The notes under the pieces are model-generated. The model was not told the DNA's origin and made no database searches. It saw nothing but the letters and a program-made list of their open reading frames with translations. The position numbers were made by a program, and so were the translations under genes. Shown here piece by piece: positions 1 through 64,000 of a stretch of DNA of 64,000 nucleotides. The stretch lies in assembly GCA_016699515.1 (NCBI GenBank), contig CP064978.1, forward strand, positions 682,554 through 746,553, in the 5' to 3' direction. How positions within the stretch are numbered: the first letter of the stretch is position 1; the number at the start of each line of letters is the position of its first letter. Source of the stretch: Candidatus Peregrinibacteria bacterium. GTDB lineage: Bacteria > Patescibacteriota > Gracilibacteria > UM-FILTER-43-11.

Positions 1-599
1 ATTTCTTTCGAAATCGAGTGCCGATCGGCTCCTTTTGATAGCAATTTAGCGGCAACTCTCAACACTTCGGCTGATGTGTTTGAGTGCATAAAACTGCCGG
101 TGTCGGTGTAAATTCCCGTGAGCAGAGCCGTGGCGGCAACACGGTCGATTGTGTAATTGAGCATTTCGGCCATGTAATAAACCACCATGGTGGCCGATGC
201 CACCGTTGGCATCACCACGTTGTATTGCCCAAAATAGTCGTTGGAATAATGGTGGTCGATATTGATAAGAGGCAGGCTTTTATTAAATAACTCGGGATGA
301 CTTTCGTGCAACCCCGTTAGGTGAGTGGCACCCACATCGACCGAAATGTAAGCGTCATAATCCAATGTTAGCTCGGTTTGCTTGTATTCGCGAATATTGG
401 GCAAAAAGTTAAATTCAGACGGCATGCCGTCAATGCAGTAGAGTTCGGGGGATTTTCCTTGCCCCTTTAAAATATGATAGAGCGCCAGCGCGGATCCGAC
501 CGTGTCGCCATCCGGCGATCGGTGCGAGATGATTAAAATCCGTTGACTGGCTTCAATCAAGTTGCCTATTTTTTGTACTTCTTGTAGATCGGGTCGCAT
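1..599 (-). CDS. DHH-family phosphoesterase (NrnA/RecJ-like); N-terminal part only, the gene runs off the left edge
   Basis: Own minus-strand translation from the ATG at 597-599 gives MRPDLQEVQKIGNLIEASQRILIISHRSPDGDTVGSALALYHIL...NIDHHYSNDYFG. It carries the DGD and DHH motifs of the family. There is no stop inside the window, so it is absent from the ORF track. The 84..290 + ORF is its antisense shadow. Confidence 0.8.
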   Translation of the reverse strand, partial: MRPDLQEVQKIGNLIEASQRILIISHRSPDGDTVGSALALYHILKGQGKSPELYCIDGMPSEFNFLPNIREYKQTELTLDYDAYISVDVGATHLTGLHESHPELFNKSLPLINIDHHYSNDYFGQYNVVMPTVASATMVVYYMAEMLNYTIDRVAATALLTGIYTDTGSFMHSNTSAEVLRVAAKLLSKGADRHSISKE

Positions 600-780
600 T
601 TATTTTGTTTATAAAGAGTATGTCAAAATAGATCAACTCCGCTGTATTTTCAATCAAATGAGGTGGCTCTTTTTTAAGAATGTGGAATGGTACTACTTTG
701 GCCTTTCAAGAGCGTTGTAAGTTGTTGTATGTTAAGATTCACTTGATCATTTTTTTAACTTACTACTTAGCAACAAGAAC

Positions 781-1719
781 TTGATTCAATTAATCTTTAT
801 AGGAACGGGAGCGCACGGAGCGCCTTTGCTTAAAGCGCTCGCTAAGGATCCTCGGTTTAATATCGCTTTGGTGCTGACCGCCGAAGATAAGCCGGCCGGG
901 CGTAAAATGGATTTACACCCTTCGCCGATTAAGCAAGTCGCCCAGGCGCTTGGCTTGCCGCTCTATGAAACCGATTCGATTAATTCCGAAGCTAGTTTGG
1001 CCGTCCTAAAGGCAGCACAACCGGATATGATTTGTCTGATTTCGTACGGTCACATTTTAAAAACTCCGCTTTTGACCCTAGCTCCTTATGGAGCAATCAA
1101 TGTCCATCTTTCTTTGCTGCCGGCTTACCGCGGAGCATCGTGCTACCAGCAGGCGCTTTTGAATGGGGATACTGAAACGGGTATTACAGTAATGAAGATG
1201 GTTGAGGCGATGGACGCCGGCCCTATTGCACATCAACACCGCCTTGCAATCGATAACGAAGATAACGCTATTACGCTTCACGATAAATTAGCTGATCTTT
1301 CGGCGCATAACGTTCCCAACGACCTAGTGGCGATCGCTAAAGGAACGCTTGCCTTCATTCCGCAAGATGAATCCAAAGCCAGCTATTGCGGCAAAATCCA
1401 TAAATCCAGTGGTCAAATTATTTGGAGTGAGCCGGCCACAACTCTTCATAATCAGGTGCGTGCGTATGCGGGTTGGCCGGGCTCGTTTGCCTTTTGGAAT
1501 GAAAAGCGCTTGAAAGTTTTGAAAACCTCAACGAGAGAAGTCGTGGATAATAATCCGCGCCTTCTCGGACATGTAATCAAGCAAGAGGATTCCATTGTTG
1601 TGCAAACCGGAGCCGGGCTCTTGGAACTTTTGGAAGTGCAGATAGAGGGAAAAAACCCACAGTTGATTCAGCAATTTGTGAATGGGTACAAGGACTTTGT
1701 CGGCTCGACCCTTTCGTGA
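781..1719 (+). CDS. fmt: methionyl-tRNA formyltransferase
   Basis: 312-aa ORF with a TTG start. The formyltransferase core reads INVHLSLLPAYRGAS and is followed by an Fmt-type C-terminal domain. Length is typical. Confidence 0.9.
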   Translation: MIQLIFIGTGAHGAPLLKALAKDPRFNIALVLTAEDKPAGRKMDLHPSPIKQVAQALGLPLYETDSINSEASLAVLKAAQPDMICLISYGHILKTPLLTLAPYGAINVHLSLLPAYRGASCYQQALLNGDTETGITVMKMVEAMDAGPIAHQHRLAIDNEDNAITLHDKLADLSAHNVPNDLVAIAKGTLAFIPQDESKASYCGKIHKSSGQIIWSEPATTLHNQVRAYAGWPGSFAFWNEKRLKVLKTSTREVVDNNPRLLGHVIKQEDSIVVQTGAGLLELLEVQIEGKNPQLIQQFVNGYKDFVGSTLS

Positions 1720-1753
1720 TATAATCGGGTGGAAAACCTTAAACAAAAAGATT

Positions 1754-4398
1754 ATGTCACCATTTGATCGATTCACCCCGAACGCCAAACAAGCTCTAAG
1801 TAGCGCCGAAGAGGAATCTCGCAAGCAAGGGCTACCCTATATTGGCAGCGAACATTTACTGATCGGACTTTTAAGCAACCGCGCTCGCTAGCTTTTTCCA
1901 TTCTCACCGGTGCGGGCGTTTCTTTGGAAAACGTGCGCATGATTTTAAATTCAGCTTCCAATCAGGAACCCGAATCGAAGCGCGTGCAGCACGGACTTTC
2001 TTCGTATTTAACTCAAATTATTGAGCTTGCCGTGAAAGTGGCCCACAAGTATGGTCACCCGTTTGTTGGCACGGAACATCTTCTCTATTCACTGGTTTCT
2101 CAGGGCAAGTGCGCCGCCACTGTGATTTTAGAAAACATGCATGTTAATCCCGATGACTTTAAGGCTCAAATCGAGGACATGTTTGAACAGATGGCCAATG
2201 CCCGAAAAAAAGACGCTCAACAAGTCAATAATTCGTTGGATCGTTTTTTGCAGGGGTTGCAGGGAGCTATTTTTAATCCCGGTAGCAATGATTATTCCGA
2301 CGCTTATCAACATCGCGATGCCGGCCCAGGAGCCAAGCAGCCCCAAGGAAAAACTGCAAACCGTTCCAAGACCCCAGCCTTGGATTATTTTACCGACAAT
2401 CTGACTGAAAAATTTAAAAAAGGAGAAATTGACCCGATCATCGGTCGTGAAAAAGAGATCAAACGCATGATCCATATTTTGAATCGCAAAACGAAAAATA
2501 ACCCGGTGATCATTGGTGACCCCGGAGTTGGTAAAACCGCCATTGTGGAAGGCTTGGCCCAGGCGATTGTGGAAGAAAAAGTGCCGGATAGCTTGGCCAG
2601 CAAACAAATTCTATCACTTTCCATGAGTTCGGTGATTGCCGGCACCAAATATCGAGGGGAATTTGAAGAGCGCATGAAGAACATCATCGAAGAGGCTATG
2701 AAAGTTGAAAACGATATTATTTTGTTCATCGACGAAATTCACACCCTTTCGGGAACCGGTTCGGCGGAGGGCAGCTTGGACGCTGCCAATCTGCTTAAAC
2801 CCGGACTTTCTCGTGGGCAATTGCAAGTCATTGGGGCCACCACGATTGATGAATACCGCAAGCAAATTGAAAAAGACAAAGCTTTGGAGCGACGTTTTCA
2901 GCCGGTTATGGCCGATGAGCCAAGTTTAGAGGACAGCATCACCATTTTGAAAGGACTTAGAAACACCTACGAAACCTTTCATAATATTTCGATCACGAAC
3001 GAGGCACTCGAGGCTGCCGTTAAACTTTCGGACCGCTACATTACCGACCGCTTTTTGCCCGATAAAGCCATTGATTTGATCGATGAAACCGCGGCGCAAA
3101 TGGGGGCGCGATCGCAATACAACTCGCCGCTGATTCGTAAAGAGAAAGAAAAGATTTCTAAAATAGAAAAGCAAATAGAAAAGCATGTATACGAGCAGAA
3201 TTACGAAGAGGCCTCTAAATTGAAAGAAAAAAAGGAGGAAATCAGCAAAAAGATAGAAGCCATTAAAAAGGAAAGTCAAAACCGAACCAAGCGCGCGCGC
3301 ATGAATGAAAATGACATCGCCAAAACAGTGGGTCGTATCACCGGTATTCCTGTGGCACGATTGATGAAAGACGAAAGCAAAAAGCTTCAGGATTTGGAAT
3401 CGATTTTACACAAGAGCATTGTGGGCCAAAAAGAGGCGGTGAGCGAGGTTTCCAAAGCCATTCGCCGCGCCCGTGTGGGCATTGCCAACCAAAAACGCCC
3501 GATTGGATCTTTTATATTTTTGGGCCCCACCGGAGTGGGAAAAACCGAATTGGTCAAAACACTTGCGCGCGAAGTGTATGACAATGAAAACGCTTTGATT
3601 AAGATCGATATGAGTGAATTCATGGAGCGCCACAATGTGTCGCGTTTGGTTGGTGCCACCGCTGGTTACGTGGGTTACGAAGACGGTGGCCAGCTTACCG
3701 AAGCAGTGCGTCGCAAACCCTACAGCGTGGTTTTGTTTGATGAAATTGAAAAAGCTCATCCCGAATTTTTCAACTTGCTCCTTCAGGTTTTGGAAGATGG
3801 CTATTTAACCGACTCTAAAGGAACAAAGGTGGATTTTACCAATACCATCATTATTATGACCAGTAATATTGGTGCGGACCAGCTGACTAAAGAGGCGGTT
3901 AAAATTGGCTTTGCGCTCACCGACGACACCCTTAAAAAGGCGGAAGACGACTTTAAAGATAAAAAGTCCGAAGTGCTAAAGAAACTGAAGGAAACGATGC
4001 GTCCCGAATTTTTAAACCGCATCGACCGCGTTATGGTTTTTGAACCCTTGAAAAAAGAGGATGTGCAAGAGATTGTTCGTTTGCAGGTTGCTGACCTTAA
4101 TAAGCGATTGAAAGAGCAGCATATTCAAGTAGAATTAAGTGCGGAGGCAGTTGAACTGCTGGCCAAGCTGAGCTACGAACCAGAATATGGGGCACGGCCC
4201 GTGCGCCGAAAAATACAGGACTTAGTTGAAGATCCTATTGCTGAGCGAATTTTGACCGGTGAGTTTCGCTCGGAAGATACCGTGCGCATTGGCACTTTGC
4301 CCGATAAAGAAGAACTGACCTTTGTGAGCACCCGACTGCATGTTAAACCCAAAGTGGTAAAAAAAACCACCAAGGCTGATAAAGCTGCCACTCACTAA
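1754..4398 (+). CDS. clpC: ClpC/ClpB-type AAA+ chaperone ATPase with an apparent frameshift near 1880-1888
   Basis: It has two Clp N-repeats ([10 protein letters not shown] and [10 protein letters not shown]). The Walker A motifs are GDPGVGKT and GPTGVGKT; the Walker B motifs are LFIDEIH and [11 protein letters not shown] coiled-coil middle domain is present. Codons 1-45 (1754..1891) are in frame 2 and the rest (1924..4398) is in frame 1. Adding 1 nt around cgcgct restores ...[23 protein letters not shown]. Confidence 0.85.
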
Positions 4399-4412
4399 TA
4401 TAAATGGTCCAC

Positions 4413-4450
4413 AAAAAAGCGAGGCCGCACAATGTGGGCCTCGCTTTTTT
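4413..4450. terminator. bidirectional intrinsic terminator between convergent genes
   Basis: The stem GCGAGGCC (4419-4426) pairs with GGCCTCGC (4437-4444). It is flanked by an A-run on one side and a T-run on the other. Confidence 0.7.
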
Positions 4451-4457
4451 ATCATGT

Positions 4458-5078
4458 TTACGCTGCGGACTGATCGCCAGCGGAGCCTTCGCTGTTGGCG
4501 GCGGGTGGCATTCCCCCCATCAGCATCTGTTTCAGTCGTTCGGCTTCTTCTTGTTCTTTTTGAACGGCGGTTTTTTCTTCTTCTTGTTGTTCCAAGGTTT
4601 GCCAATTATTGGCGTGTTCGGCTTCGAGCTTAGCTACTTCTTCGGCATGCTTTTGCTCTAATTCGCTAAATTTTTGTTGCTCTTCACGGAAAATTTTCAT
4701 CAATTCATCAATTTGGTATTGCGAAAGTTGTGGAACCGCGTTGATGATGTTGCGTTTTTCGTTGATGGTGAGCGAAATAGACCCGGCAAGCAGTTGCAAA
4801 AATTCTTGATCGTTGAATTGAGTGTTGGGGTGAGCAGGAACTTTTACGCTGCTCATAAAAGCGGCTTGTTCGTCTTTATTTCCGGCATTCTGAACCAAAG
4901 AACTAATGTCGACGTTTTCTTCCATAATGCCACCCATGTTAGATTGAGCACCGGGTTGTGAACCGGGTTGTGGAGTGCCAGGCGCTGGAGGAGTTGGTGG
5001 AGTTGGTGGAGTTGGAGGGGTTGGTTGAGATCCTCCTGCATTTGATTGATCTTGAGCTGGATTGGTCGGGTCAAACAT
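4458..5078 (-). CDS. hypothetical protein with a Pro/Thr-rich N-terminus and a coiled-coil C-terminus
   Basis: The ORF was trimmed to the internal start MFDPTNPAQ. It contains a PTPPTPPTPPTPPAPGTPQPG low-complexity stretch and a KLEAEH/EQQEEEK heptad-like tail. No family was recognised. Confidence 0.5.
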   Translation of the reverse strand: MFDPTNPAQDQSNAGGSQPTPPTPPTPPTPPAPGTPQPGSQPGAQSNMGGIMEENVDISSLVQNAGNKDEQAAFMSSVKVPAHPNTQFNDQEFLQLLAGSISLTINEKRNIINAVPQLSQYQIDELMKIFREEQQKFSELEQKHAEEVAKLEAEHANNWQTLEQQEEEKTAVQKEQEEAERLKQMLMGGMPPAANSEGSAGDQSAA

Positions 5079-5235
5079 ATAGTATTGAAAAGTTAGTATG
5101 ATCACGAACACTCTACCATTCGGCCTTGGAACTTGCAAATTGAATCCCTTTGGCTTTTTTTACTTTTGATTGCAGTTGTGCCTGCCGTTTACTATTCTTA
5201 AATAAACTCATTCTCGATATTCCTAAAAAACGTTT

Positions 5236-5493
5236 ATGAACGAACTTCGCAAACAAATTGATCTTGTGGACCAACAAATTGTTCACCTGATGGCTGAGCG
5301 CTTTAAGCTGTCGCAACAGATTGCTGATTTCAAACGGACTCAAGGCCTTAGCCTGCGCGATAAAGCGCGTGAAGCTGAATTGATTGAACGACTCGTTTCT
5401 TATGGCAAAAAAGAACACCTTTCGCGCCCTTTCATTCATAAATTATACGAACGTATTTTGATTGAAGCCCGTCGTCTGCAACGCTCACGCTAA
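5236..5493 (+). CDS. chorismate mutase (AroQ class, monofunctional)
   Basis: 85 aa. The sequence LRKQIDLVDQQIVHLMAERFKLSQQIADFKR...RDKAREAELIERL shows the classic AroQ helix pattern. Confidence 0.8.
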   Translation: MNELRKQIDLVDQQIVHLMAERFKLSQQIADFKRTQGLSLRDKAREAELIERLVSYGKKEHLSRPFIHKLYERILIEARRLQRSR

Positions 5494-5923
5494 TTGATAG
5501 GCGGCAATTCCAAAAGCCACCGACACATTCAGTGATTGCTTGGATCCCCGCATGGGAATCTCGATCGCGTGATCGCATTGTTTCAGAATGTTCGGGTCGA
5601 CCCCTTCAATTTCATTGCCCACCACCAAACACAAAGGTTGATTGGTTTTTAATTGGCGATAGTCGATGCTGGTTTTGGTTTGTTCCAAGGCCACCAGCAC
5701 TCTCCCCTCTTTTTTTAACCGTTCAATGGCGTCCATTGCATCAATATAATATTCCCATTCAACCGACTCTTCGGCGCCGATGGCGGTTTTGGTGATCTCT
5801 TCGCCTTGGGGGGAATCCGGTTTGACCGCATAAATAAATTTTTTCCACCCCGGCTCCGTCGGAAGTTCTGAAGATGGATCCCACGTTGTGAAGCGACCGA
5901 ATGTTGTTGAGTAAAACGACCAC
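5485..5923 (-). CDS. SpoU/TrmH-family RNA 2'-O-methyltransferase, frameshifted at a G6 run (5808-5813)
   Basis: The N-part was found by own translation from the GTG at 5923: [33 protein letters not shown]. The C-part is the tracked ORF 5485..5736 ([12 protein letters not shown]...[22 protein letters not shown]). Removing one C/G in the run joins them as ...[23 protein letters not shown]. Confidence 0.75.
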
Positions 5924-5957
5924 CTTACTTAGTTAAGAATTAAGAGTTAAGAGTTGT

Positions 5958-7210
5958 TTATCTGGCTCTAATTTGGCCGGTGCCGGTCACCTTGTATTTA
6001 TAGCTCGTCAATTCTTTAAGCCCCATGGGCCCACGCGCGTGTAGCTTTTGAGTTGAGATGCCGATCTCTGCCCCTAGTCCAAATTCCGATCCATCGGTAA
6101 AGCCGGTCGAGGCATTGGCGTACACAGCGGCCGCGTCGATACGGTTTAAAAATGTTTCGATGACCGACGGATCTTCGGCTACAATCGCTTCGCTGTGTTT
6201 GGATGAATGCGCCGTGATATGATCGATCGCTTCTTCTGAACTTGCAACTGTTTTAACCGACAATTTGAGTGATAAAAACTCGGTGCCGTAGTATTCGGGT
6301 GTTGCTGTCTTTAATAGTTCCTGGGGGTAATGGCTAGCCAGGGCTTTGTAACTCGCTTCGTCGGCAAACACCACGACATGATCGTTGGCACAGCGTGAAA
6401 GTATCTTAGGCAAATCCACTAGTTTATCTTGATGAATCACGAGCGTGTCCAGGGAATTGCAAACCGCAGGATTACGCACTTTGCTATTCCACACGATCAT
6501 TTCAGCTTTGTCAGAATCAGCCGAGGCATCAACATAAACGTGCACAATCCCTGCCCCTGTTTCGATCACCGGAACTTTGGCGTGCTCACGAACATACCGA
6601 ATTAAATCCGCGCTGCCGCGGGGAATGATCAGATCAACCCAGTCTGTCGCGGTCATTAAAGCCTGTGCATCCTCACGACTGGCTCCCAACAAATGCACGC
6701 TGTTTGGGTCTATTTGATGCAACTGGAGCACGTGGCGAATGATTTTTACGATGGCTTGATTACTGGCTTCGGCGTCGCTTCCTCCTTTTAAAACGCAGGC
6801 ATTCCCCGACTTAAAACACAGCGCAAACACGTCGGCGGTTACGTTGGGGCGTGCTTCGTAAATCACACCGACCACTCCAATGGGTACGCTCACTTTTTTA
6901 AGCGCTAAGCCGCTTTTAACGTACGTTCTTCGAGAATTTGATCCAGCGGACTTTCGAGCGTGGCGACTTGCTTTATATCGTGGCAAATGGACGCAATTTT
7001 GGATTCAGTGAGTTCGAGTCGTAGGTATTTTGGATCGGTTTTATCCATGCGAGCGCAGTCTTTTTGATTTTCGGTCAACAAATGATTACGCTGGTTCCAT
7101 AGTTCGTCGGCGACGCCGATGAGCACTTGATTAACGCTATCGACCGACAAATTGGCTAAGCTTCGACTGGCTTTTTTTACGCTTCCTAATTGTTGATTGA
7201 ATGAGTTCAT
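5958..7210 (-). CDS. proA: gamma-glutamyl phosphate reductase, split by one frameshift near 6910-6925
   Basis: The ORFs 6905..7210 and 5958..6986 overlap in different frames. The junction reads LEERTLK|[26 protein letters not shown] if an A4 run is A5. The aldehyde-dehydrogenase-like core is present. Confidence 0.85.
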
Positions 7211-8028
7211 TGGCTGAGTTCGCTATTACGATCGAGGGCTTTTTGCATGGCATCCGCAAAAATTTCTTCTAATCCGCTGGCTTTCATATGGCTGATGGCC
7301 GCTTCGGTTAATCCCCCTTTGCAGGCCACCGAGTCGGCGCATTCCTGGGACGACATCGTAACCGAACTCATCCAGGCCGCTGCTCCTTTCAAGGTTTGCT
7401 TGACCATCGCTTCGGCGCTTTGATCGGAAAATCCATACGACTTTGCCCTTGCCGCCATGATGTGCGCAAAAAAAGCGAAATATCCCGGTCCGCAGCCCGA
7501 AATGACCGTTAACTGATTGAGCTGATCTTCTGTTGCGCATGCCACCGTTTGCCCCATTGTTTTAAGCAGCTTGCTTATCTTTTGACTATGGCTTGGATCG
7601 AGCTGACTTGAACCGACCCAGCCAATCACCCCTTCGCCCACCGACACGGGTAGGTTGGGCATTGCTCGAATGACCTGATCTGAGCCGGTTTTTTGTTGGA
7701 GTTGATCGAGCGTAATTCCGGCCATGATCGAAAAAATCAATTTGTTTTTTAGCCGGTCGCCCAATGATTTCATTAGTTCATCAAAACCTTGCGGCTTAAC
7801 GGCCAAAATTACCCAATCGGCGCTTTCGACGAATTTTATGATATCTGTAGAGCCGATGAAGGCGCGATTGATCAATCGCGCCTTCTCGGCGAGAACGTCT
7901 ATTTTTTCCTGATTGCGGTCGCTCACCCACACATGGTCGGCGTCGACGGCGTGGCTGAGCCCGTTATAGAACGCACGACCCATATTGCCGGCACCGATGA
8001 TTAGAATTTTTGGGTTTAATGAATCCAT
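7207..8028 (-). CDS. proC: pyrroline-5-carboxylate reductase
   Basis: The start was trimmed to MDSLNPKILIIGAGNMGRAF, a Rossmann GxGxxG motif. The C-terminal P5CR dimerisation region is present, and the gene is embedded between proB and proA. Confidence 0.85.
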   Translation of the reverse strand: MDSLNPKILIIGAGNMGRAFYNGLSHAVDADHVWVSDRNQEKIDVLAEKARLINRAFIGSTDIIKFVESADWVILAVKPQGFDELMKSLGDRLKNKLIFSIMAGITLDQLQQKTGSDQVIRAMPNLPVSVGEGVIGWVGSSQLDPSHSQKISKLLKTMGQTVACATEDQLNQLTVISGCGPGYFAFFAHIMAARAKSYGFSDQSAEAMVKQTLKGAAAWMSSVTMSSQECADSVACKGGLTEAAISHMKASGLEEIFADAMQKALDRNSELSQ

Positions 8029-9067
8029 AAATAGTCGTAATGAATGAGGGGTTTTTGATCTTTTTGTTCGCAAACGGAGCGCGCTTTTTTATCGCCATAC
8101 TGCGCGATTCCCATGCCCAATTCTCGTCCGCTTTTATCGGTGATTTTGATCAAATCTCCTTTTTTAAAATGCCCCTTCACACTGGTAACGCCCACCGGCA
8201 ACAAGCTAACGGATTTGGTGCGATCCATCAGCACGTCGACAGCCCGATCGTTTACTGTGACCACTCCTTTTTCTTGATCGCTACTGTGCGCCAACCATTT
8301 TTTAATGTTCTTGGTTTTTTTACTGGCAACAAAGATCGTACCAACGGCTTCTCCCGCTTGGGCCTTAAGAATAATTTGATCGGTTTGACCGTTGAGAATA
8401 TAGGTAACCACGCCCAATTGCGCCAGTTTTTTGGCGATGCGACACTTGGTTTGCATGCCTCCTCGGCCGAATTGTGAGGTTCCTTGAGTGATGTGCCGCT
8501 CGATCGGATCGCTTTTGCTGTCAACCCGCCGGATCACTTGACCTGTGCTATCCAAAACCCGTCCACCGAGGTGAGTAAAAATAAGGCGTTCACACTGAGC
8601 ATTGCGGCGATCAACCCGGCCAGTTCGTCGTTATCGGTAAACATCAATTCACTGATCGAGGTGACGTCATTTTCATTGATGATGGGAATGACCTGATCAT
8701 GAAGCAGCCCCTCCAAACAGTTTTTCATGTTCAAATAGTGACTACGATCACGAAAATCTTCTTTGGTGGCCAGCACTTGTGCGCACAATAATTGCCGCTC
8801 CGAAAACAGTCGATCGTATACTTCGATCAAGCGCGTTTGACCAATGGCGGCCAGCATTTGGCGCTGCAGCACTTTGCTGGCTTTTGCGGGCAGCGAAATG
8901 AGCGAGCGCCCTGCAGCCATAGCCCCCGAAGACACTAAAATGACCTGAATTCCTTGTTTTTTCAGCTCGGCCACTTGCTGCACCAGCGAATGAAGTACAT
9001 CATGATTCAAAAGCCCGTCCGGCTTTGTAATGACGTTGGTCCCAATTTTGATGACGAAACGTTCCAT
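8016..9067 (-). CDS. proB: glutamate 5-kinase with a PUA domain, split by one frameshift near 8548-8556
   Basis: ORF 8534..9067 carries the kinase domain (VIKIGTNVIT, VILVSSGAMAAG). ORF 8016..8555 carries the C-terminal part plus PUA. The frames join as ...LLTSVDGVLDSTGQVIRRV if GGG is GGGG. Confidence 0.85.
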
Positions 9068-10365
9068 TATTTAAGAAGATACATGGCATTCGGGTTGTAC
9101 CAAATTTTGCTTTCGATCATTTGGTCAATCAAGGCATCATCTGCCCCTTCCACCTCCCAAAATACTCCGGGTTTCATGGTTTCGATCCTTCCGTTCAAAT
9201 ACACATTGAGCGTATTTTTTTTGTAGTCGCCCAAAAAATCTTTTTGGTCGGCGGCGACCACGTGATGAGTCGATTTGAAATCGGAGGGCTTTAGCCCGAC
9301 CCCTTTTTCGTATTCATACATTTGTCCGTCGATCCGAACGTAAACGATCTCTTTGTTCAAATTGGCCAATTCACCGGATTCGATGATTGCCTCGGCGGCG
9401 GCTTTTTTGTCGTCGTTCGACTTTAGATTGATGGCCCAGTACTGATAGCGCTTCAGCTTGGCATCGAATCCTTTGCGCTTAAACGTCATTTCTACGGTGC
9501 GCTCGGCGTTGTCCACAATGATCAAACGGATCAGGAATTCCAAATCGGCTTGGGGGAGCTGACGAATGTCATCGCGAGTTTCGTGGGTTCCCAATGGCTT
9601 GTATTCGGCCCGGGTGCGATTTTCGATCCACTTTTTAATGGACTGAAAAATCTGGTTTCCGTTCCCGCGCGGATCGCGTTCGGGGTGCGGCATGATCGCC
9701 ATTACGTTTCCAGCTGGATTACACAAGGCCGCAATCGCTTCGGTCGCTCCATTGGGCGTGAACGGATATTCGGCATGAACCGCGCCGGCTTCGTTAGAAT
9801 ACTGGAATACGATTTGATCGTTTTGCTTGAGTTGCTCCAGAACAGCGGGATCTTTAAAAATAAAACGTCCTTCGCCGTGAGCGAACGGAACATGAATCAG
9901 TTCGTCGAAGTTGTTGAATGCGCAGCGGCCTTTGGGGGCCACGTTTTTTAGATAGGCCCAGTTGCAGTAATATCCGGTTTTGACCACGCGACCGTTTTGC
10001 ACCATTTCGTTTGCTGCCAAACTAACGGCCACGTCGTAGTTATCAAACCCGGGAATCATGCCGGTTTCGACCAGCACTTGTGCTCCATTACAAATTCCCA
10101 GCACCACTTTGCCCGCTTCGGCTTCTTTTTTAATCACGTCCATGATCGGGTTTTGGGCGGCAATCACCCCACTGCGACTGCGGTCTTCGTAACTGAATCC
10201 CCCGGCAATGCAATACCCGTCAAATTCGCTTAAACGGCTGCCATCCAACATTTTTGGATCGTTCCACAACACCATTTCGGCGTCCATTCCGTTGCGCTTA
10301 AACGCACGAACGTTTTCTTCTTCACAGTTGGTTCCGGGGAACGAAATAACGGCAAACTTGATCAT
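9067..10365 (-). CDS. purQ: FGAM synthase glutaminase subunit PurQ fused to two PurS-like repeats
   Basis: The start was trimmed to MIKFAVISFPGTNCEEE. The class-I amidotransferase motifs are GICNGAQVL and MPHPER. The C-terminal 170 aa or so contain two PurS-like units, ending ...ELANLNKEIVYV and ...IWYNPNAMYLL. Confidence 0.75.
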   Translation of the reverse strand: MIKFAVISFPGTNCEEENVRAFKRNGMDAEMVLWNDPKMLDGSRLSEFDGYCIAGGFSYEDRSRSGVIAAQNPIMDVIKKEAEAGKVVLGICNGAQVLVETGMIPGFDNYDVAVSLAANEMVQNGRVVKTGYYCNWAYLKNVAPKGRCAFNNFDELIHVPFAHGEGRFIFKDPAVLEQLKQNDQIVFQYSNEAGAVHAEYPFTPNGATEAIAALCNPAGNVMAIMPHPERDPRGNGNQIFQSIKKWIENRTRAEYKPLGTHETRDDIRQLPQADLEFLIRLIIVDNAERTVEMTFKRKGFDAKLKRYQYWAINLKSNDDKKAAAEAIIESGELANLNKEIVYVRIDGQMYEYEKGVGLKPSDFKSTHHVVAADQKDFLGDYKKNTLNVYLNGRIETMKPGVFWEVEGADDALIDQMIESKIWYNPNAMYLLK

Positions 10366-10468
10366 AGGGTTGGTAAATGTAAGGACATTTTTACGATACG
10401 ACAAAAAAAAGCTCTTGTCACCCCGAATAAAGGGGGCGTAGAATGGTAGACAAGATAAAAAAATAATT

Positions 10469-10864
10469 ATGTTACAGCACGCCCTAGCTGAGCAAACATC
10501 ACCGGATCCACTTTTGGAAAGACTTTACCGTGTTCCGAAATTACAAGAGCAGCCATTGATTGATATGGCCGCTGCTTTGCGGGAGCGATTTAAGCAATAT
10601 CTTGATGTCCGGAGAACAACGGATTCTATTACTGTTATGCGGAATTTATTGGAACAGACTGAATTAGGCGATCGAGCTGTTAGAGCAAGTTTGAACATGG
10701 CCTTGGCTGCCGGCCATGCCGTTCTTAGAGGTACTTCCGAGGAGCAGTTGCGTATTCTTAGAGATTTGGGATTTGATGCGCAAAATACCTGGCTTGTGTT
10801 GGTTGGGCTCCGCTTGGCATGTGACCATCTGCTTTCTGAAGAAAAAATGGAGCGTGCTGCCTAG
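10469..10864 (+). CDS. hypothetical protein
   Basis: 131-aa ORF with no recognisable motif. Confidence 0.4.
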   Translation: MLQHALAEQTSPDPLLERLYRVPKLQEQPLIDMAAALRERFKQYLDVRRTTDSITVMRNLLEQTELGDRAVRASLNMALAAGHAVLRGTSEEQLRILRDLGFDAQNTWLVLVGLRLACDHLLSEEKMERAA

Positions 10865-11457
10865 TTTTTTGGAGCAAACTGCCTAGCTACGGTGAGCCCG
10901 TATATTTTTTGAAAGCTGCATTCTTTTAAAATTTGTGCGGCGTTTTCAAGCGTGGAGCCGGTGGTGCATACGTCGTCGACCAAAAAGTAGAGCGTGTTGG
11001 GGTTTTGCTCGCGCGAGTTTTTTGGATTGAGTGCAAAGGCGTCTTTTAAATTTTGGTGACGATCGATTTTTTTAAGTTTGGCTTGTTGACTGGTGTACTT
11101 GGTGCGAACGAGCCACGGTTCGATTCGAATCGAAGGTCGTTTTTTTTGAATCGCCTTTGCGATCACTTCGGATTGATTAAACCCACGCTCGTTCAATCGT
11201 TTTTTGTGGAGCGGAATGGGGATAAGAACAATCGTGCGGTTTTGAGCCATTTTAAGTTCGTCGAGCTTTTCAAGCATCCCGTCGGCGAAATAATCGGCCA
11301 GCTCTTGGGTAAATTTGTATTTGAATTGTTGAATCGCTGCTTTAATTTGTGGATTTTCGGCGTAATCCAGCGCGTAAATCACTCCGTCCAAATGTTCCCA
11401 TTCGTAACTCGGTGGGCCGAATGTGTTTGGATATTTTTTGTTTTTTAAATTCTGCAA
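10861..11457 (-). CDS. ComF-family phosphoribosyltransferase-domain protein
   Basis: It has the RGFNQSE motif and a PRTase loop, YFLVDDVCTTGSTL. Confidence 0.75.
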   Translation of the reverse strand: MQNLKNKKYPNTFGPPSYEWEHLDGVIYALDYAENPQIKAAIQQFKYKFTQELADYFADGMLEKLDELKMAQNRTIVLIPIPLHKKRLNERGFNQSEVIAKAIQKKRPSIRIEPWLVRTKYTSQQAKLKKIDRHQNLKDAFALNPKNSREQNPNTLYFLVDDVCTTGSTLENAAQILKECSFQKIYGLTVARQFAPKN

Positions 11458-11557
11458 CGCATGTTGAACACAAAAAACTCACCTTCTTTTTTGCAGTGTA
11501 CACAGCGAGGAGGAAAAAGGAGGTCGAGCAGAAACGTTTGGATTGTTTTGAGTAGGT

Positions 11558-12190
11558 TCATAGGTCAATGGGGTCGGTTAAATCAATGAATCGCGCGTTT
11601 ATGTGTATGTAGGGCCAATCATCTTTATAATTCGCCGCATGCGGATTTTTGAGAATGTAGGCGATGTGATTTTTTAAGTCGTTTTCGCCGCGAATTAGAT
11701 GATCATGATACGATTTTTGCCAACGGAATTGGGGAATGTCGATGGTTTTTCGTTTGGTTTTTTGGGAGAATTTGAATTTGAGATCATCGACGATTATTTG
11801 GTGATTATTAATGTATTTTTGTAACGATTGATCACGCCCTCCAAGTAGGCGCGCAAACGTTTGCGCGCCTACTTTCGTGTAATACGTTTCGTTTTCTCCG
11901 ATGATCCGATTCACATCATGTGAAAATTGTTTTTTTAATGAAAACATCACCCTCGATATGTTCGATCCAACCGTCGGTTGAATCAACAAATGAAGGTGAT
12001 CGTGCATAATGACCCATGCAAACAATTGAAACCCGTGAATGGCTTTGCTCAATCGAATTTGTTCGATCATTAATTCACAAAAAACCCTCTCCTTAAAAAA
12101 TGGAAAGCGCCCATGTGTAACCACGGTAACAAAATACATTCCTTTTGGATCGTAAATCCGTTTTTGAGAATTGCGGTGATAAGAAAACAT
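11558..12190 (-). CDS. IS200/RAYT-like HUH (Y1) transposase
   Basis: The HUH motif is MHDHLHLLI, and the catalytic Tyr region is WQKSYHDHLIR. At 210 aa it is solitary; no IS ends were identified. Confidence 0.75.
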   Translation of the reverse strand: MFSYHRNSQKRIYDPKGMYFVTVVTHGRFPFFKERVFCELMIEQIRLSKAIHGFQLFAWVIMHDHLHLLIQPTVGSNISRVMFSLKKQFSHDVNRIIGENETYYTKVGAQTFARLLGGRDQSLQKYINNHQIIVDDLKFKFSQKTKRKTIDIPQFRWQKSYHDHLIRGENDLKNHIAYILKNPHAANYKDDWPYIHINARFIDLTDPIDL

Positions 12191-12233
12191 AAAACAACAA
12201 CCAATTAATAAAGGTTGTCGTTAGGCAGCGATG

Positions 12234-12458
12234 CTAATTTAGACCCCACGGGTTTAATGCCTGGTCCATTTTGATTTGTAGGGCTTCAATTTTGCCCCGA
12301 AGTTCTTCGATTCTTGGATTACCAGGTGTCTCTATCTTCAATGCTCTTATTTCTCTTGTCATTTCTGCAATCAATCGGGAGGTATCAACAACCAATTGGT
12401 CGTGCGGGGCGGATGTAGGACCGGCGGATGTTTCTGGTGGGACGTCGAGGCGTCTCAT
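12234..12458 (-). CDS. hypothetical small coiled-coil protein
   Basis: 74-aa ORF. It is followed on its strand by a hairpin (12193-12222) plus a T-rich tract. Confidence 0.4.
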   Translation of the reverse strand: MRRLDVPPETSAGPTSAPHDQLVVDTSRLIAEMTREIRALKIETPGNPRIEELRGKIEALQIKMDQALNPWGLN

Positions 12459-12500
12459 TTTTTATTGGTTTAAATGATAAGTGGGCAGTTTACCACGCTT

Positions 12501-12815
12501 TTATTTTATTCCTCCTTGTTCTTCTAGGCTAGCCAAAAATTCTTGCCAGGCCTGAATTTCGGCTTTAAGAACAATCACTTCTTCGGAAGTTTCACCGTGG
12601 CATACTGTTTTTGCATCCAAAGCATTGCGCACATTAGCTAGATGACACTCAATCGCCTCACGAATATCGCTCACTTGACCTACGCTTACTTCGGCTTTAA
12701 ATCCTTTGATTAGATCGGGCATGCGCTTACGAAAGGCCTGAATTTCGCATTCCAGGCGAGCACGGCCATGTAGTTCTAAGTCTGAGTTCGCAAATACGAA
12801 GCGGGCAACTTCCAT
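12501..12815 (-). CDS. hypothetical protein
   Basis: 104-aa ORF with no recognisable motif. Confidence 0.4.
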   Translation of the reverse strand: MEVARFVFANSDLELHGRARLECEIQAFRKRMPDLIKGFKAEVSVGQVSDIREAIECHLANVRNALDAKTVCHGETSEEVIVLKAEIQAWQEFLASLEEQGGIK

Positions 12816-12911
12816 AATAATATTATGTAATATAATTTATATTTAGCAAATATTTGCATTTTAGGCAAGGCTTGTTGGATTGTGCTAAACTAGCGTGGCT
12901 CATTTTTCTTT

Positions 12912-14705
12912 ATGATTCGCGTTACCAATTTACAAAAATTCTTTGGGGATCAACTTTTGTTCAATGATGTCAATTTGACCATTGGCGAAGGCGAAAAAAT
13001 CGGCTTAATCGGCCGCAATGGCTCAGGCAAAAGCACGTTTTTAAAAATGCTCTTGGAACGTGACGACTCGAAAGGAGGTGAAATTGAGTGTCATCCGTCC
13101 GTTGTCATTCGCTCGCTTGAGCAAAATTTAGATTTTGGCGCCCCCACTGTTTTGGCACAAGTTTGTTCGGCGTTGCCTGCCGACTCGGTTCACGAAGAGT
13201 GGCGTGCCAAAGCAAGTTTGATGGGACTTGGATTTGAAGAATTTGATTTTGATCGCCCCCCTTTTGAATTTTCGAGCGGCTTTAAAATTCGTATTCGCTT
13301 GGCGGAAACTCTTGTTTCGGACAGTCATTTGCTGCTTTTGGATGAGCCAACCAATTATTTGGATATTGTGTCGCTGCGGTGGCTTGAACACTTTTAAAAG
13401 CTGGAAGGGCGCGTTTATTTTGGTGACGCATGATCGGACTTTTATGGAGCGTGTGGTGGATTTTACCGTGGCGATCCATCGCTGTAAGATGCGTAAAATG
13501 CGCGGTGGCCCTCAAAAATTGATGGACCAAATTGCCCAGGAAGAATCGGTGTGTGAAAAAACTCGCGTGAATCAAGAAAAAAAGCAAGAAAAGACGCTTG
13601 AGTTCATTCGTAATTTTCGCTCAGGCGCCGCTCGGCCGGGCCCGTTCAATCGCGAATTAAGTCGCTTGCTAAGCAGGAAGTGAAAGAAAAATTGGCGCAT
13701 TTGCCCGAAATCAAATTTCGCTTTCACAGCATTCCTTTTAAGGCTAACGTTTTGCTGCAAACACACAACCTAGGGTTTGGATACGATGATGACGATTTAT
13801 TGATTGATTCGTTTTCATTCAGTGCCGCTCCGGGAGACCGCATTGCCGTGATTGGGCGCAATGGTCGTGGAAAAAGCACCTTACTTAAGCTGCTCGTTGG
13901 CACCCTTCAGCCTACTTCCGGAAAAATTGTGCGCTATCCGGAACTCCAAATTGGCTATTTTGGTGCCGATAGTAAGGATGATCTAAACGAGCACCGCACC
14001 GTACTGGAAGAACTGGTAACCCTGCCCGGTATTAAAGAGCAGGAAGCGCGGAATGTGTGCGGATCGCTTTTGTTTACCGGCGACGCGGTAAAAAAGAAAA
14101 TTTCACAGCTTTCCGGAGGTGAAAAAAGCCGTGTGTGTTTAGGGAAAGTCATTTTGTTTTCCTCGCACATTTTGGTACTGGACGAACCCACCAACCACTT
14201 GGATATGGAGTCATGCCAAGCGCTGATTGATTCCCTCAACCGCTACACCGGAACCGTTATTTTGGTCACTCATGATGAAGATTTGATCACGCGCGTGGCG
14301 AATCGGTTAGTTGTATTTGACTCCGGGGAGGTTCGCTTAAAAAACTACAACTACGCTACCTTTTTAGAAAAAGACGGCTGGTCGGGTGAAGACAGCAGTG
14401 AATTTAAGTCGTTAAAGCCCGCCTCTGAAAATAAGCAGCAGTACCTTGATAAAAAGGAGCGCGTACAGCAACTCCGAGCTAATCAAAAACAACAGCGAAC
14501 CGTGGAAAAATCTATTGAAACGCTCACGCTTAAGCACCAATCGCTTGCCATTGATTTGCAGGCTGCCTGCGAGCAAAAACAGGTGGAATCCATCAAGGAG
14601 CTCGGCATGAAAAGCAAAGCAATGGCGGATGAAATTGACGCTTGTTACGAGCAACTGGAGCAGCTACTGGTCGAAGCGGAACGCCTGGCTGATGAGACAA
14701 CTTGA
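12912..14705 (+). CDS. ABC-F family ATPase (two ABC domains), broken into three frames
   Basis: NBD1 has GRNGSGKST, FSSGFKIR and LLLLDEPTNYLD. NBD2 has GRNGRGKST, LSGGEKSR and ILVLDEPTNHLD. A linker and a C-terminal coiled coil are present. The frame changes at about 13390-13397 (a T4A4 tract) and at about 13640-13650. Confidence 0.85.
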
Positions 14706-14709
14706 TGAC

Positions 14710-17700
14710 TTATTCGCCACTTCCCCAGTTTTGGAGCAAGTTGAATATGTCGCTTAAATCAAAACTTCCGTCTTCGTTTAAATCCACCAAATCCGGGTCT
14801 TGTTGAAACTGATTGGGGATCGCCAGAATGTCATTCAAATTAATACGTCCGTCATCGTCGATGTCACCAAATCGTAACTCCTCACTGGCAAGTGTTGCAA
14901 AATTAATATCCACTCGGTGAAAGTTCAATTTTACATTATTCACGGCCCTGCGCAGCATGTGTGGTTTATCGATCGTAATGTCATAGGTGCCTGCAGTGAA
15001 ATCCGGTACGGTTATGTAGGCTTCTCCAAATAGATTGGTTTCAATTGGAAACGTGTAAACCGGATTTGTGCGAGTGCCCGGAGTCCAAAATTGAATTGTG
15101 AATGAATCTTGATGTCCGGAAATCAGTTTGCCGGCATCGGAGGCTGTGAATAGATCTTTGATTGCCTGGTTGTTTTTTATTGCACTCAGCGTGCTAAAAT
15201 TTCTTAGATTAATGCCTTGTTGTGTGGCAATGGTCTTCAGTTGCTCAGTTAAGTAAGTTTGAGCTGCTTTGGCTTGGTCGTATTCCACAAGGATGTTTCT
15301 AACTTGGGTAGTTAAAAAATTACGCACTTGTGTATCAACCTGATCCCAGTTGATTTTTTCTTTGTCGCTTTGATAATAACCCCGATCGATTAGATCGCGG
15401 GTTGCCATCTGAGTTAATTTTTCCAAATTCTTTCGATAAAATTCAACCTTGAGCGAGTTTTGAGCAAAGCCCGGGTCCGCATAAAACAGTTCGTCGATGA
15501 TGGCACGAATTCTTTGCCGTAAGTGAGCGTCTCGCTGAAAGGCGCCCATCAATGGCTTTTGCTTAATTCGATCCGCCACGTCGGATAGAGTTAATCGTGT
15601 TAACTTACCAATGGGGTTGGTGTGGTTCTGAAAAAGGTCATTCATACGTTTCAACAACTCGCTGTCTCGAGCGGAATTTATTTTTAGATTCACCGTCACT
15701 TCCAGCAGCATTTTGGACCCATCCAGGTTTTTGTATTGTACCCAAACCGGGTCAGCGTAATACACGGGGCCTGCGTCACAATCATTTACGAATCGCACTG
15801 CATACCAATGAAACCGCCCAAACTCGGGGTCAGCAATTTGCCCACTCATGTAGCCAGTGGCATTGGCACTAATGCCGTAGCTCATCCGCTTAAATTTGTC
15901 GAAGGTAGAGGTGTTGTCATAGGCTCGGTACACTTCCAGCGTGGAGTTGCCCAATGTGTTTCCCGCCCCGTTGACCCAACCAACGGCAATGAAAAAGGCG
16001 TTGTTTCGTTCTACCAAACTTGCACTAACGCTTTGAATGCTATTTTGAACGGGGGTACAGCTATTTCCTGATCCTCCTCCGGATTCCAATACACACACAC
16101 TGGAACATCCGTCGCTTGATGCCGTATTCCCGTCGTCACAAGTTTCCGCGTACTCAATCAGCGAATTTCCACACGTGGCTGCGGTGGTAAAGGCCCAATT
16201 GGTGTTGTTGCCCGAGTCGTTAAAATTCGCTCCAATCGCTAGCATTGCGTAGGCGTTTAAGCTGTTTGAATCCTGAATGTCCAAGTAATCCAACTGGCGC
16301 GTTCCGGAAATATCCACAAAAAATTGGCTTGCCGGCGTTGTCGATCGAAGCGAAAGTAATTGACCGGCCGCCCCTGAGCGTGAGCGAATTGGTAACATAA
16401 ATGGTATTACCGGCACTAAAAGACAATGTTGCGGCGGCGTTTACCGTTTTTTGCAGTTGATAAAACGCAATCGATCCCTGCAAAACTTGATTCGCTCCGG
16501 TCAATTGCACCGTGCTGGTTCCGGCATTAAACGAACCGGTTCCGGCCACGGTTATATTCCGCCCTACCGAAAGGGTGTAACTGCCCGCATTGAAGCTTCC
16601 GTTGCTGATTGACAAATCATTGAGGACGGTGCTGTTTGCGGCCAGTGTGGTACTGCCCATTCCGCCCAATTGATTGACGGTAAGATTGTAAAATGGATTG
16701 CTTGGATTCGTAACATTCAATTGAGTGTCACCGGTATATGCCATGGTGACCGTACCGTTGTTGTGGGTAAAGGTTCCGCCGGTCACGGTTGCATTGGGTC
16801 CGGCCACCACCATTGAGGCGGACGGCGCCAGAAATGAACCCCCGGTCAGGCTGAACGCTTGATTGAATGTCACTTGTCCGGCTCCGGTGGCCGTTACCGT
16901 TCCGGCTGATTGATCATAAGTACCGTTGAACGTGAGTGAAGTGGTGGGGGCCGTGAACGATCCTCCTGTGATTTGCACATTTCCACCCAACACCACCGTT
17001 TCAGTTCCCCCATTGATGTTTCCGGTTCCACTTAGGCTTAGTGTCTGGCTGAATACCGCATTTGTCATACCAAAATCCAATGTTCCGGCTTGAACATCCA
17101 CTGCGCCATCGAACAAAATTGCATTGGCGTTGGTTCCTGCAAATGCAAGTGTACATCCCGCTGCATTTAATTGAATGCCTGGCATCGATTGATCGGCAGG
17201 AATCGCGGCGTTTCCGGTTCCTCCAGTAATTGTGAGTGATCCACTCCCCCTTGAAACCCATTGGTGATGTTCATATTCTGACATTGCTGCACAATAAGGG
17301 TTCCGGAGTCGAGCGAGCCTCCGGTGGCCGAAAGTTGGTTGGCAACGATCGGCGTTGCCCCCGTTATCGTAATCGAGCCTGGGTTTTGCTTGGCCAGCGT
17401 TAGGTTATTGAACAGATAGGCACTTGCAAAAATCAAATCGCTGTTGGTCAATCCATCCAGCGTCACTGTCCCCCCGTTGGGGTTATAAACTCCCGTTTGC
17501 GCGTCGATATTCCCTGAATAAGACGATGCCGTGGACGAGTCGGTGTAAGCTCCCCCCGCGATCTGTACATTTGCATTCACGTCAACCGAGGTTGCCGTGC
17601 CAAAGTCAATCGTCCCTGCGGTGAGTGATACAGCGCCATTGAGTACAACCGACCCAACCCCCGTGGTGATTGTTCCGCCGGAATTGGTCAGCGTACTGTC

Positions 17701-18572
17701 AAACTGGGCAAGCGTATCTGCCAGCTGCAAATTTCCTTGCTGAACCAAAACTGCTCCTTGAAATGTGGTGGTATTTACCAGTACTCCCGATAGAAGCACG
17801 GAACACCCACTGGCATTTAGTGTAAGGGCCGGCATCGTTTGGTCCGCCGGAATTACCCAACTTCCTGCGCCGCCCACTATGTTCAATGTGGCTGTCCCCC
17901 CTGTAAACCCATTGGTGACGGTTGCGTTTTGGCACGCATTTATGTTTAGTAAACCCCCATTTAGCTGTCCTCCCGATAGAGTAACCGTATCCACTACCGG
18001 AGACCCTCCCAGCAGGGTGAGTGCCGCGCCACCCGTTTTATTGAGCACCCAATTGGCAAAGGGAACCGCCGCTCCCAAGGTAAAATTAGCGTTAGAAGCT
18101 CCATCCAATTCCAGAGTTCCCCCTGCGTTACTAAAAGTCATGCCAGATAATGTAAAGTCTCCGGATACGAATAGGCTGCCCGTGGTTGAAGTGAACGATC
18201 CACCGGACCCATTTACATTTCCATTTACATCGATGGTTTGCGTTCCGCCCTGAAACGTACCAGCGGCCTGATTCCAGCCCGCTGTACCCACAGTTAGCGC
18301 TGCCTGCTGCGAAACTGTACCCGTATATCCTGCTGCAAATACTACTCCTTGTACTTCTCCGGAAAATCCAGCGTCTATATCAGCGTTTTTTGAACTCGTT
18401 CCATCAAACTGCACCACATCGCCTAATCCCGGCAATACATCTCCGGACCAGTTTTCTGGCGTACTCCAATTTCCGTCCACCCCTTCCCCATCCCACGTTA
18501 AAGTAGCCGCGTGAGCCCCTTGAGCAAAAGTAAACGCTAGGGCAAGCGCGAAAAGTGTTTTTTGTAGGTCAT
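14710..18572 (-). CDS. large secreted repeat protein (beta-helix-like G/T/N-rich repeats, Cys-rich CDDGN repeat, C-terminal dockerin-like EF-hand pair), broken into at least 4 frames
   Basis: The signal peptide is MTYKKHFSR-LALAFTFAQGAHA. Units of about 100 aa recur, reading ...CQN.TVTNGF.GG....I.GG.G...IPADQ.MP...LNA.GC.... The Cys-rich repeat is CGNSLIEYAETCDDGNTASSDGCSSVC. The tail is GDIDDDGRINLNDIL...DLNEDGSFDLSDIFNLL. Frame changes occur at about 18545, about 17250 (a C5 run) and about 16370 (a C4 run). Confidence 0.7.
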
Positions 18573-18771
18573 GGTTGTGTTTTATTTTTAAGATTTCTTG
18601 ATATTATAACATTTTTTTTACATTTGTTCAATTTAAAAATCTTTGTTGCGCATCTGTCAAAACTCTGCTACTGTACCGTTACCACCTTTATTCGTGTTTG
18701 ACTTAGGAGAATAAAAGCTCCACGGCTCGAACGGAACAATGTGTGAAACTTTTATTCTCTTATTTTTTACC

Positions 18772-19026
18772 ATGGCTATTAAGCTATTTGTGGGCAGCCT
18801 TGCTTGGGCTACCACGAACGAAGAACTTTCTGAGTTCTTCTCTCAATACGGAACCGTGACCGACGCTTTCGTTGTTCGTGACCGTGAAACCAAACGTTCA
18901 AAAGGTTTTGGTTTTGTGGAATTCGAAAATGATGACGAAGGTCATGCTGCTATTCAAGCCGCCAACGGCGCTAACTTGAATGGTCGCGAAATCGTTGTGA
19001 ACGAGGCTCTCCCCGCTCAAAACTAA
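18772..19026 (+). CDS. RRM-type (RNP-1/RNP-2) RNA-binding protein
   Basis: RNP-2 is KLFVGSL and RNP-1 is KGFGFVEF. The protein is 84 aa from the ATG at 18772. Confidence 0.85.
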   Translation: MAIKLFVGSLAWATTNEELSEFFSQYGTVTDAFVVRDRETKRSKGFGFVEFENDDEGHAAIQAANGANLNGREIVVNEALPAQN

Positions 19027-19047
19027 TTCTTTCTGCGGAATTCATTT

Positions 19048-19072
19048 AAACCCGCTTCGGCGGGTTTTTTTG
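19048..19072 (+). terminator. intrinsic terminator
   Basis: The hairpin AAACCCGC-TTCG-GCGGGTTT is followed by a T-run. Confidence 0.8.
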
Positions 19073-19136
19073 TTTGAACCACTGGCTCTGCTCCATCGCC
19101 TATGATACGATTGCCGTAATTATTTTATTTCGTGCT

Positions 19137-19786
19137 ATGTCTGACACCGAATCTGTTTCGTCTACCTCTGCCCATTCATGCTTGCTGTGGCTGATTGGCT
19201 TGAGTGGCTTTGGGATGGTTTTTCTATTCGCCGTTTATAGCTTACTCCCCGACAACAACACTCCCCCGATGACGATTCGGGCTATTATTACGAAGAAAAT
19301 GCTCCTGCCGACCGCTCATCTCAATCGAATGGGACAGAAATTTGCCAGCAGCAGTACGATGCGCAAGAACCGGATTCCAGTGTTTTTTATGTTCATCCTC
19401 GCTACGATTTAAGCCTCAAACTCCCTTTCAATTCCACATGGCACGTTGACATGCGGCCCGTTCCTTTAACCGACGATCAACCCGATGGATTCAATTTTGG
19501 CCCCCCAGTCGCTCGTGCCGATTGCACATGGACGCGCGAGTTTCATTTTCAGTTTTTGCCTGCATCCACGGTCGACCTTTCTACTTATCTTGAGCGCGAT
19601 GGAGTGGAAGTTGAACAGTTCGGCTGGTCGATGATTCGCTATCAATCTGAACCGAATTGCCCTACGCCCTCGTATTTAGTGCGTGATGTTGAAAACTACT
19701 ATCAGATCGAACCGATTTGTGATGCCTTGAGCGCATTACCTCCCTCTTCGCTTGATTCGGTTTTGGAAGAGATGAAACGCTTGTAA
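19137..19786 (+). CDS. hypothetical membrane-anchored protein, probably one gene split at a C5 run (19263-19267)
   Basis: The N-terminal TM segment is LLWLIGLSGFGMVFLFAVYSLL. After the C-run, the other frame reads DDDSGYYYEENAP... and continues without a stop into ORF 19451..19786. Confidence 0.45.
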
Positions 19787-19845
19787 CCTAAGCACGTGCG
19801 CCGATTTTTATTGTGAAGTAGTTTTGTTTTGTATTTTTTTCTTTT

Positions 19846-20576
19846 ATGAATCTTCTTTTCTTTTCATTTTTAGCGGGCGCTTTAACCATTTTGGCTCCGT
19901 GTGTCCTTCCGCTTCTTCCGATCATTGTAGGGGGAAGTGTGGGAGACAAAAAGTGGTCCACCCCACTTGTGATCACGGGTTCTTTGGTGATGTCCGTTAC
20001 ATTATTTACCCTACTTTAAAAGCGAGCACGCTTTTGATCGATATTCCGAGTGACGTTTGGAAGATTGCCTCCGGGGGAATTATTTTGGTGTTTGGTGTTT
20101 TTAGTTTGTTCCCTCACGCGTGGGAGTGGATCTCGATACGGTTGCACTTAGGCAGCGCCTCGCAGGGGCTTTTGCAAAAATCGGGCCAAACCACGTCACA
20201 TTGGCGTTCCATTGCGCTTGGAGCGGCGCTGGGGCCGGTTTTTAGTAGCTGCTCGCCCACGTATGCGATTATTTTGGCTTTGGTGCTCCCTTCGGGTCTT
20301 TTATTGGGGGTTGCTCATGTGCTTAGTTATGCGCTCGGACTTGGAGCGATGATGCTTTTGATTGCTCTACTTGGACAAGCGTTTGTTAAAAAATTGACCT
20401 GGCTGGCGGATCCGATGGGATGGTTTAAACGTGGGTTGGGCGTGCTTTTTATTTTAGTCGGTCTCACCGTTTTAACCGGTGCTGATAAGTGGATTGAGGC
20501 TAAACTGCTTGATTTGGGCTACGATGGCGTGACTCAATTTGAATTGGAGTTTTCCAAGCAGTTTAAATCGCTTTAA
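19846..20576 (+). CDS. ccdA: CcdA/DsbD-family cytochrome c biogenesis or thiol-disulfide transporter membrane protein, frameshifted near 20015-20022
   Basis: The N-part comes from own translation: MNLLFFSFLAGALTILAPCVLPLLPIIVGG. The second half-motif is GPVFSSCSPTY. The frames change in a T3A4 tract. Confidence 0.7.
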
Positions 20577-20646
20577 TTGAATTGATGAAAGAAAATTCTC
20601 GGTCTGTTTGTATTGCAAAGTAACCCCCTGTTCTTAAAACTGATTT

Positions 20647-21235
20647 ATGGGTCAAAAGGACACGAAAACTGACGCTGAGTTGGTGCGTGATGCGTTACAA
20701 AATCCGGAGGCGTTTTTGTATTTAATGCAGCGGTACGAAAAAAAAACTTTTGCGCTATATCCAAAGAATTTCAAGTGTTTCACTTGAATCAGCCGAAGAC
20801 ATTCTTCAAGAGGTTTTTATTAAGGTGTATCGGAATTTGAATGACTACGATCCTCAATTCAGCTTTTCTCCTTGGATCTATCGCATTGCTCACAACGAAA
20901 CCATTAATTCGTTCAAAAAGCTGAATAAACTTAAAACCATCCCCTTAGAAACCGACGAGAAGGACGCCGCTCAACTGATTCAAATGCTGCAAAGCGACGA
21001 CGATTTGCCGCAGGCGCTTGCCACCAAAGAGCATCAAGAGAAGGTTCAGTCTGCCCTGCAGCTGCTTACCCCCGCCTATCGCGATGTTTTGATTCTGCGC
21101 TACCTGGAAGACATGGATTATCAACAAATCAGTGACGTACTTCACAAGCCGATTGGCACGGTAGCTACTCTCATCAATCGAGCCAAATATCAATTTAAAG
21201 ACATTGCACTTAAACTTAACCTTAAACCGCTATGA
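20647..21235 (+). CDS. ECF-type RNA polymerase sigma factor, frameshifted in an A9 run (20738-20746)
   Basis: Region 2 reads FSFSPWIYRIAHNETIN, and the region 4 HTH reads LEDMDYQQISDVLHKPIGTVATLINRAK. The N-terminal 31 codons starting at ATG 20647 join the main ORF if the A9 run is A8. Confidence 0.8.
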
Positions 21236-21939
21236 AAACCCATTGTAGCCTTGAGGTGCTTAAAAAAATTAAGGACACTCAGCTCAAGCCCCGGCCGCGT
21301 TGGCAGTTTCTATTTTTACACTCCGCTTTGTGGGTGCTGTTTATTGTTACGATTTTAATCGGCAGCGTTTCCTTTAGTGTGATTTTACGCACCTTGGATC
21401 AAACCTACTACGCAACCCTATACCGCATTGGCCACCATTCTTTGCAAGCCTTTTTGTTGCTGATCCCTTATTTGTGGTTTGTATTGCTCGCTTTGATGCT
21501 TTTTTTGGCACGCGCACTTTTTTGTAAAACCAAAACCGGCTACCGGCATGGACCCCTGAAGATTATTTTGAGCTCTGTGTTTCTTTCGGCCGTAATGGGG
21601 CTAGGCCTTCATTCCATTGGAACCAGCCAGTTGGTGGAACAACAATTGAACGACCATGTGAAGCCCTACGCTCAATGGCAACAAATGAAAGATCGTGCCT
21701 TGGTGGACCCGAAAAATGGTTTATTGGTCGGAAGAATTGTTCAAATAACCCCCGAACAAAGCGTGATGGTGGTGGATTTTAGAAATATGACCTGGACCGT
21801 TCAGATCGACCACACGATGTATTTTGATTCATTTGTTCCAGCCATCAACGCCCACGCCATCATGTTGGGCGAAATGCTCGATGAACAACGGTTTCGTGCG
21901 GACCGCATGATGGAATGGAGAAAACATCCAAAAAAGTGA
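21232..21939 (+). CDS. membrane protein, possible anti-sigma partner
   Basis: An ATGA overlap couples it to the sigma gene. It has three or four hydrophobic segments. No family was recognised. Confidence 0.4.
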   Translation: MKTHCSLEVLKKIKDTQLKPRPRWQFLFLHSALWVLFIVTILIGSVSFSVILRTLDQTYYATLYRIGHHSLQAFLLLIPYLWFVLLALMLFLARALFCKTKTGYRHGPLKIILSSVFLSAVMGLGLHSIGTSQLVEQQLNDHVKPYAQWQQMKDRALVDPKNGLLVGRIVQITPEQSVMVVDFRNMTWTVQIDHTMYFDSFVPAINAHAIMLGEMLDEQRFRADRMMEWRKHPKK

Positions 21940-22015
21940 AAGAAACGTTCCAACACCTTTGTATTAAAGAACGAAAGATCTTTCACCTATAACCTTTACC
22001 ATTTAATCAAAAACT

Positions 22016-22465
22016 ATGAAACATTTCAATGCCATTGCCGGCGCCACATTGGTTGCCGCCATTGCCCTCACTCTTGGCATGAGTACTTACGCGCAGGAAT
22101 CTGCGGACGCCAGCGCTAATGCCACCGGTGAATACACCTTTAGACAAATGCACGAACACATTCTCGAAGATCGCCAAGCTCACTTTGAGGAAATGGAGGC
22201 CCACCGGGCCGAAGTGGACGCTGCGATAAAAGCCAATGATTATGAAGCTTGGAAACAGGCGGTAAGCACCGGGCCTATGGGCGCCCAGATGGCAGAAGCC
22301 ATCAGCGCCGACGAATTCCCTCGATTCGTAGAAGCTCACAAACTGATGCAATCGGCCCATGACCAAATGGAACAGGCCCACACCATCATGGAAGAGCTGG
22401 GAGCTCCTCAGTTTGGAAAAATGGGTGGACATGGACGTCGCGCCTTCCTAAATAAACAAAGCTAA
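22016..22465 (+). CDS. secreted helical His/Glu-rich protein (hypothetical)
   Basis: The signal peptide is MKHFNAIAGATLVAAIALTLGMSTYAQE. The mature part is helical and rich in His, Glu, Ala and Met. Confidence 0.45.
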   Translation: MKHFNAIAGATLVAAIALTLGMSTYAQESADASANATGEYTFRQMHEHILEDRQAHFEEMEAHRAEVDAAIKANDYEAWKQAVSTGPMGAQMAEAISADEFPRFVEAHKLMQSAHDQMEQAHTIMEELGAPQFGKMGGHGRRAFLNKQS

Positions 22466-22478
22466 ACCCTTTGACCTT

Positions 22479-22513
22479 CCCTCTCACTTGCATTCCAGGT
22501 GAGAGGGTTTTTT
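22479..22513 (+). terminator. intrinsic terminator
   Basis: CCCTCTCAC pairs with GTGAGAGGG, followed by TTTTTT. Confidence 0.8.
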
Positions 22514-22584
22514 ATTGCTCGTGGTTTGCCCTCGCCTTTTGATTGTGCTAGAATCCCCGTGAATTTTATTTTCTTTCTTTGCTT

Positions 22585-22803
22585 ATGAATAGCGCCTTAA
22601 TGATTTCTCAAGTTGTTCTTTCTGTTCTGCTCACCCTTATTATCATCAGCCAAAACCGAGACGGTGGCATGAGCGCTGTGATGGGAGGAGCCACCGAACG
22701 TTTTCAAGCTGTGCGACGCGGGCCCGAAAAAGTTATTTTCGTTCTTACGGTTGTGTTGGCGGCTTTGTTTATGCTGAACGCCGTATTGCTGGTTGTTTTG
22801 TAA
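22585..22803 (+). CDS. secG: preprotein translocase subunit SecG
   Basis: About 72 aa with two TM helices. The central motif ISQNRDGGMSAVMGG resembles the SecG loop. Confidence 0.7.
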   Translation: MNSALMISQVVLSVLLTLIIISQNRDGGMSAVMGGATERFQAVRRGPEKVIFVLTVVLAALFMLNAVLLVVL

Positions 22804-22824
22804 GCTTCGTTCACCCATTTTTTT

Positions 22825-24912
22825 ATGTTTACTTGGTTTAAGATTTTAACCAAAGTTGAAAAAATTTTGGTGCTGTTTTTCGTTCTGGTGGTCTTGGTCA
22901 CCGGCGCACGCATTCTCGATCAGTTTTACGACGACTACTCCGTTTTGAATCCGGTAGACGGCGGGCTTTACGTTGAAGGTGCGGTTGGAAAATTAGAAGT
23001 GATCGATCCTCTGTACGTTCAACAAGGTTCGGTGACCCATGATATTTCTCAGTTGATCTTTTCGGGGCTCACCCAGTACAGCCCGAACACCGGTGAAATT
23101 ATTCCCGATTTGGCTACTTTTTCGGTTTCTGATAATAAACGTGAATACACGTTTGTTTTGAAGGAGGGTGCCACCTGGCACGATGGGATTCCTGTGACCA
23201 GCGACGATGTTATTTTTACCTACAATACGGTTTTGGGTGATCCCGGCTTTAACGGGCTAGCGCTCAACTATTTGGATATGACCGGCATTCGGGTGATTAA
23301 AGTTGATGATCGAACTGTGCAATTTTTATTGGAAGTGCCTGATTCGTTCTTTTTAGCCAAAACTTTGATTGGCCTTTTGCCCGAGCACCTTTTGGTCGGC
23401 GTACCCGTACCCGAAATTCCCACCAGCAACTTTCATGAATTGCCCATCGGCTCAGGACCTTTCCGGCTCAGCTCGATCGTTCCTAAAGGAAACTACATTG
23501 AAGTGAATTTGGAACAAAACCTGAATTTTTACGATCCACCTCCTCATATTACCACGCTTCAAATTCGTATCTACCAAGAGCTGGACCGTCTCATGTCGGA
23601 TCAGCGTTCACTTGATGGCATTCGCACTATCCCCGAGGAAGCACGCCAAACTATTTTAGATAGCAAACGCTTCAATTTGATTCATTATCAGCTCCCTCAA
23701 TATGTTGCGGTTTTTATTAACACCGAAAGTCCGAAGCTTAAAAACGAGCTGATTCGCTTAGCCTTGCAATTAGCGACCGACAAAGCCGCTTTAGGCGAAT
23801 CGATCGGTGAATCGGAAAGCCTCGACACTCCTTTATTGGAAATTGATCCTTCCAACTGGGTCTTTCAGCATAGCTTTACCAAGGCAAATGGAGGTTTGGT
23901 TGATGCGGGGTGGACTCTGCCCAACAAAGAGGCCTTGGGTATTCCTGATCCCACTGAAACGTTTACGGTCGTCGACGAATCGGGAGAAGCTGCCATCATC
24001 ACGGCGCCTAACTCAGGCAAAGACTTTCGTACCACTGACGAAAAATTGTGCTTACCGGAGTGAATGAGCGTGGCGTGCAAGGCATTCAGGTGAATGATTA
24101 CGTTTTGCAAAAATTCAAACCCGGAGACACCACGTGGAGTTATGTGGCCAGTTTGGAATTTGAGAATTTAAAAAGGGTGTGAATCGCTTTGAGGTGTACG
24201 CATTGGATGCGGATAATAATAAAACTCTGCTGGATAGCATGACCGTTTACCAAGGCACGGCCGAGGATTTTGCTCAACAAGACCAAGCAGAGCTTACCGA
24301 AGCCAATGAACAAGCCATCGATTTGCCCATTCGCAAAAATAAGGAGGGAGAGGAATTGATTTTACGCATGATTGTTCCTAAAACCCCGGCTAAGTATGCC
24401 GATGTGGCCCAATTTTTAAAAACAGAGTGGCGCAAGAGTGGTATTGGACTTGATATTCAAGTGCTCGAAAACGAGGATTTTTCTAAAAATTAAATGATCG
24501 TGATTACGACCTGCTGATTTTTGGTCAGAACTTAGGTTATAATTTAGATTCCTATCCTTATTGGCATAGCAGTCAGGCTAAGAAGTAAGGGTTCAATTTA
24601 TCTCAGTTTAAAGATTTTGCCGCGGATAGCTTGCTAGAAAAAGCCCGTTTAGACCATGATTTGGACGCACGCCGAAAAACCCTGGGCCAATTGCAGGATA
24701 TTTTCAGCAAAAAAATCCCGGCTGTCTTTTTGTACCGACCCTCCTACACTTTTGCGCTTTCTAAAGAGGTTCAAAACGCTTCGTTCGAAAACCTTGCCAC
24801 CATCAGTGATCGATTTGCCAGCATTGCCAGTTGGTACGCAAAAGTGGACCGAGATCTGAAAGAGGGCACCACTCCCTGGACTTTTGTGAAATGGATTTTT
24901 AGTCAATTTTAA
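22825..24912 (+). pseudogene. family-5 (peptide/nickel type) ABC substrate-binding protein with an inserted Ig-like segment; at least 3 frameshifts and 1 in-frame TAA
   Basis: SBP_bac_5-like blocks include LFSGLTQYSP, TFVLKEGATWHDG and DYDLLIFGQNLGYNLDSYPYWHS. Frame changes occur at about 24040, about 24172 and about 24487, all in A5 runs. An in-frame TAA sits at 24586-24588 (AKK*GFNLSQF). Confidence 0.65.
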
Positions 24913-25050
24913 ATTTTTAATTTTAAATTTTAAAAATTTGTTGTATAATCCCCTGGCTTCGCTCAATTAAGGATCTGTATTGAGGGCCGGGAACTGCTTG
25001 GCTCACATCAATTCTTCATTGTCAGCGCTTAACTCTATAACTAAACTAAG

Positions 25051-25494
25051 ATGCAAGTTGTACTAACCAAAGCCGTTAAATCCCTGGGCTACGAACACGA
25101 TATTGTGAATGTTAAACGTGGCTACGCTGCTAACTATCTTTTGCCCAACGGCCTTGCTATGCTCGCTACTCCGGCTGTTATTAAAAAAACCGAGGCTTTG
25201 CGCGCTGAACGCGTTCGACATCTAGAAGAACTCAAGGCTAAGGCCAAAGAACTATTAGAACAACTTCGATCGGTGACACTATCGTTCACCATGAAAGCTC
25301 GTGGTGACAAACTTTATGGTTCTATTACAGAAAAGGACATTGTCGATGCGGTAAAAAACCAAGCAAAAATTGAAATCGAAAAGGACATGGTTTCGATGAA
25401 AGAACACATCAAGTCGATCGGAGCTCATCAGGTTAAATTACATTTGGCGCAAGGCGTAACCGCTACGGTTAAAGTTATGGTGGAAGCTGAGTAA
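25051..25494 (+). CDS. rplI: 50S ribosomal protein L9
   Basis: The sequence reads MQVVLTKAVKSLGYEHDIVNVKRGYAANYLLPNGLA. The 147-aa length is typical. Confidence 0.9.
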   Translation: MQVVLTKAVKSLGYEHDIVNVKRGYAANYLLPNGLAMLATPAVIKKTEALRAERVRHLEELKAKAKELLEQLRSVTLSFTMKARGDKLYGSITEKDIVDAVKNQAKIEIEKDMVSMKEHIKSIGAHQVKLHLAQGVTATVKVMVEAE

Positions 25495-25514
25495 ACATGC
25501 GTAATCATTACGAA

Positions 25515-25547
25515 AGAGGGCTTGCATTTGCCAGTCCTCTTTTTTTG
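25515..25547 (+). terminator. intrinsic terminator (imperfect stem)
   Basis: AGAGGGC pairs with GTCCTCT, followed by T7. Confidence 0.55.
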
Positions 25548-25584
25548 TGTATCTAGCTTTTAAAAAGCCTAAAAATATGCTATA

Positions 25585-26517
25585 ATGACGGGAATATTTA
25601 TGAAAAATGTTGAATCGATCCCATCGGCCCGAGCTCACCCCCCAAACTTGTTTGACTCATTGAGAAAACGAGTGGAAGCGCAAAAAAAGATGCCTGGCAC
25701 TTTGGAGGGGCTAAAAAAATGGGTCTTGGGCTCGCAGGTAATGAATTTTTTTGAAAAACTTTTTACCTCCAAAGAAGGAAAAAAAGGATTTTTTGATAGT
25801 TTGATGGGTACTTTAAACGGTGTTTTGGACTGGATTAACCCAAAAGAACGCCCTGAACGGGAGGTAAAAGCCCCGCCTAAATCCCCCGAGCCCCAGGCAG
25901 CGGTGAATGAACATGAGCCGCCTCAAAAAGAGGTGGTTCTGCCTCCTTTGATCGCGTCTCATTTGGACGTTGTTTCTCGCCCGCCTGAGCGTTCAAAAAA
26001 TGGCGTTACTCAGTGTGCAAAAACCGCACGGCGCAATCTGCATGCCGTTACCGGGCAGGTGTATTTTGACGTGAACGCGAATCCCGCCCAAATGTCAGAA
26101 CATTTAACAATGCATGGTTACTTGGGGATTCCCTGGGGTGACGCCAACGTGGTAAAAGAGTGGTATGTTAACAATGCGGCTCAGCATCACTTGGAACTTA
26201 TGCACGGACCGGTGCAGACCATGGTAAAAAATTTGGACGCCGCCGGAGCTCATTTTGCCGATGTGCTTTTGGTGCGCAGTTATTCTGCTTATGGTCATCG
26301 CGCTTCGGCATTTAAATCGAGTATTGATCACCGTTGGTATATTCTTGATCCCTATCGCGCCCACTTGAATATTAAAACAGGTGCGATGGAGCGAACTCAA
26401 GCGCCCATACCGATTGAACAATGCGTTCAAGGGCCATTGAATGAGCGGGGCGAAGCGATGAACGCGATTGCCTTTATGGTTCCCATAAAACATGTTTCGG
26501 CATTAGCCAAGGGTTAA
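25585..26517 (+). CDS. hypothetical protein; the C-terminal half has a possible Cys/His hydrolase-like pattern
   Basis: 310-aa ORF. The candidate residues are TQCAKTARRNL and SAYGHRASAF, followed by WYILDPY. This is only suggestive. Confidence 0.35.
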   Translation: MTGIFMKNVESIPSARAHPPNLFDSLRKRVEAQKKMPGTLEGLKKWVLGSQVMNFFEKLFTSKEGKKGFFDSLMGTLNGVLDWINPKERPEREVKAPPKSPEPQAAVNEHEPPQKEVVLPPLIASHLDVVSRPPERSKNGVTQCAKTARRNLHAVTGQVYFDVNANPAQMSEHLTMHGYLGIPWGDANVVKEWYVNNAAQHHLELMHGPVQTMVKNLDAAGAHFADVLLVRSYSAYGHRASAFKSSIDHRWYILDPYRAHLNIKTGAMERTQAPIPIEQCVQGPLNERGEAMNAIAFMVPIKHVSALAKG

Positions 26518-26541
26518 AGTAAAAATTGGCACACAACACAA

Positions 26542-26569
26542 TTGACAATTTATAAATTAGGAATAATAT
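26542..26569 (+). promoter_or_regulatory. sigma70-like promoter for the micro-ORF
   Basis: A consensus -35 TTGACA lies at 26542-26547. After a 16-nt spacer, TAATAT lies at 26564-26569. Confidence 0.5.
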
Positions 26570-26599
26570 TGGCTTGTTTATTTACTAACACAAAAACTT

Positions 26600-26680
26600 A
26601 TGGCTGCTAAAAAAGCTCCAGCAAAAAAAGCTCCAGCAAAAAAAGCTCCAGCAAAAAAAGCCCCAGCTAAAAAAAAGTAA
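26600..26680 (+). CDS. 26-aa lysine-rich repeat peptide MAAKKAPAKKAPAKKAPAKKAPAKKK (histone-H1-like tail motif)
   Basis: Own translation. It is too short for the ORF track. A consensus promoter lies upstream and a terminator lies downstream. Confidence 0.5.
   Translation: MAAKKAPAKKAPAKKAPAKKAPAKKK
26609..26667 (+). repeat. about 4 tandem copies of a 15-bp unit (AAAAAAAGCTCCAGC)
   Basis: Read directly from the sequence. The last copy has one substitution (GCCCCAGC). This repeat is the coding repeat of the micro-ORF. Confidence 0.9.
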
Positions 26681-26721
26681 CAACACACCGTTAGGTGTTT
26701 TCTTGCTTGTCATTAGCAACC

Positions 26722-26755
26722 AAATAGCGCTTCTCGTTTGAGGGCGCTATTTTTG
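26722..26755 (+). terminator. intrinsic terminator
   Basis: AAATAGCGC pairs with GCGCTATTT, followed by a T-run. Confidence 0.7.
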
Positions 26756-26784
26756 AACTAAAAGCAAGGCATTCATCGTCTTGT

Positions 26785-27135
26785 TCAAAGCCCCATCCAA
26801 ATACAATCTTGCAGGTCGGTGACCATGTGAAATAAAAGCCCAATTGCAGCCATTCGCACGTATGTGTTTGGTATCAACATCATCAATACATAAACCACGT
26901 GCGCGTTGAGCGAATGCAAAGGATGAAAGCCGATGCTGCATCGATGCGGATCAAAAATAGGGCTGGCCACTAAGTGATCCAAATCGACTACCATAGTTGC
27001 CACCATTATTAACCAAGCGACTTTCCATTGGCTTTTGAAAAAGACTCGAGCCACTAAGCCCGGAACAATTAAATGAAAGCCGTAGTGAACGGCCGTTTGA
27101 AAATGCGAGAAAAAATCGATCATCGGCTGAATCAT
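26785..27135 (-). CDS. small polytopic His-rich membrane protein (hypothetical)
   Basis: 116 aa with 3-4 hydrophobic segments and conserved-looking His/Asp residues (VDLDHL, HPLHSLNAH, HMVTD). It is the last gene before the phage block; whether it belongs to host or phage is unresolved. Confidence 0.45.
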   Translation of the reverse strand: MIQPMIDFFSHFQTAVHYGFHLIVPGLVARVFFKSQWKVAWLIMVATMVVDLDHLVASPIFDPHRCSIGFHPLHSLNAHVVYVLMMLIPNTYVRMAAIGLLFHMVTDLQDCIWMGL

Positions 27136-27364
27136 TGCGAATTATCTTTTAACTAACTTCAGTAAATAGCAATATTAAAACCGGTATTCATACTTTTTTT
27201 CTAACCTATATGGTGGGGGGTATTATGCAAGAATCGAACCGCTGACCAAATGGTTGCCCTCAATTGTTGAGGATGTAGTGCTTGGAATCAAGGAATATTT
27301 CGGTACCGTTGACCTTACACCCTACCAACAGCTTTGTCAGCACTTCTCGGAAAAACCCGCCCAC

Positions 27365-28090
27365 TTACCTAGGTAAATTATCATATTTATTCAGAAATGA
27401 CAAGAATCGGCCGACTTTGAGCGGTTCATCGACCCCAAGCCTGCCATCTGGGTATCCTGCGGCGATCCCTTTGTCCTTTGCCCACTTAACAGCCTCAAAA
27501 TCGGGGTGGGTGGCGGGAACATCGGTAAATAGCTGATTAGCTGGCACGGGTGCGTCTGAAAGCCCAACAAGCGCCTTCAAAGCCTTAAACAAGGCTTCCG
27601 CCCCCTTGGCTTTCACGACTTCGGTGTCATTATTGATCGAACCCATTTCAAGCAGGAACGCCCATCCTTTGGTGTCTCTTACGATCCCAAGTCGGCCGAA
27701 TCGACTTTGGGTATCGGCTAACAGGCCAGCATTTCGAAGTCCGATGGCCTGAACGTAGGTCTTTAGGAATTTATCGGCTTTTTGTTTGCTTTCCTCGCTT
27801 CCGCCATAGTAGAAACACAGAGCGCCAGTTTCCTTGCGCTCAGGCGAGGAATTCAAATGGCAACAAACAACGTAATCACTTTCGCTTGCCCGTTTGTTGA
27901 CCCACTTGGTTTGTTCTTCCAAAGTGAGGTCGAATGGACATAGGTCGGTGAATATAAGTTCCTTGATCATCGGGAACACTTGCAAAAGGATGTTTCGTGC
28001 GACAAGGTTTTCAGTCTCTTTGGTTTTCAGGTTTTGGGCGCCTTCATCTTTACCTTGAGAATGCCCAGCGATTAAATATAGTTTTGGCAT
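27365..28090 (-). CDS. endolysin: N-acetylmuramoyl-L-alanine amidase (Amidase_3-like) with a C-terminal SLH domain
   Basis: The N-terminus reads LYLIAGHSQGKDEGAQN and the amidase region ends ...LLEMGSINND. The C-terminus, FTDVPATHPDFEAVKWAKDKGIAAGYPDGRLGVDEPLKVGRF, fits the SLH consensus. It is the last gene of the late operon. Confidence 0.7.
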   Translation of the reverse strand: MPKLYLIAGHSQGKDEGAQNLKTKETENLVARNILLQVFPMIKELIFTDLCPFDLTLEEQTKWVNKRASESDYVVCCHLNSSPERKETGALCFYYGGSEESKQKADKFLKTYVQAIGLRNAGLLADTQSRFGRLGIVRDTKGWAFLLEMGSINNDTEVVKAKGAEALFKALKALVGLSDAPVPANQLFTDVPATHPDFEAVKWAKDKGIAAGYPDGRLGVDEPLKVGRFLSFLNKYDNLPR

Positions 28091-28109
28091 ACAATAACGG
28101 GGTTAATGA

Positions 28110-28592
28110 TTACAAGTTCACTTCGGTATCTGTTTTGGTTTCCTCGGCGATTTCATCGGCTGGCGCTACATGCTCCAGCTCTTTTTGTTGCTCTTCCTGA
28201 GCTTTGAGAAAATCCTCGACCGTCTTGATTTCTCGTTTTTCGAAATAGGTCAGTTTTTGCACCGATTTACCCTGTTCGTCTTTTTCCTCAATAACCGCAA
28301 TGTCAGCCGTTGGAGTTTCTTCACTCTCAATCTCCGCTTGGATTTCCTCTTTTGTTAGTTGCTTTTGCGTCCTGATCTCAGCTTTGGAAGGTACGGAAAT
28401 AATCACGACTTCCTTCTCGAGCAACTTGTCTGTTTCTTCGACTGTTTGTTCTTTTGCATCTGGATTTGCTTCTTCGAAAATCTCGAATCCTTCGCGAATG
28501 CAGACCAGTTCGTCGCCATTATCTTTGTGATACACGACGGTGGCTTCAACGCCTTCGCCGACTACTGAATGTTTTGCTTTGTAGAATTTCAT
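28110..28592 (-). CDS. hypothetical acidic protein
   Basis: 160 aa and Glu-rich, with no recognised motif. Confidence 0.4.
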   Translation of the reverse strand: MKFYKAKHSVVGEGVEATVVYHKDNGDELVCIREGFEIFEEANPDAKEQTVEETDKLLEKEVVIISVPSKAEIRTQKQLTKEEIQAEIESEETPTADIAVIEEKDEQGKSVQKLTYFEKREIKTVEDFLKAQEEQQKELEHVAPADEIAEETKTDTEVNL

Positions 28593-28610
28593 AATGTTTG
28601 TGGTTAATGG

Positions 28611-31022
28611 TTAATTGGCTGGCGCAAAGAAGGTCACGAGACCGTTGTTGTAGCACCAGAATTCAAGATAAAGTTTGAAGTTTTTCTTCACTTTTGTTGT
28701 GAAGACCGTTGCCGAATCTACAACTGAAGACGGCAAGGCGTCGTTGACGATCACGGAACGAATGTCATCGTTATCAATCATGATGCGCCCATATCGGTAT
28801 GGTGAGCTGAGCGAGGCGTTTCTTGCCCAGCCAAGCAAATACCCGCCTTTCGGTGCGTCAATCTGTTCGTAGAATCCCCATATCTGATTTACAGCTCCTT
28901 GGATGCTACTGCTCGAAATTCGGAGCATGTAACTTTGCTCGAAGTTTTCAGGGTCGATATTGAAAACCGCCACAGCATATTGACAGGTGGTATTTCTCAT
29001 CCAGATGTATTTGTTCTGATCATTCAGAAACTGTTCGAGGAGCTTACTGGTGACGTCATAGGCCATTGTGGCCATGTCGTTATAGTAGAGTTTGCTATCA
29101 CCAGTTTCTGTATGCCAGATGGGTTTTCCTTCCAAAGTGAATCCATAAACTCCATACCACGTTGAATTAACATATCCTGTCAGGCTTTCAAACGCTCCAT
29201 CCGTTGGATTGAACGCATAGTACCTTTGGCTGTAGTAATTTGAACCATCGTTGTTGCAGTATGAAGTCAGCAGCAACCATGAGCTATTTTCATTTGAAGT
29301 TATCAAATGATTTTTATTTGAGCTGTATGAAGCATTCGTGGTTTGGTTTCCCAAGTAGGAGCTTGGCATTGTTCCTGTCGTGTTAAGAACGCTCCACTGG
29401 TTTGCGGCTACATCGTATTTATAGACATAAACGTTTTCATGAGCTCCATATCGCGGTGACATGAGATAAATATTCGTCGCATCCTCCTTTACCGTGAATA
29501 AACCTCCCACCATTTGATGAGGGGTAGCGTAATTTGTGCTCGCTAAACCACAGCCATAAAGCCATGGGTCGCCGTAACAGCTGTAGGGCATTTTATTTCC
29601 GATCCTCGCATAAATATTGTCTTTTTTTGTCCAAGTCCAGACACCGATCGTGCAGACACACAAATCGAAACTGACTGGATCAATCATGTACAATTTGCCG
29701 CCTTTCACGACAGCACCCCATCCAGTCCATTCTTTTTCTTTGCCTGAATCCATCGGCACTTTGACCCATTCAACAGTCTTTAGGGTCGAATCAATATATG
29801 GGAAGTATCGGAACCCTCTCGAATATCCATGGAATCCGCAATAGAATTGATATCTGGCGTTAGATTTCGAGATTAACTTCATGTCCTGTTCATAACCGCC
29901 TTGCTGGTTGTAACACCATTGACCGAATTGGACTGGCAGAAATTTGTTCGCGTTCAATGTAAAATTTTCTGCTGTATCCATTTCCCAGACACCGTGTTTC
30001 TGCATTGATGTGCTGCCGTTGTAGTCCGCTACCTGATATGAACCGACCCAATACAGTTTGTTATTTGCCCGAAACATTCCGTAGGCTCCACCATTTGTGA
30101 GTCCTTTAGTTCGAAGATTTAGTGCACTTGCCGTCCAAGTGTTGCCAGTGATGTTGTACTTCCATATCGTGCTGAAGTTATCACCTGTACCGAGATATTG
30201 AACGTAAACAAATCCGTTAAAGATTTCAGAAATGTAGTAACTGGTATTGCTTGGAGCGCTGGCGGTTGCCGCCGCCGTCCATGTGTTTCCAGCTATGCTG
30301 TATTTCATGAGCTCGTATCCAGCAGTTTGCATGTTCTGATACGGAACAAAAACAACCCAAGCGGAGCCATCAGTGAGAAGCCGAGCATACCCCTGACTCA
30401 TGCTGGCCGAACCAGTCATGGTCGTAAGAGAAGCCCACGTGTTGCTTGCAATCGTATATTTTGCAAAGTTCTTGCTCGTATCCATGACATACAAGATTCC
30501 GTTGCATGCGACGATTGAACAAATCGTCCCAGCAAGCGTACAGCTGGTTTTTTGAGTAATTGCTCCAGTACTTTGATCGATTTCCCAAAGAGTTTTATCG
30601 CCATAACAAAGCCAGAACAGTTTGTTGCTGGTTTCATCGTAAATGATGTTCTCGTAGTTGTAGTTTTGTGAATTGCTGAAACGGCTGCGGTTGTTGTAGA
30701 CATCCGTTTTGTTGAATTCAATCCATGCGCAGGTATCGGTTTGATGATCGTATTTGTAGACGCCGATCGGGCTTTGTTTGTCGTACTTATAATCGTACTT
30801 GTTTCCCATTCCTTGAGGCAGCGCAAAGAATTTCTTGTTTGCCACGTCGAAGATATGGTTGAAGTAGACTGGGTTGTAATTGAAGTTCTGGTAGTTGATG
30901 TTAAACCCCTGACCGCCTTGCTGAAACCATTGATAGTTATCCCAGCTGGTAAATTGCAGCGCGGAAGGGATCGCGTCCTTGAAGACTGAACCTGATCCGC
31001 CGCCAATAGTGATATTTGCCAT
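28611..31022 (-). CDS. putative receptor-binding or tail-spike protein with Kelch-like beta-propeller repeats
   Basis: 803 aa, rich in W, Y and N. A blade signature recurs: Y.I.SNTW (AKYTIASNTWASL, MKYSIAGNTWTAA, WKYNITGNTWTAS, YKYDVAANQWSVL). The gene sits after the fibre gene. Confidence 0.4.
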   Translation of the reverse strand: MANITIGGGSGSVFKDAIPSALQFTSWDNYQWFQQGGQGFNINYQNFNYNPVYFNHIFDVANKKFFALPQGMGNKYDYKYDKQSPIGVYKYDHQTDTCAWIEFNKTDVYNNRSRFSNSQNYNYENIIYDETSNKLFWLCYGDKTLWEIDQSTGAITQKTSCTLAGTICSIVACNGILYVMDTSKNFAKYTIASNTWASLTTMTGSASMSQGYARLLTDGSAWVVFVPYQNMQTAGYELMKYSIAGNTWTAAATASAPSNTSYYISEIFNGFVYVQYLGTGDNFSTIWKYNITGNTWTASALNLRTKGLTNGGAYGMFRANNKLYWVGSYQVADYNGSTSMQKHGVWEMDTAENFTLNANKFLPVQFGQWCYNQQGGYEQDMKLISKSNARYQFYCGFHGYSRGFRYFPYIDSTLKTVEWVKVPMDSGKEKEWTGWGAVVKGGKLYMIDPVSFDLCVCTIGVWTWTKKDNIYARIGNKMPYSCYGDPWLYGCGLASTNYATPHQMVGGLFTVKEDATNIYLMSPRYGAHENVYVYKYDVAANQWSVLNTTGTMPSSYLGNQTTNASYSSNKNHLITSNENSSWLLLTSYCNNDGSNYYSQRYYAFNPTDGAFESLTGYVNSTWYGVYGFTLEGKPIWHTETGDSKLYYNDMATMAYDVTSKLLEQFLNDQNKYIWMRNTTCQYAVAVFNIDPENFEQSYMLRISSSSIQGAVNQIWGFYEQIDAPKGGYLLGWARNASLSSPYRYGRIMIDNDDIRSVIVNDALPSSVVDSATVFTTKVKKNFKLYLEFWCYNNGLVTFFAPAN

Positions 31023-31041
31023 AGTATTTTTAGTTAAATAA

Positions 31042-34000
31042 TTAAGATGCGATAATCGGCTTCTTCACGATCGATGAAACATTTCCATCGTCGTCGTAAA
31101 AGAGTTCGTAGAATGTGTCTCCGCCTTGGTTGTGTTCGTAGACGAAGAGCTGATCGACCCGCAGCAGCATTCCTTCCGAGAACATGCCAATCTGACCTTC
31201 AGCGAAGTCCGAAGCTGTCACTTCGTCGATCAGTATCCAGACCGCGCCGTCTTCGGAGTAGAAATACTTGAAGCTGTTCGAGTCGCACTCGACTTTCAGG
31301 TGGTAGAAATCTTCCGTAGTCGGAGTGAATGCCATTTCTTCACCCAGCACCGTGTCCGTTCCCGCTTACACGATTCACGAACGAGATGCGTCCGTCTTTG
31401 CATTGCAGTCTGAGAAAATTCGAAGAGTCCTGATATTTGAAGATCAGACCATTCGCGTTTCCTCGGCGTGCATTGAACGCGCCCCTGTAAGTGAAGTTTT
31501 GGAAAAGGTTTTTTTCTCCGTCTGTCTTGAGCACGAGCAGTTTTTCTCCAACAGATTCGTCCGACTGCACCAAGTACTGGTTGGAATTTTCGATATCTTT
31601 TTCAATAAGCCACTTGCCATTTTCCACGTCGTATTTGCTGGTCAGTATTCCGTTGCTCTTAACAAGCTGGATCGAATCGAATGTAACCTGCGGATTGTTG
31701 TTGCCGTGTGTGTACCAGAACCGAGCCTGCTTTACCGAAGACCAATCGAATCCGCCGATTACAGAGAATGCCGACTTCGCCACTTCGATGTAGTTCCAAC
31801 CAAGCGCCAAGCTGGCGGCATTGATCACAGTTTCGGCCTCTTTTACGTCCTGCGTTTCCGATAGCTCAAGCCGAATAGATGTCGGTATTTCCGTTGCGAT
31901 GTAGACCCAGAACGCAATCACGTCGGTATTCGCCGAGCTTATGCCGTCTTCAAATTTCGTCAGGTCGAGGTTTAATGCATTGTCGTACGCGTATGAAGAA
32001 GCGGCACTCACTTTCCAGCCTTGAGTTCCAGTCTTGTAATTCAGCGCATCGGCTGCGCCTCCAATCATGGTATTTTCGTCGGTCTCGAATGTGGCAATGC
32101 GTTTGAAGAAGGAGCCGAACCCGTCGAATCTATCTCCTTCGCCAGTATTTTCTTCGATTTTAATCAGTCGATCAGAGACGTCGCGTTCGTACGTCACCGA
32201 TGTTTGCTGAAGGACGATATTGTCGAAGGCAGTGATGTTGCCGTTATCAAACAGCGCGACTTGCCCTGCGGTCGTGATGCTCGAATCGGTTGTACTGATC
32301 TGCGTCGTGAAGGTAATGCCGTCGAGCGAAGTGGAAATAACAATTGAAGTGCCGTTGAACGCCACGCGCAGCCAATAATCGGTATTGGCACTAATCACAT
32401 AAGCGACACTTTGGATCACTGTTCCCGCATTCTTCGCGAACTTCAGTTCCGTGCCAGTGAAGTACGCGTGATAACAGCTTGATGGCGATGTATAGCGCCA
32501 CTTGATTCCCGAGTTTGACGAACCTTGCAGACGCCTGATTCTTGCCGTAAATATTCCGTTCAAATAGTTTCGGCTTTGGTTTCCGAGCGAGAGAATGCTG
32601 TTTTTGTCGCCCGAAGCTTCATCTGTTTTGACGTATCGTTTCAATCCGCTGAAGTCATGAATTTCCCAGTATCCTTCGCTATTCGACCAGAAGGCGTTCG
32701 TGGTGTTTGCGTCTTTCGCGACTCGCATGCTGTCGGCGATAAAATCGGAGGCTCCGCCCGTATTGGTTGAGAATTCGAGTCGTACGCGAATGATGTTATT
32801 CCAGTTGGGAGCTCCGTTTTGGCTAAAGCTGCTCATCGGAATCGATACGCGGTTCCAACCGTTTTGCGTGATCTGGGAAAGAAAGTTGTTTTGAAAATAA
32901 TTTGTTGATGGCGTTGTCGATCCGAGCTGAAGCGTGGCCATGTCGATATTGGCCAAGGCGCTGACATAGACCCAGAATTCTATTTTGTCTGAACCAGAAA
33001 ACGCCGAGATGTTTTTGCTCGGAATATCTATGAGAAGCGTAGCTGTGCTATCGGTCGTGAGGCTCAATTTTCTGGCCTGCGTTCCTTGTTTGTATTCCGA
33101 AGTGTCGAACGAACCGCCCGTGTAAGTTTCGCCAGCCTCGTTATCAAAATTGGTAATCGCTTTGTAATAGCTCTCGTATCCTTGAAAGGCATCGTTCACC
33201 ACTTCTATGTTCTGCGAGTCTTCTTGAATCGCGTCTTCCTCATAACTGAAGCGGGTCATGATACTTTTTTCCGCTATCGCTTCGATATCGCCAGAAGACA
33301 GATAAAAATTAGTAGGGCTTTCGGTGATTCCGCTCAGTAACGGGTCGGCCGCGTGTTTATGCAGGTTCGTGAATCCGCCAGCCGTCAGGATGTTTAAGTT
33401 TGCTGCAGTCACGTCGGGAGACACGCCTTCCAAGGCTTGATCGATTTCATCGGCCGACGCATCTACATCGGCGAGTTTCTCAAGGTCGGTTTTTTCAAGC
33501 CCCGCTACGTCATGGAGCAAATTCAATTCATCAGCACTTGATTCGATTCCTGTCAGCGCGTTATTGAATTCCTCTTTGGTGACGGTGGTGTTTTCAAGAA
33601 TGTTCAAATCCTCGGCGCTGGCCAAAATGCCGTCTAAGGCAAGGTTGATTTCATCGATGCTGGCCGTCAGTCCTTCGGGGATTGCCTTGAATTGAACACG
33701 TTTCCTTTGGTCGGTAATTTTGGCGTTTGTTACCTGCGTAAACCCGTTTTCGACGGTCACCGTCGCCAGAAGGTATTTGTTTTGCAGGTCTGAACCTTGA
33801 AGCTGGACGATAAGCGACCCGATGTTTGAGGCGGTCGAATTGATGTCTTCCGCATCCATGTTCGCGTCAGGAATCGAGCAGCAAATTTCATAGATCTTCG
33901 GTGATCCCGAAGTGTTGTCTGGAATGGTCAGAACGGCGTCTTCCAAGTTGTGGAAACGCAACACGAATTCGTCATTCGTTCCGTCTCCATCCACATCCGT

Positions 34001-34225
34001 GCTTCGTTGCACGGCAAAATATGCAACGCCCGCCTTGATCCTCACGGTCTTATCCGGCACGGCTTGCGCCAATACTTGAAGGTCCTCGCCCAAATCTTCG
34101 GGCGACAGCGCGGTCTTGGAGACATCAGCCACGCCGTCAGTGAAAAAATCACGCTCGACGTTCTTGATGTCGATGTCCTGCCAATACGTGTTTAATGCGT
34201 TTAAGTATGAGACTCTGGTTGCCAT
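31042..34225 (-). CDS. tail fibre with coiled ELN repeats, two CBM-like and two LamG/concanavalin-like domains; frameshift at 31361-31363
   Basis: ORF 31340..34225 (961 aa) plus ORF 31042..31350. The last LamG-like domain is cut: ...ISFVNRVSG|TDTVLGEEMAFTPTTEDFYHLKVECDS rejoins if the G3 run is G2. The CBM-like blocks read IEFWVYV...GWNRVSIPMSSF and VIAFWVYI...GWNYIEVAKSAF. Confidence 0.6.
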
Positions 34226-34243
34226 ATGGTTGTTGTTAAAAAA

Positions 34244-35332
34244 TTAAGATTCGAGCTCTTCCACCCGTTGAGCGAGGTCGGCCAGTTTTTCATCGTCGCT
34301 CTTCACGCTCTTCGTGCCTTCCTGTGCGATTTCAATATTGATGGATTCTTCATTGTTGCGGCCGACTGTCACGGTGATGGATAAAATTCGGTGAATCTGG
34401 TCGAAATCCAGAATCCCGTGCTTGATGATCACGCGAACGCGGTCACCGATGCCGTAGTCGAAGAGATCAATCTTGCTTTTATTCGGGCTGATGCTCGGAA
34501 TCTCTTTTATCGGTTTGTGAAATGCTAAAAGCGCCTCTGCATTGGCGTTCAAAGTGTTCTGGTCTTCAATCTCGGTGAAGTAACGCACCTTTTCCAATAG
34601 TCCGAATTCGGCTATGGAGGCGTTGTCCTGCCGTACGGCGGTGATGAGATTGTTTTTTCCGTAGCAGACAATTTTATTGAAAAGCTCTTTGCCTTCCTGC
34701 AGCAGAGTAAAACCGTCAATCGAGTTGGCGTTTTGTAAATTTCTGATGAAGCGGAAAATCACGCTCGCGCTTTTATCTTCGCCGATCTGTTTTTTGCAGT
34801 TCAGTTTGAAGTCGGTATCGGTCAGTATTTCGCAAAGCGTCGCTTCCTCGATTTTTTCAAAGGCTTTGCTGGCCTGCATCTGGAAGAAGTCATGAGAGAA
34901 GATATCCGTCACATCCGTTTCGCCCTGCATTATTTCGGTATCATCGGTCGGGTTTATTTTCTGGTTCAGAAGCTCAAAGACAGCCAGACCGCCTTGCCAG
35001 TTGGTAAAACTTCTGGTCACCACGCGTTTATCGAACAGCTGGTAAATCCCTTTGCAACCAACTTCGAGGTTATTATCGTCAACGACTCTCACGGCTTCGA
35101 TGTATCCGACCCAAATTCTACGGACATCTGCCTTATCTTTCGGATTCACCCGATTGATAATCACGCGATTGTTCTTCTTGAGATTCTCGGCATCGGCGCG
35201 CGGATGAGCGAGCGGCAAATTGAACTTGGCCGTGTCTTTGCCCGTAAGCGTCAGCTTGAAATTCAACCCCTGCGGATTGAGGATTTTGCTGAAGGCCGTA
35301 TTGTTCTTGTTGAGAATGTCGATTGTGTACAT
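34244..35332 (-). CDS. baseplate hub / Tal-like minor tail protein
   Basis: 362 aa. The call rests on its position immediately after Dit. No enzymatic motif was seen. Confidence 0.45.
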   Translation of the reverse strand: MYTIDILNKNNTAFSKILNPQGLNFKLTLTGKDTAKFNLPLAHPRADAENLKKNNRVIINRVNPKDKADVRRIWVGYIEAVRVVDDNNLEVGCKGIYQLFDKRVVTRSFTNWQGGLAVFELLNQKINPTDDTEIMQGETDVTDIFSHDFFQMQASKAFEKIEEATLCEILTDTDFKLNCKKQIGEDKSASVIFRFIRNLQNANSIDGFTLLQEGKELFNKIVCYGKNNLITAVRQDNASIAEFGLLEKVRYFTEIEDQNTLNANAEALLAFHKPIKEIPSISPNKSKIDLFDYGIGDRVRVIIKHGILDFDQIHRILSITVTVGRNNEESINIEIAQEGTKSVKSDDEKLADLAQRVEELES

Positions 35333-35342
35333 ACGGACAAGG

Positions 35343-36284
35343 TTAAAGCCACGTGTCAGACCATTCGATCTGCGCGTATGAATAATTGTTTACAGGCGGC
35401 ACTCCGCTCTCTTCCAGAAACACCACTTCGTTTTCGCCTGAGAGCAAATAGAAAAACTCGCTATTATTTGTGAGTACCAGCAGGGCGTCTTCGGTTGATC
35501 CGTCTTCGCGGTATACGGTCGCCGTGCCGTCGAGAACATCGATTTTCAAATAGTCGTTGCCAACGAGCGTGCAGATAAACTGCATGAAGACGTCATAGGT
35601 TCGGTTCAATATTTTCGGGTTCACACACGGCGCATGAATCGTAATCACTGGCGATGCCGCAAAGTTTCCAGCATTCACCAAGGTCTTTTTGTAAACGTAA
35701 TTCCAGCCGATTTTCAGCGGCAGCTTGAACGGGATGATGATCTGTCCGCCCAAGATATCGGCCTTTATTTCTGGCTGGGTTTTGATTGATTGCGAAAGCT
35801 TTCGCGGTTCTTTGCACTTGAGCGCCACCATGAAATTGCGGATGAACGGAAAACCCAGTTCCTCAGCGTATTCAGGCATTTTGTCGACTTTCGCGAATAC
35901 CTTTTTTGCGATCCCGTCTTCTTCGGTAAACAGCAATTCACGGTAGCCGTCATCTTTGCTCGGCACTGCGCTCACGGTAAATGCCTTTTGAAGTTTATCG
36001 ACCAAGGCCACCATAGTTTCACGGTCGGGCGCGATGAGTTGTCCAGTGAATACCAAGGCTCGCTTTCCTACGAATGTGTCGTAATCCAGAATCCCATGTT
36101 GTCCTTGGCGGGCTTCCTCTGAATGGCGCAATTCAGGAGAATGGAATCCGCTCGGCGTATCGGTAAGACTCACAATGCAGCCGTTTGCTCGATCCTGCTC
36201 GGATACAAAAGGCGTACCCGTGAGAGCGTCCGTCTCAAGGTCGTTTAGGGTGATGCCGTTGTATGTGTAGGAAATTCCGAGCAT
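35343..36284 (-). CDS. distal tail protein (Dit-like)
   Basis: 313 aa, immediately downstream of the TMP. The N-terminus (ISYTYNGITLNDL...) is typical of siphovirus tail-family proteins. Confidence 0.55.
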   Translation of the reverse strand: MLGISYTYNGITLNDLETDALTGTPFVSEQDRANGCIVSLTDTPSGFHSPELRHSEEARQGQHGILDYDTFVGKRALVFTGQLIAPDRETMVALVDKLQKAFTVSAVPSKDDGYRELLFTEEDGIAKKVFAKVDKMPEYAEELGFPFIRNFMVALKCKEPRKLSQSIKTQPEIKADILGGQIIIPFKLPLKIGWNYVYKKTLVNAGNFAASPVITIHAPCVNPKILNRTYDVFMQFICTLVGNDYLKIDVLDGTATVYREDGSTEDALLVLTNNSEFFYLLSGENEVVFLEESGVPPVNNYSYAQIEWSDTWL

Positions 36285-36295
36285 AGTTTTTGTTA

Positions 36296-38664
36296 TCAGC
36301 TAAATCGCGCGCGCCATGCGAGCTCTCGCGCAGCAATTGAAAAATCAACACCTTCGCGTATGTTCTGCGTGATGTTCTGGTTGACCGTGCGTTGGTTGTT
36401 GTTGGTAGTGGCGCCTCTCACCAATCCGCCTGATTTGAATCCGCGTGTGCGAACAGCTTCCAGCTGGGAGATCACTCCAGCATATTTATCGACCATCCAT
36501 GCGGGAGCGACCCATTCGCCGCCGTGAACCACGCCAGCGATCTGATTTACTCCGCCGAAGGTGTATCCGCCGATAGCCCAGCTTCCTTGATTGACGGAGG
36601 CTTGTTCGCTTTTGAAAATATTGATCTTATCGAGTGCTCTTTGAACCCACGAGATGATGTTATTCACCGTGTTTTGAATGGTATTGAAAACGCCAGACAC
36701 AATGTTCACGACGTTGTCCCAAATCGACCTCCAAGCATTTCCGATAATGCTGATTCCGCCTTGGAATATGCCAGCGATAGCTTCAATGCCCTGATTGGCA
36801 AGGTCTTTGAGGGAATTCCAAGAGTTCACGGCAAAATCTTTTATGCCGTTCCAAGTCGTCGTCCATGCCTTATTTACTGCATCGAGTCCTGCATTAAACA
36901 GATTCTTGATGCTTTGCCAGATGCCTTCCAAGAAGCCGACAATCGAATTCCAAACGGCGATCGCCGATGCCTTGATGGCTTCCCATGCCGCGATAGTCGT
37001 TGCCTTGATTTGATCCCAATTCTTGACCGTAAAAATAAGGAGCTCGCTCAATCCGAAAGTGATGACCGCGAGCGTGGCGCGCAATGCGGCTTCCACATAG
37101 GGTTTGATCCATTCCCAGAAAGCGCTGACGGTTTGTTTTACTTTGTCCCAGTTTTGAACAAAGTAGATGACTATTTCGCTCAAGCCCCCTGTGAGTACGG
37201 CCAAAACGACACGAAGCGCCGTTTCCACATAAGGCTTGATCCACTCCCAAGCTTTCATGGTGTAGTCCACGACCTTATTCCAAACGTCCTGAACGAAAGC
37301 CGTGATCTGATCCCAGTTTTTGATGGCGACATAGATTCCCGTAATGAGAAGTCCGATGGCTACGAATGGCGCGGCTGCAACCGCTACGGTGGCTATCAAA
37401 CTTCCGAGCGATACGATCAGAGAAGGAATCACGGAAATTGCCAAGCCAGTCAGGATTGAACCCAACGCAATAAGCGCGCTTTGCACCCAATCATTATTTT
37501 CAACCCAATCCTTGAGCTGCTCGACGATAGCGGGAATCTTATCGATGAATGCAGTGATCGCCTGAAGTGCTTGATTCAAAGCTGGCAACATAGCACTGCC
37601 GACCTGAATGCTCAGTGTTTCAAGATTATTTTTCATTGTCTGCCATTGTGCAGACACAGTGTTCTTCTGCTTTTCAAAAGCCTCGGTGATGTTTTGCGCG
37701 CCGTTTTCCATGTTCGCCAACGATTCCGTATAAACACCATTCAGGTCTCCAGACAGCTGGACAACTGCGTTATAGGCTTTGATCGAACCAAAGATTGAAA
37801 TAATTGCGGCATCGTCGCTTTTCACGGCCTCGGTAATAGACTTAAAGGCATTAACCATGCCACCCTTTTTTTCCATCAGATCTTTAAATGACTTCGCCCC
37901 GAGCTGATCAAGTACTTTTGTAAGTTCCTTGCCTTCACGCGTTACGCCTGCAATTACAGATTTAAGTTCAGCGTTTGCTTGCGATGCGGGTAAACCTGTA
38001 GTCGTAAGAGCAGCAACGGCGCTGAGATATTCAGGAAGTTGGATATTCGCATTGGCCGCCATGGCAGCGACCGAACCGAATCCGTTGGCAAGTTCGGTAA
38101 GATCGGTTTTCCCAGCTTTCGCCGCTTCAAAGACGTATCCGTATACTTTTTGGGTTTCTTCACCATTGAGCTTAAAGGCATTGACCGCGCTCGTAACGAT
38201 ATCTGCGGCCTCCGCTGTAGTGCCGAGTGCAACTACACCAAGTTGAGCAGATTTCTCCAGCACTTCCATGGCGTCATCAGCCGAAATACCAGCGTCGCGA
38301 ATCTCATACAGTGTTGAAGTGAGTTCGGAAATTTGCACGGGCGTGCGTTTGGAAATATCTAAAACCGCATTGCCCATGTCCTTCATGCTTTCCGTATTCG
38401 TGTCGATAATCGTTGCGATATTGGTCATTCCTTTCTCAAACTCGACGGCGTTCTTTACCGAGATCGTCAAGCCAGCCGCGAGCGCAGTGGCTGCGGCGGC
38501 AATGCCCGTGAATGCTACCTTCGCGATCTTTTCCGTTGATTCGGCGCTGAGTCCGAATGTCTTGATCTCTTTGGTGGCATTTTGAGCGAGGACTCGAGGT
38601 CGGTCGTGTATCCCGTGATTTTGACCCCCAGTTCTCCGACGATATTTGCGGTTCCAAATGCCAT
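36296..38664 (-). CDS. tail tape measure protein, frameshift near 38585-38600
   Basis: A TP901-type TMP core is present (ISKRTPVQISELTSTLYEIRDAGISADDAMEVLEKSAQLGV, AAKAGKTDLTELANGFG). TM/glycine-zipper segments and W-rich repeats (WEWIKPYVE twice) follow. Translation from ATG 38664 gives MAFGTANIVGELGV..., which joins ORF 36296..38470 after a 1-nt shift. Confidence 0.8.
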
Positions 38665-38669
38665 GGTGT

Positions 38670-38924
38670 TTAAGGTTGGATAATGTTTTTAACTTCTTTC
38701 ATTGCCTCGAGCGGGTCTTTTTTCGGCTTATCCCGCTTGCCGTTTTCGGCTTCCAGCATGTCCATGAGGCAGGAGTAGTACATGAGGAATTGCCTGTAGG
38801 TGAGCCGAAGGAGTTTCCAGTGATCGAATCCGCCGTTGTAGTACCTGATCATCTGGGCGAACATCTCTCCAAGCTTTACTCTTCGTCCGCTGGTTTCTGG
38901 CTCTTTAAGAGCTCTTCCGTTTTT
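38670..38924 (-). CDS. T-extension of the tail assembly chaperone (expressed by frameshifting from G)
   Basis: This frame is open from just after the slippery region down to 38670 and has no start context of its own. It reads KNGRALKEPETSGRRVKLGEMFAQMIRYYNGGFDHW... Confidence 0.55.
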   Translation of the reverse strand, partial: KNGRALKEPETSGRRVKLGEMFAQMIRYYNGGFDHWKLLRLTYRQFLMYYSCLMDMLEAENGKRDKPKKDPLEAMKEVKNIIQP

Positions 38925-39213
38925 TTAAACCCAATTCCTTGAGAGGCTCAAAAAGCCACATGATGAAAGCGAGGCAGGTTTTGAAGCCCCAGCTTTCGAT
39001 TTCGTCTTTCGTGATCTTGTTGCAGTCCTTCAAGACCAAGTGAATCTGATCCACCATGGTCTGGAATTTGCTCACATTCGATTGCTCTAGTTTTTCGAAT
39101 TGGAGCATGGTTTTCATCTTGATGTCTGGCACCTTGTACTCCTTTCCGCCCACCTTGAAGACATCTTGGTCGGAGAGAAGTGCGTGGCTATCTGCATCGA
39201 ATATTCGGCTCAT
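38905..39213 (-). CDS. tail assembly chaperone G
   Basis: 102 aa, between the major tail protein and the TMP. It ends across GGGTTTAAAAAAAC. Confidence 0.6.
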   Translation of the reverse strand: MSRIFDADSHALLSDQDVFKVGGKEYKVPDIKMKTMLQFEKLEQSNVSKFQTMVDQIHLVLKDCNKITKDEIESWGFKTCLAFIMWLFEPLKELGLKKRKSS

Positions 39214-39230
39214 AGGTTAAGAGTTAAATG

Positions 39231-39998
39231 TTAAGAGACGCTTTGCTCATCTACGATTTCCTTTACGGTTCCAGAAAGCTCGATGGAGCAGACCATGATT
39301 CCGTCGCCGTCATCGGCTTGAAAAGGGGTGGTGAGCGGTTTGATGTTCGTAACGTTCTCAAGGTCAATTCGGAATTCCTTGCCGTCATTGTTCACGTTCA
39401 CAATGCGGGCTACTTTGTATGTTTTCGTGCCGCCTGTGTAAAAGGTCACTTTCTTGCTGGCATTCGGCGTGTAGGTGTAATCCACGAGCAAAGTGTCGCC
39501 GCTATCGATATCTCCACCTTCAACGCGGGCGATGCGGGTGTATCCGTCGGCTCCGATTTGCACGGTGTAGTCCTGATTGATGACGTAGGTGGTCACACCG
39601 CTTTCGTCGGTTACCACGATTCCCGTTACCACGGCGCCGTCGCCGTTCTTGTTCTGCAACGCTTTGCCGAGAACGCCAGTCAGCACAAGATTTTCATCGG
39701 TGATGTTCACAGGCGATCCTGCGATATTGGTTTGCACGACGAGTCCCGCGTCGGTGTATGCGAATGTGGTCAGGTCGATTTCGGCCAGATCAAAGACGAA
39801 TGACGCTTTGTTACCGTTCTTGAATTTCTTGATGGCGGGAACGTTATCGAAGGCGACCTCGATATTTTCCGCCTTGTGTTCGAACGACATGTTTCGGATG
39901 GCGCCCACATTGATGAGCGATCCGAAGTCGTCTCCGATGAAGAGGGTGACCGAGCCGTAGCGCAGCGCCTCGTTTCGTTGAATGTTCGTTTGTGACAT
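39231..39998 (-). CDS. major tail (tube) protein
   Basis: 255 aa. It sits between the tail terminator and the chaperones, and the C-terminal half looks Ig-like. Confidence 0.55.
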   Translation of the reverse strand: MSQTNIQRNEALRYGSVTLFIGDDFGSLINVGAIRNMSFEHKAENIEVAFDNVPAIKKFKNGNKASFVFDLAEIDLTTFAYTDAGLVVQTNIAGSPVNITDENLVLTGVLGKALQNKNGDGAVVTGIVVTDESGVTTYVINQDYTVQIGADGYTRIARVEGGDIDSGDTLLVDYTYTPNASKKVTFYTGGTKTYKVARIVNVNNDGKEFRIDLENVTNIKPLTTPFQADDGDGIMVCSIELSGTVKEIVDEQSVS

Positions 39999-40111
39999 AG
40001 TGATAAGAGTTAAATGGTTAATAAAAATGCCCGCATTGATCGCTTGGAAAAAGTTCCAAACTTTAGCGGGCTATATGCCTCGGTTTTTCCACCTCGCGGA
40101 CGGGTGAAATT

Positions 40112-40517
40112 TTATTGCTCGACTTCCTGTTCTTGGCGCAGATACGCGAACTTGAAGTCCACCGTGATTCGGCGAAGCGTGTTGTCTTCGCTGAATCCGT
40201 CAGCAATAACTTCGAGCCACGTATTTTTGACCTTCACTCCCGTGTTTCCCAGATCGCCTCGAAAGCGGTTCAAGTTATCCAGCAACCGTTCCTTCAGGTC
40301 TTCCAGCGTATCGTCGCCTTCAACCGATCCAACGAGGTCAAACTGGTAACGTTCAGTCACGCAGTCGATGTCATTCTGATTGACGGCGGAAATGCGCTGA
40401 TAGGAAATGAAAGGCAGGGCTGCCTCGGGAGCAAAGGTTCTGTAAACGCGGTCGCCCACGATCGCGGAGATCGCGGTCATTGGTCAGCTGTTCGTAGATG
40501 GCGGTTTTTAAGTTCAT
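40112..40517 (-). CDS. tail terminator / tail completion protein (DUF3168-like), frameshift near 40482
   Basis: Translation from ATG 40517 gives MNLKTAIYEQLTN. A frame change then joins it to AISAIVGDRVYRTFAPEAALPFISYQRIS. The pattern is typical of the family. Confidence 0.6.
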
Positions 40518-40519
40518 GA

Positions 40520-40870
40520 TTATTTTTTTAGTGAGTTATTAAAGGTTTCCCAGATTTCTTTGCCGTGCTCGTCGATGGCTCTTCGGAACATGGCGCGCGG
40601 TTCCATTTTTTGGTTACCGAATTCCACGTAAGGCGCATACGATACGTTTGTGCCCACGAAAGCTTCGACTTTGTCCTTTGCCTTGGAGATCACCTGCGTG
40701 TTGATGTTCGATTTCAGGTTTCCCGTTCGCACGGGAGTGATCTGTTTGACGAAGTATTCCGTCTTGAGACCAGCCTGCATCGTGGCCTTGGCGGTCTTTT
40801 CAGAGATTCCCTGAATGCCTCTTGCCAAGCTTTCCAACACGTCTGCGATTCCTGTTACTCGTATGGCCAT
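40520..40870 (-). CDS. HK97 gp10-family head-tail joining protein
   Basis: The motifs are VRTGNLKSNI and YAPYVEFGNQKMEPRAMFRRA. Confidence 0.7.
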   Translation of the reverse strand: MAIRVTGIADVLESLARGIQGISEKTAKATMQAGLKTEYFVKQITPVRTGNLKSNINTQVISKAKDKVEAFVGTNVSYAPYVEFGNQKMEPRAMFRRAIDEHGKEIWETFNNSLKK

Positions 40871-40872
40871 GG

Positions 40873-41205
40873 TTATGCGGTTACTTTGTTAAGCTGGAGC
40901 TCCAAATGGTCATAGTTCTGTTTGCCCATGACCTTGGCGACGAAGGCGATTTCATACACGGTTCCGTCGACCACGGCTCGCATTTTCTCGGTGATATCTG
41001 GGTGAAAGCCGAGAAAGAGTGTGTAGTCTCCGCTCGTGTACTTTTCAAGCGTCTCCGCTCCTTTGCGCATGCTGCCGTTGTTCGCTTCCAGCCTTGCGGG
41101 AGCGGTCAGTTTATCCGTCCATGTCTTTTGCACCACACCGCCGACATTGGAAGTATGCTGTTCTTGAATGGTCGCCGATTGTGTGAGCAAATCAAAAAAT
41201 GACAT
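40873..41205 (-). CDS. head closure / head-tail adaptor protein
   Basis: 110 aa. Position and the C-terminal pattern AVVDGTVYEIAFV fit the family. Confidence 0.5.
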   Translation of the reverse strand: MSFFDLLTQSATIQEQHTSNVGGVVQKTWTDKLTAPARLEANNGSMRKGAETLEKYTSGDYTLFLGFHPDITEKMRAVVDGTVYEIAFVAKVMGKQNYDHLELQLNKVTA

Positions 41206-41209
41206 GGCG

Positions 41210-41866
41210 TTAGACGTTAATATTCATTTTGCCCGTAAGCTTGCGGAAGCCTTTGAGCATTACTTTTATCGGCAACAGTTTGTCATCGATCGTTTCCGCT
41301 TGTGAGCTGGTTGATTTCTTGTAGCTGTAGTTGCCGATGGATTCCTCGACGATCTCTTCGTTGCCGTTATTGTCTCCGTTCAGGATCATGTCGATGAAGA
41401 GCGCAGTTGCCTTGGTGATTTCTTTCGGAATCACTGGGTACTTTTCCTCGTTATCAATATCTACAATGCGCGGGAACAACAGTTGCTGAGTTTCGTCGGC
41501 TTTTTCCCAGAATCCACAGAACGAATCGATGAACATTTCCGCCTCGCGGATTTTCTTTTCGATGGCATCGTCCGCAGGAGGAGTTTCGTTTCCCGAGTCG
41601 CTCAATTCCAAGTATTGCTTCGGCGTGAGATAGCGAATGGCATTGAGCCGTCCCGCCTCATTGGCGGTGTAGTACGAAACTTTTACCAAGTCATCGTCCG
41701 ACGGAGCAAAATCAAACTTGATCTTGTTCGGAGAAACTTCCCGATACTCATAAAAAAGCCTGCCGTTATACTCAATGCGGCATGTCCCGTTGCGGAAGCT
41801 GTTCTCGAGCGTGAACTCGGTTTCGCTTCCGTCTCCCGTGATGTTCTCGTGTTGAATGTAAGGCAT
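41210..41866 (-). CDS. putative head-tail connector (gp6-like C-terminal half)
   Basis: 218 aa. The call rests on position and on KKIREAEMFIDSFCGFW...LFPR. This is a weak call. Confidence 0.35.
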   Translation of the reverse strand: MPYIQHENITGDGSETEFTLENSFRNGTCRIEYNGRLFYEYREVSPNKIKFDFAPSDDDLVKVSYYTANEAGRLNAIRYLTPKQYLELSDSGNETPPADDAIEKKIREAEMFIDSFCGFWEKADETQQLLFPRIVDIDNEEKYPVIPKEITKATALFIDMILNGDNNGNEEIVEESIGNYSYKKSTSSQAETIDDKLLPIKVMLKGFRKLTGKMNINV

Positions 41867-41876
41867 TTTATTATGA

Positions 41877-42533
41877 TTAAAGAAGTTTCTGACCCTTGTA
41901 TTCCAGCCCAGAGATTTCTCCGTTCAGATCTCCAAGCGTTTTTTCCGCGTCCAGCAATGTGAGCAATACCATCAGCATGTTCATTTCAAGTATGGCGTTG
42001 ATGATCTCGCGTTGGCTGCCGAAGCAGGCGCCGAGTGTAATGCTGTCGACCGTTCCCAAGAACATCTCGGCATGATTGTCGTGCCATTCGTGGAATTTCG
42101 AGACCACGACTTTTGGCACGCCATCTTGCTGCCACTGGGCTTCATACTGGCTTACAAGATTGAGCGTTTCCTGCGTGAACATTTGCCTGATATCCGCATT
42201 CGACATGTGTTCGTAATCGGTGGCGCAAACTCTTGTGATCATGTCCCGCCAAAGTTCGAACTTTGTTTCCAGCATGTCACTGAACATGGCTGTTCTGCCT
42301 GCGCAGTATGTGCCTTTGTAGTTCAGCTTAATATCGGGAAGTTTGTAGCGCAGAATGTAATCGACCTTTTGGAAGAAGGCGTGCTTTTTTGGATCAGCGA
42401 CACCTTGTTCCAGCATGCTGCGTTCCATTTGCTGGTATTTGAGCAGCGCGAATTTGATCAGGAAAAACATTCCCGCGCCCGCGAACACGGTCATGAATCC
42501 GTAATCCTGAATGTATTTGAGTATCTCTTCCAT
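41877..42533 (-). CDS. hypothetical membrane-anchored protein inside the head module
   Basis: The N-terminal TM segment is FMTVFAGAGMFFLIKFALL. No structural-protein motif was seen. Confidence 0.4.
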   Translation of the reverse strand: MEEILKYIQDYGFMTVFAGAGMFFLIKFALLKYQQMERSMLEQGVADPKKHAFFQKVDYILRYKLPDIKLNYKGTYCAGRTAMFSDMLETKFELWRDMITRVCATDYEHMSNADIRQMFTQETLNLVSQYEAQWQQDGVPKVVVSKFHEWHDNHAEMFLGTVDSITLGACFGSQREIINAILEMNMLMVLLTLLDAEKTLGDLNGEISGLEYKGQKLL

Positions 42534-42552
42534 GCGGGTTAGGTGTTAATAA

Positions 42553-42798
42553 TTAGCGTCTTCGGCGGGGATGTTCTTCTTGAGGTTCGTCGACGACGGT
42601 TGTTTCCTCGGAATTGGTTTCTTCCTTCGGCTCATCTTTTTTCTTTGAGCCAGATAATTCCTCGACATCCTTCGGGAATTTCTTTGCGATATTTTTCAGC
42701 CGTTCAATTTCTTTCGCGTCTTCGGTTTCGTATTCGCCGCGCTTGGCGAATTTCGTGTCCGATACCGCAACGGCTGATGCTTTAATGGTGAATTTCAT
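42553..42798 (-). CDS. hypothetical small charged protein
   Basis: 81-aa ORF located after the capsid gene. Confidence 0.4.
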   Translation of the reverse strand: MKFTIKASAVAVSDTKFAKRGEYETEDAKEIERLKNIAKKFPKDVEELSGSKKKDEPKEETNSEETTVVDEPQEEHPRRRR

Positions 42799-42819
42799 GT
42801 TGGTTGCGTTAAATAATTA

Positions 42820-42851
42820 AAAGCCAAGAAGGGGGAGGAAAAACCTCCCCC
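42820..42851 (-). terminator. strong hairpin / partial terminator after the capsid gene
   Basis: GGGGGAGG (42831-42838) pairs with CCTCCCCC (42844-42851). A T-rich tract follows on the minus strand. Confidence 0.5.
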
Positions 42852-42856
42852 AGTCT

Positions 42857-43987
42857 TTAGCTGATGCCGTACATGCGGGCGAAGTCAGTGACAACGTCCT
42901 TCACTTTGACGGTAAGTTGACCTTGCAAGGTCTCCTTCAAAGTTCGGGAGTTGGCAGGTTCTGGTTCAAAGCGGAGCTTGTCATCCACGAACCATGTCTT
43001 GCCGAGCTTGCGGGTGTTCACGACGTACATTTCACCGAATGAATGGCGCAAGAACGGATCGGCCACGATTTTCAGCACGCCCACGCCTTCGCCTTCGTAC
43101 TGGTCAACCAGCACGCCAGCCATGCGTTCCTCTCGGGAGTAGCGCGTGTTTGACGCGTTGAATCCGTTGATCACGCTCTTGATGTCTGGGGAGCAGAGAA
43201 TGGTATCGGGGCTGCCGCCGCGTCTTGCCATTTCCAAGAGCACGTTTTTAAGGTGCGTTTCGGTGAAGGCGCCTGAGACGTTGTAGTTGAAGGCGTCGGA
43301 AGTGTTTTCGATGAAGTGCTTCAATCCGCCGAATGAACGCGGAGTGGTCTTGCTGCCAGCCGATGGCTTACCGAAGAGCACGGCTTGATTGAGCTTTTTC
43401 AATGCTCGCGTCATGGCTTTTGTGCGCTCATCGTTGAGCTTGTCGGTGACATCGAGATATTTTTGCTTTTGCGCGGTAAGCGTGATTTCGATCGGTTCTT
43501 CCACGATCTGGGTGAAGTTCAATTGCTCGATTGAATCCTCAAGCAAGCTGTCGCCGTTCACGGTTCCTTCCACATTCGCGTTGCCGAGAATGAAGATGGA
43601 AGCGGTGGCAAGGTGGGTAGCGGCGGAAGTTCCGCCGTGGCCGCGTCCGTACACGTCGATAGTGTTGCCCGTGCGATCCACGGTTTTCACGACGACGTAT
43701 TCGTCTTCAATGCGCAAAACATCGCCGACGTTTACGAGTTGGGCGAATTCAGCGCTTACAGGCAATCCCGTTGTAGCGGAATCGTCCCAGTCGCCAACGC
43801 CCACTTCGCCTTCCAGCGCGTAGGTCTTGGCGTCGTACCACTTGATTTTAGTTGTGTTGATCGGTTCGAACTCTGGGAATAAATCCAGAGAAGTGGTCAG
43901 CTTCGGATCGATCATGACCGCAATCCCTTTGACGAGTTCGTCGAGAAAAGGACTGTCATAGGTCGCGTATTTTCCTGCGATAATCAT
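42857..43987 (-). CDS. major capsid protein (putative)
   Basis: 376 aa, directly downstream of the scaffold gene and followed by a strong hairpin. No motif was read by eye. Confidence 0.55.
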   Translation of the reverse strand: MIIAGKYATYDSPFLDELVKGIAVMIDPKLTTSLDLFPEFEPINTTKIKWYDAKTYALEGEVGVGDWDDSATTGLPVSAEFAQLVNVGDVLRIEDEYVVVKTVDRTGNTIDVYGRGHGGTSAATHLATASIFILGNANVEGTVNGDSLLEDSIEQLNFTQIVEEPIEITLTAQKQKYLDVTDKLNDERTKAMTRALKKLNQAVLFGKPSAGSKTTPRSFGGLKHFIENTSDAFNYNVSGAFTETHLKNVLLEMARRGGSPDTILCSPDIKSVINGFNASNTRYSREERMAGVLVDQYEGEGVGVLKIVADPFLRHSFGEMYVVNTRKLGKTWFVDDKLRFEPEPANSRTLKETLQGQLTVKVKDVVTDFARMYGIS

Positions 43988-44013
43988 GTTATTGAAAGTT
44001 AAATATTAAGGCG

Positions 44014-44679
44014 TTATGTGGTCTGATTTTTCAGAGTCACGATTTCTTGCCCCAGCTTCATGATCTCTCTGCGTTCAGGCTCAGACAGGAATTCGCCCTT
44101 TTGGCGTTTCTGCATGAGTTCGTCGTAGCGCTGTTTCTTCGCTTCGACCTCGGAGAGGTTCTTGCTATTGGGCGGAATAGGAGCGCCTGTAGTGCTTTTC
44201 TCTCCCATGAGCAGCGCGCGGTTCTTGGCGATATATTTCAGTTTCGCCACCGTGGAAAGTTCATCGGGAATGAGAGCTTTCTTGTCATCGGGAATCTTTT
44301 CGAGTTCCTGAGCCAAGACTTCCTGTACCGTTTCTTCATACTGGGTCAGCTGCTCTTTGGTTTTGCCAGCGGACTCAAGTTCCTTGTCTTTCTCGGCGAG
44401 AATTTCCTTGTACTTGCCTTGTTCTTCGAGCTCTTTGCGCTTCCGTTTCTCCTCTTCCTTATCGCGCTTGTCGATCTCGTCCTTGTACTTATTTTTCTCG
44501 TCGATGACTTCGCGGAAACGGCTCATAGGAACCATTTGCTCCTGCTTTTTATCGTCTTCGCCTGACGGGGTCTTGTTAGCGTCCTGACCAGACGGTGAAG
44601 GTGTTTTATCGTCTTTGCCTTCGTTGTTGACGGGAGGAGTTTTTACGCCGTCCTCATTGGCGGGATTTTGAGTTGTCAT
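44014..44679 (-). CDS. scaffolding protein
   Basis: 221 aa. It has a K/E-rich coiled coil (EEEKRKRKELEEQGKYKEILAEKDKELE) and sits just upstream of the capsid gene. Confidence 0.6.
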   Translation of the reverse strand: MTTQNPANEDGVKTPPVNNEGKDDKTPSPSGQDANKTPSGEDDKKQEQMVPMSRFREVIDEKNKYKDEIDKRDKEEEKRKRKELEEQGKYKEILAEKDKELESAGKTKEQLTQYEETVQEVLAQELEKIPDDKKALIPDELSTVAKLKYIAKNRALLMGEKSTTGAPIPPNSKNLSEVEAKKQRYDELMQKRQKGEFLSEPERREIMKLGQEIVTLKNQTT

Positions 44680-44728
44680 AGCTGGGGTGATTAATAAACA
44701 TTTTTACGCCTTAGTGTTGGCGGTAACG

Positions 44729-44777
44729 AAAAAAGACCAGTTCGGTGTCCGCGACATGCGGGGACAAACTGGTCTTT
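44729..44777 (-). terminator. intrinsic terminator closing the cargo island
   Basis: On the minus strand, AAGACCAGTT pairs with AACTGGTCTT, with an inner GTCCGC/GCGGGAC stem. TTTTTT follows. Confidence 0.7.
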
Positions 44778-44848
44778 AAGACTATTTCTTACTAATCAAT
44801 TATACCAATTCGGTATGACAATGCAAGGGGTTTGGCTGTGGAAAAATA

Positions 44849-44995
44849 TCAGTTCAATTCCATAGCTTCATCGATATCAATATCACCGTTGGATACGAGC
44901 TCTTGCAGCTCATCGCTCAGCTCTTTGAAGTCCTCAATTTCCGAGGAATCCAATTCACCGTCGGCTACCATTTGTAAAATCTCTTCATCGTCCAT
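44849..44995 (-). CDS. 48-aa hyper-acidic protein (19 Asp/Glu, 1 Lys)
   Basis: Own codon-by-codon translation gives MDDEEILQMVADGELDSSEIEDFKELSDELQELVSNGDIDIDEAMELN. It is below the ORF-track size cut-off. Its ATG overlaps the end of the upstream nuclease gene by 11 nt. Confidence 0.5.
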   Translation of the reverse strand: MDDEEILQMVADGELDSSEIEDFKELSDELQELVSNGDIDIDEAMELN

Positions 44996-45746
44996 AGCTT
45001 TGTTGGTTAATGGCGTTCACGTATGCGCAGTAGTCACAATCTTCCGAAGCTTCGGGGATAATGTCGGCATTAAGGCAGTTATGGGCACCGATAACGGCTT
45101 TTTCTACCCAGCTATCATTGCCAGTGTAGGGAATAAGAGTTACATCGAATTCAAGCTTGCCATCGAAGGCTGCGCGATCCGCTTTGCCATTACAGTATAC
45201 AAAATAGCCCGTATCCGAAACCGTCAGCCCTCTTTTGCGGAGCAGCCATTGATACACTTCCATTTGGCGTTTATAGCCATCATGCCAGTCCTTGTTGAGC
45301 TCAGTGATCTCTTCGTCTTTGGCAGTGGCCTTATAATCCACGACAACGTATTCGCCCTTGGAGTTCTGCCAAAGGTCATCAATCGCGCCGTAAATGAGGA
45401 GATTCGTCGGTTCATGGATATACTGAATGCCAGTGAAGTTATGGCGCCACTTGGCCAAGTCTTCATGGGGGATCGGACGTGCGTCGACTCCGTATTTTTC
45501 TATCAGAGCGTGCTTCGTCCCATTAGTGCGGTGTGTGTCAAATTCTTTTTTGAGTAATGCATCGACCGCGCTGTTCAACGAGAACGGAAAACCAGGTGGG
45601 CGACCTACGCCGAGTTTGCGGTCAAAATAAAAACATCGAGGGCAACTCAAAAACAGATCGATCTTCGAGCGGCTGAGTTTAAATGGCTCAGTGTCTTTTG
45701 GATCGTACAGGTTTCTAGTGCGTTGTGGCGTGTAGTATTCTGACAT
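44985..45746 (-). CDS. Cas4-like PD-(D/E)XK nuclease with a Cys cluster
   Basis: The nuclease motifs are IYGAIDDL, YVVVDYKAT and RQMEVYQWLL. The cysteines lie in CPRCFY near the N-terminus and in C...CDYC near the C-terminus. GC is phage-like (48% in 45301-45360). Confidence 0.65.
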   Translation of the reverse strand: MSEYYTPQRTRNLYDPKDTEPFKLSRSKIDLFLSCPRCFYFDRKLGVGRPPGFPFSLNSAVDALLKKEFDTHRTNGTKHALIEKYGVDARPIPHEDLAKWRHNFTGIQYIHEPTNLLIYGAIDDLWQNSKGEYVVVDYKATAKDEEITELNKDWHDGYKRQMEVYQWLLRKRGLTVSDTGYFVYCNGKADRAAFDGKLEFDVTLIPYTGNDSWVEKAVIGAHNCLNADIIPEASEDCDYCAYVNAINQQSYGR

Positions 45747-45748
45747 AG

Positions 45749-48517
45749 TTATTTGAGGCTATATTTATTTTTTCTTCGTTCAAATGCTTCTTTGCCTCCC
45801 TCTAGAATCTTGCAAACACTAGCTATGATTTTTGGATTTTCTAGCGAACCAGAAGAGTAACTCAGTTTTTCTTCAGTGTTGTTTGCAATCACTACCTGCT
45901 CCGCATCTGCATTTACGACTAGATTAGCGTTGTGTGTAACGATTATAATTTGTCTGTACTTCTTGAGTTCTTTAAAGATGTCTATCAATTCGTTCATTAT
46001 GAATTCATTATCAAGATCATCTTCTGGTTGGTCAAAGATTATTGGCTTTGAGAAAGCATCTGTAGCCAACTTTAAGCAAAGGTAAACAGTTCCTCGCTGC
46101 CCAACAGAGAGCTGATCAAGCCTTTTCCCTCCATATGTGATTTTTGGAATCGTTTTGAGGTATTCGCCTCTATCTTTTAACCCAAAAAACACGTCGGCAA
46201 TTCCTACAAAACGTTCTGCGTTCTCTCCCTCAAGGTATTCTTTCAAAGAAGTGGCGATGAAATTAACCCAGTCTTCAAGTGAGTGAATCTTAAATTTTGC
46301 TATTAGAGCTTGTTTATCACGAAAGGTACGGCGATCAACCGTAGCAAGTAATTTGTTGTAGAACGCCTCTTCATCAAAGACTAATTCACCCTGAACGGCA
46401 ATTTTACCTTCTTTAAGAAGGATTTTTTCGATCAAAGTTTTATTTGCTGTCCCATGGTTATCAAGTATTCCTGACCACGCTCGATCAATCTCATTCTTTT
46501 GACGCTCATACTCTGACTTAATTTTCTCACCCAATCCCTCTCTTTCAGATAGCGTGGTTGTTAGTGAGGATTCTTGTTTAGCGATTGCTTCCAGCTGTTT
46601 TTCAGCCCACTGAATATTTGACTGGTAAGTCTTTGCGTTATCAAGCAGACTCGAAAGATCACCAGTAAAACCTTCCTGTTCAAACTCTGATTTAATTTTT
46701 TGATTTTCTTCTTCTTTTCCTTTCTTTTGCTCAAGAAGCTTCCACTTATTGTGAGCTATAGCCTCATTTTGCGTCTTAAAGTCTACCTGAGGAATTTTCT
46801 GGAAGCCCTTACTCTCATCAAGGGTTTTATTGTTTTCATCAATATTTTCGTTGAATGCGTTCTGTGTCTCAGTTAGCTCTTCAGAAAGATTATCTAGGGC
46901 GGTCACTTTTGATTCGAGAACCCGTATCTCATTAATGTTGGCCGTATATGTGGCGAGTTTTTTCTTGTTCTTCTCTGTGGTGATGCTTTTTAACAATTCT
47001 TCACTACGCTTCTTTTGAGATTCAACAAACGTTTTATCATTCAGCTTGCGCCCGTCTTCGTCTTCATATGCAAACCACGACTGCAAATCGTCAATATTTT
47101 TTAGGGTTTCTTGAATTTCTCGATCGAGCGACTGAGAAAAAAATAAGTCCTCGATCTTTAGAAGTTTTTTGACTTCGCCTGCAATAGCACCTTTCTCTGA
47201 AACCTCTTTTAAACGACGCTGAGGAATGTAAATGAAATCTAGATAATTTTCCTCTCCACCTTTATAATTTTCCGTGGTTGGATTGGGAAGATTGTCTTTG
47301 GCGTATAAAATTTCAAAATCTTCAGAATTTGAATAAGCAGAATCCGATGGCCGATGATTTTTAAAGAGGTGTGCCCAATAATCAACCATCATGCTCTTAC
47401 CCATGCCACGTCCACCGATAATGGATACCAAATTTTTATTTAAGGGTAGTTTGGTTTTAGAAAAGTAAACCTGATCCTTATCATTCTGAAAAATACCAAC
47501 CTCGTTATTGATATTCAGCTCTGAGAAGTATGGTCGATTGTACTCGTATGAAGGATTAGCTTCTTGAATTTTTACTCTTTCTGAAGGCTCGTAAAGTAAC
47601 TGCTTTAGACCATCAAAGGTTGGATCAGCTTTAATCCATGTAAATCTCTGGTTGTCTGGTTCAAATAGTTTGTCGTATGTATGACAATCTGATCCCCAAA
47701 CACAGGGCTTCAAGCTTTTAAATTCGTCTATGTATTGCTGAGGGCTCTCATGCTTCCTTCCTAGCCCCCATTCTATAGTTGCTGGATTCGAGCTGATTAG
47801 GGCATCAGATTTTTGGATGTAAACTTTTCTAACATTATGATCTTGTCCGTTCCATGAGATAGCACTTAAATCCTCATCGGAAGGGACACACATGAGATAC
47901 ATTCCTTCGAATTTTGATTTTTTGTTTGTCAGTATTTCTGCAATTTGAGAATGATTTACAACTGCACATTTCATCCCAACAAACAAATCAGAATCAGATT
48001 GAAATTCCGTGTGCTCTTGCTTTAGTTTTTTACCTAGCTCTTCTAGGTTTGATATTTTTAGCTTCCATTTCTCGTCAGTACCCTGAGGATTCCCTTCATA
48101 GATAAAATCTAAATCGTGGAGGAAATTTTCTTCAATATCCGTGATTGAAACGTCATCGGAAAAAATTACATGAAAATTTACCCGATTCCCGTTTACCAGA
48201 GTATCGAGGCGAAACTCTATGTTAGGGAAAAATGTGATTTTTTTGATTTGCTCGATTTCTTCTGCCGTAAATAATTCGGCAAGTTTCGTGTCATTGCCAA
48301 GATAGTCTTGCTTGATTTTTTTGTATCCTTCAATACAAAAATAGTCAGTGATTCCAACTACAGCAACTTGCTTTTCGATCGCTGCCTTGAATAGTTTTTT
48401 AACGTACTCTTCAAAATTGTCACCAAAACCATTATTCAAATGCGAAAAAGGGGTGTGAACCTGCAAGTCCCATTTTCTCCATTTTGATCCGCGCATGTTT
48501 TGGTCTATTTGACTCAT
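45749..48517 (-). CDS. PHP phosphoesterase domain fused to a Rad50/SbcC-like coiled-coil ABC ATPase
   Basis: The PHP ligand pattern is DLQVHT (aa 17-22), GITDYF, NIEFR, NFHVIF and GSDCHT (aa 275-280). Walker A is GGRGMGKS (aa 368-375). About 430 aa of heptad-rich sequence follow. Then come the signature LSVGQRG (aa 803), Walker B IIFDQPEDDLD and the H-loop VTHNANL. Confidence 0.7.
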   Translation of the reverse strand: MSQIDQNMRGSKWRKWDLQVHTPFSHLNNGFGDNFEEYVKKLFKAAIEKQVAVVGITDYFCIEGYKKIKQDYLGNDTKLAELFTAEEIEQIKKITFFPNIEFRLDTLVNGNRVNFHVIFSDDVSITDIEENFLHDLDFIYEGNPQGTDEKWKLKISNLEELGKKLKQEHTEFQSDSDLFVGMKCAVVNHSQIAEILTNKKSKFEGMYLMCVPSDEDLSAISWNGQDHNVRKVYIQKSDALISSNPATIEWGLGRKHESPQQYIDEFKSLKPCVWGSDCHTYDKLFEPDNQRFTWIKADPTFDGLKQLLYEPSERVKIQEANPSYEYNRPYFSELNINNEVGIFQNDKDQVYFSKTKLPLNKNLVSIIGGRGMGKSMMVDYWAHLFKNHRPSDSAYSNSEDFEILYAKDNLPNPTTENYKGGEENYLDFIYIPQRRLKEVSEKGAIAGEVKKLLKIEDLFFSQSLDREIQETLKNIDDLQSWFAYEDEDGRKLNDKTFVESQKKRSEELLKSITTEKNKKKLATYTANINEIRVLESKVTALDNLSEELTETQNAFNENIDENNKTLDESKGFQKIPQVDFKTQNEAIAHNKWKLLEQKKGKEEENQKIKSEFEQEGFTGDLSSLLDNAKTYQSNIQWAEKQLEAIAKQESSLTTTLSEREGLGEKIKSEYERQKNEIDRAWSGILDNHGTANKTLIEKILLKEGKIAVQGELVFDEEAFYNKLLATVDRRTFRDKQALIAKFKIHSLEDWVNFIATSLKEYLEGENAERFVGIADVFFGLKDRGEYLKTIPKITYGGKRLDQLSVGQRGTVYLCLKLATDAFSKPIIFDQPEDDLDNEFIMNELIDIFKELKKYRQIIIVTHNANLVVNADAEQVVIANNTEEKLSYSSGSLENPKIIASVCKILEGGKEAFERRKNKYSLK

Positions 48518-48580
48518 AAATTTCAGGGTTAAGTTAGTATTTCCGCACCCCTAGATTCGTGAGTGTGGTTATGTTATCCA

Positions 48581-49744
48581 TTAGCTTATAGAAAATATGT
48601 CATTAGGATCGCAATCTAGCTTCTTGCAGAGTTTTTCAAGCAAATCAAAGCTTATTGCTTGGGTTTTGTTATTCGCGATAGCCCAAAGCTGTTGGTAGCT
48701 GATGCCAGTATCTTTGTGTAGTTGGTGAAGGTTCTTTTGTTTACTCTTCAAGAGACTATTTAAGTTAATGGTGATATTTGAACTTTTTTGCTCACATTCA
48801 TTAAGCTGAAGGACGAGATGATTGAAAACATTCCACATCATGACTGGTGCAATTGCGTTTCCGATCTGCCTATAAGCATTGAGATCGGTTCCGATAAATT
48901 TAAAATCATCAGGGAAAGATTGTATTCTTGCTGCTTCTAGAGGGGTAAAGCGGCGATATGCATCTTTTCCCGTAGATAATACTGGATCAGTTCCATTCAA
49001 ACTTACTTTTGCCAAATGGGCATTGATCGTATTGCACGGCTCGTTAATATTTTGCGCACGCCCCTTGTTAAAAGCCTTATTAGCTTTTTTTAATCCCTCA
49101 ATTGCTCTTTTCGAGAAATGGTACTTAGGATCAACTTTTTCCTCATCCAATAAAACTTTTTTTAGCGGCACCCATTTTTTTACTGCTTTTGAAGGGAATC
49201 TATAAAATACATTAAAATCTTTTCTGATTCCTATAATAAAAACTCTCTCTCGCTTTTGTGGAACTCCATAATCTGCGGCATTCAGGATTTTATACACGAC
49301 GTTATATCCTGCATCTGAAAATGTCTCTAATATATGCTCCAAAACTTTACCGCCGTGAATATTGGTTAATCCTTTTACGTTTTCGCCGATAAAAGCTTTT
49401 GGTTGCTTATCGATAAGTATACGAGCCATTTCATTGAATAATTGCCCTCTTGGGTCACTCATGCCCTTCCTTTGACCTACGATACTGAATGTTTGGCAAG
49501 GAAAGCCGCCCATCAATACGTCATGGTCTGGAATCTCCGATGATGGAACTTCTAGGATGCTTTTGCAGGAGATATGATCTCCGAAATTAGCACGGTAGGT
49601 TTCCGTAGCTGCTTGATCAATGTCATTGGCATATACAATTTTTGTTGGATGTTTGTCAAACTTTTTTCCGAGAAACTTAAACCCACCAAGGGCACCTAGG
49701 TCGCTACCGCCACATCCTGCAAATAGTGAAGCTATAGTAATCAT
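48581..49744 (-). CDS. DNA (cytosine-5) methyltransferase with a C-terminal XRE-type HTH
   Basis: The motifs are I SLFAGCGG, IV GGFPCQTFS, VI ENVKGL, VIII QKRERVF, IX EAARIQSFPDDF and X GNAIAPV. The C-terminus, LHKDTGISYQQLWAIANNKTQAISFDLLEKLCKKLDC, is HTH-like. An ATGA overlap couples it to the upstream gene. Confidence 0.85.
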   Translation of the reverse strand: MITIASLFAGCGGSDLGALGGFKFLGKKFDKHPTKIVYANDIDQAATETYRANFGDHISCKSILEVPSSEIPDHDVLMGGFPCQTFSIVGQRKGMSDPRGQLFNEMARILIDKQPKAFIGENVKGLTNIHGGKVLEHILETFSDAGYNVVYKILNAADYGVPQKRERVFIIGIRKDFNVFYRFPSKAVKKWVPLKKVLLDEEKVDPKYHFSKRAIEGLKKANKAFNKGRAQNINEPCNTINAHLAKVSLNGTDPVLSTGKDAYRRFTPLEAARIQSFPDDFKFIGTDLNAYRQIGNAIAPVMMWNVFNHLVLQLNECEQKSSNITINLNSLLKSKQKNLHQLHKDTGISYQQLWAIANNKTQAISFDLLEKLCKKLDCDPNDIFSIS

Positions 49745-51162
49745 TTTTGCCAAATTAATAATTCGGAACGTTCTCCGCATTGATCGGAGAATACAATGTC
49801 TGCACCGTTACGCGGTGACATTTTCATAAGTTTTTGTCTGTACTTATCTACTGGGTCTTGGATGATAAACAGATCTCTGCCTTCTTTTGAAATAACGAGA
49901 CGGTAAATGAAGTATCTTTCTCCAAAGCTCTCTGCAGCGCTCCATTCATTTGGAGTTAAATGAACATTGTAAAAGTTTAATTTTTTGCTACTGATTGTGC
50001 TTTTAACTTCAATGCAACGCGTTCGTTCGTCAAATTCAACTGATTGAATATCAAATCCCATTGCAAAATGATTTGGGATTTTTTTGATCAACCTTATCAA
50101 GTCCTCACGTCCACCGACCTTCAATCTCATGCTTTCGTGACCAACAATAAGGTTTTCACCTAAGTCCCCGATATTCTTTGTTCGCGAATCTCCTCTTTCG
50201 ATGTCCTCATGCAAACTCGCGATAGCACCTTGAACCAAGGTTTCATAAGTCTCTTCTTTAATGCCAAGATATTTAAGAACATCGGTTTTAAAGAGATCGC
50301 TTCCCAAATCTCTATTTACAAAATGAAACCACTCATCTTGCAATGCCGAGATATCTTCAGATTTCAGCGAAGGATCGCCATAAAACTTGTCATAAAGAGA
50401 AAATCTTTCCGTAGAAGTAAGAAACTTTGTAATTGCTTCACGCTCACCCCAATTAATAACATAATTATTACCTCTTATTTCAAGAAGGTTTGCCAGCACC
50501 ATGTAATCAAGAATGTCCCCAGCATATCTGACAACATCGCCACTCCAATCATACTGGGTATTTGTTTTTCTGTTATCTGTAATTAATTTTAATGCTTCTG
50601 ATGCTCCCAACTGCCCTGTGGTAAATCTAAGGTCATTAAAAATACAGTGGGTTAGTTCGGCCTTGGTCAAATAAAATCTTTTTTCTCCACCATCAGTTGC
50701 TAATGCTTTTTCGCCGATTTCCAATAATTTTAAAATAAATTGGACTGGCTTAAATTTTATCCCAGCATTAATGCACTTCACTGATTCATGTGGTTTTAGA
50801 TGCCCACCAGGATATTGGAAACGAAATAAAAAATACTTAAAAAACTCAACCAAATCTTGATTTTCAGCTAACTTAAAAGCAATGTGTCCAGTTTTGTATT
50901 GGTCACCATCAGTCTCTACCAAGCCAAACAGGGAAGAAATTTCTGTTCGCCAGTTCTTTATTGTTTTTTCTTCTTTGGTGGCATTTTCTGGAAAGAGTCT
51001 TATCACACCATCGAACTTTGCGATAAATTCCTTCTTCTCGGCAGGTTTCATCTTACTGAGTTCAGTAGCCATGAAAATCAAAACCTCCTCGACATTGTTT
51101 TTGAATCGAGGCCTAATATGGTGTAGACGAAAATAAAATTGTTCGGGTGTTTGATATTTCAT
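49741..51162 (-). CDS. DUF3883-type (PD-(D/E)XK-like) putative restriction endonuclease
   Basis: The C-terminal block, GDLGENLIVGHE...GFDIQSV...CIEVKST...LTPNEWSAAESFGERYFIYRL, matches the DUF3883 pattern as I recall it. The N-terminal 330 aa or so are unassigned. The gene is sandwiched between two m5C MTases. Confidence 0.55.
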   Translation of the reverse strand: MKYQTPEQFYFRLHHIRPRFKNNVEEVLIFMATELSKMKPAEKKEFIAKFDGVIRLFPENATKEEKTIKNWRTEISSLFGLVETDGDQYKTGHIAFKLAENQDLVEFFKYFLFRFQYPGGHLKPHESVKCINAGIKFKPVQFILKLLEIGEKALATDGGEKRFYLTKAELTHCIFNDLRFTTGQLGASEALKLITDNRKTNTQYDWSGDVVRYAGDILDYMVLANLLEIRGNNYVINWGEREAITKFLTSTERFSLYDKFYGDPSLKSEDISALQDEWFHFVNRDLGSDLFKTDVLKYLGIKEETYETLVQGAIASLHEDIERGDSRTKNIGDLGENLIVGHESMRLKVGGREDLIRLIKKIPNHFAMGFDIQSVEFDERTRCIEVKSTISSKKLNFYNVHLTPNEWSAAESFGERYFIYRLVISKEGRDLFIIQDPVDKYRQKLMKMSPRNGADIVFSDQCGERSELLIWQK

Positions 51163-51163
51163 G

Positions 51164-52228
51164 TTATTGGTTTAAAAAAACGGACAGCTGTTTTGCCAGT
51201 ATTTCACCAAGCAGAGGGGGAACAGCATTGCCGACCTGCTTTGCTTGTCCTGTCGACGTTCCGTGAAAAATAAAACTATCTGGAAATGACTGGATTCTGG
51301 CTGCTTCTCTGGGCGTAGGTATACGATTGTATTTGTAATGAAAATGATGTCGGTGTCCAGTATCTATCGTAAAGCTGGGCTTTGCACTATTCAATCTAGT
51401 CCACGCAATATTTACTTTTCGCGTATCTCTTAAATTCTCGGGTAAATTTTTATAATTTCCACCATCTGGAACGAGTGAAATTATCTTAACAGTTTGATCA
51501 CTGTGCTTGCATGTCTGATGGTTATACAAGCCATCACTTTCAGCTCGCATCAAGCGTTGATATTCAGATGTTGGGTTTGTATTATATTTTGATCCGTCAA
51601 CGACTGAGCCTTCTGGTAGATCAGAGATAGCATCATTAGCGGTGATTTTACTTTTCAAATTTTCTCCAAAAATAGGTTTGGGAAATTCAAAAGTTTTACC
51701 ATTCAATAGACCTATAAATACAACTCTTTTCCTGTTTTGCGGCACTCCATAATCCGAGGCCAGTAAAACTTTATAGGAAACTGTATAGCCGAGAGATGTA
51801 AAATCTTCTAAAATCTTTTCTTTTATTTTACCGCCTCCCATTGCAATTAAATTCGGGACATTCTCCATTAAAAATGCTTTTGGTTTAAAATATGAAACAA
51901 AATTAACAAACCCTTTGTATAGAAAATTTCTGGGATCTTCCGTTAGACGCTTTCCAGATATTGAAAAACCTTGGCATGGGGGGCCACCTATAATGACATC
52001 AACATTTTTTACTTTGTATTGATTTGCAATTTCTTGGGGTGTGGTCTTGCTCAAATCGCCCAAGTGAGTCTCGGCTCCATTATGATTAGCTTTGAAAGTT
52101 TTGAGAGACTGTTCCCAATTATCAATACCAAGTAAAACTTGATAACCAGCTTTTTCAAATCCAAAAGAAAGACCGCCGCAGCCGCAAAATAAATCGATTA
52201 TTGTAGGTTTTTTTGATGTCTTGACCAT
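51164..52228 (-). CDS. DNA (cytosine-5) methyltransferase
   Basis: The motifs are I DLFCGCGG, IV GGPPCQGFS, VI ENVPNL, VIII QNRKRVVF, IX EAARIQSFPDSF and X GNAVPP. ATG 52228 is preferred over the tracked GTG 52249. Confidence 0.85.
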   Translation of the reverse strand: MVKTSKKPTIIDLFCGCGGLSFGFEKAGYQVLLGIDNWEQSLKTFKANHNGAETHLGDLSKTTPQEIANQYKVKNVDVIIGGPPCQGFSISGKRLTEDPRNFLYKGFVNFVSYFKPKAFLMENVPNLIAMGGGKIKEKILEDFTSLGYTVSYKVLLASDYGVPQNRKRVVFIGLLNGKTFEFPKPIFGENLKSKITANDAISDLPEGSVVDGSKYNTNPTSEYQRLMRAESDGLYNHQTCKHSDQTVKIISLVPDGGNYKNLPENLRDTRKVNIAWTRLNSAKPSFTIDTGHRHHFHYKYNRIPTPREAARIQSFPDSFIFHGTSTGQAKQVGNAVPPLLGEILAKQLSVFLNQ

Positions 52229-52235
52229 GGGATTG

Positions 52236-52286
52236 ATTATAAAGTCCACTTGATAATAATTATACGGTTTTAAAAAATAAATTCAA
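52236..52286 (-). promoter_or_regulatory. sigma70-like promoter elements upstream of the island
   Basis: On the minus strand, TTGAAT (52281-52286) is followed by 16 nt and then TATAAT (52259-52264). A second TATAAT lies at 52236-52241, 8 nt before ATG 52228, so a leaderless start is possible. Confidence 0.4.
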
Positions 52287-52316
52287 CCCTTTAACCTGTG
52301 GATAGAAAGCCCCTGA

Positions 52317-53087
52317 TCAATCCTCGATATATGGCATGTAACTATGTCTACAATTCGGATGAATCGGCAATTCGGGTGCTTTATCGTACCCATTACTCTT
52401 CCCAGTCAGACTATAGACCTTGCCTTCATAGGGCTGGCAAATTGGACAGGCAGTAGCGTGCGTTGATATTTCGACCAGATCAACGTTGTTGGAAAGCAGA
52501 CGGTTTTTTGTGCCTTCGCCATTGGCTTTTATCACATGCGTGCGCACGAGCATTTCGGCATAGCTATCGATACTCCATCTTTTTCCGCCACGATCAACAA
52601 GTGCCGTAAAGCCAGTGTCTTCGATGAGTCCTTTTACCTCACGCTTCACGTTTGCTAACGCTTCACCCTGAAGTTGCCCCGAGACGATTTGCTCATTGAT
52701 CTTCTTTTTCACAATCTCACTCACAAACCCTCGACCAGCACGCCGCACGCCTTCAATACCAGCAGCAAAATCAAGATAAGCGTCTTCGGTTAATGCTTGA
52801 ATGGCTTCTTTGTGCACTTGCCCAAAACCCATCTTGTCGAACGTAAGTCCGAGCTTGCCAGCGTCATCTACGGCTTGTTGACTGCCTTTCTTGTATTCCT
52901 GTGGAATCTCGATCACCAGCCAGTTCTTCGTTTCGCGCTCAAGATCGGCAGCGATCTTGTTGATGTCTCCCATAATAACTTTTCGAATCAGGATGATCGG
53001 CTGTCTCGGGGCGGCTCTTTTGACCGTTGTTGCCAACCGTTTCGTTGCTCGGCGGTAAATGTTGATGAGTTTTGTTTCGTTGGCCAT
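52317..53087 (-). CDS. head morphogenesis protein (SPP1 gp7 / Mu F family)
   Basis: The start was trimmed to MANETKLINIY. The C-terminal motif CPICQPYEGKVY...PIHPNCRHSYMPY is typical of the family. Confidence 0.75.
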   Translation of the reverse strand: MANETKLINIYRRATKRLATTVKRAAPRQPIILIRKVIMGDINKIAADLERETKNWLVIEIPQEYKKGSQQAVDDAGKLGLTFDKMGFGQVHKEAIQALTEDAYLDFAAGIEGVRRAGRGFVSEIVKKKINEQIVSGQLQGEALANVKREVKGLIEDTGFTALVDRGGKRWSIDSYAEMLVRTHVIKANGEGTKNRLLSNNVDLVEISTHATACPICQPYEGKVYSLTGKSNGYDKAPELPIHPNCRHSYMPYIED

Positions 53088-53089
53088 AG

Positions 53090-53281
53090 TTAAAAAATTA
53101 GGAATGCAAACCTTACTGTCACAATCATCGTGAAAACAAAAACGAGCAGAAGGAGGTGGAAGACCAGAGCAACTTTCACATACCGCTGCCAATTGCGGTC
53201 GATATTTTCCAGCCGTTTTTGCAGCACTTCCTCTGAGGTCAGGTGCTTTTGGTAAGGATTAGGATAGGTGTTGTAGCTCAT
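53090..53281 (-). CDS. small membrane protein (hypothetical)
   Basis: 63 aa. The C-terminal TM segment is VALVFHLLLLVFVFTMIVTV. Confidence 0.4.
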   Translation of the reverse strand: MSYNTYPNPYQKHLTSEEVLQKRLENIDRNWQRYVKVALVFHLLLLVFVFTMIVTVRFAFLIF

Positions 53282-53292
53282 ACGGTATCGGG

Positions 53293-54709
53293 TTAAAGGC
53301 TAATTTCAGGCACTTGTTTACGCGCCTGATCCATTTGATAGTTCGACATTTCATCCTGCTTCGCGATCTTGTCGAGTTCGTTTTGCAATGTCTCGCCCTC
53401 AAGCCCCTTGAGCTCACGGATTGCCGTTTCTTTGCTCTCCATTCCGCTTTCAACCATGATTTGGTGAGTCTGTGCTTCGGAAAACAAATCACGCGGCAAT
53501 CCCAAATCCCATACGAAGGAAATATCCACGTTGTCTGGGAATTTTTTCGCGCCTTCAAAGAAGAGTGCGGTCTTCAAAATATCAATCAGTTTTGCCTCGT
53601 AGCTTCGTTGTTTGCGCTTGATCTTCTTGAGAAACGCGGCCATGCGCAGTTTCGCCGTTTCTACCTTTTCCACTCCGCCTTTGTCTTCCAGTCCCAAGAA
53701 TGACACAGGCGTTTGAGTAACCGTGCAGATTTGTCTAATAAGACCTTCGATCTGCTTGAATCCTTCCTCGATCAGTGGATTCGAATTGGTGATGTACTGC
53801 GGAACGATGTCGCCCTTTTCAACGAGGAAGATATCTTGTGTGCTATCCATTTCGCCCTTCTTGCTTAGCACGCCTTCGCCAACTGCTACTTTTGAATTCA
53901 GGTGCTTGATGAGCTGCACGGATATTTGCGTGATGCGATCGTTTATTTCCTCGAACAAATTCATCACGCTTTCGTAAGCGGAAATGCCAAAGCGTTCCTT
54001 TACCGTCTTGAAATTGTCGATCTGGAAAATCGGTATGTAATCCAGCTCCGTATCTTCCTCGGCTGGCAAGTCAGCACTGAATAGTGCGAGCTCGGTCAGC
54101 TGCGATTGCTTCATGTCGGGCGTGGTCGTCCAGAGTTCGTGGACGATCTTGCCTTTGTTGTTTTCTAGCTTGTGAATCTGTTTGTAGAGGAAGGTTTCTT
54201 TCTTTTGGTTCTTCGGATTCACGAGGTCGATGTAAGAAGCGATTACGATCTGCCGTGGTTCTTCGCCAAGACGCACACCCGTGAAGTCTGGGTAGTAGTT
54301 GTCGTACGGTATTTCTTCGATAATGGCCGTCTTATCCTTTTGCCGCACGGCGATAACCGCGAAGCCTGCCACGTCCTGCATGACGGCGCTTTGGTAAAGC
54401 TTTTCGTCGAGGTAATTGTTCTGAATGATGGCGTTGATTTTTCTTTTCCGTCGGCTTTTGTTCTTCGGATTCGTTGGTCTGAATTTTCAATTGCTCGCCG
54501 AACAGAAAGTCGGCCGCCGTCAACGAGATGATCTGGCCGACGTTGTATGCGAGATAGAGCAGTGTTTTCTTTTTGGTATCTTCCTCGAAATAACTCTTGA
54601 GTTTGAAGACCTTGCTATGAAGTCCTTTGAACACGTTGTAGTAATTATTCAGTTTTGCCACGCGATTAAAGTCTTCGTTGGTCGGAAATTGTGTTGAGAT
54701 GTCGCTCAT
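53293..54709 (-). CDS. portal protein, frameshift at a T5/A5 run (54438-54442)
   Basis: ORFs 54332..54709 and 53293..54381 join as ...KPTEKKINAIIQNNYLDEKLYQSAVMQDVAGFAV if the A5 run is A4. The gene sits between TerL and MuF, and the combined length is about 470 aa. Confidence 0.75.
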
Positions 54710-54765
54710 ATGATTATTGTTAAATGATTAAAGTCCGAGGTCGTGACGGTTGAGGTTCACGTCGG

Positions 54766-56109
54766 TTATTTTTCTTGCTTTATAAAGTGCGAGGCGAGGC
54801 TGTCGGGATAATCGTCATGCGCTCCCGCTTTTTCTGGGTGATGGCAGGACAAGAATTCGCCCTTGTATTCCTTGATCATCTCGATCATCTGATTTTCGAA
54901 CTTAGGAGCGTACTTGTGACCGTTTTGGTATACGAGTTCTTCGTCACGCAGGATTTTGATCAGGTTCTTGTAGAGCGTGTCCTTGTTCTGCAGGCTGAAT
55001 TTCACTGGCTCGGTGTTGTATCGTGTTTGCTTCTTGAAGTTGTCGACCACTGGATCGCCGACACCCGTAGCGTCGATGCAGACCTTCATGACGTGCTTAA
55101 ACTTGGTAAGTTCCTTCGCCACAATCTCGACCTGTTCGGTATAGTCATCGCCCTTCATTGCCAACCAGCACAGGACTTTGTACTTTTTGAGGTCTTCGTC
55201 CCAACCTACAACCGTGACCACGCTTTCGTCCTGCTCTTTGGCAATATCCCAGCCCACATAGACTGGATTTTCGTACGGAAGTTTTACGCTGTAGTCTCGG
55301 CCGAGTTTTTCGAGATCGGCCTTGGTGATAAGCATTCCGCGCCCGATCTTCCATTCAAGTGCATACTGTGTTTGGAAGTAGTCGCTGTCTTCGCGGTAAC
55401 GTTCCTTTTCGCCTTCGATAAAGTCTTTGTACTTGCGGTGCAGTGGGTTCTTCGTTTTGCCATACAGCCTTTCTTTGTCTTCGATCACATGTTTGTAGTC
55501 GTACTTGAAGACGTTCTTGCCGTTCTCAATTCCTTTGTAGAAATTGCAGAGCTGATATCCGCCCGAGCCGATGAATATCTTGCTGCCATTGGTTGAAGCG
55601 AGCATCGGGAATACTTCATTCTTTGCCTTTTCGTCATCGATCTTTTGAGCTTCTTCGATAATAGCCAAGTGCAGCGATTTACTTTCAAGGTGCGAGGTGG
55701 GAGCAAGCGAAAAACAGTAGATGACGTTGCCGTTCCCGAGTTTCAGCGTTGTGCCGTTTGATTCTTCGAAGTCGAGCTTGAACAAACTTTTCAGAATCCG
55801 CAGGTTGTCCTTGAGTCTGTCGAAGTCCGTTTTTGCCTGTTCTTTTTGAGGAGCGAATATCCCGATGGACAAGGGTGTCGGGAAGAAGTGGTGGGCAAAG
55901 GTCATGAGATACGCGATCGCGTCCACAACCGCCGTTGTCTTTCCAGCTTGGCGTGACACTTCGATAAAGATTTCCTCGCCGTGGGTAGCAAAAACAGTGC
56001 TGATGATTTGCTGGGCAATCGTCCGCTGGTAATCCGTGAATGGACGCTTGAAGTATTTCTCTCCGAACGCATTCAGTCCGCGATATGTTTTTGGCAGGTC
56101 TATGATCAT
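54766..56109 (-). CDS. terL: terminase large subunit
   Basis: 447 aa. The Walker A-like motif is VSRQAGKTT and an acidic LAIIEEAQ Walker B follows. The C-terminal nuclease-like half contains DIAKEQDESV. Confidence 0.8.
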   Translation of the reverse strand: MIIDLPKTYRGLNAFGEKYFKRPFTDYQRTIAQQIISTVFATHGEEIFIEVSRQAGKTTAVVDAIAYLMTFAHHFFPTPLSIGIFAPQKEQAKTDFDRLKDNLRILKSLFKLDFEESNGTTLKLGNGNVIYCFSLAPTSHLESKSLHLAIIEEAQKIDDEKAKNEVFPMLASTNGSKIFIGSGGYQLCNFYKGIENGKNVFKYDYKHVIEDKERLYGKTKNPLHRKYKDFIEGEKERYREDSDYFQTQYALEWKIGRGMLITKADLEKLGRDYSVKLPYENPVYVGWDIAKEQDESVVTVVGWDEDLKKYKVLCWLAMKGDDYTEQVEIVAKELTKFKHVMKVCIDATGVGDPVVDNFKKQTRYNTEPVKFSLQNKDTLYKNLIKILRDEELVYQNGHKYAPKFENQMIEMIKEYKGEFLSCHHPEKAGAHDDYPDSLASHFIKQEK

Positions 56110-56456
56110 TCGTCTTTTGATAATAATTTGGCCAGCTCGATGGTCGGGTCTTCGAATTGGAGTTGCTGTTTCATCATGTATTTATGATTTCGGGTCTGCA
56201 GATAGAAGCGCACCATGTTCATGTCTTTGTTCACGATGATGGCTTCCGCAAGCCTGTCTTCGGCGATGATTCCGATTTCGATGTACCGTATTTCCTCTGA
56301 TTTCTGGTAAAAATCAGGATCGTCCTTTTGCCATCGGTAAAAAGTCATCGAGCTGATGTTCACTTCTTTGCAGGCAAGCGTAACAATTCCTTTGCGGCGT
56401 TGGAGCGCCTCAAGGAAGAGTTTTTTGTCCCGAGCTGTAGTTTTCTTGCCTTGCAT
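56106..56456 (-). CDS. terS: terminase small subunit (HTH)
   Basis: 116 aa. The HTH is GIVTLACKEVNISSMTFYRWQK. An ATGA overlap couples it to terL. Confidence 0.65.
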   Translation of the reverse strand: MQGKKTTARDKKLFLEALQRRKGIVTLACKEVNISSMTFYRWQKDDPDFYQKSEEIRYIEIGIIAEDRLAEAIIVNKDMNMVRFYLQTRNHKYMMKQQLQFEDPTIELAKLLSKDE

Positions 56457-56503
56457 AAAAGTGAGTTAGTAAGCACCCCTGTCCGTGTAACAAGTGTCAC
56501 ATG

Positions 56504-57760
56504 TCAGGAGGATTTTTGAGCCTTCTTGCCCGTGAAGTCTTCCCAGCGTTTTACGATCACGTCGACGTATTTCGGGTCGAGTTCCATGCCGTAAGATACG
56601 CGGTGGGTTTTCTCGCAGGCAATCAAAGCGGAGCCTGATCCCATGAAGAGGTCGAGCACGATGTCACCAGATTTACTGCTGTTTACGATGGCGTAAGAGA
56701 CCAGCTCCACGGGTTTCTGGGTCGGATGGACGTATTCCTGCACATTACTGCGCGACATACTCCATACAGTCGTTTTGCCCTGCGTTTCATAGCGCTTCAT
56801 TCGTTGCGCCCATGCCAAGAGTTCCTTTTCTGATTTCTGGAAGTCCCACACGGTGGAGTGCGAGCGGTCGCCGTAAAACTGCGTTTTCTCGCCTTTGATT
56901 CCCGCGTAGAAGAACGGTTCATGTTTCCAGCGGTAATCACCCCAGCCGAGCGCGCTTGATGGCTTATTCCAGATGAGCTGGCTCTTCACTTCGAATCCCG
57001 TCTTTTCCAAGGCGCCTTCGAATTGCCGTTGTGTTGATGAGCTATGGAAGACATAAATGCCCGAACCATTCTTCATCGCTTCGCGGTAGTTCTGGAATGA
57101 CTTGGTCAGAAACGCCACGAAAGCGTCATCGCTCATATTGTCATTCTTGATGTGATTCTTAGCCTTTTCGCCCGTGCCTTTGTAGTTCACGTTGTACGGC
57201 GGATCGGTGAAGACCATGTCCGCTTTGTGGCCGTTCATGAGCTTAGCCACGTCTTCCTTGCTGGTCGAGTCTCCGCACATCAGGCGGTGCTCGCCGAGCA
57301 GGTAGATTTCACCGAGTTTTGAAACGGCCGTTTCTGGCAGCTCTGGCACTTCATCGTCTTTGTCGTCGGGATCAAGGTTCAGAAAGAGTTGGTCGATTTC
57401 AGACGAATCAAAACCGACGTCGAGCAGCATTTCTTCATCGAAGTTTGCAAGCAAATCCATATCCCAGTGTCCCAAGTTTTTGTTGAGACGCAGGTTAAGT
57501 TCCTTTTCCTTTTCGATGTCGCTAATTTTGAGGTAATGCACGGGCACTTCCTTGATGCCCATTTGCTTTGCCATGCGCACGCGGAAGTGTCCGCCGATGA
57601 TGATGTTCTTGCGCTTTTCAGCGCTGTTCACGATCACGGGTTCCACAAAGCCAAAGCGCTCAATGGATTTCCTGAGTTCTTGCTCTTCCTTTTCGGTCGA
57701 GGCACGCGGGTTGTAGTCCGCAAAGATGAGTTGTTCTATGTTTACTTGTTCGATTTTCAT
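56504..57760 (-). CDS. ParB-like nuclease domain fused to an N6-adenine or N4-cytosine DNA methyltransferase
   Basis: The N-terminus, NPRASTEKE...GGHFRVRMAK, is ParB-like. Motif IV is FTDPPYN and motif I is LDLFMGSGSALIACEK. That order indicates the beta class. Confidence 0.8.
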   Translation of the reverse strand: MKIEQVNIEQLIFADYNPRASTEKEEQELRKSIERFGFVEPVIVNSAEKRKNIIIGGHFRVRMAKQMGIKEVPVHYLKISDIEKEKELNLRLNKNLGHWDMDLLANFDEEMLLDVGFDSSEIDQLFLNLDPDDKDDEVPELPETAVSKLGEIYLLGEHRLMCGDSTSKEDVAKLMNGHKADMVFTDPPYNVNYKGTGEKAKNHIKNDNMSDDAFVAFLTKSFQNYREAMKNGSGIYVFHSSSTQRQFEGALEKTGFEVKSQLIWNKPSSALGWGDYRWKHEPFFYAGIKGEKTQFYGDRSHSTVWDFQKSEKELLAWAQRMKRYETQGKTTVWSMSRSNVQEYVHPTQKPVELVSYAIVNSSKSGDIVLDLFMGSGSALIACEKTHRVSYGMELDPKYVDVIVKRWEDFTGKKAQKSS

Positions 57761-57772
57761 AGGGGTAAAATT

Positions 57773-57817
57773 AAAAAAAGACCATGCGACGCCCGATTTT
57801 TCGGGCAGATGGTCTTT
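57773..57817 (-). terminator. intrinsic terminator between the early/replication and packaging modules
   Basis: On the minus strand, AAAGACCAT pairs with ATGGTCTTT, with an inner GCCCG/CGGGC stem. A T7 run follows. Confidence 0.7.
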
Positions 57818-57857
57818 AAGACTTGGGTTGCGATATTTGCTTGATTATAGGCCGAGC

Positions 57858-58061
57858 CTACGAGCTTTCAAGCAATTCGGGCAGTTCCTCAAAGAGGGAC
57901 TTTGACGTGACAGTTACGACTTTAAACTCTCCGTTCTCAAACTTATAATACCAAAATTTCTTATTTCGGTCTTTGATTTCAATAAGCGGAGCCCCTTCTT
58001 TTACGAGGTATTTGAAGAGGATGTAGTTGCCGCGTGCCGTTTTGATAGGGATATTTTCCAT
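57858..58061 (-). CDS. hypothetical protein
   Basis: 67-aa ORF with no recognised motif. Confidence 0.35.
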   Translation of the reverse strand: MENIPIKTARGNYILFKYLVKEGAPLIEIKDRNKKFWYYKFENGEFKVVTVTSKSLFEELPELLESS

Positions 58062-58065
58062 AACT

Positions 58066-58428
58066 TTAAGTTTCCAAAAATGTAAAATCTTTGTGCTTGA
58101 AGAGCAGAAGTTTTCTTTTCAAGCGATAGACGGGATGATTTTTCGTGATTACTGATTTCACGTCTTCGACAATCTTTTCGCCGCCCCTGGCGGTGTAGCT
58201 GAAATCCGCGACGTATTCGATTTTGCGTTCCGCTTTGCCCTCATGTTTGAATGACGGCAATAACTCGAAGCGCGGTTGCACCTTCAGGTTTTTGATCTCG
58301 CCAGACCTTTGCAGAAGCTTGAGCTCCATGTAGCGTCGAGCCTCTTTGGCGCTGGCAAATTCGATACCGTCGACCGTTGTTTTGCGGTTTCCGAATTTGT
58401 TGCCGTTGTTGTGGTAAAAATGTCTCAT
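58066..58428 (-). CDS. DUF1064-family protein (putative endonuclease/resolvase common in phage replication modules)
   Basis: The sequence GIEFASAKEARRYMELKLLQRSGEIKNLKVQPRFEL...YVADFSY fits the family pattern as I recall it. Confidence 0.6.
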   Translation of the reverse strand: MRHFYHNNGNKFGNRKTTVDGIEFASAKEARRYMELKLLQRSGEIKNLKVQPRFELLPSFKHEGKAERKIEYVADFSYTARGGEKIVEDVKSVITKNHPVYRLKRKLLLFKHKDFTFLET

Positions 58429-58436
58429 GGTATTTG

Positions 58437-59255
58437 TTAAAATAGTGGAATGGCCTGATATCTGCGGTCTCTTTCGGTAAAACGGATCGGTTTGCAGTTG
58501 CCCATGATTCTTGAGGCAATCTGCGGCTTATAGGTTTTCGCGAGGTCTTCCAGAGAGAGATTGGAGGTGATAATCATCGGCTTTCGGTTCTTCCAACGAT
58601 GGTCGATGATCTGGTACATCTGGTCGGACATCCAGTCTGAGTATTTCTCAACGCCCACGTCATCAAGCACAAGCAGTTCCATTTCCTTCATGCGTTCGAA
58701 GAGTTTTGAGTCTTCGGATTTGATGTCGCTGTCGAAGGTGTTTTTCACTCGGGTGATCGTCTCTGGCATATTCAGGAACAGGACTTCGACCATTTCGCGT
58801 TCCATCAGTTCGTTGGCCAGCACTATGGCGGCATGCGTCTTTCCAGCGCCCACGTTTCCCCAGAAGTAGAAGCCATATCCGTTCTGTTTCATCGCTTTCC
58901 AGTTTTTCAAATACTTGGTTATCTCGTCGTGCAGTTTTTGATTTCCTTTGAGGTCAGGCAGTTTCTTGGATCGGAACAGTCCTTCAATGCCAGAGATTTT
59001 GAGGGCGCGGTCGATCCTGTCTTGCTTCCACGTTCTCAGATTCGCTTGCTGCGCAGGTTCGCTTTTCCATGAGTCGAACATCGCTCGGCCTTTGTCGCAT
59101 TCGGGGCAGTAGTGCTTATCGCTCATGCCGTAGCATTGGTAGCTCACCGAGCTGTCGGTAAAGCCCCGATCGCGGCAGTCCCTACACGACCAAGTCGGCG
59201 CGTCCTTCGGTGGAAACGTGGCCGCTTCCTTGATGATTTCGCTGATTTTTTCCAT
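58437..59255 (-). CDS. DnaC/IstB-like AAA+ helicase loader with an N-terminal Cys-rich finger
   Basis: Walker A is GNVGAGKTH and Walker B is LLVLDDVG. It also has MIITSNL. The N-terminus contains CRDCRD...CPECD. Confidence 0.7.
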   Translation of the reverse strand: MEKISEIIKEAATFPPKDAPTWSCRDCRDRGFTDSSVSYQCYGMSDKHYCPECDKGRAMFDSWKSEPAQQANLRTWKQDRIDRALKISGIEGLFRSKKLPDLKGNQKLHDEITKYLKNWKAMKQNGYGFYFWGNVGAGKTHAAIVLANELMEREMVEVLFLNMPETITRVKNTFDSDIKSEDSKLFERMKEMELLVLDDVGVEKYSDWMSDQMYQIIDHRWKNRKPMIITSNLSLEDLAKTYKPQIASRIMGNCKPIRFTERDRRYQAIPLF

Positions 59256-59365
59256 AATTTTGTGAATTAAATTTGGCGGCATTTTGCTGCCAAGTCGCAA
59301 AGCGCCTGTCGACCTCTAACGTTTTTTCAAGTTCCCAGCGCTGCTTCGTGCCCGACTTATTTTTC

Positions 59366-59980
59366 TCAGTCCAGTAGTTGTAAAATTTTTTGGCGTTCGT
59401 CGTTTTCGTTCAATTGTTCGTCTTCAATTTTTTTGAAAAACTTTCTTGCCTTTTGGGCGGGTGAAATTTCGCCAGAAATTTCTGCACCCTCTTCTTCCTC
59501 TCCTATACTTTTCTTCTCTTTACTATCCTTTACTTTACTTTGTGGTGTTTCGGCGGACGGTAATCCTTTCAGCGCGGGTTTCTGCTTACATTTAATCGAT
59601 AAATGTTTGCACAAATCCTGTTTCGTCATGCACTTTCTTTTTCGTCTCTCGTAGACGCTTTGCAGGTTGTTGACGAAGTTCTCGCTGAAGATGATCCTTT
59701 GCGCCCACATGTCGGTATCAAAAGTTCCGAGCGTGGTTAGCAGCTCCATGATTTCTTCCGCCTTATCTCGGCTCACCTTGGTTATTGCGAGCAGATACTC
59801 GTAGTCGGCGGGTTTTCTGCAGTCAATAAAGTGGTTTTCGGTCTTGCCCAATATTTCCAAAATTTTGAACAGAAAAGCATAGCCATCGTTTCCAAAACGC
59901 TGCTCAACCGTAAACAGCGTTTTACCGCTGTTCACATAGTGAGGAAAATAATCGACTGTGTTCTTTTCTGGTCTCGCCAT
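59366..59980 (-). CDS. replication initiator / replisome organizer (DUF4373, Lin1244-like N-terminal domain)
   Basis: The sequence reads VDYFPHYVNSGKTLFTVEQRFGNDGYAFLFKILEIL. The gene sits directly upstream of the loader. Confidence 0.55.
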   Translation of the reverse strand: MARPEKNTVDYFPHYVNSGKTLFTVEQRFGNDGYAFLFKILEILGKTENHFIDCRKPADYEYLLAITKVSRDKAEEIMELLTTLGTFDTDMWAQRIIFSENFVNNLQSVYERRKRKCMTKQDLCKHLSIKCKQKPALKGLPSAETPQSKVKDSKEKKSIGEEEEGAEISGEISPAQKARKFFKKIEDEQLNENDERQKILQLLD

Positions 59981-59983
59981 AGG

Positions 59984-61114
59984 TTAAATAATTAATTTTT
60001 CGATGATATATTCCACTACGGAAACGGTGACTGCGTTTCCCAGTGTTTTGTATCTCTGTGCATTTGAGATTTTAATTTTCACTCCGTTTTCTCCAATTCC
60101 GAATTCCGTCCACCCGTCAGGGAATGACTGAAGTCTCTCGCACTCAAGAGGAGTGAGACGACGAATGCTGTGTCCAGTAACGCCCAGTTCGGGAACGCGT
60201 CCGCTTCTTAAACAGCCTCTATTGTCGCGTCCGTCTCGTAAAATAAGTTCTTTCACCATCGGTTCATGCCCGTGACTTTGGGCTTTTAGCGTCAGACTAA
60301 TATCCATTTCGACTGGTGACTTATTTTTATGACCGTAATGAGCCAGTATTTTGGGTTGTCTCATGCCACCCTGCATTGTATTGAGAGTCGGGGAAATTCC
60401 TTCAGAGCTGTAAACGCGGTCGTTTGAATGTTTTGGATTGTTGATCTGATTAATTCCATGACGATCCTGTGACGTAAGCGTAAACGCAACATCTCCATCA
60501 TTTTTGAAACGCCTGCCATGTTGTCTTTTTTTGATTCTGTCTGGCGTTAAAACTGGCACTACGCCTGTTTGAGCAATTCGACCGTTTGCTCGCGCGAGAG
60601 GAAATATTTTTCGTCTGGGGAGTCTTCCAAAATATCCAATAATGAACACTCTTTCCCGATTCTGTGGGACTCCGAAATTTTTGCTGTTAAGAACCTGCCA
60701 CTCGAAGCTATACCCCAGCTCTGCAATCGCTTTGGTGACAGTCGCAAAAGTTTTTCCGTTGTCGTGAGAAAGCAATCCTTTAACATTTTCAAACAAGAAG
60801 CATCGAGGCTGTTTGATTCGCAAAATTCTCGCAAGGTCAAAAAATAACCCACCTCTGGCATCGGAAAATCCACCGCGTTTTCCAGCGATTGAAAAAGCCT
60901 GACAAGGGAATCCTCCGACAAGGAGGTCGAAGTCTGGCAGTTCGCTCGGATTGATTTTAGTGATGTCTCCATAATTTGGGTTATTAAATTTTAACTTGTA
61001 AATCTGCTCCGCAAACCTATCAATTTCAGAGTGCCCGACGACTTCAATTCCGTTTATCTGAAGCGCGAGATCGAATCCGCCAATGCCCGAAAATGTAGAG
61101 AAAGCTTTCATCAT
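59984..61114 (-). CDS. DNA (cytosine-5) methyltransferase (orphan, early region)
   Basis: The start was trimmed to MMKAFSTFSGIGGFD. The motifs are GGFPCQAFS, ENVKGL, QNRERVFIIG, CERLQSFPDGW and GNAVTV. The longer tracked form (to 61402) overlaps the upstream gene. Confidence 0.85.
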   Translation of the reverse strand: MMKAFSTFSGIGGFDLALQINGIEVVGHSEIDRFAEQIYKLKFNNPNYGDITKINPSELPDFDLLVGGFPCQAFSIAGKRGGFSDARGGLFFDLARILRIKQPRCFLFENVKGLLSHDNGKTFATVTKAIAELGYSFEWQVLNSKNFGVPQNRERVFIIGYFGRLPRRKIFPLARANGRIAQTGVVPVLTPDRIKKRQHGRRFKNDGDVAFTLTSQDRHGINQINNPKHSNDRVYSSEGISPTLNTMQGGMRQPKILAHYGHKNKSPVEMDISLTLKAQSHGHEPMVKELILRDGRDNRGCLRSGRVPELGVTGHSIRRLTPLECERLQSFPDGWTEFGIGENGVKIKISNAQRYKTLGNAVTVSVVEYIIEKLII

Positions 61115-61124
61115 GTGTTCGGTG

Positions 61125-62084
61125 TTAAATATCCAAAGCTTCCGCTCCTTTGTCCGAGTAACGGTTTTGCTGGATCGTTTTGATTTCGCCAAGCGTCCAT
61201 TGTCTCTGTGTATCGACCTCCTCGCAGAAGTCCTGCCATGATTCTTCCCAGCCGAAAGCGGCGAATGGATTTGGTAGGAATTGCACGATGCCCGTCTCTT
61301 CATCGATGAGCGGTTGGCCAGCAAGTTCGCGCACCACGCGTCCGTAGATTTCCAGAAAGCGTTGTAGGATTGTCGGGGTGTATTCGACCACGTAAGGCAC
61401 AATTTGCGGCGACCCGTCGCGGCACTTTGTTTTCTTGATCTGGTCGAAGATCATTCGCTTTGGATTCACTCCGAATTCTTTGCGGATCAGGAACCAGTAG
61501 ACGGCCGCTTGCATTTCGAAGGCTGGAGCCATTTCACTTTGCTCTTTGACCATGGTCACCATTTTGTGGTCGACGATGATGTAGTCTTCGCCGTCCTTTA
61601 CGATCAGGTCGCAGAATCCTTTAAGGGCAATCGGCATGCTTTTGCCTTCGAGGTCTTCGAAGTCGGATACGAATTTCTTTTCCACAGCCACGATCTCTTC
61701 GTAGGCAGGGAGCGCTGCTCGGTAAAATTCCACCGCTTGCTTCACGCTTGCTGCAGATTTCTCAAAGCTGCCAGTTTTGCCCCAATCGATAGCTCCAGCG
61801 GTATCTTTATTTCCAAAGTCGGTTAAGGCAAGGAATATTGCATCTTCCCATGCAAAGTTAAGTGTTCCTGCCTGTACGGATCTCCAATACGCTTCGATAA
61901 TGGCATGCAGCGCTTTGCCTTCAAGCAGTGAAGGACTTTCTCTTTCGTCGAATTCAAGGCGCACATAGCGCCTGAAGAACGACTGTCTGTCAGTCAGGTA
62001 GTTGCGAATCGCGGACATCGACAGGTATGGCACTGGGAAGTTCGCGAGCTGCGATTTAGTGATTAAAGTTTTCATAGTTTTCAT
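61125..62084 (-). CDS. PD-(D/E)XK (RecB/Cas4-like) exonuclease
   Basis: The start was trimmed to MKTMKTLITK. The motifs are GFCDLIV, YIIVDHKM and MQAAVYWFL. Confidence 0.65.
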   Translation of the reverse strand: MKTMKTLITKSQLANFPVPYLSMSAIRNYLTDRQSFFRRYVRLEFDERESPSLLEGKALHAIIEAYWRSVQAGTLNFAWEDAIFLALTDFGNKDTAGAIDWGKTGSFEKSAASVKQAVEFYRAALPAYEEIVAVEKKFVSDFEDLEGKSMPIALKGFCDLIVKDGEDYIIVDHKMVTMVKEQSEMAPAFEMQAAVYWFLIRKEFGVNPKRMIFDQIKKTKCRDGSPQIVPYVVEYTPTILQRFLEIYGRVVRELAGQPLIDEETGIVQFLPNPFAAFGWEESWQDFCEEVDTQRQWTLGEIKTIQQNRYSDKGAEALDI

Positions 62085-62103
62085 CGTTAAGATTGGTAAA
62101 AAA

Positions 62104-63068
62104 TTAAGAATCCCACCTAAAGCCGTTGCCGAAATGTCCCCATTCGGCGGTCGACTCATAGATGGGCTGATCAAGTTCAAGAACCTCGATGATGGCTTGC
62201 GGTGTGAACCGTTCCAAATCGAGTTCCTCTTCTTTGCCGTCAATTATCGCAGTAGCTTGTACTGGTTTTTCTTGTCCGATCGCGTAGGCAATGAAGACAG
62301 TAACTTCTTTGGCATTTCTTTCTTTGAGGAGTCTCACGGCTTCTTGTCGGGCTTTATAGGCGCCTGAGCGGTCAACTTTCGTTGCGTCTTTGCCCGAGAA
62401 GGCTCCGCCGCCCACAGGCACGCGGCTTCCGTAGGCATCGACCACTATTTTTCTTCCCGTCAGTCCCGTGTCGGCCTCAAATCCGCCCTTATCCCAATCG
62501 CCAGCGGAGTTCATCGTGATTTGCGCGTTTTTCACGAAGGTGATCTTTTCTTTCTCGACCCAGAGCATGATTTCTTTGTAGAGCTTGGCTGATGTGATGT
62601 TTCGCCATGAGGCAATTATCACGGCCACCTTGCCGTCTTCACCCATGGTGATCTGGGTTTTGCCGTCATCGGGATGAAGCTCGTACAGGTGTTTGCAAAG
62701 GCTTCGGGCTAGGGTATTGCTCTTGTGGAATGAGCGCTTCGTTTTCATTGCAGGCATAGCCGACCATGATGCCTTGGTCGCCAGCTCCGCCTTGATCGAC
62801 GCCTTGCGCGATCTCCGGGCGATTGGTTTACGAGATGGATATTGCATTCGAGATTGCCAGCGATTCTGCGGACAATTTCCCGAATGTTTGGTTTTTGCGT
62901 TTGATGTTACTTCGCCCATCACTTGGATGAGCTCATGCCACCCATGACCTCGATGGCACAACGTGCGTTCTTGTCTTCTTTGAGATACGCGTCGAGAATT
63001 GCGTCCGAGATTCGGTCGCACATTTTGTCGGGGTGCATTGGGCTGACGCTTTCAGCGGTTCGTAGCAT
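62104..63068 (-). pseudogene. metK: phage-encoded S-adenosylmethionine synthetase, interrupted by 4 frameshifts within about 260 nt
   Basis: The N-terminus is [26 protein letters not shown]. The middle blocks, read in other frames, are [31 protein letters not shown] and [13 protein letters not shown]. The C-terminus is DTGLTGRKIVVDAYG...GGGAFSGKDATKVDRSGAY...AEWGHFG. Confidence 0.8.
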
Positions 63069-63072
63069 AGTT

Positions 63073-63495
63073 TTAAGAGTTAGATTTATAGGGATTGTTT
63101 TCTTTGAGGCGTTCGTACTCGGTGAGCACATCTTTGGCGGCCTCGGGATCATTCACTTCGAGCCAAAGCAGATTCGAGACGATGTCGTGCTTGATGTCTC
63201 TGTCCCAGATTTTTTCGATCTCTTCGTCCGTATATCCTTTTTGGCTCAGGTAGTTGTAATCCTCTTCGTCGTAGTAGCGGTGGGTATAGACGCTGCGCGG
63301 ATGTTTGCTCTCGGCTTTCTTGAGCAACATTTCGCGGGCTTCCATGGCCATTTCGCGCCGAGGGTAGGCATGCGAGAATATTCCGTTGATGAGTGTCACA
63401 AAGTTGCCGTGCTCATCCTTTTCTTGGATTGCCCACCAACGTTCTTTCTTGCCGTTGTTGCTTGCCTCGACGGGGCGAATATGAAGTTTTTTCAT
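63073..63495 (-). CDS. hypothetical protein
   Basis: 140-aa ORF with no recognised motif. Confidence 0.4.
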
Positions 63496-63516
63496 AGTAG
63501 GATTGGTTAATTATTG

Positions 63517-64000
63517 TTATCCTGCTAAGGCAGGTGATTTCTTCATCTGCTTCACGGAAACTTCCTGCGCTTTAGTCGGTTCGGGAAGTTTCTTTAGTTC
63601 AGCGATTTTTTCCTCGCAGCGCTTGATGAAGTCCTTGGCTTCCTTTTCGGTCAGTTCGGTTGAGCTTTCCTTGTTGTAGTTTTTGAGGAAGGTCAGCTTG
63701 CGCGTCGCTTCGGATTTCTCGGGCGAGAATTTCAGTTCGCCCGTATCGGTGCGTTCGTCTGGGTATTTCTCGATGTACAAGTCCCAGAGTTCGCCCCATG
63801 CGGCAAAAAGCGCTTCACCCGTTTTCGGTTGGATGCGCTTTTCTTCTTTAGGTTGAGGTAATGGTTTGGCTGGTTCTTCCCATGCTTCGGTTTCGTCGTA
63901 GGTTCCGCGAAGAGTTGCTGGAAGGCCATGCGGAGTCCTTGAGCTTCGGCCACCTTCTTGATCATGGTTGCTGGTTTGCCGATCCAGAGGCTTTTGCCCG
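63517..64000 (-). CDS. Bet/RecT-type single-strand annealing protein; C-terminal part only, the gene enters from the right edge; frameshift near 63917-63925
   Basis: The sequence KSLWIGKPATMIKKVAEAQGLRMAF|PATLRGTYDETEA resembles the ...ARLAFG..G.YD.DE block of lambda Bet. After a CC-to-CCC correction the frame runs into ORF 63517..63780. Confidence 0.5.
   Translation of the reverse strand, partial: GQKPLDRQTSNHDQEGGRSSRTPHGLPATLRGTYDETEAWEEPAKPLPQPKEEKRIQPKTGEALFAAWGELWDLYIEKYPDERTDTGELKFSPEKSEATRKLTFLKNYNKESSTELTEKEAKDFIKRCEEKIAELKKLPEPTKAQEVSVKQMKKSPALAG

What the first reader, a model, noticed from the sequence alone, without database searches (positions are those of the whole stretch)
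44849..52290. AT-rich six-gene nuclease/methylase/ATPase cassette interrupting the phage head-gene operon
Siphovirus late operons normally run portal, MuF, scaffold and capsid without a break. Here about 7.5 kb sits between MuF (52317-53087) and the scaffold gene (44014-44679). It carries six co-oriented ORFs packed like one operon:
- m5C MTase 51164-52228, then a 1-nt gap
- DUF3883 nuclease 49741-51162, joined by an ATGA overlap
- m5C MTase with HTH 48581-49744, then 63 nt
- PHP/Rad50-like ATPase 45749-48517, then 2 nt
- Cas4-like nuclease 44985-45746, joined by an 11-nt overlap
- 48-aa acidic ORF 44849-44995

Promoter-like -35/-10 hexamers precede the block at 52236-52286, and an intrinsic terminator follows it at 44729-44777. 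That is the classic moron layout.

Hand-counted GC in 60-nt samples is 38% and 25% inside 45749-52250. It is 50% and 50% in the flanking head genes. The step at 45747 is sharp, because the Cas4-like gene counts 48%.

All six ORFs are intact, although I traced about 25 frame disruptions elsewhere in the window. That could be chance, or it could reflect selection.

The gene content (self-marking methylases plus three predicted nucleases and an SMC-like ATPase) looks like a phage-borne defence or superinfection-exclusion system. I cannot match the overall architecture to a described system.
Basis: partly seen in the sequence, partly recalled or inferred. Interest (0 to 1): 0.86.

Follow-up and report, generated by a model that had tools for sequence, protein, structure and literature searches.

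The report
Swappable defence-gene slot in CPR prophage
The AT-rich block is not one six-gene machine: it is separately exchangeable anti-virus modules (a BpuJI-type restriction-modification system, a Ppl-like nuclease-ATPase and a small nuclease/acidic-peptide pair) in a cargo slot between two late-gene units of a prophage in a tiny-genome Peregrinibacteria bacterium, so it is a new example of a known phenomenon.

Summary
Six intact co-oriented ORFs sit between MuF and the scaffold gene, and GC drops to 0.36-0.41 over 45750-52250 against 0.45-0.53 in the flanks.

The block is modular, not one system:
- 48581-52249 is a BpuJI-family type IIS restriction-modification triad (m5C MTase, REase, m5C MTase). 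The same triad occurs in unrelated bacteria.
- 45749-48517 is a full-length "TrlF family" protein, a PHP phosphoesterase fused to an SMC/Rad50-like ATPase. It is a relative of the Ppl defence protein but not Ppl itself.
- 44849-45746 is a PD-(D/E)XK nuclease plus a 48-aa acidic peptide, with backbone-like GC.

Related phages keep the flanks and swap the cargo. They carry type I or type III-like R-M, CBASS+PARIS, PDC-S06 or even metal-resistance genes.

In 80 metagenomic loci, TrlF homologues preferentially lie directly downstream of R-M genes. PD-(D/E)XK homologues always follow defence-like cargo.

The "moron terminator" belongs to the phage backbone. It is a conserved promoter-hairpin-U-tract leader, and a second copy lies at 57773-57823.

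The host is a Candidatus Peregrinibacteria (CPR) genome.

Verdict: a prophage defence hotspot, a new variant of a known kind. Interest 0.55.

The parts
52259..52286 (-). Sigma-70-like promoter candidate (TTGAAT-16-TATAAT) in front of the R-M cassette
   Evidence: Best-scoring site in 44000-53500. It lies in the 68 nt between the MuF stop and M1. The overall count of such sites is not above chance, and function is inferred.
51164..52249 (-). M1, C5-cytosine DNA methyltransferase (likely start 52228)
   Evidence: Pfam DNA_methylase 3.8e-77. PADLOC MTase_II 5e-121. TIGR00675 222 bits.
49741..51162 (-). BpuJI-family type IIS restriction endonuclease: BpuJI_N recognition domain plus NOV_C/DUF3883 PD-(D/E)XK catalytic domain
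   Evidence: Pfam BpuJI_N 5.3e-95 full length and NOV_C 2e-11. PADLOC REase_II 6e-32. PDB 2vla R.BpuJI 3e-19. More than 2000 homologues. The M-R-M triad is conserved in L033, L036 and L037.
48581..49780 (-). M2, C5-cytosine DNA methyltransferase with C-terminal Cro/C1 HTH (likely start 49744, ATGA overlap with R)
   Evidence: DNA_methylase 1.5e-80 plus HTH_26 1.8e-12 at residues 339-397. Translation. In L033/L037 the corresponding M2 is about 320 aa without an HTH.
45749..48517 (-). TrlF-family protein: N-terminal PHP-like phosphoesterase, then SMC/Rad50-like ABC ATPase split by a long coiled coil
   Evidence: NCBIfam NF045780 565 bits against a cutoff of 350, positions 1-943/944. The Ppl model scores only 111 bits against a cutoff of 1000. 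PADLOC Ppl 4e-25, best-scoring stretch at the C terminus. PHP and Walker/signature motifs are invariant. AF2 pLDDT 87; Foldseek finds SMC, RecN, JetC and Rad50 heads. It is 92.5% identical to the protein at the same site in L001.
44985..45746 (-). PD-(D/E)XK (RecB/Cas4-like) nuclease with CxxC...CxxC cysteines; GC matches the phage backbone
   Evidence: Pfam PDDEXK_1 2.3e-15. The Cas4 model scores 32.6 bits, below its cutoff of 65. phrog_31195, unknown function. D124, D137-x-K139, Q161..Y165 and C35/C38/C237/C240 are invariant. Present in L001, L029, L031 and L023-L028.
44849..44995 (-). 48-aa strongly acidic ORF (19 D/E, 1 K/R), overlapping the nuclease gene by 11 nt
   Evidence: Weak SHOCT-like hit. 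Conserved after the nuclease in L001, L029 and L031. A similar 51-aa acidic ORF follows the nuclease in L026 and L028.
44729..44826 (-). Backbone leader A: TTGCAT-16-TGgTATAAT (44826-44799), invariant AGTCTTAAAGACC box (44783-44771), hairpin + U-tract (44777-44729), 50 nt before the scaffold ATG
   Evidence: Conserved in 8 relatives whatever the cargo, including L030 and L005, which lack the nuclease pair. The fold is z -4.4. Variant inner stems all fold with z -4.2 to -5.3.
57773..57870 (-). Leader B: second copy of the same element (TTGAAA-17-TATAAT, AGTCTTAAAGACC box, hairpin with a different inner stem, U-tract), just before the ParB-MTase/terS/TerL unit
   Evidence: Regex hit in the window, fold, position at the replication/packaging boundary. 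Not part of the block, but it defines what leader A is.
52317..53087 (-). MuF-like minor head protein: conserved left flank of the slot
   Evidence: Phage_min_cap2 5e-23 and phrog_4611 2e-41. Homology with L001 and L030 stops at 52321, right at its stop codon.
44014..44679 (-). Putative scaffold protein: conserved right flank, first gene of late unit 2 (followed by the SU10-type MCP at 42857-43987)
   Evidence: 77-97% identical in L001, L004-L007 and L029-L032. MCP Pfam SU10_MCP 7.5e-40.

Best explanation
The block is composite accessory cargo sitting in a lineage-specific hotspot of a siphovirus-type prophage in a Candidatus Peregrinibacteria (CPR) chromosome. The hotspot lies between the end of late unit 1 (ParB-MTase, terS, TerL, portal, MuF) and the promoter/leader of late unit 2 (scaffold, capsid, tail).

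Module 1 (48581-52249) is a BpuJI-family type IIS restriction-modification system. By inference from BpuJI, the two m5C methyltransferases each mark one strand of an asymmetric site, and the BpuJI-like enzyme cuts unmarked incoming DNA. The specificity is unknown. The HTH fused to M2 may regulate the cassette.

Module 2 (45749-48517) is a TrlF-family PHP-nuclease/SMC-like ATPase, a relative of Ppl. I infer that it acts on DNA ends or 3'-OH termini, as reported for Ppl. I also infer that it serves as a second layer finishing or backing up restriction, because TrlF genes are preferentially the last gene of R-M operons of several types.

Module 3 (44849-45746) is a phage-backbone-like PD-(D/E)XK nuclease with an acidic partner. 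It marks the 3' edge of defence cargo in a wider group of phages, and its role is unknown.

Shown here: gene identities, modular exchange, the hotspot, the R-M-to-TrlF linkage, the conserved leaders and the host. Inferred: expression in the lysogen, the enzymology, the synergy and the antitermination-type control of the leaders.
For: Identities.

The BpuJI gene order (R flanked by two m5C MTase genes) is stated in PMC1874659. The same order occurs in three unrelated bacterial contexts.

Modular exchange:
- Homology between the window and L001 breaks exactly at the MuF stop (52321) and the TrlF start (48518). A type I-like R-M fills the gap in L001.
- TrlF shows the same divergence as backbone genes: 82% nt and 92.5% aa, against 77-93% nt for the backbone.

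Hotspot: ten further relatives carry different cargo between the same flanks:
- type I R-M with an embedded CBASS cyclase (1.5e-175) and a PARIS AriAB fusion (4.6e-120)
- a type III-like REase plus a TPR/PIN protein
- PDC-S06 (1e-123)
- a Ppl-like ATPase
- type III-like R-M plus DUF2130
- multicopper oxidase, ArsR and a cation-efflux protein
All these cargos are AT-rich relative to their backbones.

R-M-to-TrlF linkage:
- In L158 TrlF sits between hsdS and hsdR. In L160 it starts 18 nt after a Res gene.
- In 80 metagenomic loci, 13 of 40 have an R-M gene within 3 kb upstream on the same strand, against 2 of 33 downstream (p = 0.008). Eight have gaps of 31 nt or less.

TrlF anatomy. Ppl mechanism: PMC12904381. 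Leaders. Host.
Against: - No experimental data exist for TrlF, and no paper on it was found.
- The PHP assignment rests on conserved His/Asp motifs and sub-threshold Pfam hits (window E = 0.075). The first His of the HxH motif is Gln here, as in 8 of 28 family members.
- Many TrlF genes stand alone, for example on IncF plasmids and in L002, L003 and L159. Coupling to R-M is therefore not obligatory.
- My R-M panel has limited sensitivity, and its only control is the upstream/downstream contrast.
- The prophage has frameshifts in the portal gene and the tape-measure region, so it may be defective, or the assembly may be error-prone.
- CCCGT is not avoided in the window (85 observed, 84.8 expected). 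The recognition domain is only about 30% identical to BpuJI, so the target site is unknown.
- Promoter use in the lysogen is untested.
Confidence: 0.7

Rival explanations
1. One integrated six-gene defence or superinfection-exclusion system of new architecture, whose methylases, three nucleases and ATPase work together.
For: The genes are tightly packed and co-oriented, with 1-nt, 2-nt and overlapping junctions. There is one promoter-like site upstream and one terminator downstream. All six are intact while neighbouring genes carry frameshifts.
Against: - L001 replaces only the R-M triad and keeps the other three genes.
- L029 and L031 keep only the nuclease and acidic ORF behind other cargo. 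L030 and L005 have neither.
- The M-R-M triad stands alone in bacteria.
- TrlF homologues never have a PD-(D/E)XK homologue nearby in 80 loci.
- GC steps from 0.38 to 0.48 inside the block.
- The terminator is a backbone element.
Confidence: 0.07
2. Mainly a selfish addiction cassette. The R-M triad (and perhaps a nuclease/acidic-antitoxin-like pair) persists because its loss kills the cell. This would stabilise a decaying prophage rather than defend the host.
For: - Type II R-M systems are known post-segregational killers (established knowledge).
- The cargo is intact while the portal and tape-measure regions are frameshifted.
- The triad is highly mobile across phyla and sits next to integrase/transposase or resolvase genes in L033, L034 and L037.
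- The nuclease gene overlaps a tiny acidic ORF, a toxin/antidote-like layout.
Against: - The frameshifts sit at homopolymers and are as dense in essential host genes such as clpC. They look like assembly errors rather than decay.
- The slot in relatives holds many non-addictive defence systems and even metal-resistance genes.
- Addiction and defence are not mutually exclusive.
Confidence: 0.13
3. A phage-offensive or counter-defence module used in the lytic cycle. The methylases would protect progeny DNA from host or rival R-M systems, the nucleases would degrade host or competitor DNA, and the acidic peptide would act as a DNA mimic against restriction enzymes.
For: - The block is co-oriented with late unit 1 and lies downstream of it, so late transcripts could read into it.
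- The phage carries further orphan MTases, the ParB-MTase at 56504-57760 and an m5C MTase at 59984-61402.
- The 48-aa ORF has 19 acidic residues.
- The PD-(D/E)XK pair has phage-backbone GC.
Against: - The cassette contains a complete REase with two cognate-type MTases, the standard self/non-self layout.
- The cargo in relatives is made of classical host-protecting systems such as CBASS, PARIS and type I R-M.
- The phage already has a recombination exonuclease in its replication module.
For the nuclease/acidic pair alone this reading remains open, at about 0.3.
Confidence: 0.1
4. Assembly chimera: the AT-rich segment was mis-joined into the prophage.
For: There is a sharp composition change. 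The assembly has many homopolymer frameshifts.
Against: - Independent metagenomes show the same flanks with TrlF, the nuclease and the acidic ORF at the same place (L001, L029, L031).
- The junctions fall exactly at gene boundaries.
- All relatives have AT-rich cargo at this site.
Confidence: 0.02

Closest known systems
BpuJI restriction-modification system of Bacillus pumilus (type IIS, site CCCGT; Sukackaite et al. 2007, PMC1874659)
   Same: Same gene order, with the REase flanked by two C5-cytosine MTase genes. The REase has the same two-domain build: a BpuJI_N recognition domain and an AHJR/NOV_C-type PD-(D/E)XK catalytic domain.
   Different: The recognition domain is only about 30% identical to BpuJI, so the target site is probably different, and CCCGT is not depleted here. 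M2 carries an extra C-terminal Cro/C1 HTH that is absent from relatives. The system is carried by a prophage of a CPR bacterium.
Ppl single-gene anti-phage protein (PHP exonuclease + NTPase; Gao et al. 2020 from my own knowledge; mechanism summarised in PMC12904381)
   Same: Same overall build and length: an N-terminal PHP-type phosphoesterase and an ABC/SMC-like ATPase with a coiled-coil insertion. It gives significant but partial hits to the Ppl models.
   Different: It fails the NCBIfam Ppl cutoff by far (111 against 1000 bits) and belongs to the sister family TrlF (565 against 350 bits). No experimental data exist for TrlF. Here and in about a third of the loci sampled it follows an R-M system instead of standing alone.
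Defence hotspots of temperate phages and satellites (P2/P4 hotspots, Rousset et al. 2022; from my own knowledge, the title phrase occurs in papers listed)
   Same: Conserved flanking core genes, with hypervariable AT-rich cargo dominated by defence systems that are swapped between close relatives.
   Different: The phage group is different (SU10-type capsid, SPP1-type portal, CPR hosts). The position is different, between MuF and the scaffold gene at the junction of two late units. The 3' edge is nested, with an optional PD-(D/E)XK/acidic pair, and one relative carries metal-resistance cargo.
R-M-linked second-line defence genes such as PrrC in the EcoprrI locus and RloC (Rad50-like ATPase with coiled coil) next to type I/III R-M (from my own knowledge)
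   Same: An ATPase-nuclease gene is embedded in or appended to R-M operons of different types. TrlF sits between hsdS and hsdR in L158.
   Different: PrrC and RloC are anticodon nucleases acting on tRNA. TrlF has a PHP domain and no anticodon-nuclease domain. No evidence here shows that TrlF is held in check by the R-M enzyme.
Lambda PR'-tR' late promoter/terminator with Q antitermination (from my own knowledge)
   Same: A consensus-like promoter is followed within about 20 nt by a strong intrinsic terminator directly upstream of late genes. The element is present at both late units.
   Different: No Q-like or other late regulator was identified. The element carries an invariant AGUCUUAAAGACC box. 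It could instead be a small RNA or a 5' stabiliser.

Membership tests
BpuJI-family type IIS R-M system | REase with a BpuJI N-terminal recognition domain | tested here: met
   Pfam BpuJI_N 5.3e-95 covering 1-278/278. PDB 2vla/5hlt 3e-19.
BpuJI-family type IIS R-M system | C-terminal AHJR-like PD-(D/E)XK catalytic domain | tested here: met
   NOV_C/DUF3883 2e-11 at residues 366-430. The PADLOC REase_II model covers 1-450.
BpuJI-family type IIS R-M system | Two C5-cytosine MTase genes flanking the REase gene, one per strand of an asymmetric site | tested here: met
   M1 and M2 flank R with a 1-nt gap and an ATGA overlap. The order is stated for BpuJI in PMC1874659. The same triad occurs in L033, L036 and L037. 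Strand-specific methylation itself was not tested.
BpuJI-family type IIS R-M system | Recognition of an asymmetric site with cleavage nearby (CCCGT for BpuJI) | not testable with these tools
   About 30% identity in the recognition domain. CCCGT shows no depletion. Needs a methylome and a cleavage assay.
Ppl anti-phage protein | Score above the curated Ppl family threshold | tested here: not met
   NF042955 Ppl_antiphage 111 bits against a cutoff of 1000. The best-scoring of two matched stretches covers only residues 798-916, the C-terminal ATPase lobe. PADLOC Ppl 4e-25, best stretch 802-916.
Ppl anti-phage protein | PHP phosphoesterase domain with metal-binding His/Asp motifs | tested here: inconclusive
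   H21, D58, E101, H116, D277 and H279 are invariant in 28 homologues. The first His of HxH is Gln in the window and in 7 others. Pfam PHP is sub-threshold: 0.075 in the window, 1.5e-5 to 6e-3 in relatives. No PHP hit in PDB by sequence.
Ppl anti-phage protein | ABC/SMC-type NTPase with coiled-coil insertion | tested here: met
   Walker A GGRGxGKS, signature LSxGQ, Walker B DQPEDDLD and the H-loop are invariant. The AF2 model has long helices at 462-701. Foldseek finds SMC, RecN, JetC and Rad50 heads at 7e-10 to 1e-6.
TrlF family AAA-like ATPase (NCBIfam NF045780) | Full-length match above the curated cutoff | tested here: met
   565.3 bits against a cutoff of 350. Residues 9-919 match model positions 1-943/944. 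Homologues are annotated TrlF in RefSeq plasmids.
Cas4 | Score above the Cas4 family threshold, and CRISPR-cas context | tested here: not met
   TIGR00372 32.6 bits against a cutoff of 65. No cas genes or repeats are nearby. It is a generic PDDEXK_1 member (2.3e-15) with a 2+2 cysteine pattern.
Moron (self-contained transcription unit inside a late operon) | Own promoter and own terminator, with composition different from the phage | tested here: inconclusive
   Composition is met for 45749-52250 only. A promoter-like site is present, but such sites are not enriched. The terminator is a conserved backbone element shared by relatives with other cargo or none of these genes.
Phage defence hotspot | Conserved flanking core genes with different, mostly defence-type cargo in close relatives | tested here: met
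   The MuF flank ends at 52321 in L001 and L030. The scaffold/leader flank is shared by L001, L005, L006 and L029-L032. The cargos are listed, and the homology breakpoints.
Lambda-type late promoter + leader terminator (antitermination control) | Promoter followed by an intrinsic terminator upstream of late genes, plus a cognate antiterminator | tested here: inconclusive
   Two copies have this architecture, at 44729-44826 and 57773-57870. No antiterminator or late activator was recognised among neighbouring ORFs.

The most novel reading that the evidence does not exclude
TrlF-family PHP/SMC-like proteins would be a widespread, uncharacterised 'second stage' of restriction. They would be appended to type I, II and III R-M operons and would load on the ends or nicks those enzymes make, or sense their inhibition, to destroy invading DNA.

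In this CPR-phage lineage such modules would be shuffled through a dedicated slot whose 3' edge is marked by a PD-(D/E)XK nuclease/acidic-peptide pair that itself helps cargo exchange or guards the cargo. Prophages would then be a main supplier of layered immunity to CRISPR-poor CPR bacteria.
Probability: 0.25. Interest if true: 0.75.

Novelty: new variant of a known kind. Interest (0 to 1): 0.55.

Why it matters
CPR/Patescibacteria have tiny genomes and few recognised defences, and very little is known about their phages.

This locus and its relatives show a prophage lineage that carries a swappable slot. The slot delivers R-M, CBASS, PARIS, Ppl-like and other systems, and in one relative metal-resistance genes, to these hosts.

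Two testable leads come out of the comparison:
- TrlF, a large protein family that NCBI names but nobody has characterised, and that is common on enterobacterial conjugative plasmids, is preferentially the terminal gene of R-M operons. This suggests a functional partnership with restriction.
- A conserved PD-(D/E)XK/acidic-peptide pair marks the edge of defence cargo in several phage groups.

The R-M system itself is ordinary.

Tried and rejected
- Nucleotide search of 40-57 kb against isolated phage genomes: no match. The PD-(D/E)XK protein also has no hit in isolated phages or in PDB.
- Rfam and tRNA scans of the whole window: nothing found, so the leader is not a known RNA family.
- Alternative genetic code 25 as the cause of the 'frame disruptions': rejected. 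TGA is a normal stop, and recoding does not merge the split ORFs checked. The disruptions are true frame changes at homopolymers.
- Exact look-up of the window's own TrlF and REase on other contigs: not on record.
- Literature on 'TrlF': only unrelated uses of the string. The origin of the name remains unknown to me.
- CCCGT avoidance as a clue to specificity: none.
- Operator-like inverted repeat near the M1 promoter for the M2 HTH: none.
- RNAalifold on the eight leader copies gave a weak consensus because the variants misalign. Folding each variant separately was informative.
- The 14-mer scan of viral contigs returned mostly chance hits. Only loci with the full hairpin were kept.
- A TCCACAG box about 10 nt upstream of the -35 occurs both after MuF and in leader A. 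It is too short to interpret.

Full report
**1. The observation**

The six ORFs exist as described, all on the - strand. The tool lists longer alternative starts for M1 (52249) and M2 (49780).

GC is 0.36-0.41 from about 45750 to 52250 and 0.45-0.53 on both sides. The last two ORFs (44849-45746) have flank-like GC of 0.44-0.48.

A TTGAAT-16-TATAAT site at 52286-52259 is the best promoter-like match in the region. Such sites are not more frequent than in shuffles, 25 against 20.8. The hairpin plus U-tract at 44777-44729 is strong, at -26.6 kcal/mol with z = -4.4.

**2. What the genes are**

- M1 and M2 are C5-cytosine MTases (1e-77 and 1e-80). M2 has a C-terminal Cro/C1 HTH.
- The gene between them is a BpuJI-family enzyme rather than a generic DUF3883 nuclease. 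It matches BpuJI_N at 5e-95 over the full profile and NOV_C at 2e-11, and it hits the BpuJI crystal structure sequence at 3e-19 with about 30% identity.
- The BpuJI paper states that bpuJIR is flanked by two m5C MTase genes (PMC1874659).
- The same M-R-M triad surrounds homologues with 54-76% identity in unrelated bacterial contexts, including Aliarcobacter butzleri.
- This part is therefore a new member of a described type IIS R-M kind. Its site is unknown, and CCCGT is not depleted.

The 922-aa protein matches NCBIfam 'TrlF family AAA-like ATPase' end to end, with 565 bits against a cutoff of 350. It reaches only 111 of the 1000 bits needed for Ppl.
- An alignment of 28 homologues shows invariant PHP-type His/Asp residues. 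The first His of HxH is Gln in this subgroup.
- The alignment also shows invariant Walker A, signature, Walker B and H-loop motifs.
- Pfam PHP hits are sub-threshold but consistent at the N terminus across the family.
- The AlphaFold model (pLDDT 87) has an SMC/Rad50-type head split by a long coiled coil. Foldseek finds SMC, RecN, JetC, MukB and Rad50 heads.
- According to PMC12904381, Ppl is a 3'-5' ssDNA exonuclease that senses 3'-OH ends and NTP depletion.

The fifth protein is a PDDEXK_1 nuclease (2e-15). It is below the Cas4 cutoff. The D..D-x-K, QxxxY and CxxC...CxxC motifs are invariant. The 48-aa ORF has 19 acidic residues and 1 basic residue.

**3. Context**

- The left 27 kb of the window is bacterial. 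ClpC is 68-78% identical to proteins that, wherever named, come from Candidatus Peregrinibacteria.
- The window's ClpC and REase are both recorded with a longest contig of 1,338,661 bp.
- An endolysin gene at 27365-28090 marks the left end of the prophage. The region from 58 to 64 kb is a replication module.
- Related capsid genes lie in Peregrinibacteria and Uhrbacteria MAG contigs.

**4. Relatives decide the interpretation**

L001 is a 49-kb metagenomic contig about 83% identical in nucleotides. It aligns with the window up to 52321 (the MuF stop) and again from 48518 (the TrlF start). In between it carries DUF5655, an HTH protein, a type I-like REase and an MTase/specificity fusion.

TrlF there is 92.5% identical in protein and 82% in DNA, the same divergence as the backbone genes. 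It was therefore already present in the common ancestor, despite its 38% GC.

Other relatives keep the MuF and/or scaffold flanks with other cargo:

| Locus | Cargo in the slot |
|---|---|
| L031 | type I R-M with an embedded CBASS cyclase and a PARIS AriAB fusion, then the nuclease/acidic pair |
| L029 | a Ppl-like ATPase, then the pair |
| L030 | DUF5655, a type III-like REase/helicase and a TPR/PIN giant protein; no pair |
| L032 | PDC-S06 |
| L006 | type III-like R-M plus DUF2130 |
| L005 | multicopper oxidase, ArsR and a cation-efflux protein |

All these cargos are AT-rich relative to their backbones. This is a hotspot with nested right-hand breakpoints at the TrlF start, the nuclease start, 44844 and 44783.

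**5. Two associations go beyond this lineage**

(a) TrlF follows R-M genes.
- In L158 TrlF lies between hsdS and hsdR. In L160 it starts 18 nt after a Res gene.
- I scanned 80 metagenomic TrlF loci with a panel of R-M proteins. Of 40 loci with enough sequence, 13 have an R-M gene within 3 kb upstream on the same strand. Only 2 of 33 have one downstream (Fisher p = 0.008). Eight have gaps of 31 nt or less.
- The R-M types include HsdM/S/R, beta-class MTases with Res-like helicases, and m5C MTases.
- Many TrlF genes are nevertheless solitary, for example on IncF plasmids.

(b) The PD-(D/E)XK gene follows defence cargo.
- Homologues with 58-77% identity in six other viral contigs always sit directly 3' of defence-like genes. 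These are a Ppl-like PHP-ATPase, type I R-M plus SMODS/SLATT, type III-like R-M, a multi-MTase/DUF3883 set, an SNF2 helicase and HerA.
- In two of the six a similar small acidic ORF follows.
- No PD-(D/E)XK homologue is near any of the 80 TrlF loci.

**6. The terminator**

An alignment of the region upstream of the scaffold gene in eight relatives shows four conserved parts: a TTGCA-N16/17-TGnTAnnAT promoter-like site, an invariant AGTCTTAAAGACC box, a hairpin whose inner stem varies but always folds, and a U-tract. These are present whether or not the nuclease pair or any particular cargo is there.

A second copy, with another inner stem, lies at 57823-57773. This is between the replication module and the ParB-MTase/terS/TerL genes.

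The element is therefore a backbone regulatory leader of the two late units. It resembles a promoter-plus-leader-terminator arrangement under antitermination control, but no regulator was identified. It probably also stops transcripts leaving the cargo.

**7. Mechanism (inferred)**

- In the lysogen the R-M marks self DNA and cuts incoming DNA.
- TrlF, by analogy with Ppl and from its R-M linkage, processes DNA ends or backs up restriction.
- The nuclease/acidic pair has an unknown role. Candidates are a toxin-antidote pair, an anti-restriction function or recombination at the slot.

**8. Frame disruptions**

They are real and all lie next to homopolymer runs.
- Six were found in about 8 kb of host coding sequence compared with a related genome: one each in clpC, a SpoU methylase gene and a DZR_2 gene, and three in an SBP gene.
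- About four were found in the phage backbone.

The block has as many homopolymer runs per kb as the host, 4.2 against 3.9, and no shift. About 3-6 would be expected. If the shifts are assembly errors this says nothing about selection.

**9. Verdict**

The interpretation as a defence-type insertion is supported. The idea of a single novel six-gene architecture is not. The locus is a new variant of a known kind, a prophage defence hotspot. It has two new and testable associations and an unusual CPR host.

Noticed in passing
window 57773-57870 (-) and 44729-44826 (-): Two copies of a promoter-like site followed by an invariant AGTCTTAAAGACC box, a hairpin with a different inner stem, and a U-tract. 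One lies before ParB-MTase/terS/TerL and one before scaffold/MCP. The element is conserved in relatives (L001, L005, L006, L029-L032, L084). It is a candidate late-operon leader (antitermination type) or a short RNA of about 55-60 nt. No Rfam match.
   Followed up: partly
window 1-27000: The host part is a Candidatus Peregrinibacteria (CPR) chromosome. ClpC at 1924-4398 is 68-78% identical to Peregrinibacteria proteins, and its recorded longest contig is 1,338,661 bp. The standard genetic code applies.
   Followed up: yes
window ~1879, ~5830, ~11500, ~24050, ~24160, ~24490, 38583, 38926, 54438: Frameshifts relative to related genomes split clpC, a SpoU methylase gene, a DZR_2 gene, an SBP_bac_5 gene (three times), the tape-measure/chaperone region and the portal gene. 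All lie next to homopolymer runs, which looks like indel error of the assembly or slippage mutation.
   Followed up: partly
window outside 44849-52316: CCAGG/CCTGG (33 observed, 84 expected) and GGACC/GGTCC (25 observed, 63 expected) are the most depleted 5-mers. This suggests past or present exposure to CCWGG- and GGWCC-specific restriction systems.
   Followed up: no
window 56504-57760, 59984-61402, 61125-62243 (all -): The prophage carries further DNA-modification and nuclease genes outside the block. These are a ParB-domain N6/N4 MTase (phrog_498), a 472-aa m5C MTase, and a phrog_69/1218 exonuclease that overlaps the m5C MTase ORF in the ORF list.
   Followed up: partly
L005 1-2830: In one close relative the same slot holds a multicopper oxidase, an ArsR regulator and a cation-efflux protein instead of defence genes. 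The slot therefore accepts non-defence cargo.
   Followed up: partly
L031 1-8233; L026 2256-9996: In L031 a CBASS-type cyclase plus a PARIS AriAB fusion are embedded inside a type I R-M operon, upstream of the PD-(D/E)XK gene. In L026 SMODS and SLATT_4 genes follow the type I R-M genes in the same position.
   Followed up: partly
PLSDB plasmids, e.g. NC_014382.1 46426-49107 (L241): TrlF-family genes (about 29% identity) occur on 1148 plasmid records, mostly conjugative Escherichia and Klebsiella plasmids. On pEC_B24 the gene is solitary, next to the colicin B/M genes.
   Followed up: partly
window 52290-52310 (-) and 44832-44845 (-): A TCCACAG box lies about 10 nt upstream of the -35 hexamer, both after the MuF stop and in leader A. 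It could be a remnant of a duplicated promoter region or chance.
   Followed up: no
L001 3340-4350 and L030 166-1179: L001 and L030 share the sequence just after the MuF stop and both begin their cargo with a DUF5655 gene. The rest of the cargo differs, so exchange also happens inside the cargo.
   Followed up: no

Follow-up and report, generated by a model that had tools for sequence, protein, structure and literature searches.

A prophage-borne TrlF-family protein with a PHP domain and a split ABC head, related to the anti-phage nuclease Ppl

The minus-strand gene at 45749..48517 of the window (the whole 64,000-nucleotide stretch of DNA that was analysed) encodes a protein of 922 aa which is a member of the catalogued TrlF family, a family that also contains the tested anti-phage nuclease Ppl. 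We consider it probable, at roughly 70%, that the product is a TrlF/Ppl-type protein in which a PHP (polymerase and histidinol phosphatase) exonuclease is gated by an NTP-sensing ABC head, and that it acts as prophage-borne anti-phage defence; the defence function is one that we infer by homology.

Results

Family assignment

The gene (922 codons and a stop) was defined by its open reading frame, its translation, NCBIfam model NF045780 ("TrlF family AAA-like ATPase") and an AlphaFold2 model of the whole protein (mean pLDDT 89.4). The initial annotation had described the open reading frame correctly except that the strand was missing, and each of the nine motifs that it quoted was found at the residues it gave. 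On NF045780 the protein scored 565.3 bits, with the cutoff at 350, and the match runs end to end, protein residues 9-919 corresponding to profile positions 1-943 of 944. The architecture of the family is present: an N-terminal PHP domain, an ABC head whose two lobes are parted by a helical insertion, a DQPEDDLD Walker B and a THNAN H-loop. Ten of ten distant genome relatives tested also pass this model. When 61 homologues with 38-93% identity to the 922-aa query were aligned, residues H21, D58, E101, H116, D277, H279, K374, Q433, S804, G806, D829 to E832 and H862 proved invariant, and the motifs are therefore not a product of chance.

A sister family from the same curators, the Spaf_1101 family AAA-like ATPase (NF045781), has the C-terminal lobe in common with the 922-aa protein (150 bits, best stretch aa 798-920 only), and its cutoff of 475 is not reached. 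RefSeq already applies the TrlF name, on hundreds of plasmids, while literature searches for the name found no relevant publication. An exact look-up of the 922-aa protein in public assemblies found nothing on record.

Comparison with Ppl

The initial annotation had tentatively mentioned two names, ppl in PADLOC and TrlF-like, and both were right: the protein belongs to the TrlF family and is related to Ppl. Ppl of E. coli (plasmid protein WP_015059139) scores 1,330 bits on its model NF042955 and also passes NF045780 at full length, with 477 bits. Its elements stand in the same order as those of the 922-aa protein, namely PHP domain, Walker A, a long helical stretch, signature, DQPEDDLD, H-loop and an EGG.xAF tail; of the 60 residues invariant in TrlF it retains 43, with the PHP ligands and DQPEDDLD among them, and it also has Gln at the position of the Walker B catalytic Glu. 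Since Ppl passes the TrlF model and shares the layout, the fusion is the defining layout of a large known family. The novelty that had been implied for a PHP and ATPase fusion with an insertion is thus lost, this being the standard layout of at least 1,610 representatives of 50%-identity clusters (E ≤ 1e-30).

The two proteins are collinear in the N-terminal, DxH/Walker A and C-terminal blocks, but by BLASTP only three short blocks align, with 24-39% identity. Ppl is about 80 aa shorter before Walker A (GSRGSGKS from about residue 290, against 368 in the 922-aa protein), and it has HxH and D-H where the 922-aa protein has QxH and D-Y. On NF042955 the 922-aa protein reached 111.2 bits, far from the cutoff of 1,000, and the best stretch comprised aa 798-916 only; the PADLOC Ppl model gave 86 bits over aa 802-916 only, short of a full-length match. 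Because the Ppl-like blocks are short, the substrate and the trigger of the 922-aa protein may differ from those of Ppl.

Papers that cite the original Ppl study describe Ppl as a 3'-5' exonuclease acting on single strands, which bound NTPs keep inactive (PMC12904381, PMC13434339). Inhibition is ascribed there to NTPs bound at both the PHP and the NTPase domains (PMC12904381; PMC13434339, citing Xu et al. 2026, Mol Cell 86:180), and the enzyme is said to be switched on by NTP depletion together with 3'-OH ends (PMC12904381; PMC13434339). Likewise, a single gene is reported to suffice for protection (PMC12904381, PMC11482910), and T7 plaque formation to be impaired by Ppl (PMC11482910).

The PHP domain

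PDB sequence and profile searches with the 922-aa protein returned ABC heads only; the PHP domain had no match, and no structure of Ppl or of a TrlF protein came up. Therefore, the fold of the N-terminal domain (aa 9-325; 47543..48493, minus strand) was tested with a separate AlphaFold2 domain model (pLDDT 94.2, pTM 0.91) and Foldseek, together with the alignment columns. All of the top 20 Foldseek matches in the PDB were PHP proteins (E 1.6e-6 to 8e-3, probability 0.63-1.00, TM about 0.3-0.5), including BAD_1165, PolC, Pol III alpha, RNase AM and M. tuberculosis DnaE1; Pfam PHP gave 13.7 bits, which is below threshold. According to the model, the N-terminal domain has the PHP fold, as the initial annotation had proposed.

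The PHP-side motifs are DLQVHT (17-22), GITDYF (55-60), NIEFR (99-103), NFHVIF (114-119) and GSDCHT (275-280), and the family-invariant metal-ligand candidates are H21, D58, E101, H116, D277 and H279. The ligand pattern had been called complete, which it appears not to be: motif I reads Q-x-H instead of H-x-H, with Q19 in place of the first His. At this alignment position His is found in 51 of 61 relatives and Gln in the other ten, so that Gln is a minority state, and nothing in the 922-aa protein disqualifies it from the TrlF family. In motif II, D-Y replaces the usual D-H throughout the 61-sequence alignment. Since a canonical metal-binding His is replaced, Q19 could weaken the nuclease. Among the residues proposed earlier for mutation, K374 was correctly named, whereas the supposed H20 and H22 are V20 and T22, the relevant residues being Q19 and H21.

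The ABC head and its helical insertion

The N-terminal ABC lobe (aa 326-460; 47138..47542, minus strand) was recognized by its motifs, by invariance and by a profile match to the N-lobes of Rad50 and AriA. It carries Walker A, GGRGMGKS (aa 368-375; nt 47393-47416, minus strand), and the Q-loop residue Q433, and G368, K374, S375 and Q433 are all invariant in the TrlF alignment. The C-terminal lobe (aa 701-922; 45752..46417, minus strand) carries the signature LSVGQRG (803-809), Walker B IIFDQPEDDLD (aa 826-836; nt 46010-46042, minus strand) and the H-loop VTHNANL (860-866) with H862.

Rad50 was the best ATPase profile match among solved structures (E = 2e-8), followed by AriA as the second-best class (E = 5e-7). 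In Foldseek searches the ATPase resembled SMC, Rad50, RecN and JetC heads as well as phage Rad50-like recombination endonuclease subunits, and the best match was an SMC head together with its coiled coil and joint (5xei). Pfam SMC_N (PF02463) scored 26.9 bits, below its gathering threshold of 40.

The interval from Walker A to the signature measures 435 aa, of which the helical insertion (aa 461-700; 46418..47137, minus strand) makes up about 240 aa and the remainder belongs to both lobes of the head. By DSSP on the model, helices span residues 462-482, 495-512, 518-565, 581-614, 621-660 and 662-682, forming an ascending arm (about 462-565), an apex loop (566-580) and a descending arm (about 581-700). 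In a heptad-register test of aa 440-705, 36% of 28-residue windows exceeded the 95th percentile of shuffles, compared with 4.7% elsewhere, and the helices are predicted to pair as an antiparallel coiled coil. A Rad50/SMC-type ATPase split by a helical, heptad-patterned insertion, as first described, is thus upheld by profile, Foldseek, DSSP and heptad test alike; the K/E/Q/L-rich spacer is as helical and heptad-patterned as had been said, but about 240 aa long and not 430. The cysteines of the protein are at residues 61, 184, 210, 272, 278, 814 and 902 only. As none lies between residues 279 and 813, and hence none in the insertion, there is no CxxC zinc hook at the apex, where the initial annotation had suggested looking for one.

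In Walker B, Q830 aligns opposite the catalytic Glu of Rad50 (IILDEP) and SMC (LFDEID), and all 61 aligned sequences share D829, Q830, P831 and E832. The best PDB sequence match, the SMC head chain 1xex_B, has Gln at the same position (LFDQIDAHLD). In engineered ABC and SMC heads, replacement of the catalytic Glu by Gln blocks hydrolysis. The natural replacement in TrlF proteins would, on sequence grounds, fit a nucleotide sensor better than a motor. Slow hydrolysis by the TrlF head is something we only infer, because E832 could serve as an alternative catalytic base.

These results bear on the proposal that the protein is a single-chain SbcCD/Mre11-Rad50 analogue, in which ATP-driven engagement of the heads clamps DNA ends or hairpins and the fused nuclease cuts them, for repair or for destruction of foreign DNA. 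Rad50/SbcC has the same ABC-head motifs (Walker A, Q-loop, signature, Walker B Asp and H-loop), its head is likewise split by a helical arm, it too is associated with a metal-dependent nuclease, and both the Rad50 profile match and the structural matches given above agree with it, as does a nuclease domain fused in cis. However, the nuclease in Mre11/SbcD is a separate subunit of calcineurin fold and not a fused PHP domain, and the TrlF protein lacks the zinc hook, has much shorter arms (about 100 residues each, with breaks) and carries Gln for the catalytic Glu in every aligned member and in Ppl. No Mre11/SbcD-type gene was found near the TrlF gene of the window, the neighbours being methyltransferases, a BpuJI-like endonuclease, a PD-(D/E)XK protein and phage head proteins, and the patchy, mobile distribution described below is not that of a housekeeping gene such as Rad50/SbcC. 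Furthermore, the relative Ppl is reported as an NTP-inhibited exonuclease and not as ATP-driven (PMC12904381, PMC13434339), which argues against ATP-dependent clamping and cutting. A close SbcCD/Mre11-Rad50 analogy is therefore not supported, and this proposal seems to us unlikely.

Other ABC proteins of defence islands, PARIS AriA, OLD and Gabija GajA, also have heads with insertions, and the P-E behind the Walker B Asp resembles their DEPE motif. Their nucleases are of the TOPRIM type, fused C-terminally or separate, in contrast to the N-terminal PHP domain of the TrlF protein, and the PADLOC models AriA, HEC-01A, mad3 and PDC-M49A matched the 922-aa protein weakly, far below family level.

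Distribution of the family

Among plasmids, 1,148 records match the TrlF protein, 825 of them predicted conjugative. In IMG/VR, 36 contigs carry a TrlF relative; isolated phages gave seven matching records, of which only one covers more than the C-terminal ~130 residues. The neighbours of TrlF genes include type I restriction-modification (R-M), MADS, AriA and Old proteins. The homologues are thus linked to mobile and defence loci and are not housekeeping proteins, a link on which the initial annotation had depended.

A prophage cargo slot behind a restriction-modification cassette

The TrlF gene is accessory prophage cargo, placed between minor-capsid and scaffold genes and immediately downstream of an R-M cassette; a location in a prophage head module is rare in the family. 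The cassette (48519..52320, minus strand), identified by Pfam, PADLOC and comparison with the related phage L001, encodes a C5 methyltransferase (51164-52249, minus strand), a BpuJI-like endonuclease (49741-51162, minus strand) and another C5 methyltransferase, whose C-terminus bears an HTH (48581-49780, minus strand). It is swappable: DNA homology to L001, which carries a different, type I/ISP-like R-M system at this position, breaks off at 52321 and sets in again at 48518, a single base ahead of the TrlF ATG. GC content is 37-39% in the cassette and 38% in the TrlF gene, compared with 47-53% in the head genes. An intrinsic-terminator-like hairpin with a U-tract (44729..44777, minus strand; RNA fold -24.2 kcal/mol, z = -4.4 against shuffles) closes the cargo block ahead of the scaffold and capsid genes. 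The portal gene is frameshifted, so that the prophage may be decaying. The capsid has only ~24% identity to its best matches in isolated phages, and the phage has no cultured relative. In the window, tRNA and Rfam scans found nothing, and the promoter scan was at background (25 sites, 21 ± 5 expected).

A function for the phage itself, such as degradation of host DNA, end processing in replication or recombination, or countering of host defence, should be weighed here. The TrlF gene is 83-84% identical in nucleotides and 93% in protein to its L001 counterpart, a divergence about the same as that of the structural genes, which indicates long residence in the phage lineage under purifying selection; Rad50-like recombination nucleases are, moreover, often phage-encoded. 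On the other hand, the slot is without cargo in phage relatives with 59% identical capsids, a 93% identical relative has metal-resistance genes there instead of TrlF, and in general distant relatives have it empty and close ones fill it with other cargo; the phage can thus do without TrlF. A low GC content and a terminator at the flank, as seen here, typify accessory inserts, and most family members are held by plasmids and chromosomes. We therefore doubt that the gene serves the phage's own cycle.

Because homology starts one base before the ATG in both phages, TrlF has no conserved promoter of its own, and it follows the R-M cassette, whichever one the phage has, at a distance of 63 or 11 nt. 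This arrangement would suit a back-up tied to restriction, in which the adjacent R-M system silences or transcribes TrlF and the protein fires when a phage disables restriction; PrrC with EcoprrI is an analogue. Clustering of the neighbours at 82 TrlF loci gave HsdR-like (11 loci) and N6-methyltransferase (5 loci) genes, on the same strand, as the commonest neighbours, in keeping with such a tie. However, no fixed partner gene emerged from this clustering, in which the HsdR-like cluster was the largest, about 85% of the loci have no R-M gene beside TrlF, and the association may merely reflect the clustering of defence islands. Ppl is reported to protect as a single gene (PMC12904381, PMC11482910). 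A back-up tied to the R-M system in this way is thus quite improbable.

Downstream, a PD-(D/E)XK nuclease gene (Cas4-like, four-Cys; 44985..45746, minus strand; PDDEXK_1 57.6 bits, Pfam) starts 2 nt past the TrlF stop. On the same strand and kept beside TrlF in L001 as well, it might work as a pair with TrlF, which would do the sensing or loading, while the PD-(D/E)XK protein would be the effector nuclease and could compensate for H19Q in the PHP site. Gene contexts led us to reject it as a partner. It is beside TrlF in none of 80 genome loci, at another locus (L132) an HsdR gene immediately precedes it in the same phage slot and TrlF is absent, and close TrlF homologues stand without it (P0003, 69% identical and also with Q19, and P0012). 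Its homologues number more than 8,000; many of them are 75-80% identical and some lie in chromosomal housekeeping contexts, one copy adjoining murB and secA in a MAG chromosome, and its GC of 48% is that of the phage backbone, as against 38% for TrlF. The pairing is very improbable.

Discussion

For the TrlF/Ppl-type reading that we prefer, homology to Ppl and the motifs suggest the following course. The PHP domain would be a metal-dependent exonuclease attacking DNA 3' ends, and the Walker A and signature motifs of the ABC head would let it dimerise around NTP. With the catalytic Glu naturally Gln, the head would retain nucleotide and not turn it over quickly, so that it might sense the cellular NTP level and keep the nuclease off. 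An infecting phage that drains NTPs and exposes DNA ends would release the nuclease, and replicating phage DNA would be degraded. The prophage might benefit by the exclusion of competing phages and by a back-up to the adjacent restriction system.

A wider proposal, which we put forward tentatively and think rather unlikely, is that TrlF proteins outside the Ppl clade are nucleotide-gated end nucleases that form a second layer behind restriction, with the Gln head as NTP sensor. In this phage lineage TrlF would then be transcribed from whichever R-M cassette recombines before its start codon, and the exclusion module of a temperate phage, whose host is possibly one of the Patescibacteria, would have two layers. 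H19Q, a variant that recurs, could serve to adjust the use of metal or the choice of substrate.

With these results, what had been a possible new enzyme architecture becomes one more protein of a family that is already catalogued and in which a relative has been characterised. They also point to an annotation blind spot. The PADLOC and NCBIfam Ppl models recognise only the C-terminus of the 922-aa protein and the TrlF family is broad; therefore, many likely Ppl-type genes go uncounted as defence. The phage locus offers a clear cargo slot within a head-gene module, where the exchange of R-M cassettes is bounded exactly by a stop codon on one side and the TrlF start codon on the other. How TrlF proteins could sense nucleotide depletion is suggested by the Gln that invariably stands in for the catalytic Glu.

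The window protein belongs to the TrlF family

The gene at 45749-48517 (minus strand) is a single ORF of 922 codons, and all nine motifs quoted in the initial annotation were found in its product at the residues given for them. Against NCBIfam, the protein matched NF045780 ('TrlF family AAA-like ATPase') end-to-end with 565 bits over a cutoff of 350, and fell far short of both the model for Ppl, a characterised anti-phage protein (111 bits, cutoff 1,000), and that for Spaf_1101 (150 bits, cutoff 475). The PADLOC Ppl model matched only the last ~115 residues, and Pfam gave SMC_N and PHP matches that were both sub-threshold. Membership of the TrlF family is therefore nearly certain. The name TrlF was not found in literature searches.

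To relate the two families, WP_015059139, a genuine Ppl encoded by an IncF plasmid of E. coli, was used as reference. It reached 1,330 bits with the Ppl model and 477 bits, over its full length, with the TrlF model, so that by the curated criterion Ppl is nested within TrlF. Ppl and the window protein align in three collinear blocks (the N-terminus, the DxH/Walker A region and the C-terminal lobe), have DQPEDDLD in common, and Ppl carries the identical residue at 43 of 60 TrlF-invariant columns. Taken together, these model scores, blocks and common residues indicate that joining a PHP domain to a split ABC head is the family's usual architecture. The novelty implied for the fusion is not supported; the links to Ppl and to TrlF suggested in the initial annotation both hold.

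Conserved residues were then examined in an alignment of 61 homologues with 38-93% identity to the window protein. Invariant residues were H21, D58, E101, H116, D277 and H279 in the PHP part, and G368/K374/S375, Q433, S804/G806, D829-Q830-P831-E832 and H862 in the ABC part. Because the motif residues are invariant across the sample, the pattern is real and under selection. The PHP ligand pattern described as complete departs from the canonical one in motif I, which in the window protein reads Q-x-H and not H-x-H. Of the 61 proteins, 51 have His at position 19 and 10 have Gln, the latter being the window protein and scattered others. The proposed H20A/H22A mutants would alter V20 and T22 instead. 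In addition, the alignment with homologues and Ppl starts at G10-S11, and model confidence is low for residues 1-8; for these reasons the true start may be Met8 rather than Met1 (window 48496-48517, minus strand).

Structure of the PHP domain and the ATPase head

Pfam, PDB sequence and profile searches left the PHP fold of the N-domain unconfirmed. A separate model of aa 1-325 (pLDDT 94.2) was therefore compared by Foldseek, and the top 20 matches were all PHP proteins, among them BAD_1165, PolC, Pol III alpha, RNase AM, M. tuberculosis DnaE1 and a Chromobacterium amidohydrolase, which confirms the fold. The full-length AlphaFold2 model (mean pLDDT 89.4, pTM 0.73) matched the heads of SMC, cohesin, condensin, JetC, Rad50, RecN and RecF, and in a viral library it matched phage Rad50-like recombination endonuclease subunits. 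When the family profile was run against solved structures, Rad50 was the best match (E = 2e-8), followed by PARIS AriA. The Rad50-like nature of the ATPase head is thus borne out.

The initial annotation described about 430 aa of heptad-rich sequence splitting this head. Walker A and the signature are 435 residues apart, and in the model only ~aa 461-700 form a helical insertion. It has two arms of ~100 residues each, interrupted by breaks: helices at aa 462-482, 495-512 and 518-565, a loop at aa 566-580, and helices at aa 581-614, 621-660 and 662-682. Within the insertion, 36% of windows had heptad-register scores above the 95th percentile of shuffles, versus 4.7% elsewhere, and the arms would pair as an antiparallel coiled coil. 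No cysteine lies between residues 279 and 813, so there is no zinc hook. A heptad-patterned split of the ATPase therefore stands, but it is shorter than described and hookless.

A glutamine at the Walker B catalytic position

The residue following the Walker B Asp of the window protein is Gln, not Glu. In HMMER alignments, Rad50 (IILDEP) and SMC (LFDEID) have their catalytic Glu at the position of Q830; this Gln occurs naturally in 61/61 aligned TrlF proteins and also in Ppl. The best single-sequence PDB match, and among solved structures the nearest in sequence to the C-terminal lobe (aa 826-836 region), is the SMC head chain 1xex_B, which reads LFDQIDAHLD and which we take to be an engineered E-to-Q mutant that traps ATP-engaged heads. 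ABC ATPases with Gln in place of Glu at this position keep nucleotide binding and head engagement, and their hydrolysis is crippled. We infer that the TrlF head is a nucleotide-occupancy switch, with E832 as a possible alternative base.

TrlF is carried in a cargo slot of a prophage

The first 27 kb of the window look chromosomal (ClpB/C-like, GATase_5 and solute-binding protein genes), and from ~28 kb to its end the window is prophage, with genes for tape measure, SU10-type capsid, minor capsid, portal, terminase and a ParB-methyltransferase. On the minus strand, terminase, portal, minor capsid, a C5 methyltransferase, a BpuJI-like endonuclease and a C5 methyltransferase with an HTH domain precede TrlF, which is followed by a PD-(D/E)XK gene, a 48-aa ORF, a putative terminator hairpin, scaffold and capsid. 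The GC content of TrlF and the R-M genes is 37-39%, versus 47-53% for the head genes.

The slot between minor capsid and scaffold (window 44729-52320, minus strand) was compared with related phage loci, L001, L126, L127-L129 and L132. The TrlF of L001 is 93% identical to that of the window, and the DNA flanking the R-M segment is 83-84% identical on both sides. Homology stops at the minor-capsid stop codon (52321) and restarts at 48518, one base before the TrlF ATG; between these breakpoints L001 carries DUF5655, an HTH protein and a type I/ISP-like R-M system. In L132 the slot holds an AGS_C protein and HsdR, directly followed by PD-(D/E)XK, without TrlF. In L126 (93% capsid identity), as read from translations only, it encodes a product whose His motifs are of the multicopper-oxidase type, a membrane protein similar to cation-efflux carriers and, in a small ORF, an HTH-like product. 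In relatives with 59% capsid identity the slot is empty. Since cargo differs or is absent among relatives, the gap is a cargo hotspot and TrlF a dispensable accessory gene of this phage lineage, without a conserved promoter of its own.

The R-M cassette of the window (48581-52249, minus strand) consists of a BpuJI-like type II endonuclease (BpuJI_N + NOV_C) between two C5 cytosine methyltransferases. The C-terminal HTH of one of these is of the Cro/C1 type and may be a built-in controller. After the cargo block, the stretch 44729-44830 (minus strand) has a strong hairpin with a U-tract (-24 kcal/mol, z = -4.4) and, ~20 nt upstream of the hairpin and immediately ahead of the scaffold gene, a near-consensus TTGCAT-17-TATAAT; it may serve as a terminator or, alternatively, as a regulated leader of the late genes. 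One extra base in an A-run near 54440 interrupts the portal gene (53293-54709, minus strand): the L001 portal (471 aa) matches 54709-54440 and 54441-53296 in different frames. Either the sequence is in error here or the prophage is decaying. Upstream of terminase, a ParB N-terminal domain is fused to an N6/N4 DNA methyltransferase (56504-57760, minus strand); such fusions are common phage methylases of the anti-restriction type.

The adjacent PD-(D/E)XK gene is not a partner of TrlF

A Cas4-like PD-(D/E)XK protein (44985-45746, minus strand; Cys 35, 38, 237 and 240) is encoded 2 nt downstream of TrlF. As a TrlF partner it was rejected: it is absent beside TrlF in 80/80 genome loci and beside the close homologues P0003 (69% identical) and P0012, and L132 has it without TrlF. 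The family is very large and highly conserved (>8,000 matches, many 75-80% identical). Some copies adjoin murB and secA in Candidatus Paceibacterota MAG chromosomes, and a phage that carries a conserved gene of this host type may have a Patescibacteria host. No neighbour of TrlF is fixed across 82 loci; the commonest are a same-strand HsdR-like gene (11/82) and an N6-methyltransferase (5/82), and others encode MADS, AriA, Old, Mrr and MksE proteins.

Distribution of the family

When 1.84 billion cluster representatives were searched in full with HMMER, 1,610 matched at E <= 1e-30 and 5,598 at E <= 1e-10. At least 587 TrlF-type loci occur in species-representative genomes of many phyla, and 10/10 distant loci tested by NCBIfam were TrlF. 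Matches were found in 1,148 plasmid records, 825 of them predicted to be conjugative, and many of the plasmid proteins already carry the RefSeq label 'TrlF family AAA-like ATPase'. One conjugative KPC Klebsiella plasmid (NZ_CP039794.1, 3787-8685) has its TrlF gene directly after a CBASS-like pair of nucleotidyltransferase and S-4TM pore-forming effector and adjoining a GNAT/DUF1778 toxin-antitoxin pair, and is another defence-island setting for TrlF. Viral carriage is rare (36 IMG/VR contigs and 7 isolated-phage records, of which only one extends past the C-terminal lobe).

A probable Ppl-like, NTP-gated nuclease

Ppl impairs T7 plaquing and is countered by Bas63 gp130 (PMC11482910). According to a paper that cites the Ppl study (PMC12904381), NTPs bound to the PHP and NTPase domains both inhibit the protein, NTP depletion relieves the inhibition, and 3'-OH ends produced by phage homing endonucleases are detected. 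PMC13434339 and a Druantia preprint refer to that study for NTP-dependent inhibition as well. This behaviour fits the inference from the motifs better than an ATP-driven, Rad50-like clamp on DNA ends. The close SbcCD analogy was accordingly not upheld, given the NTP-inhibited Ppl, the missing zinc hook and the Gln at the catalytic Glu position. In the preferred reading, the window protein would be a Ppl-like, NTP-gated PHP exonuclease (probability about 0.7), its defence function and mechanism being assigned by homology. NTPs occupying the head would keep the PHP exonuclease off, and the prophage would carry TrlF as exclusion cargo adjoining its restriction system.
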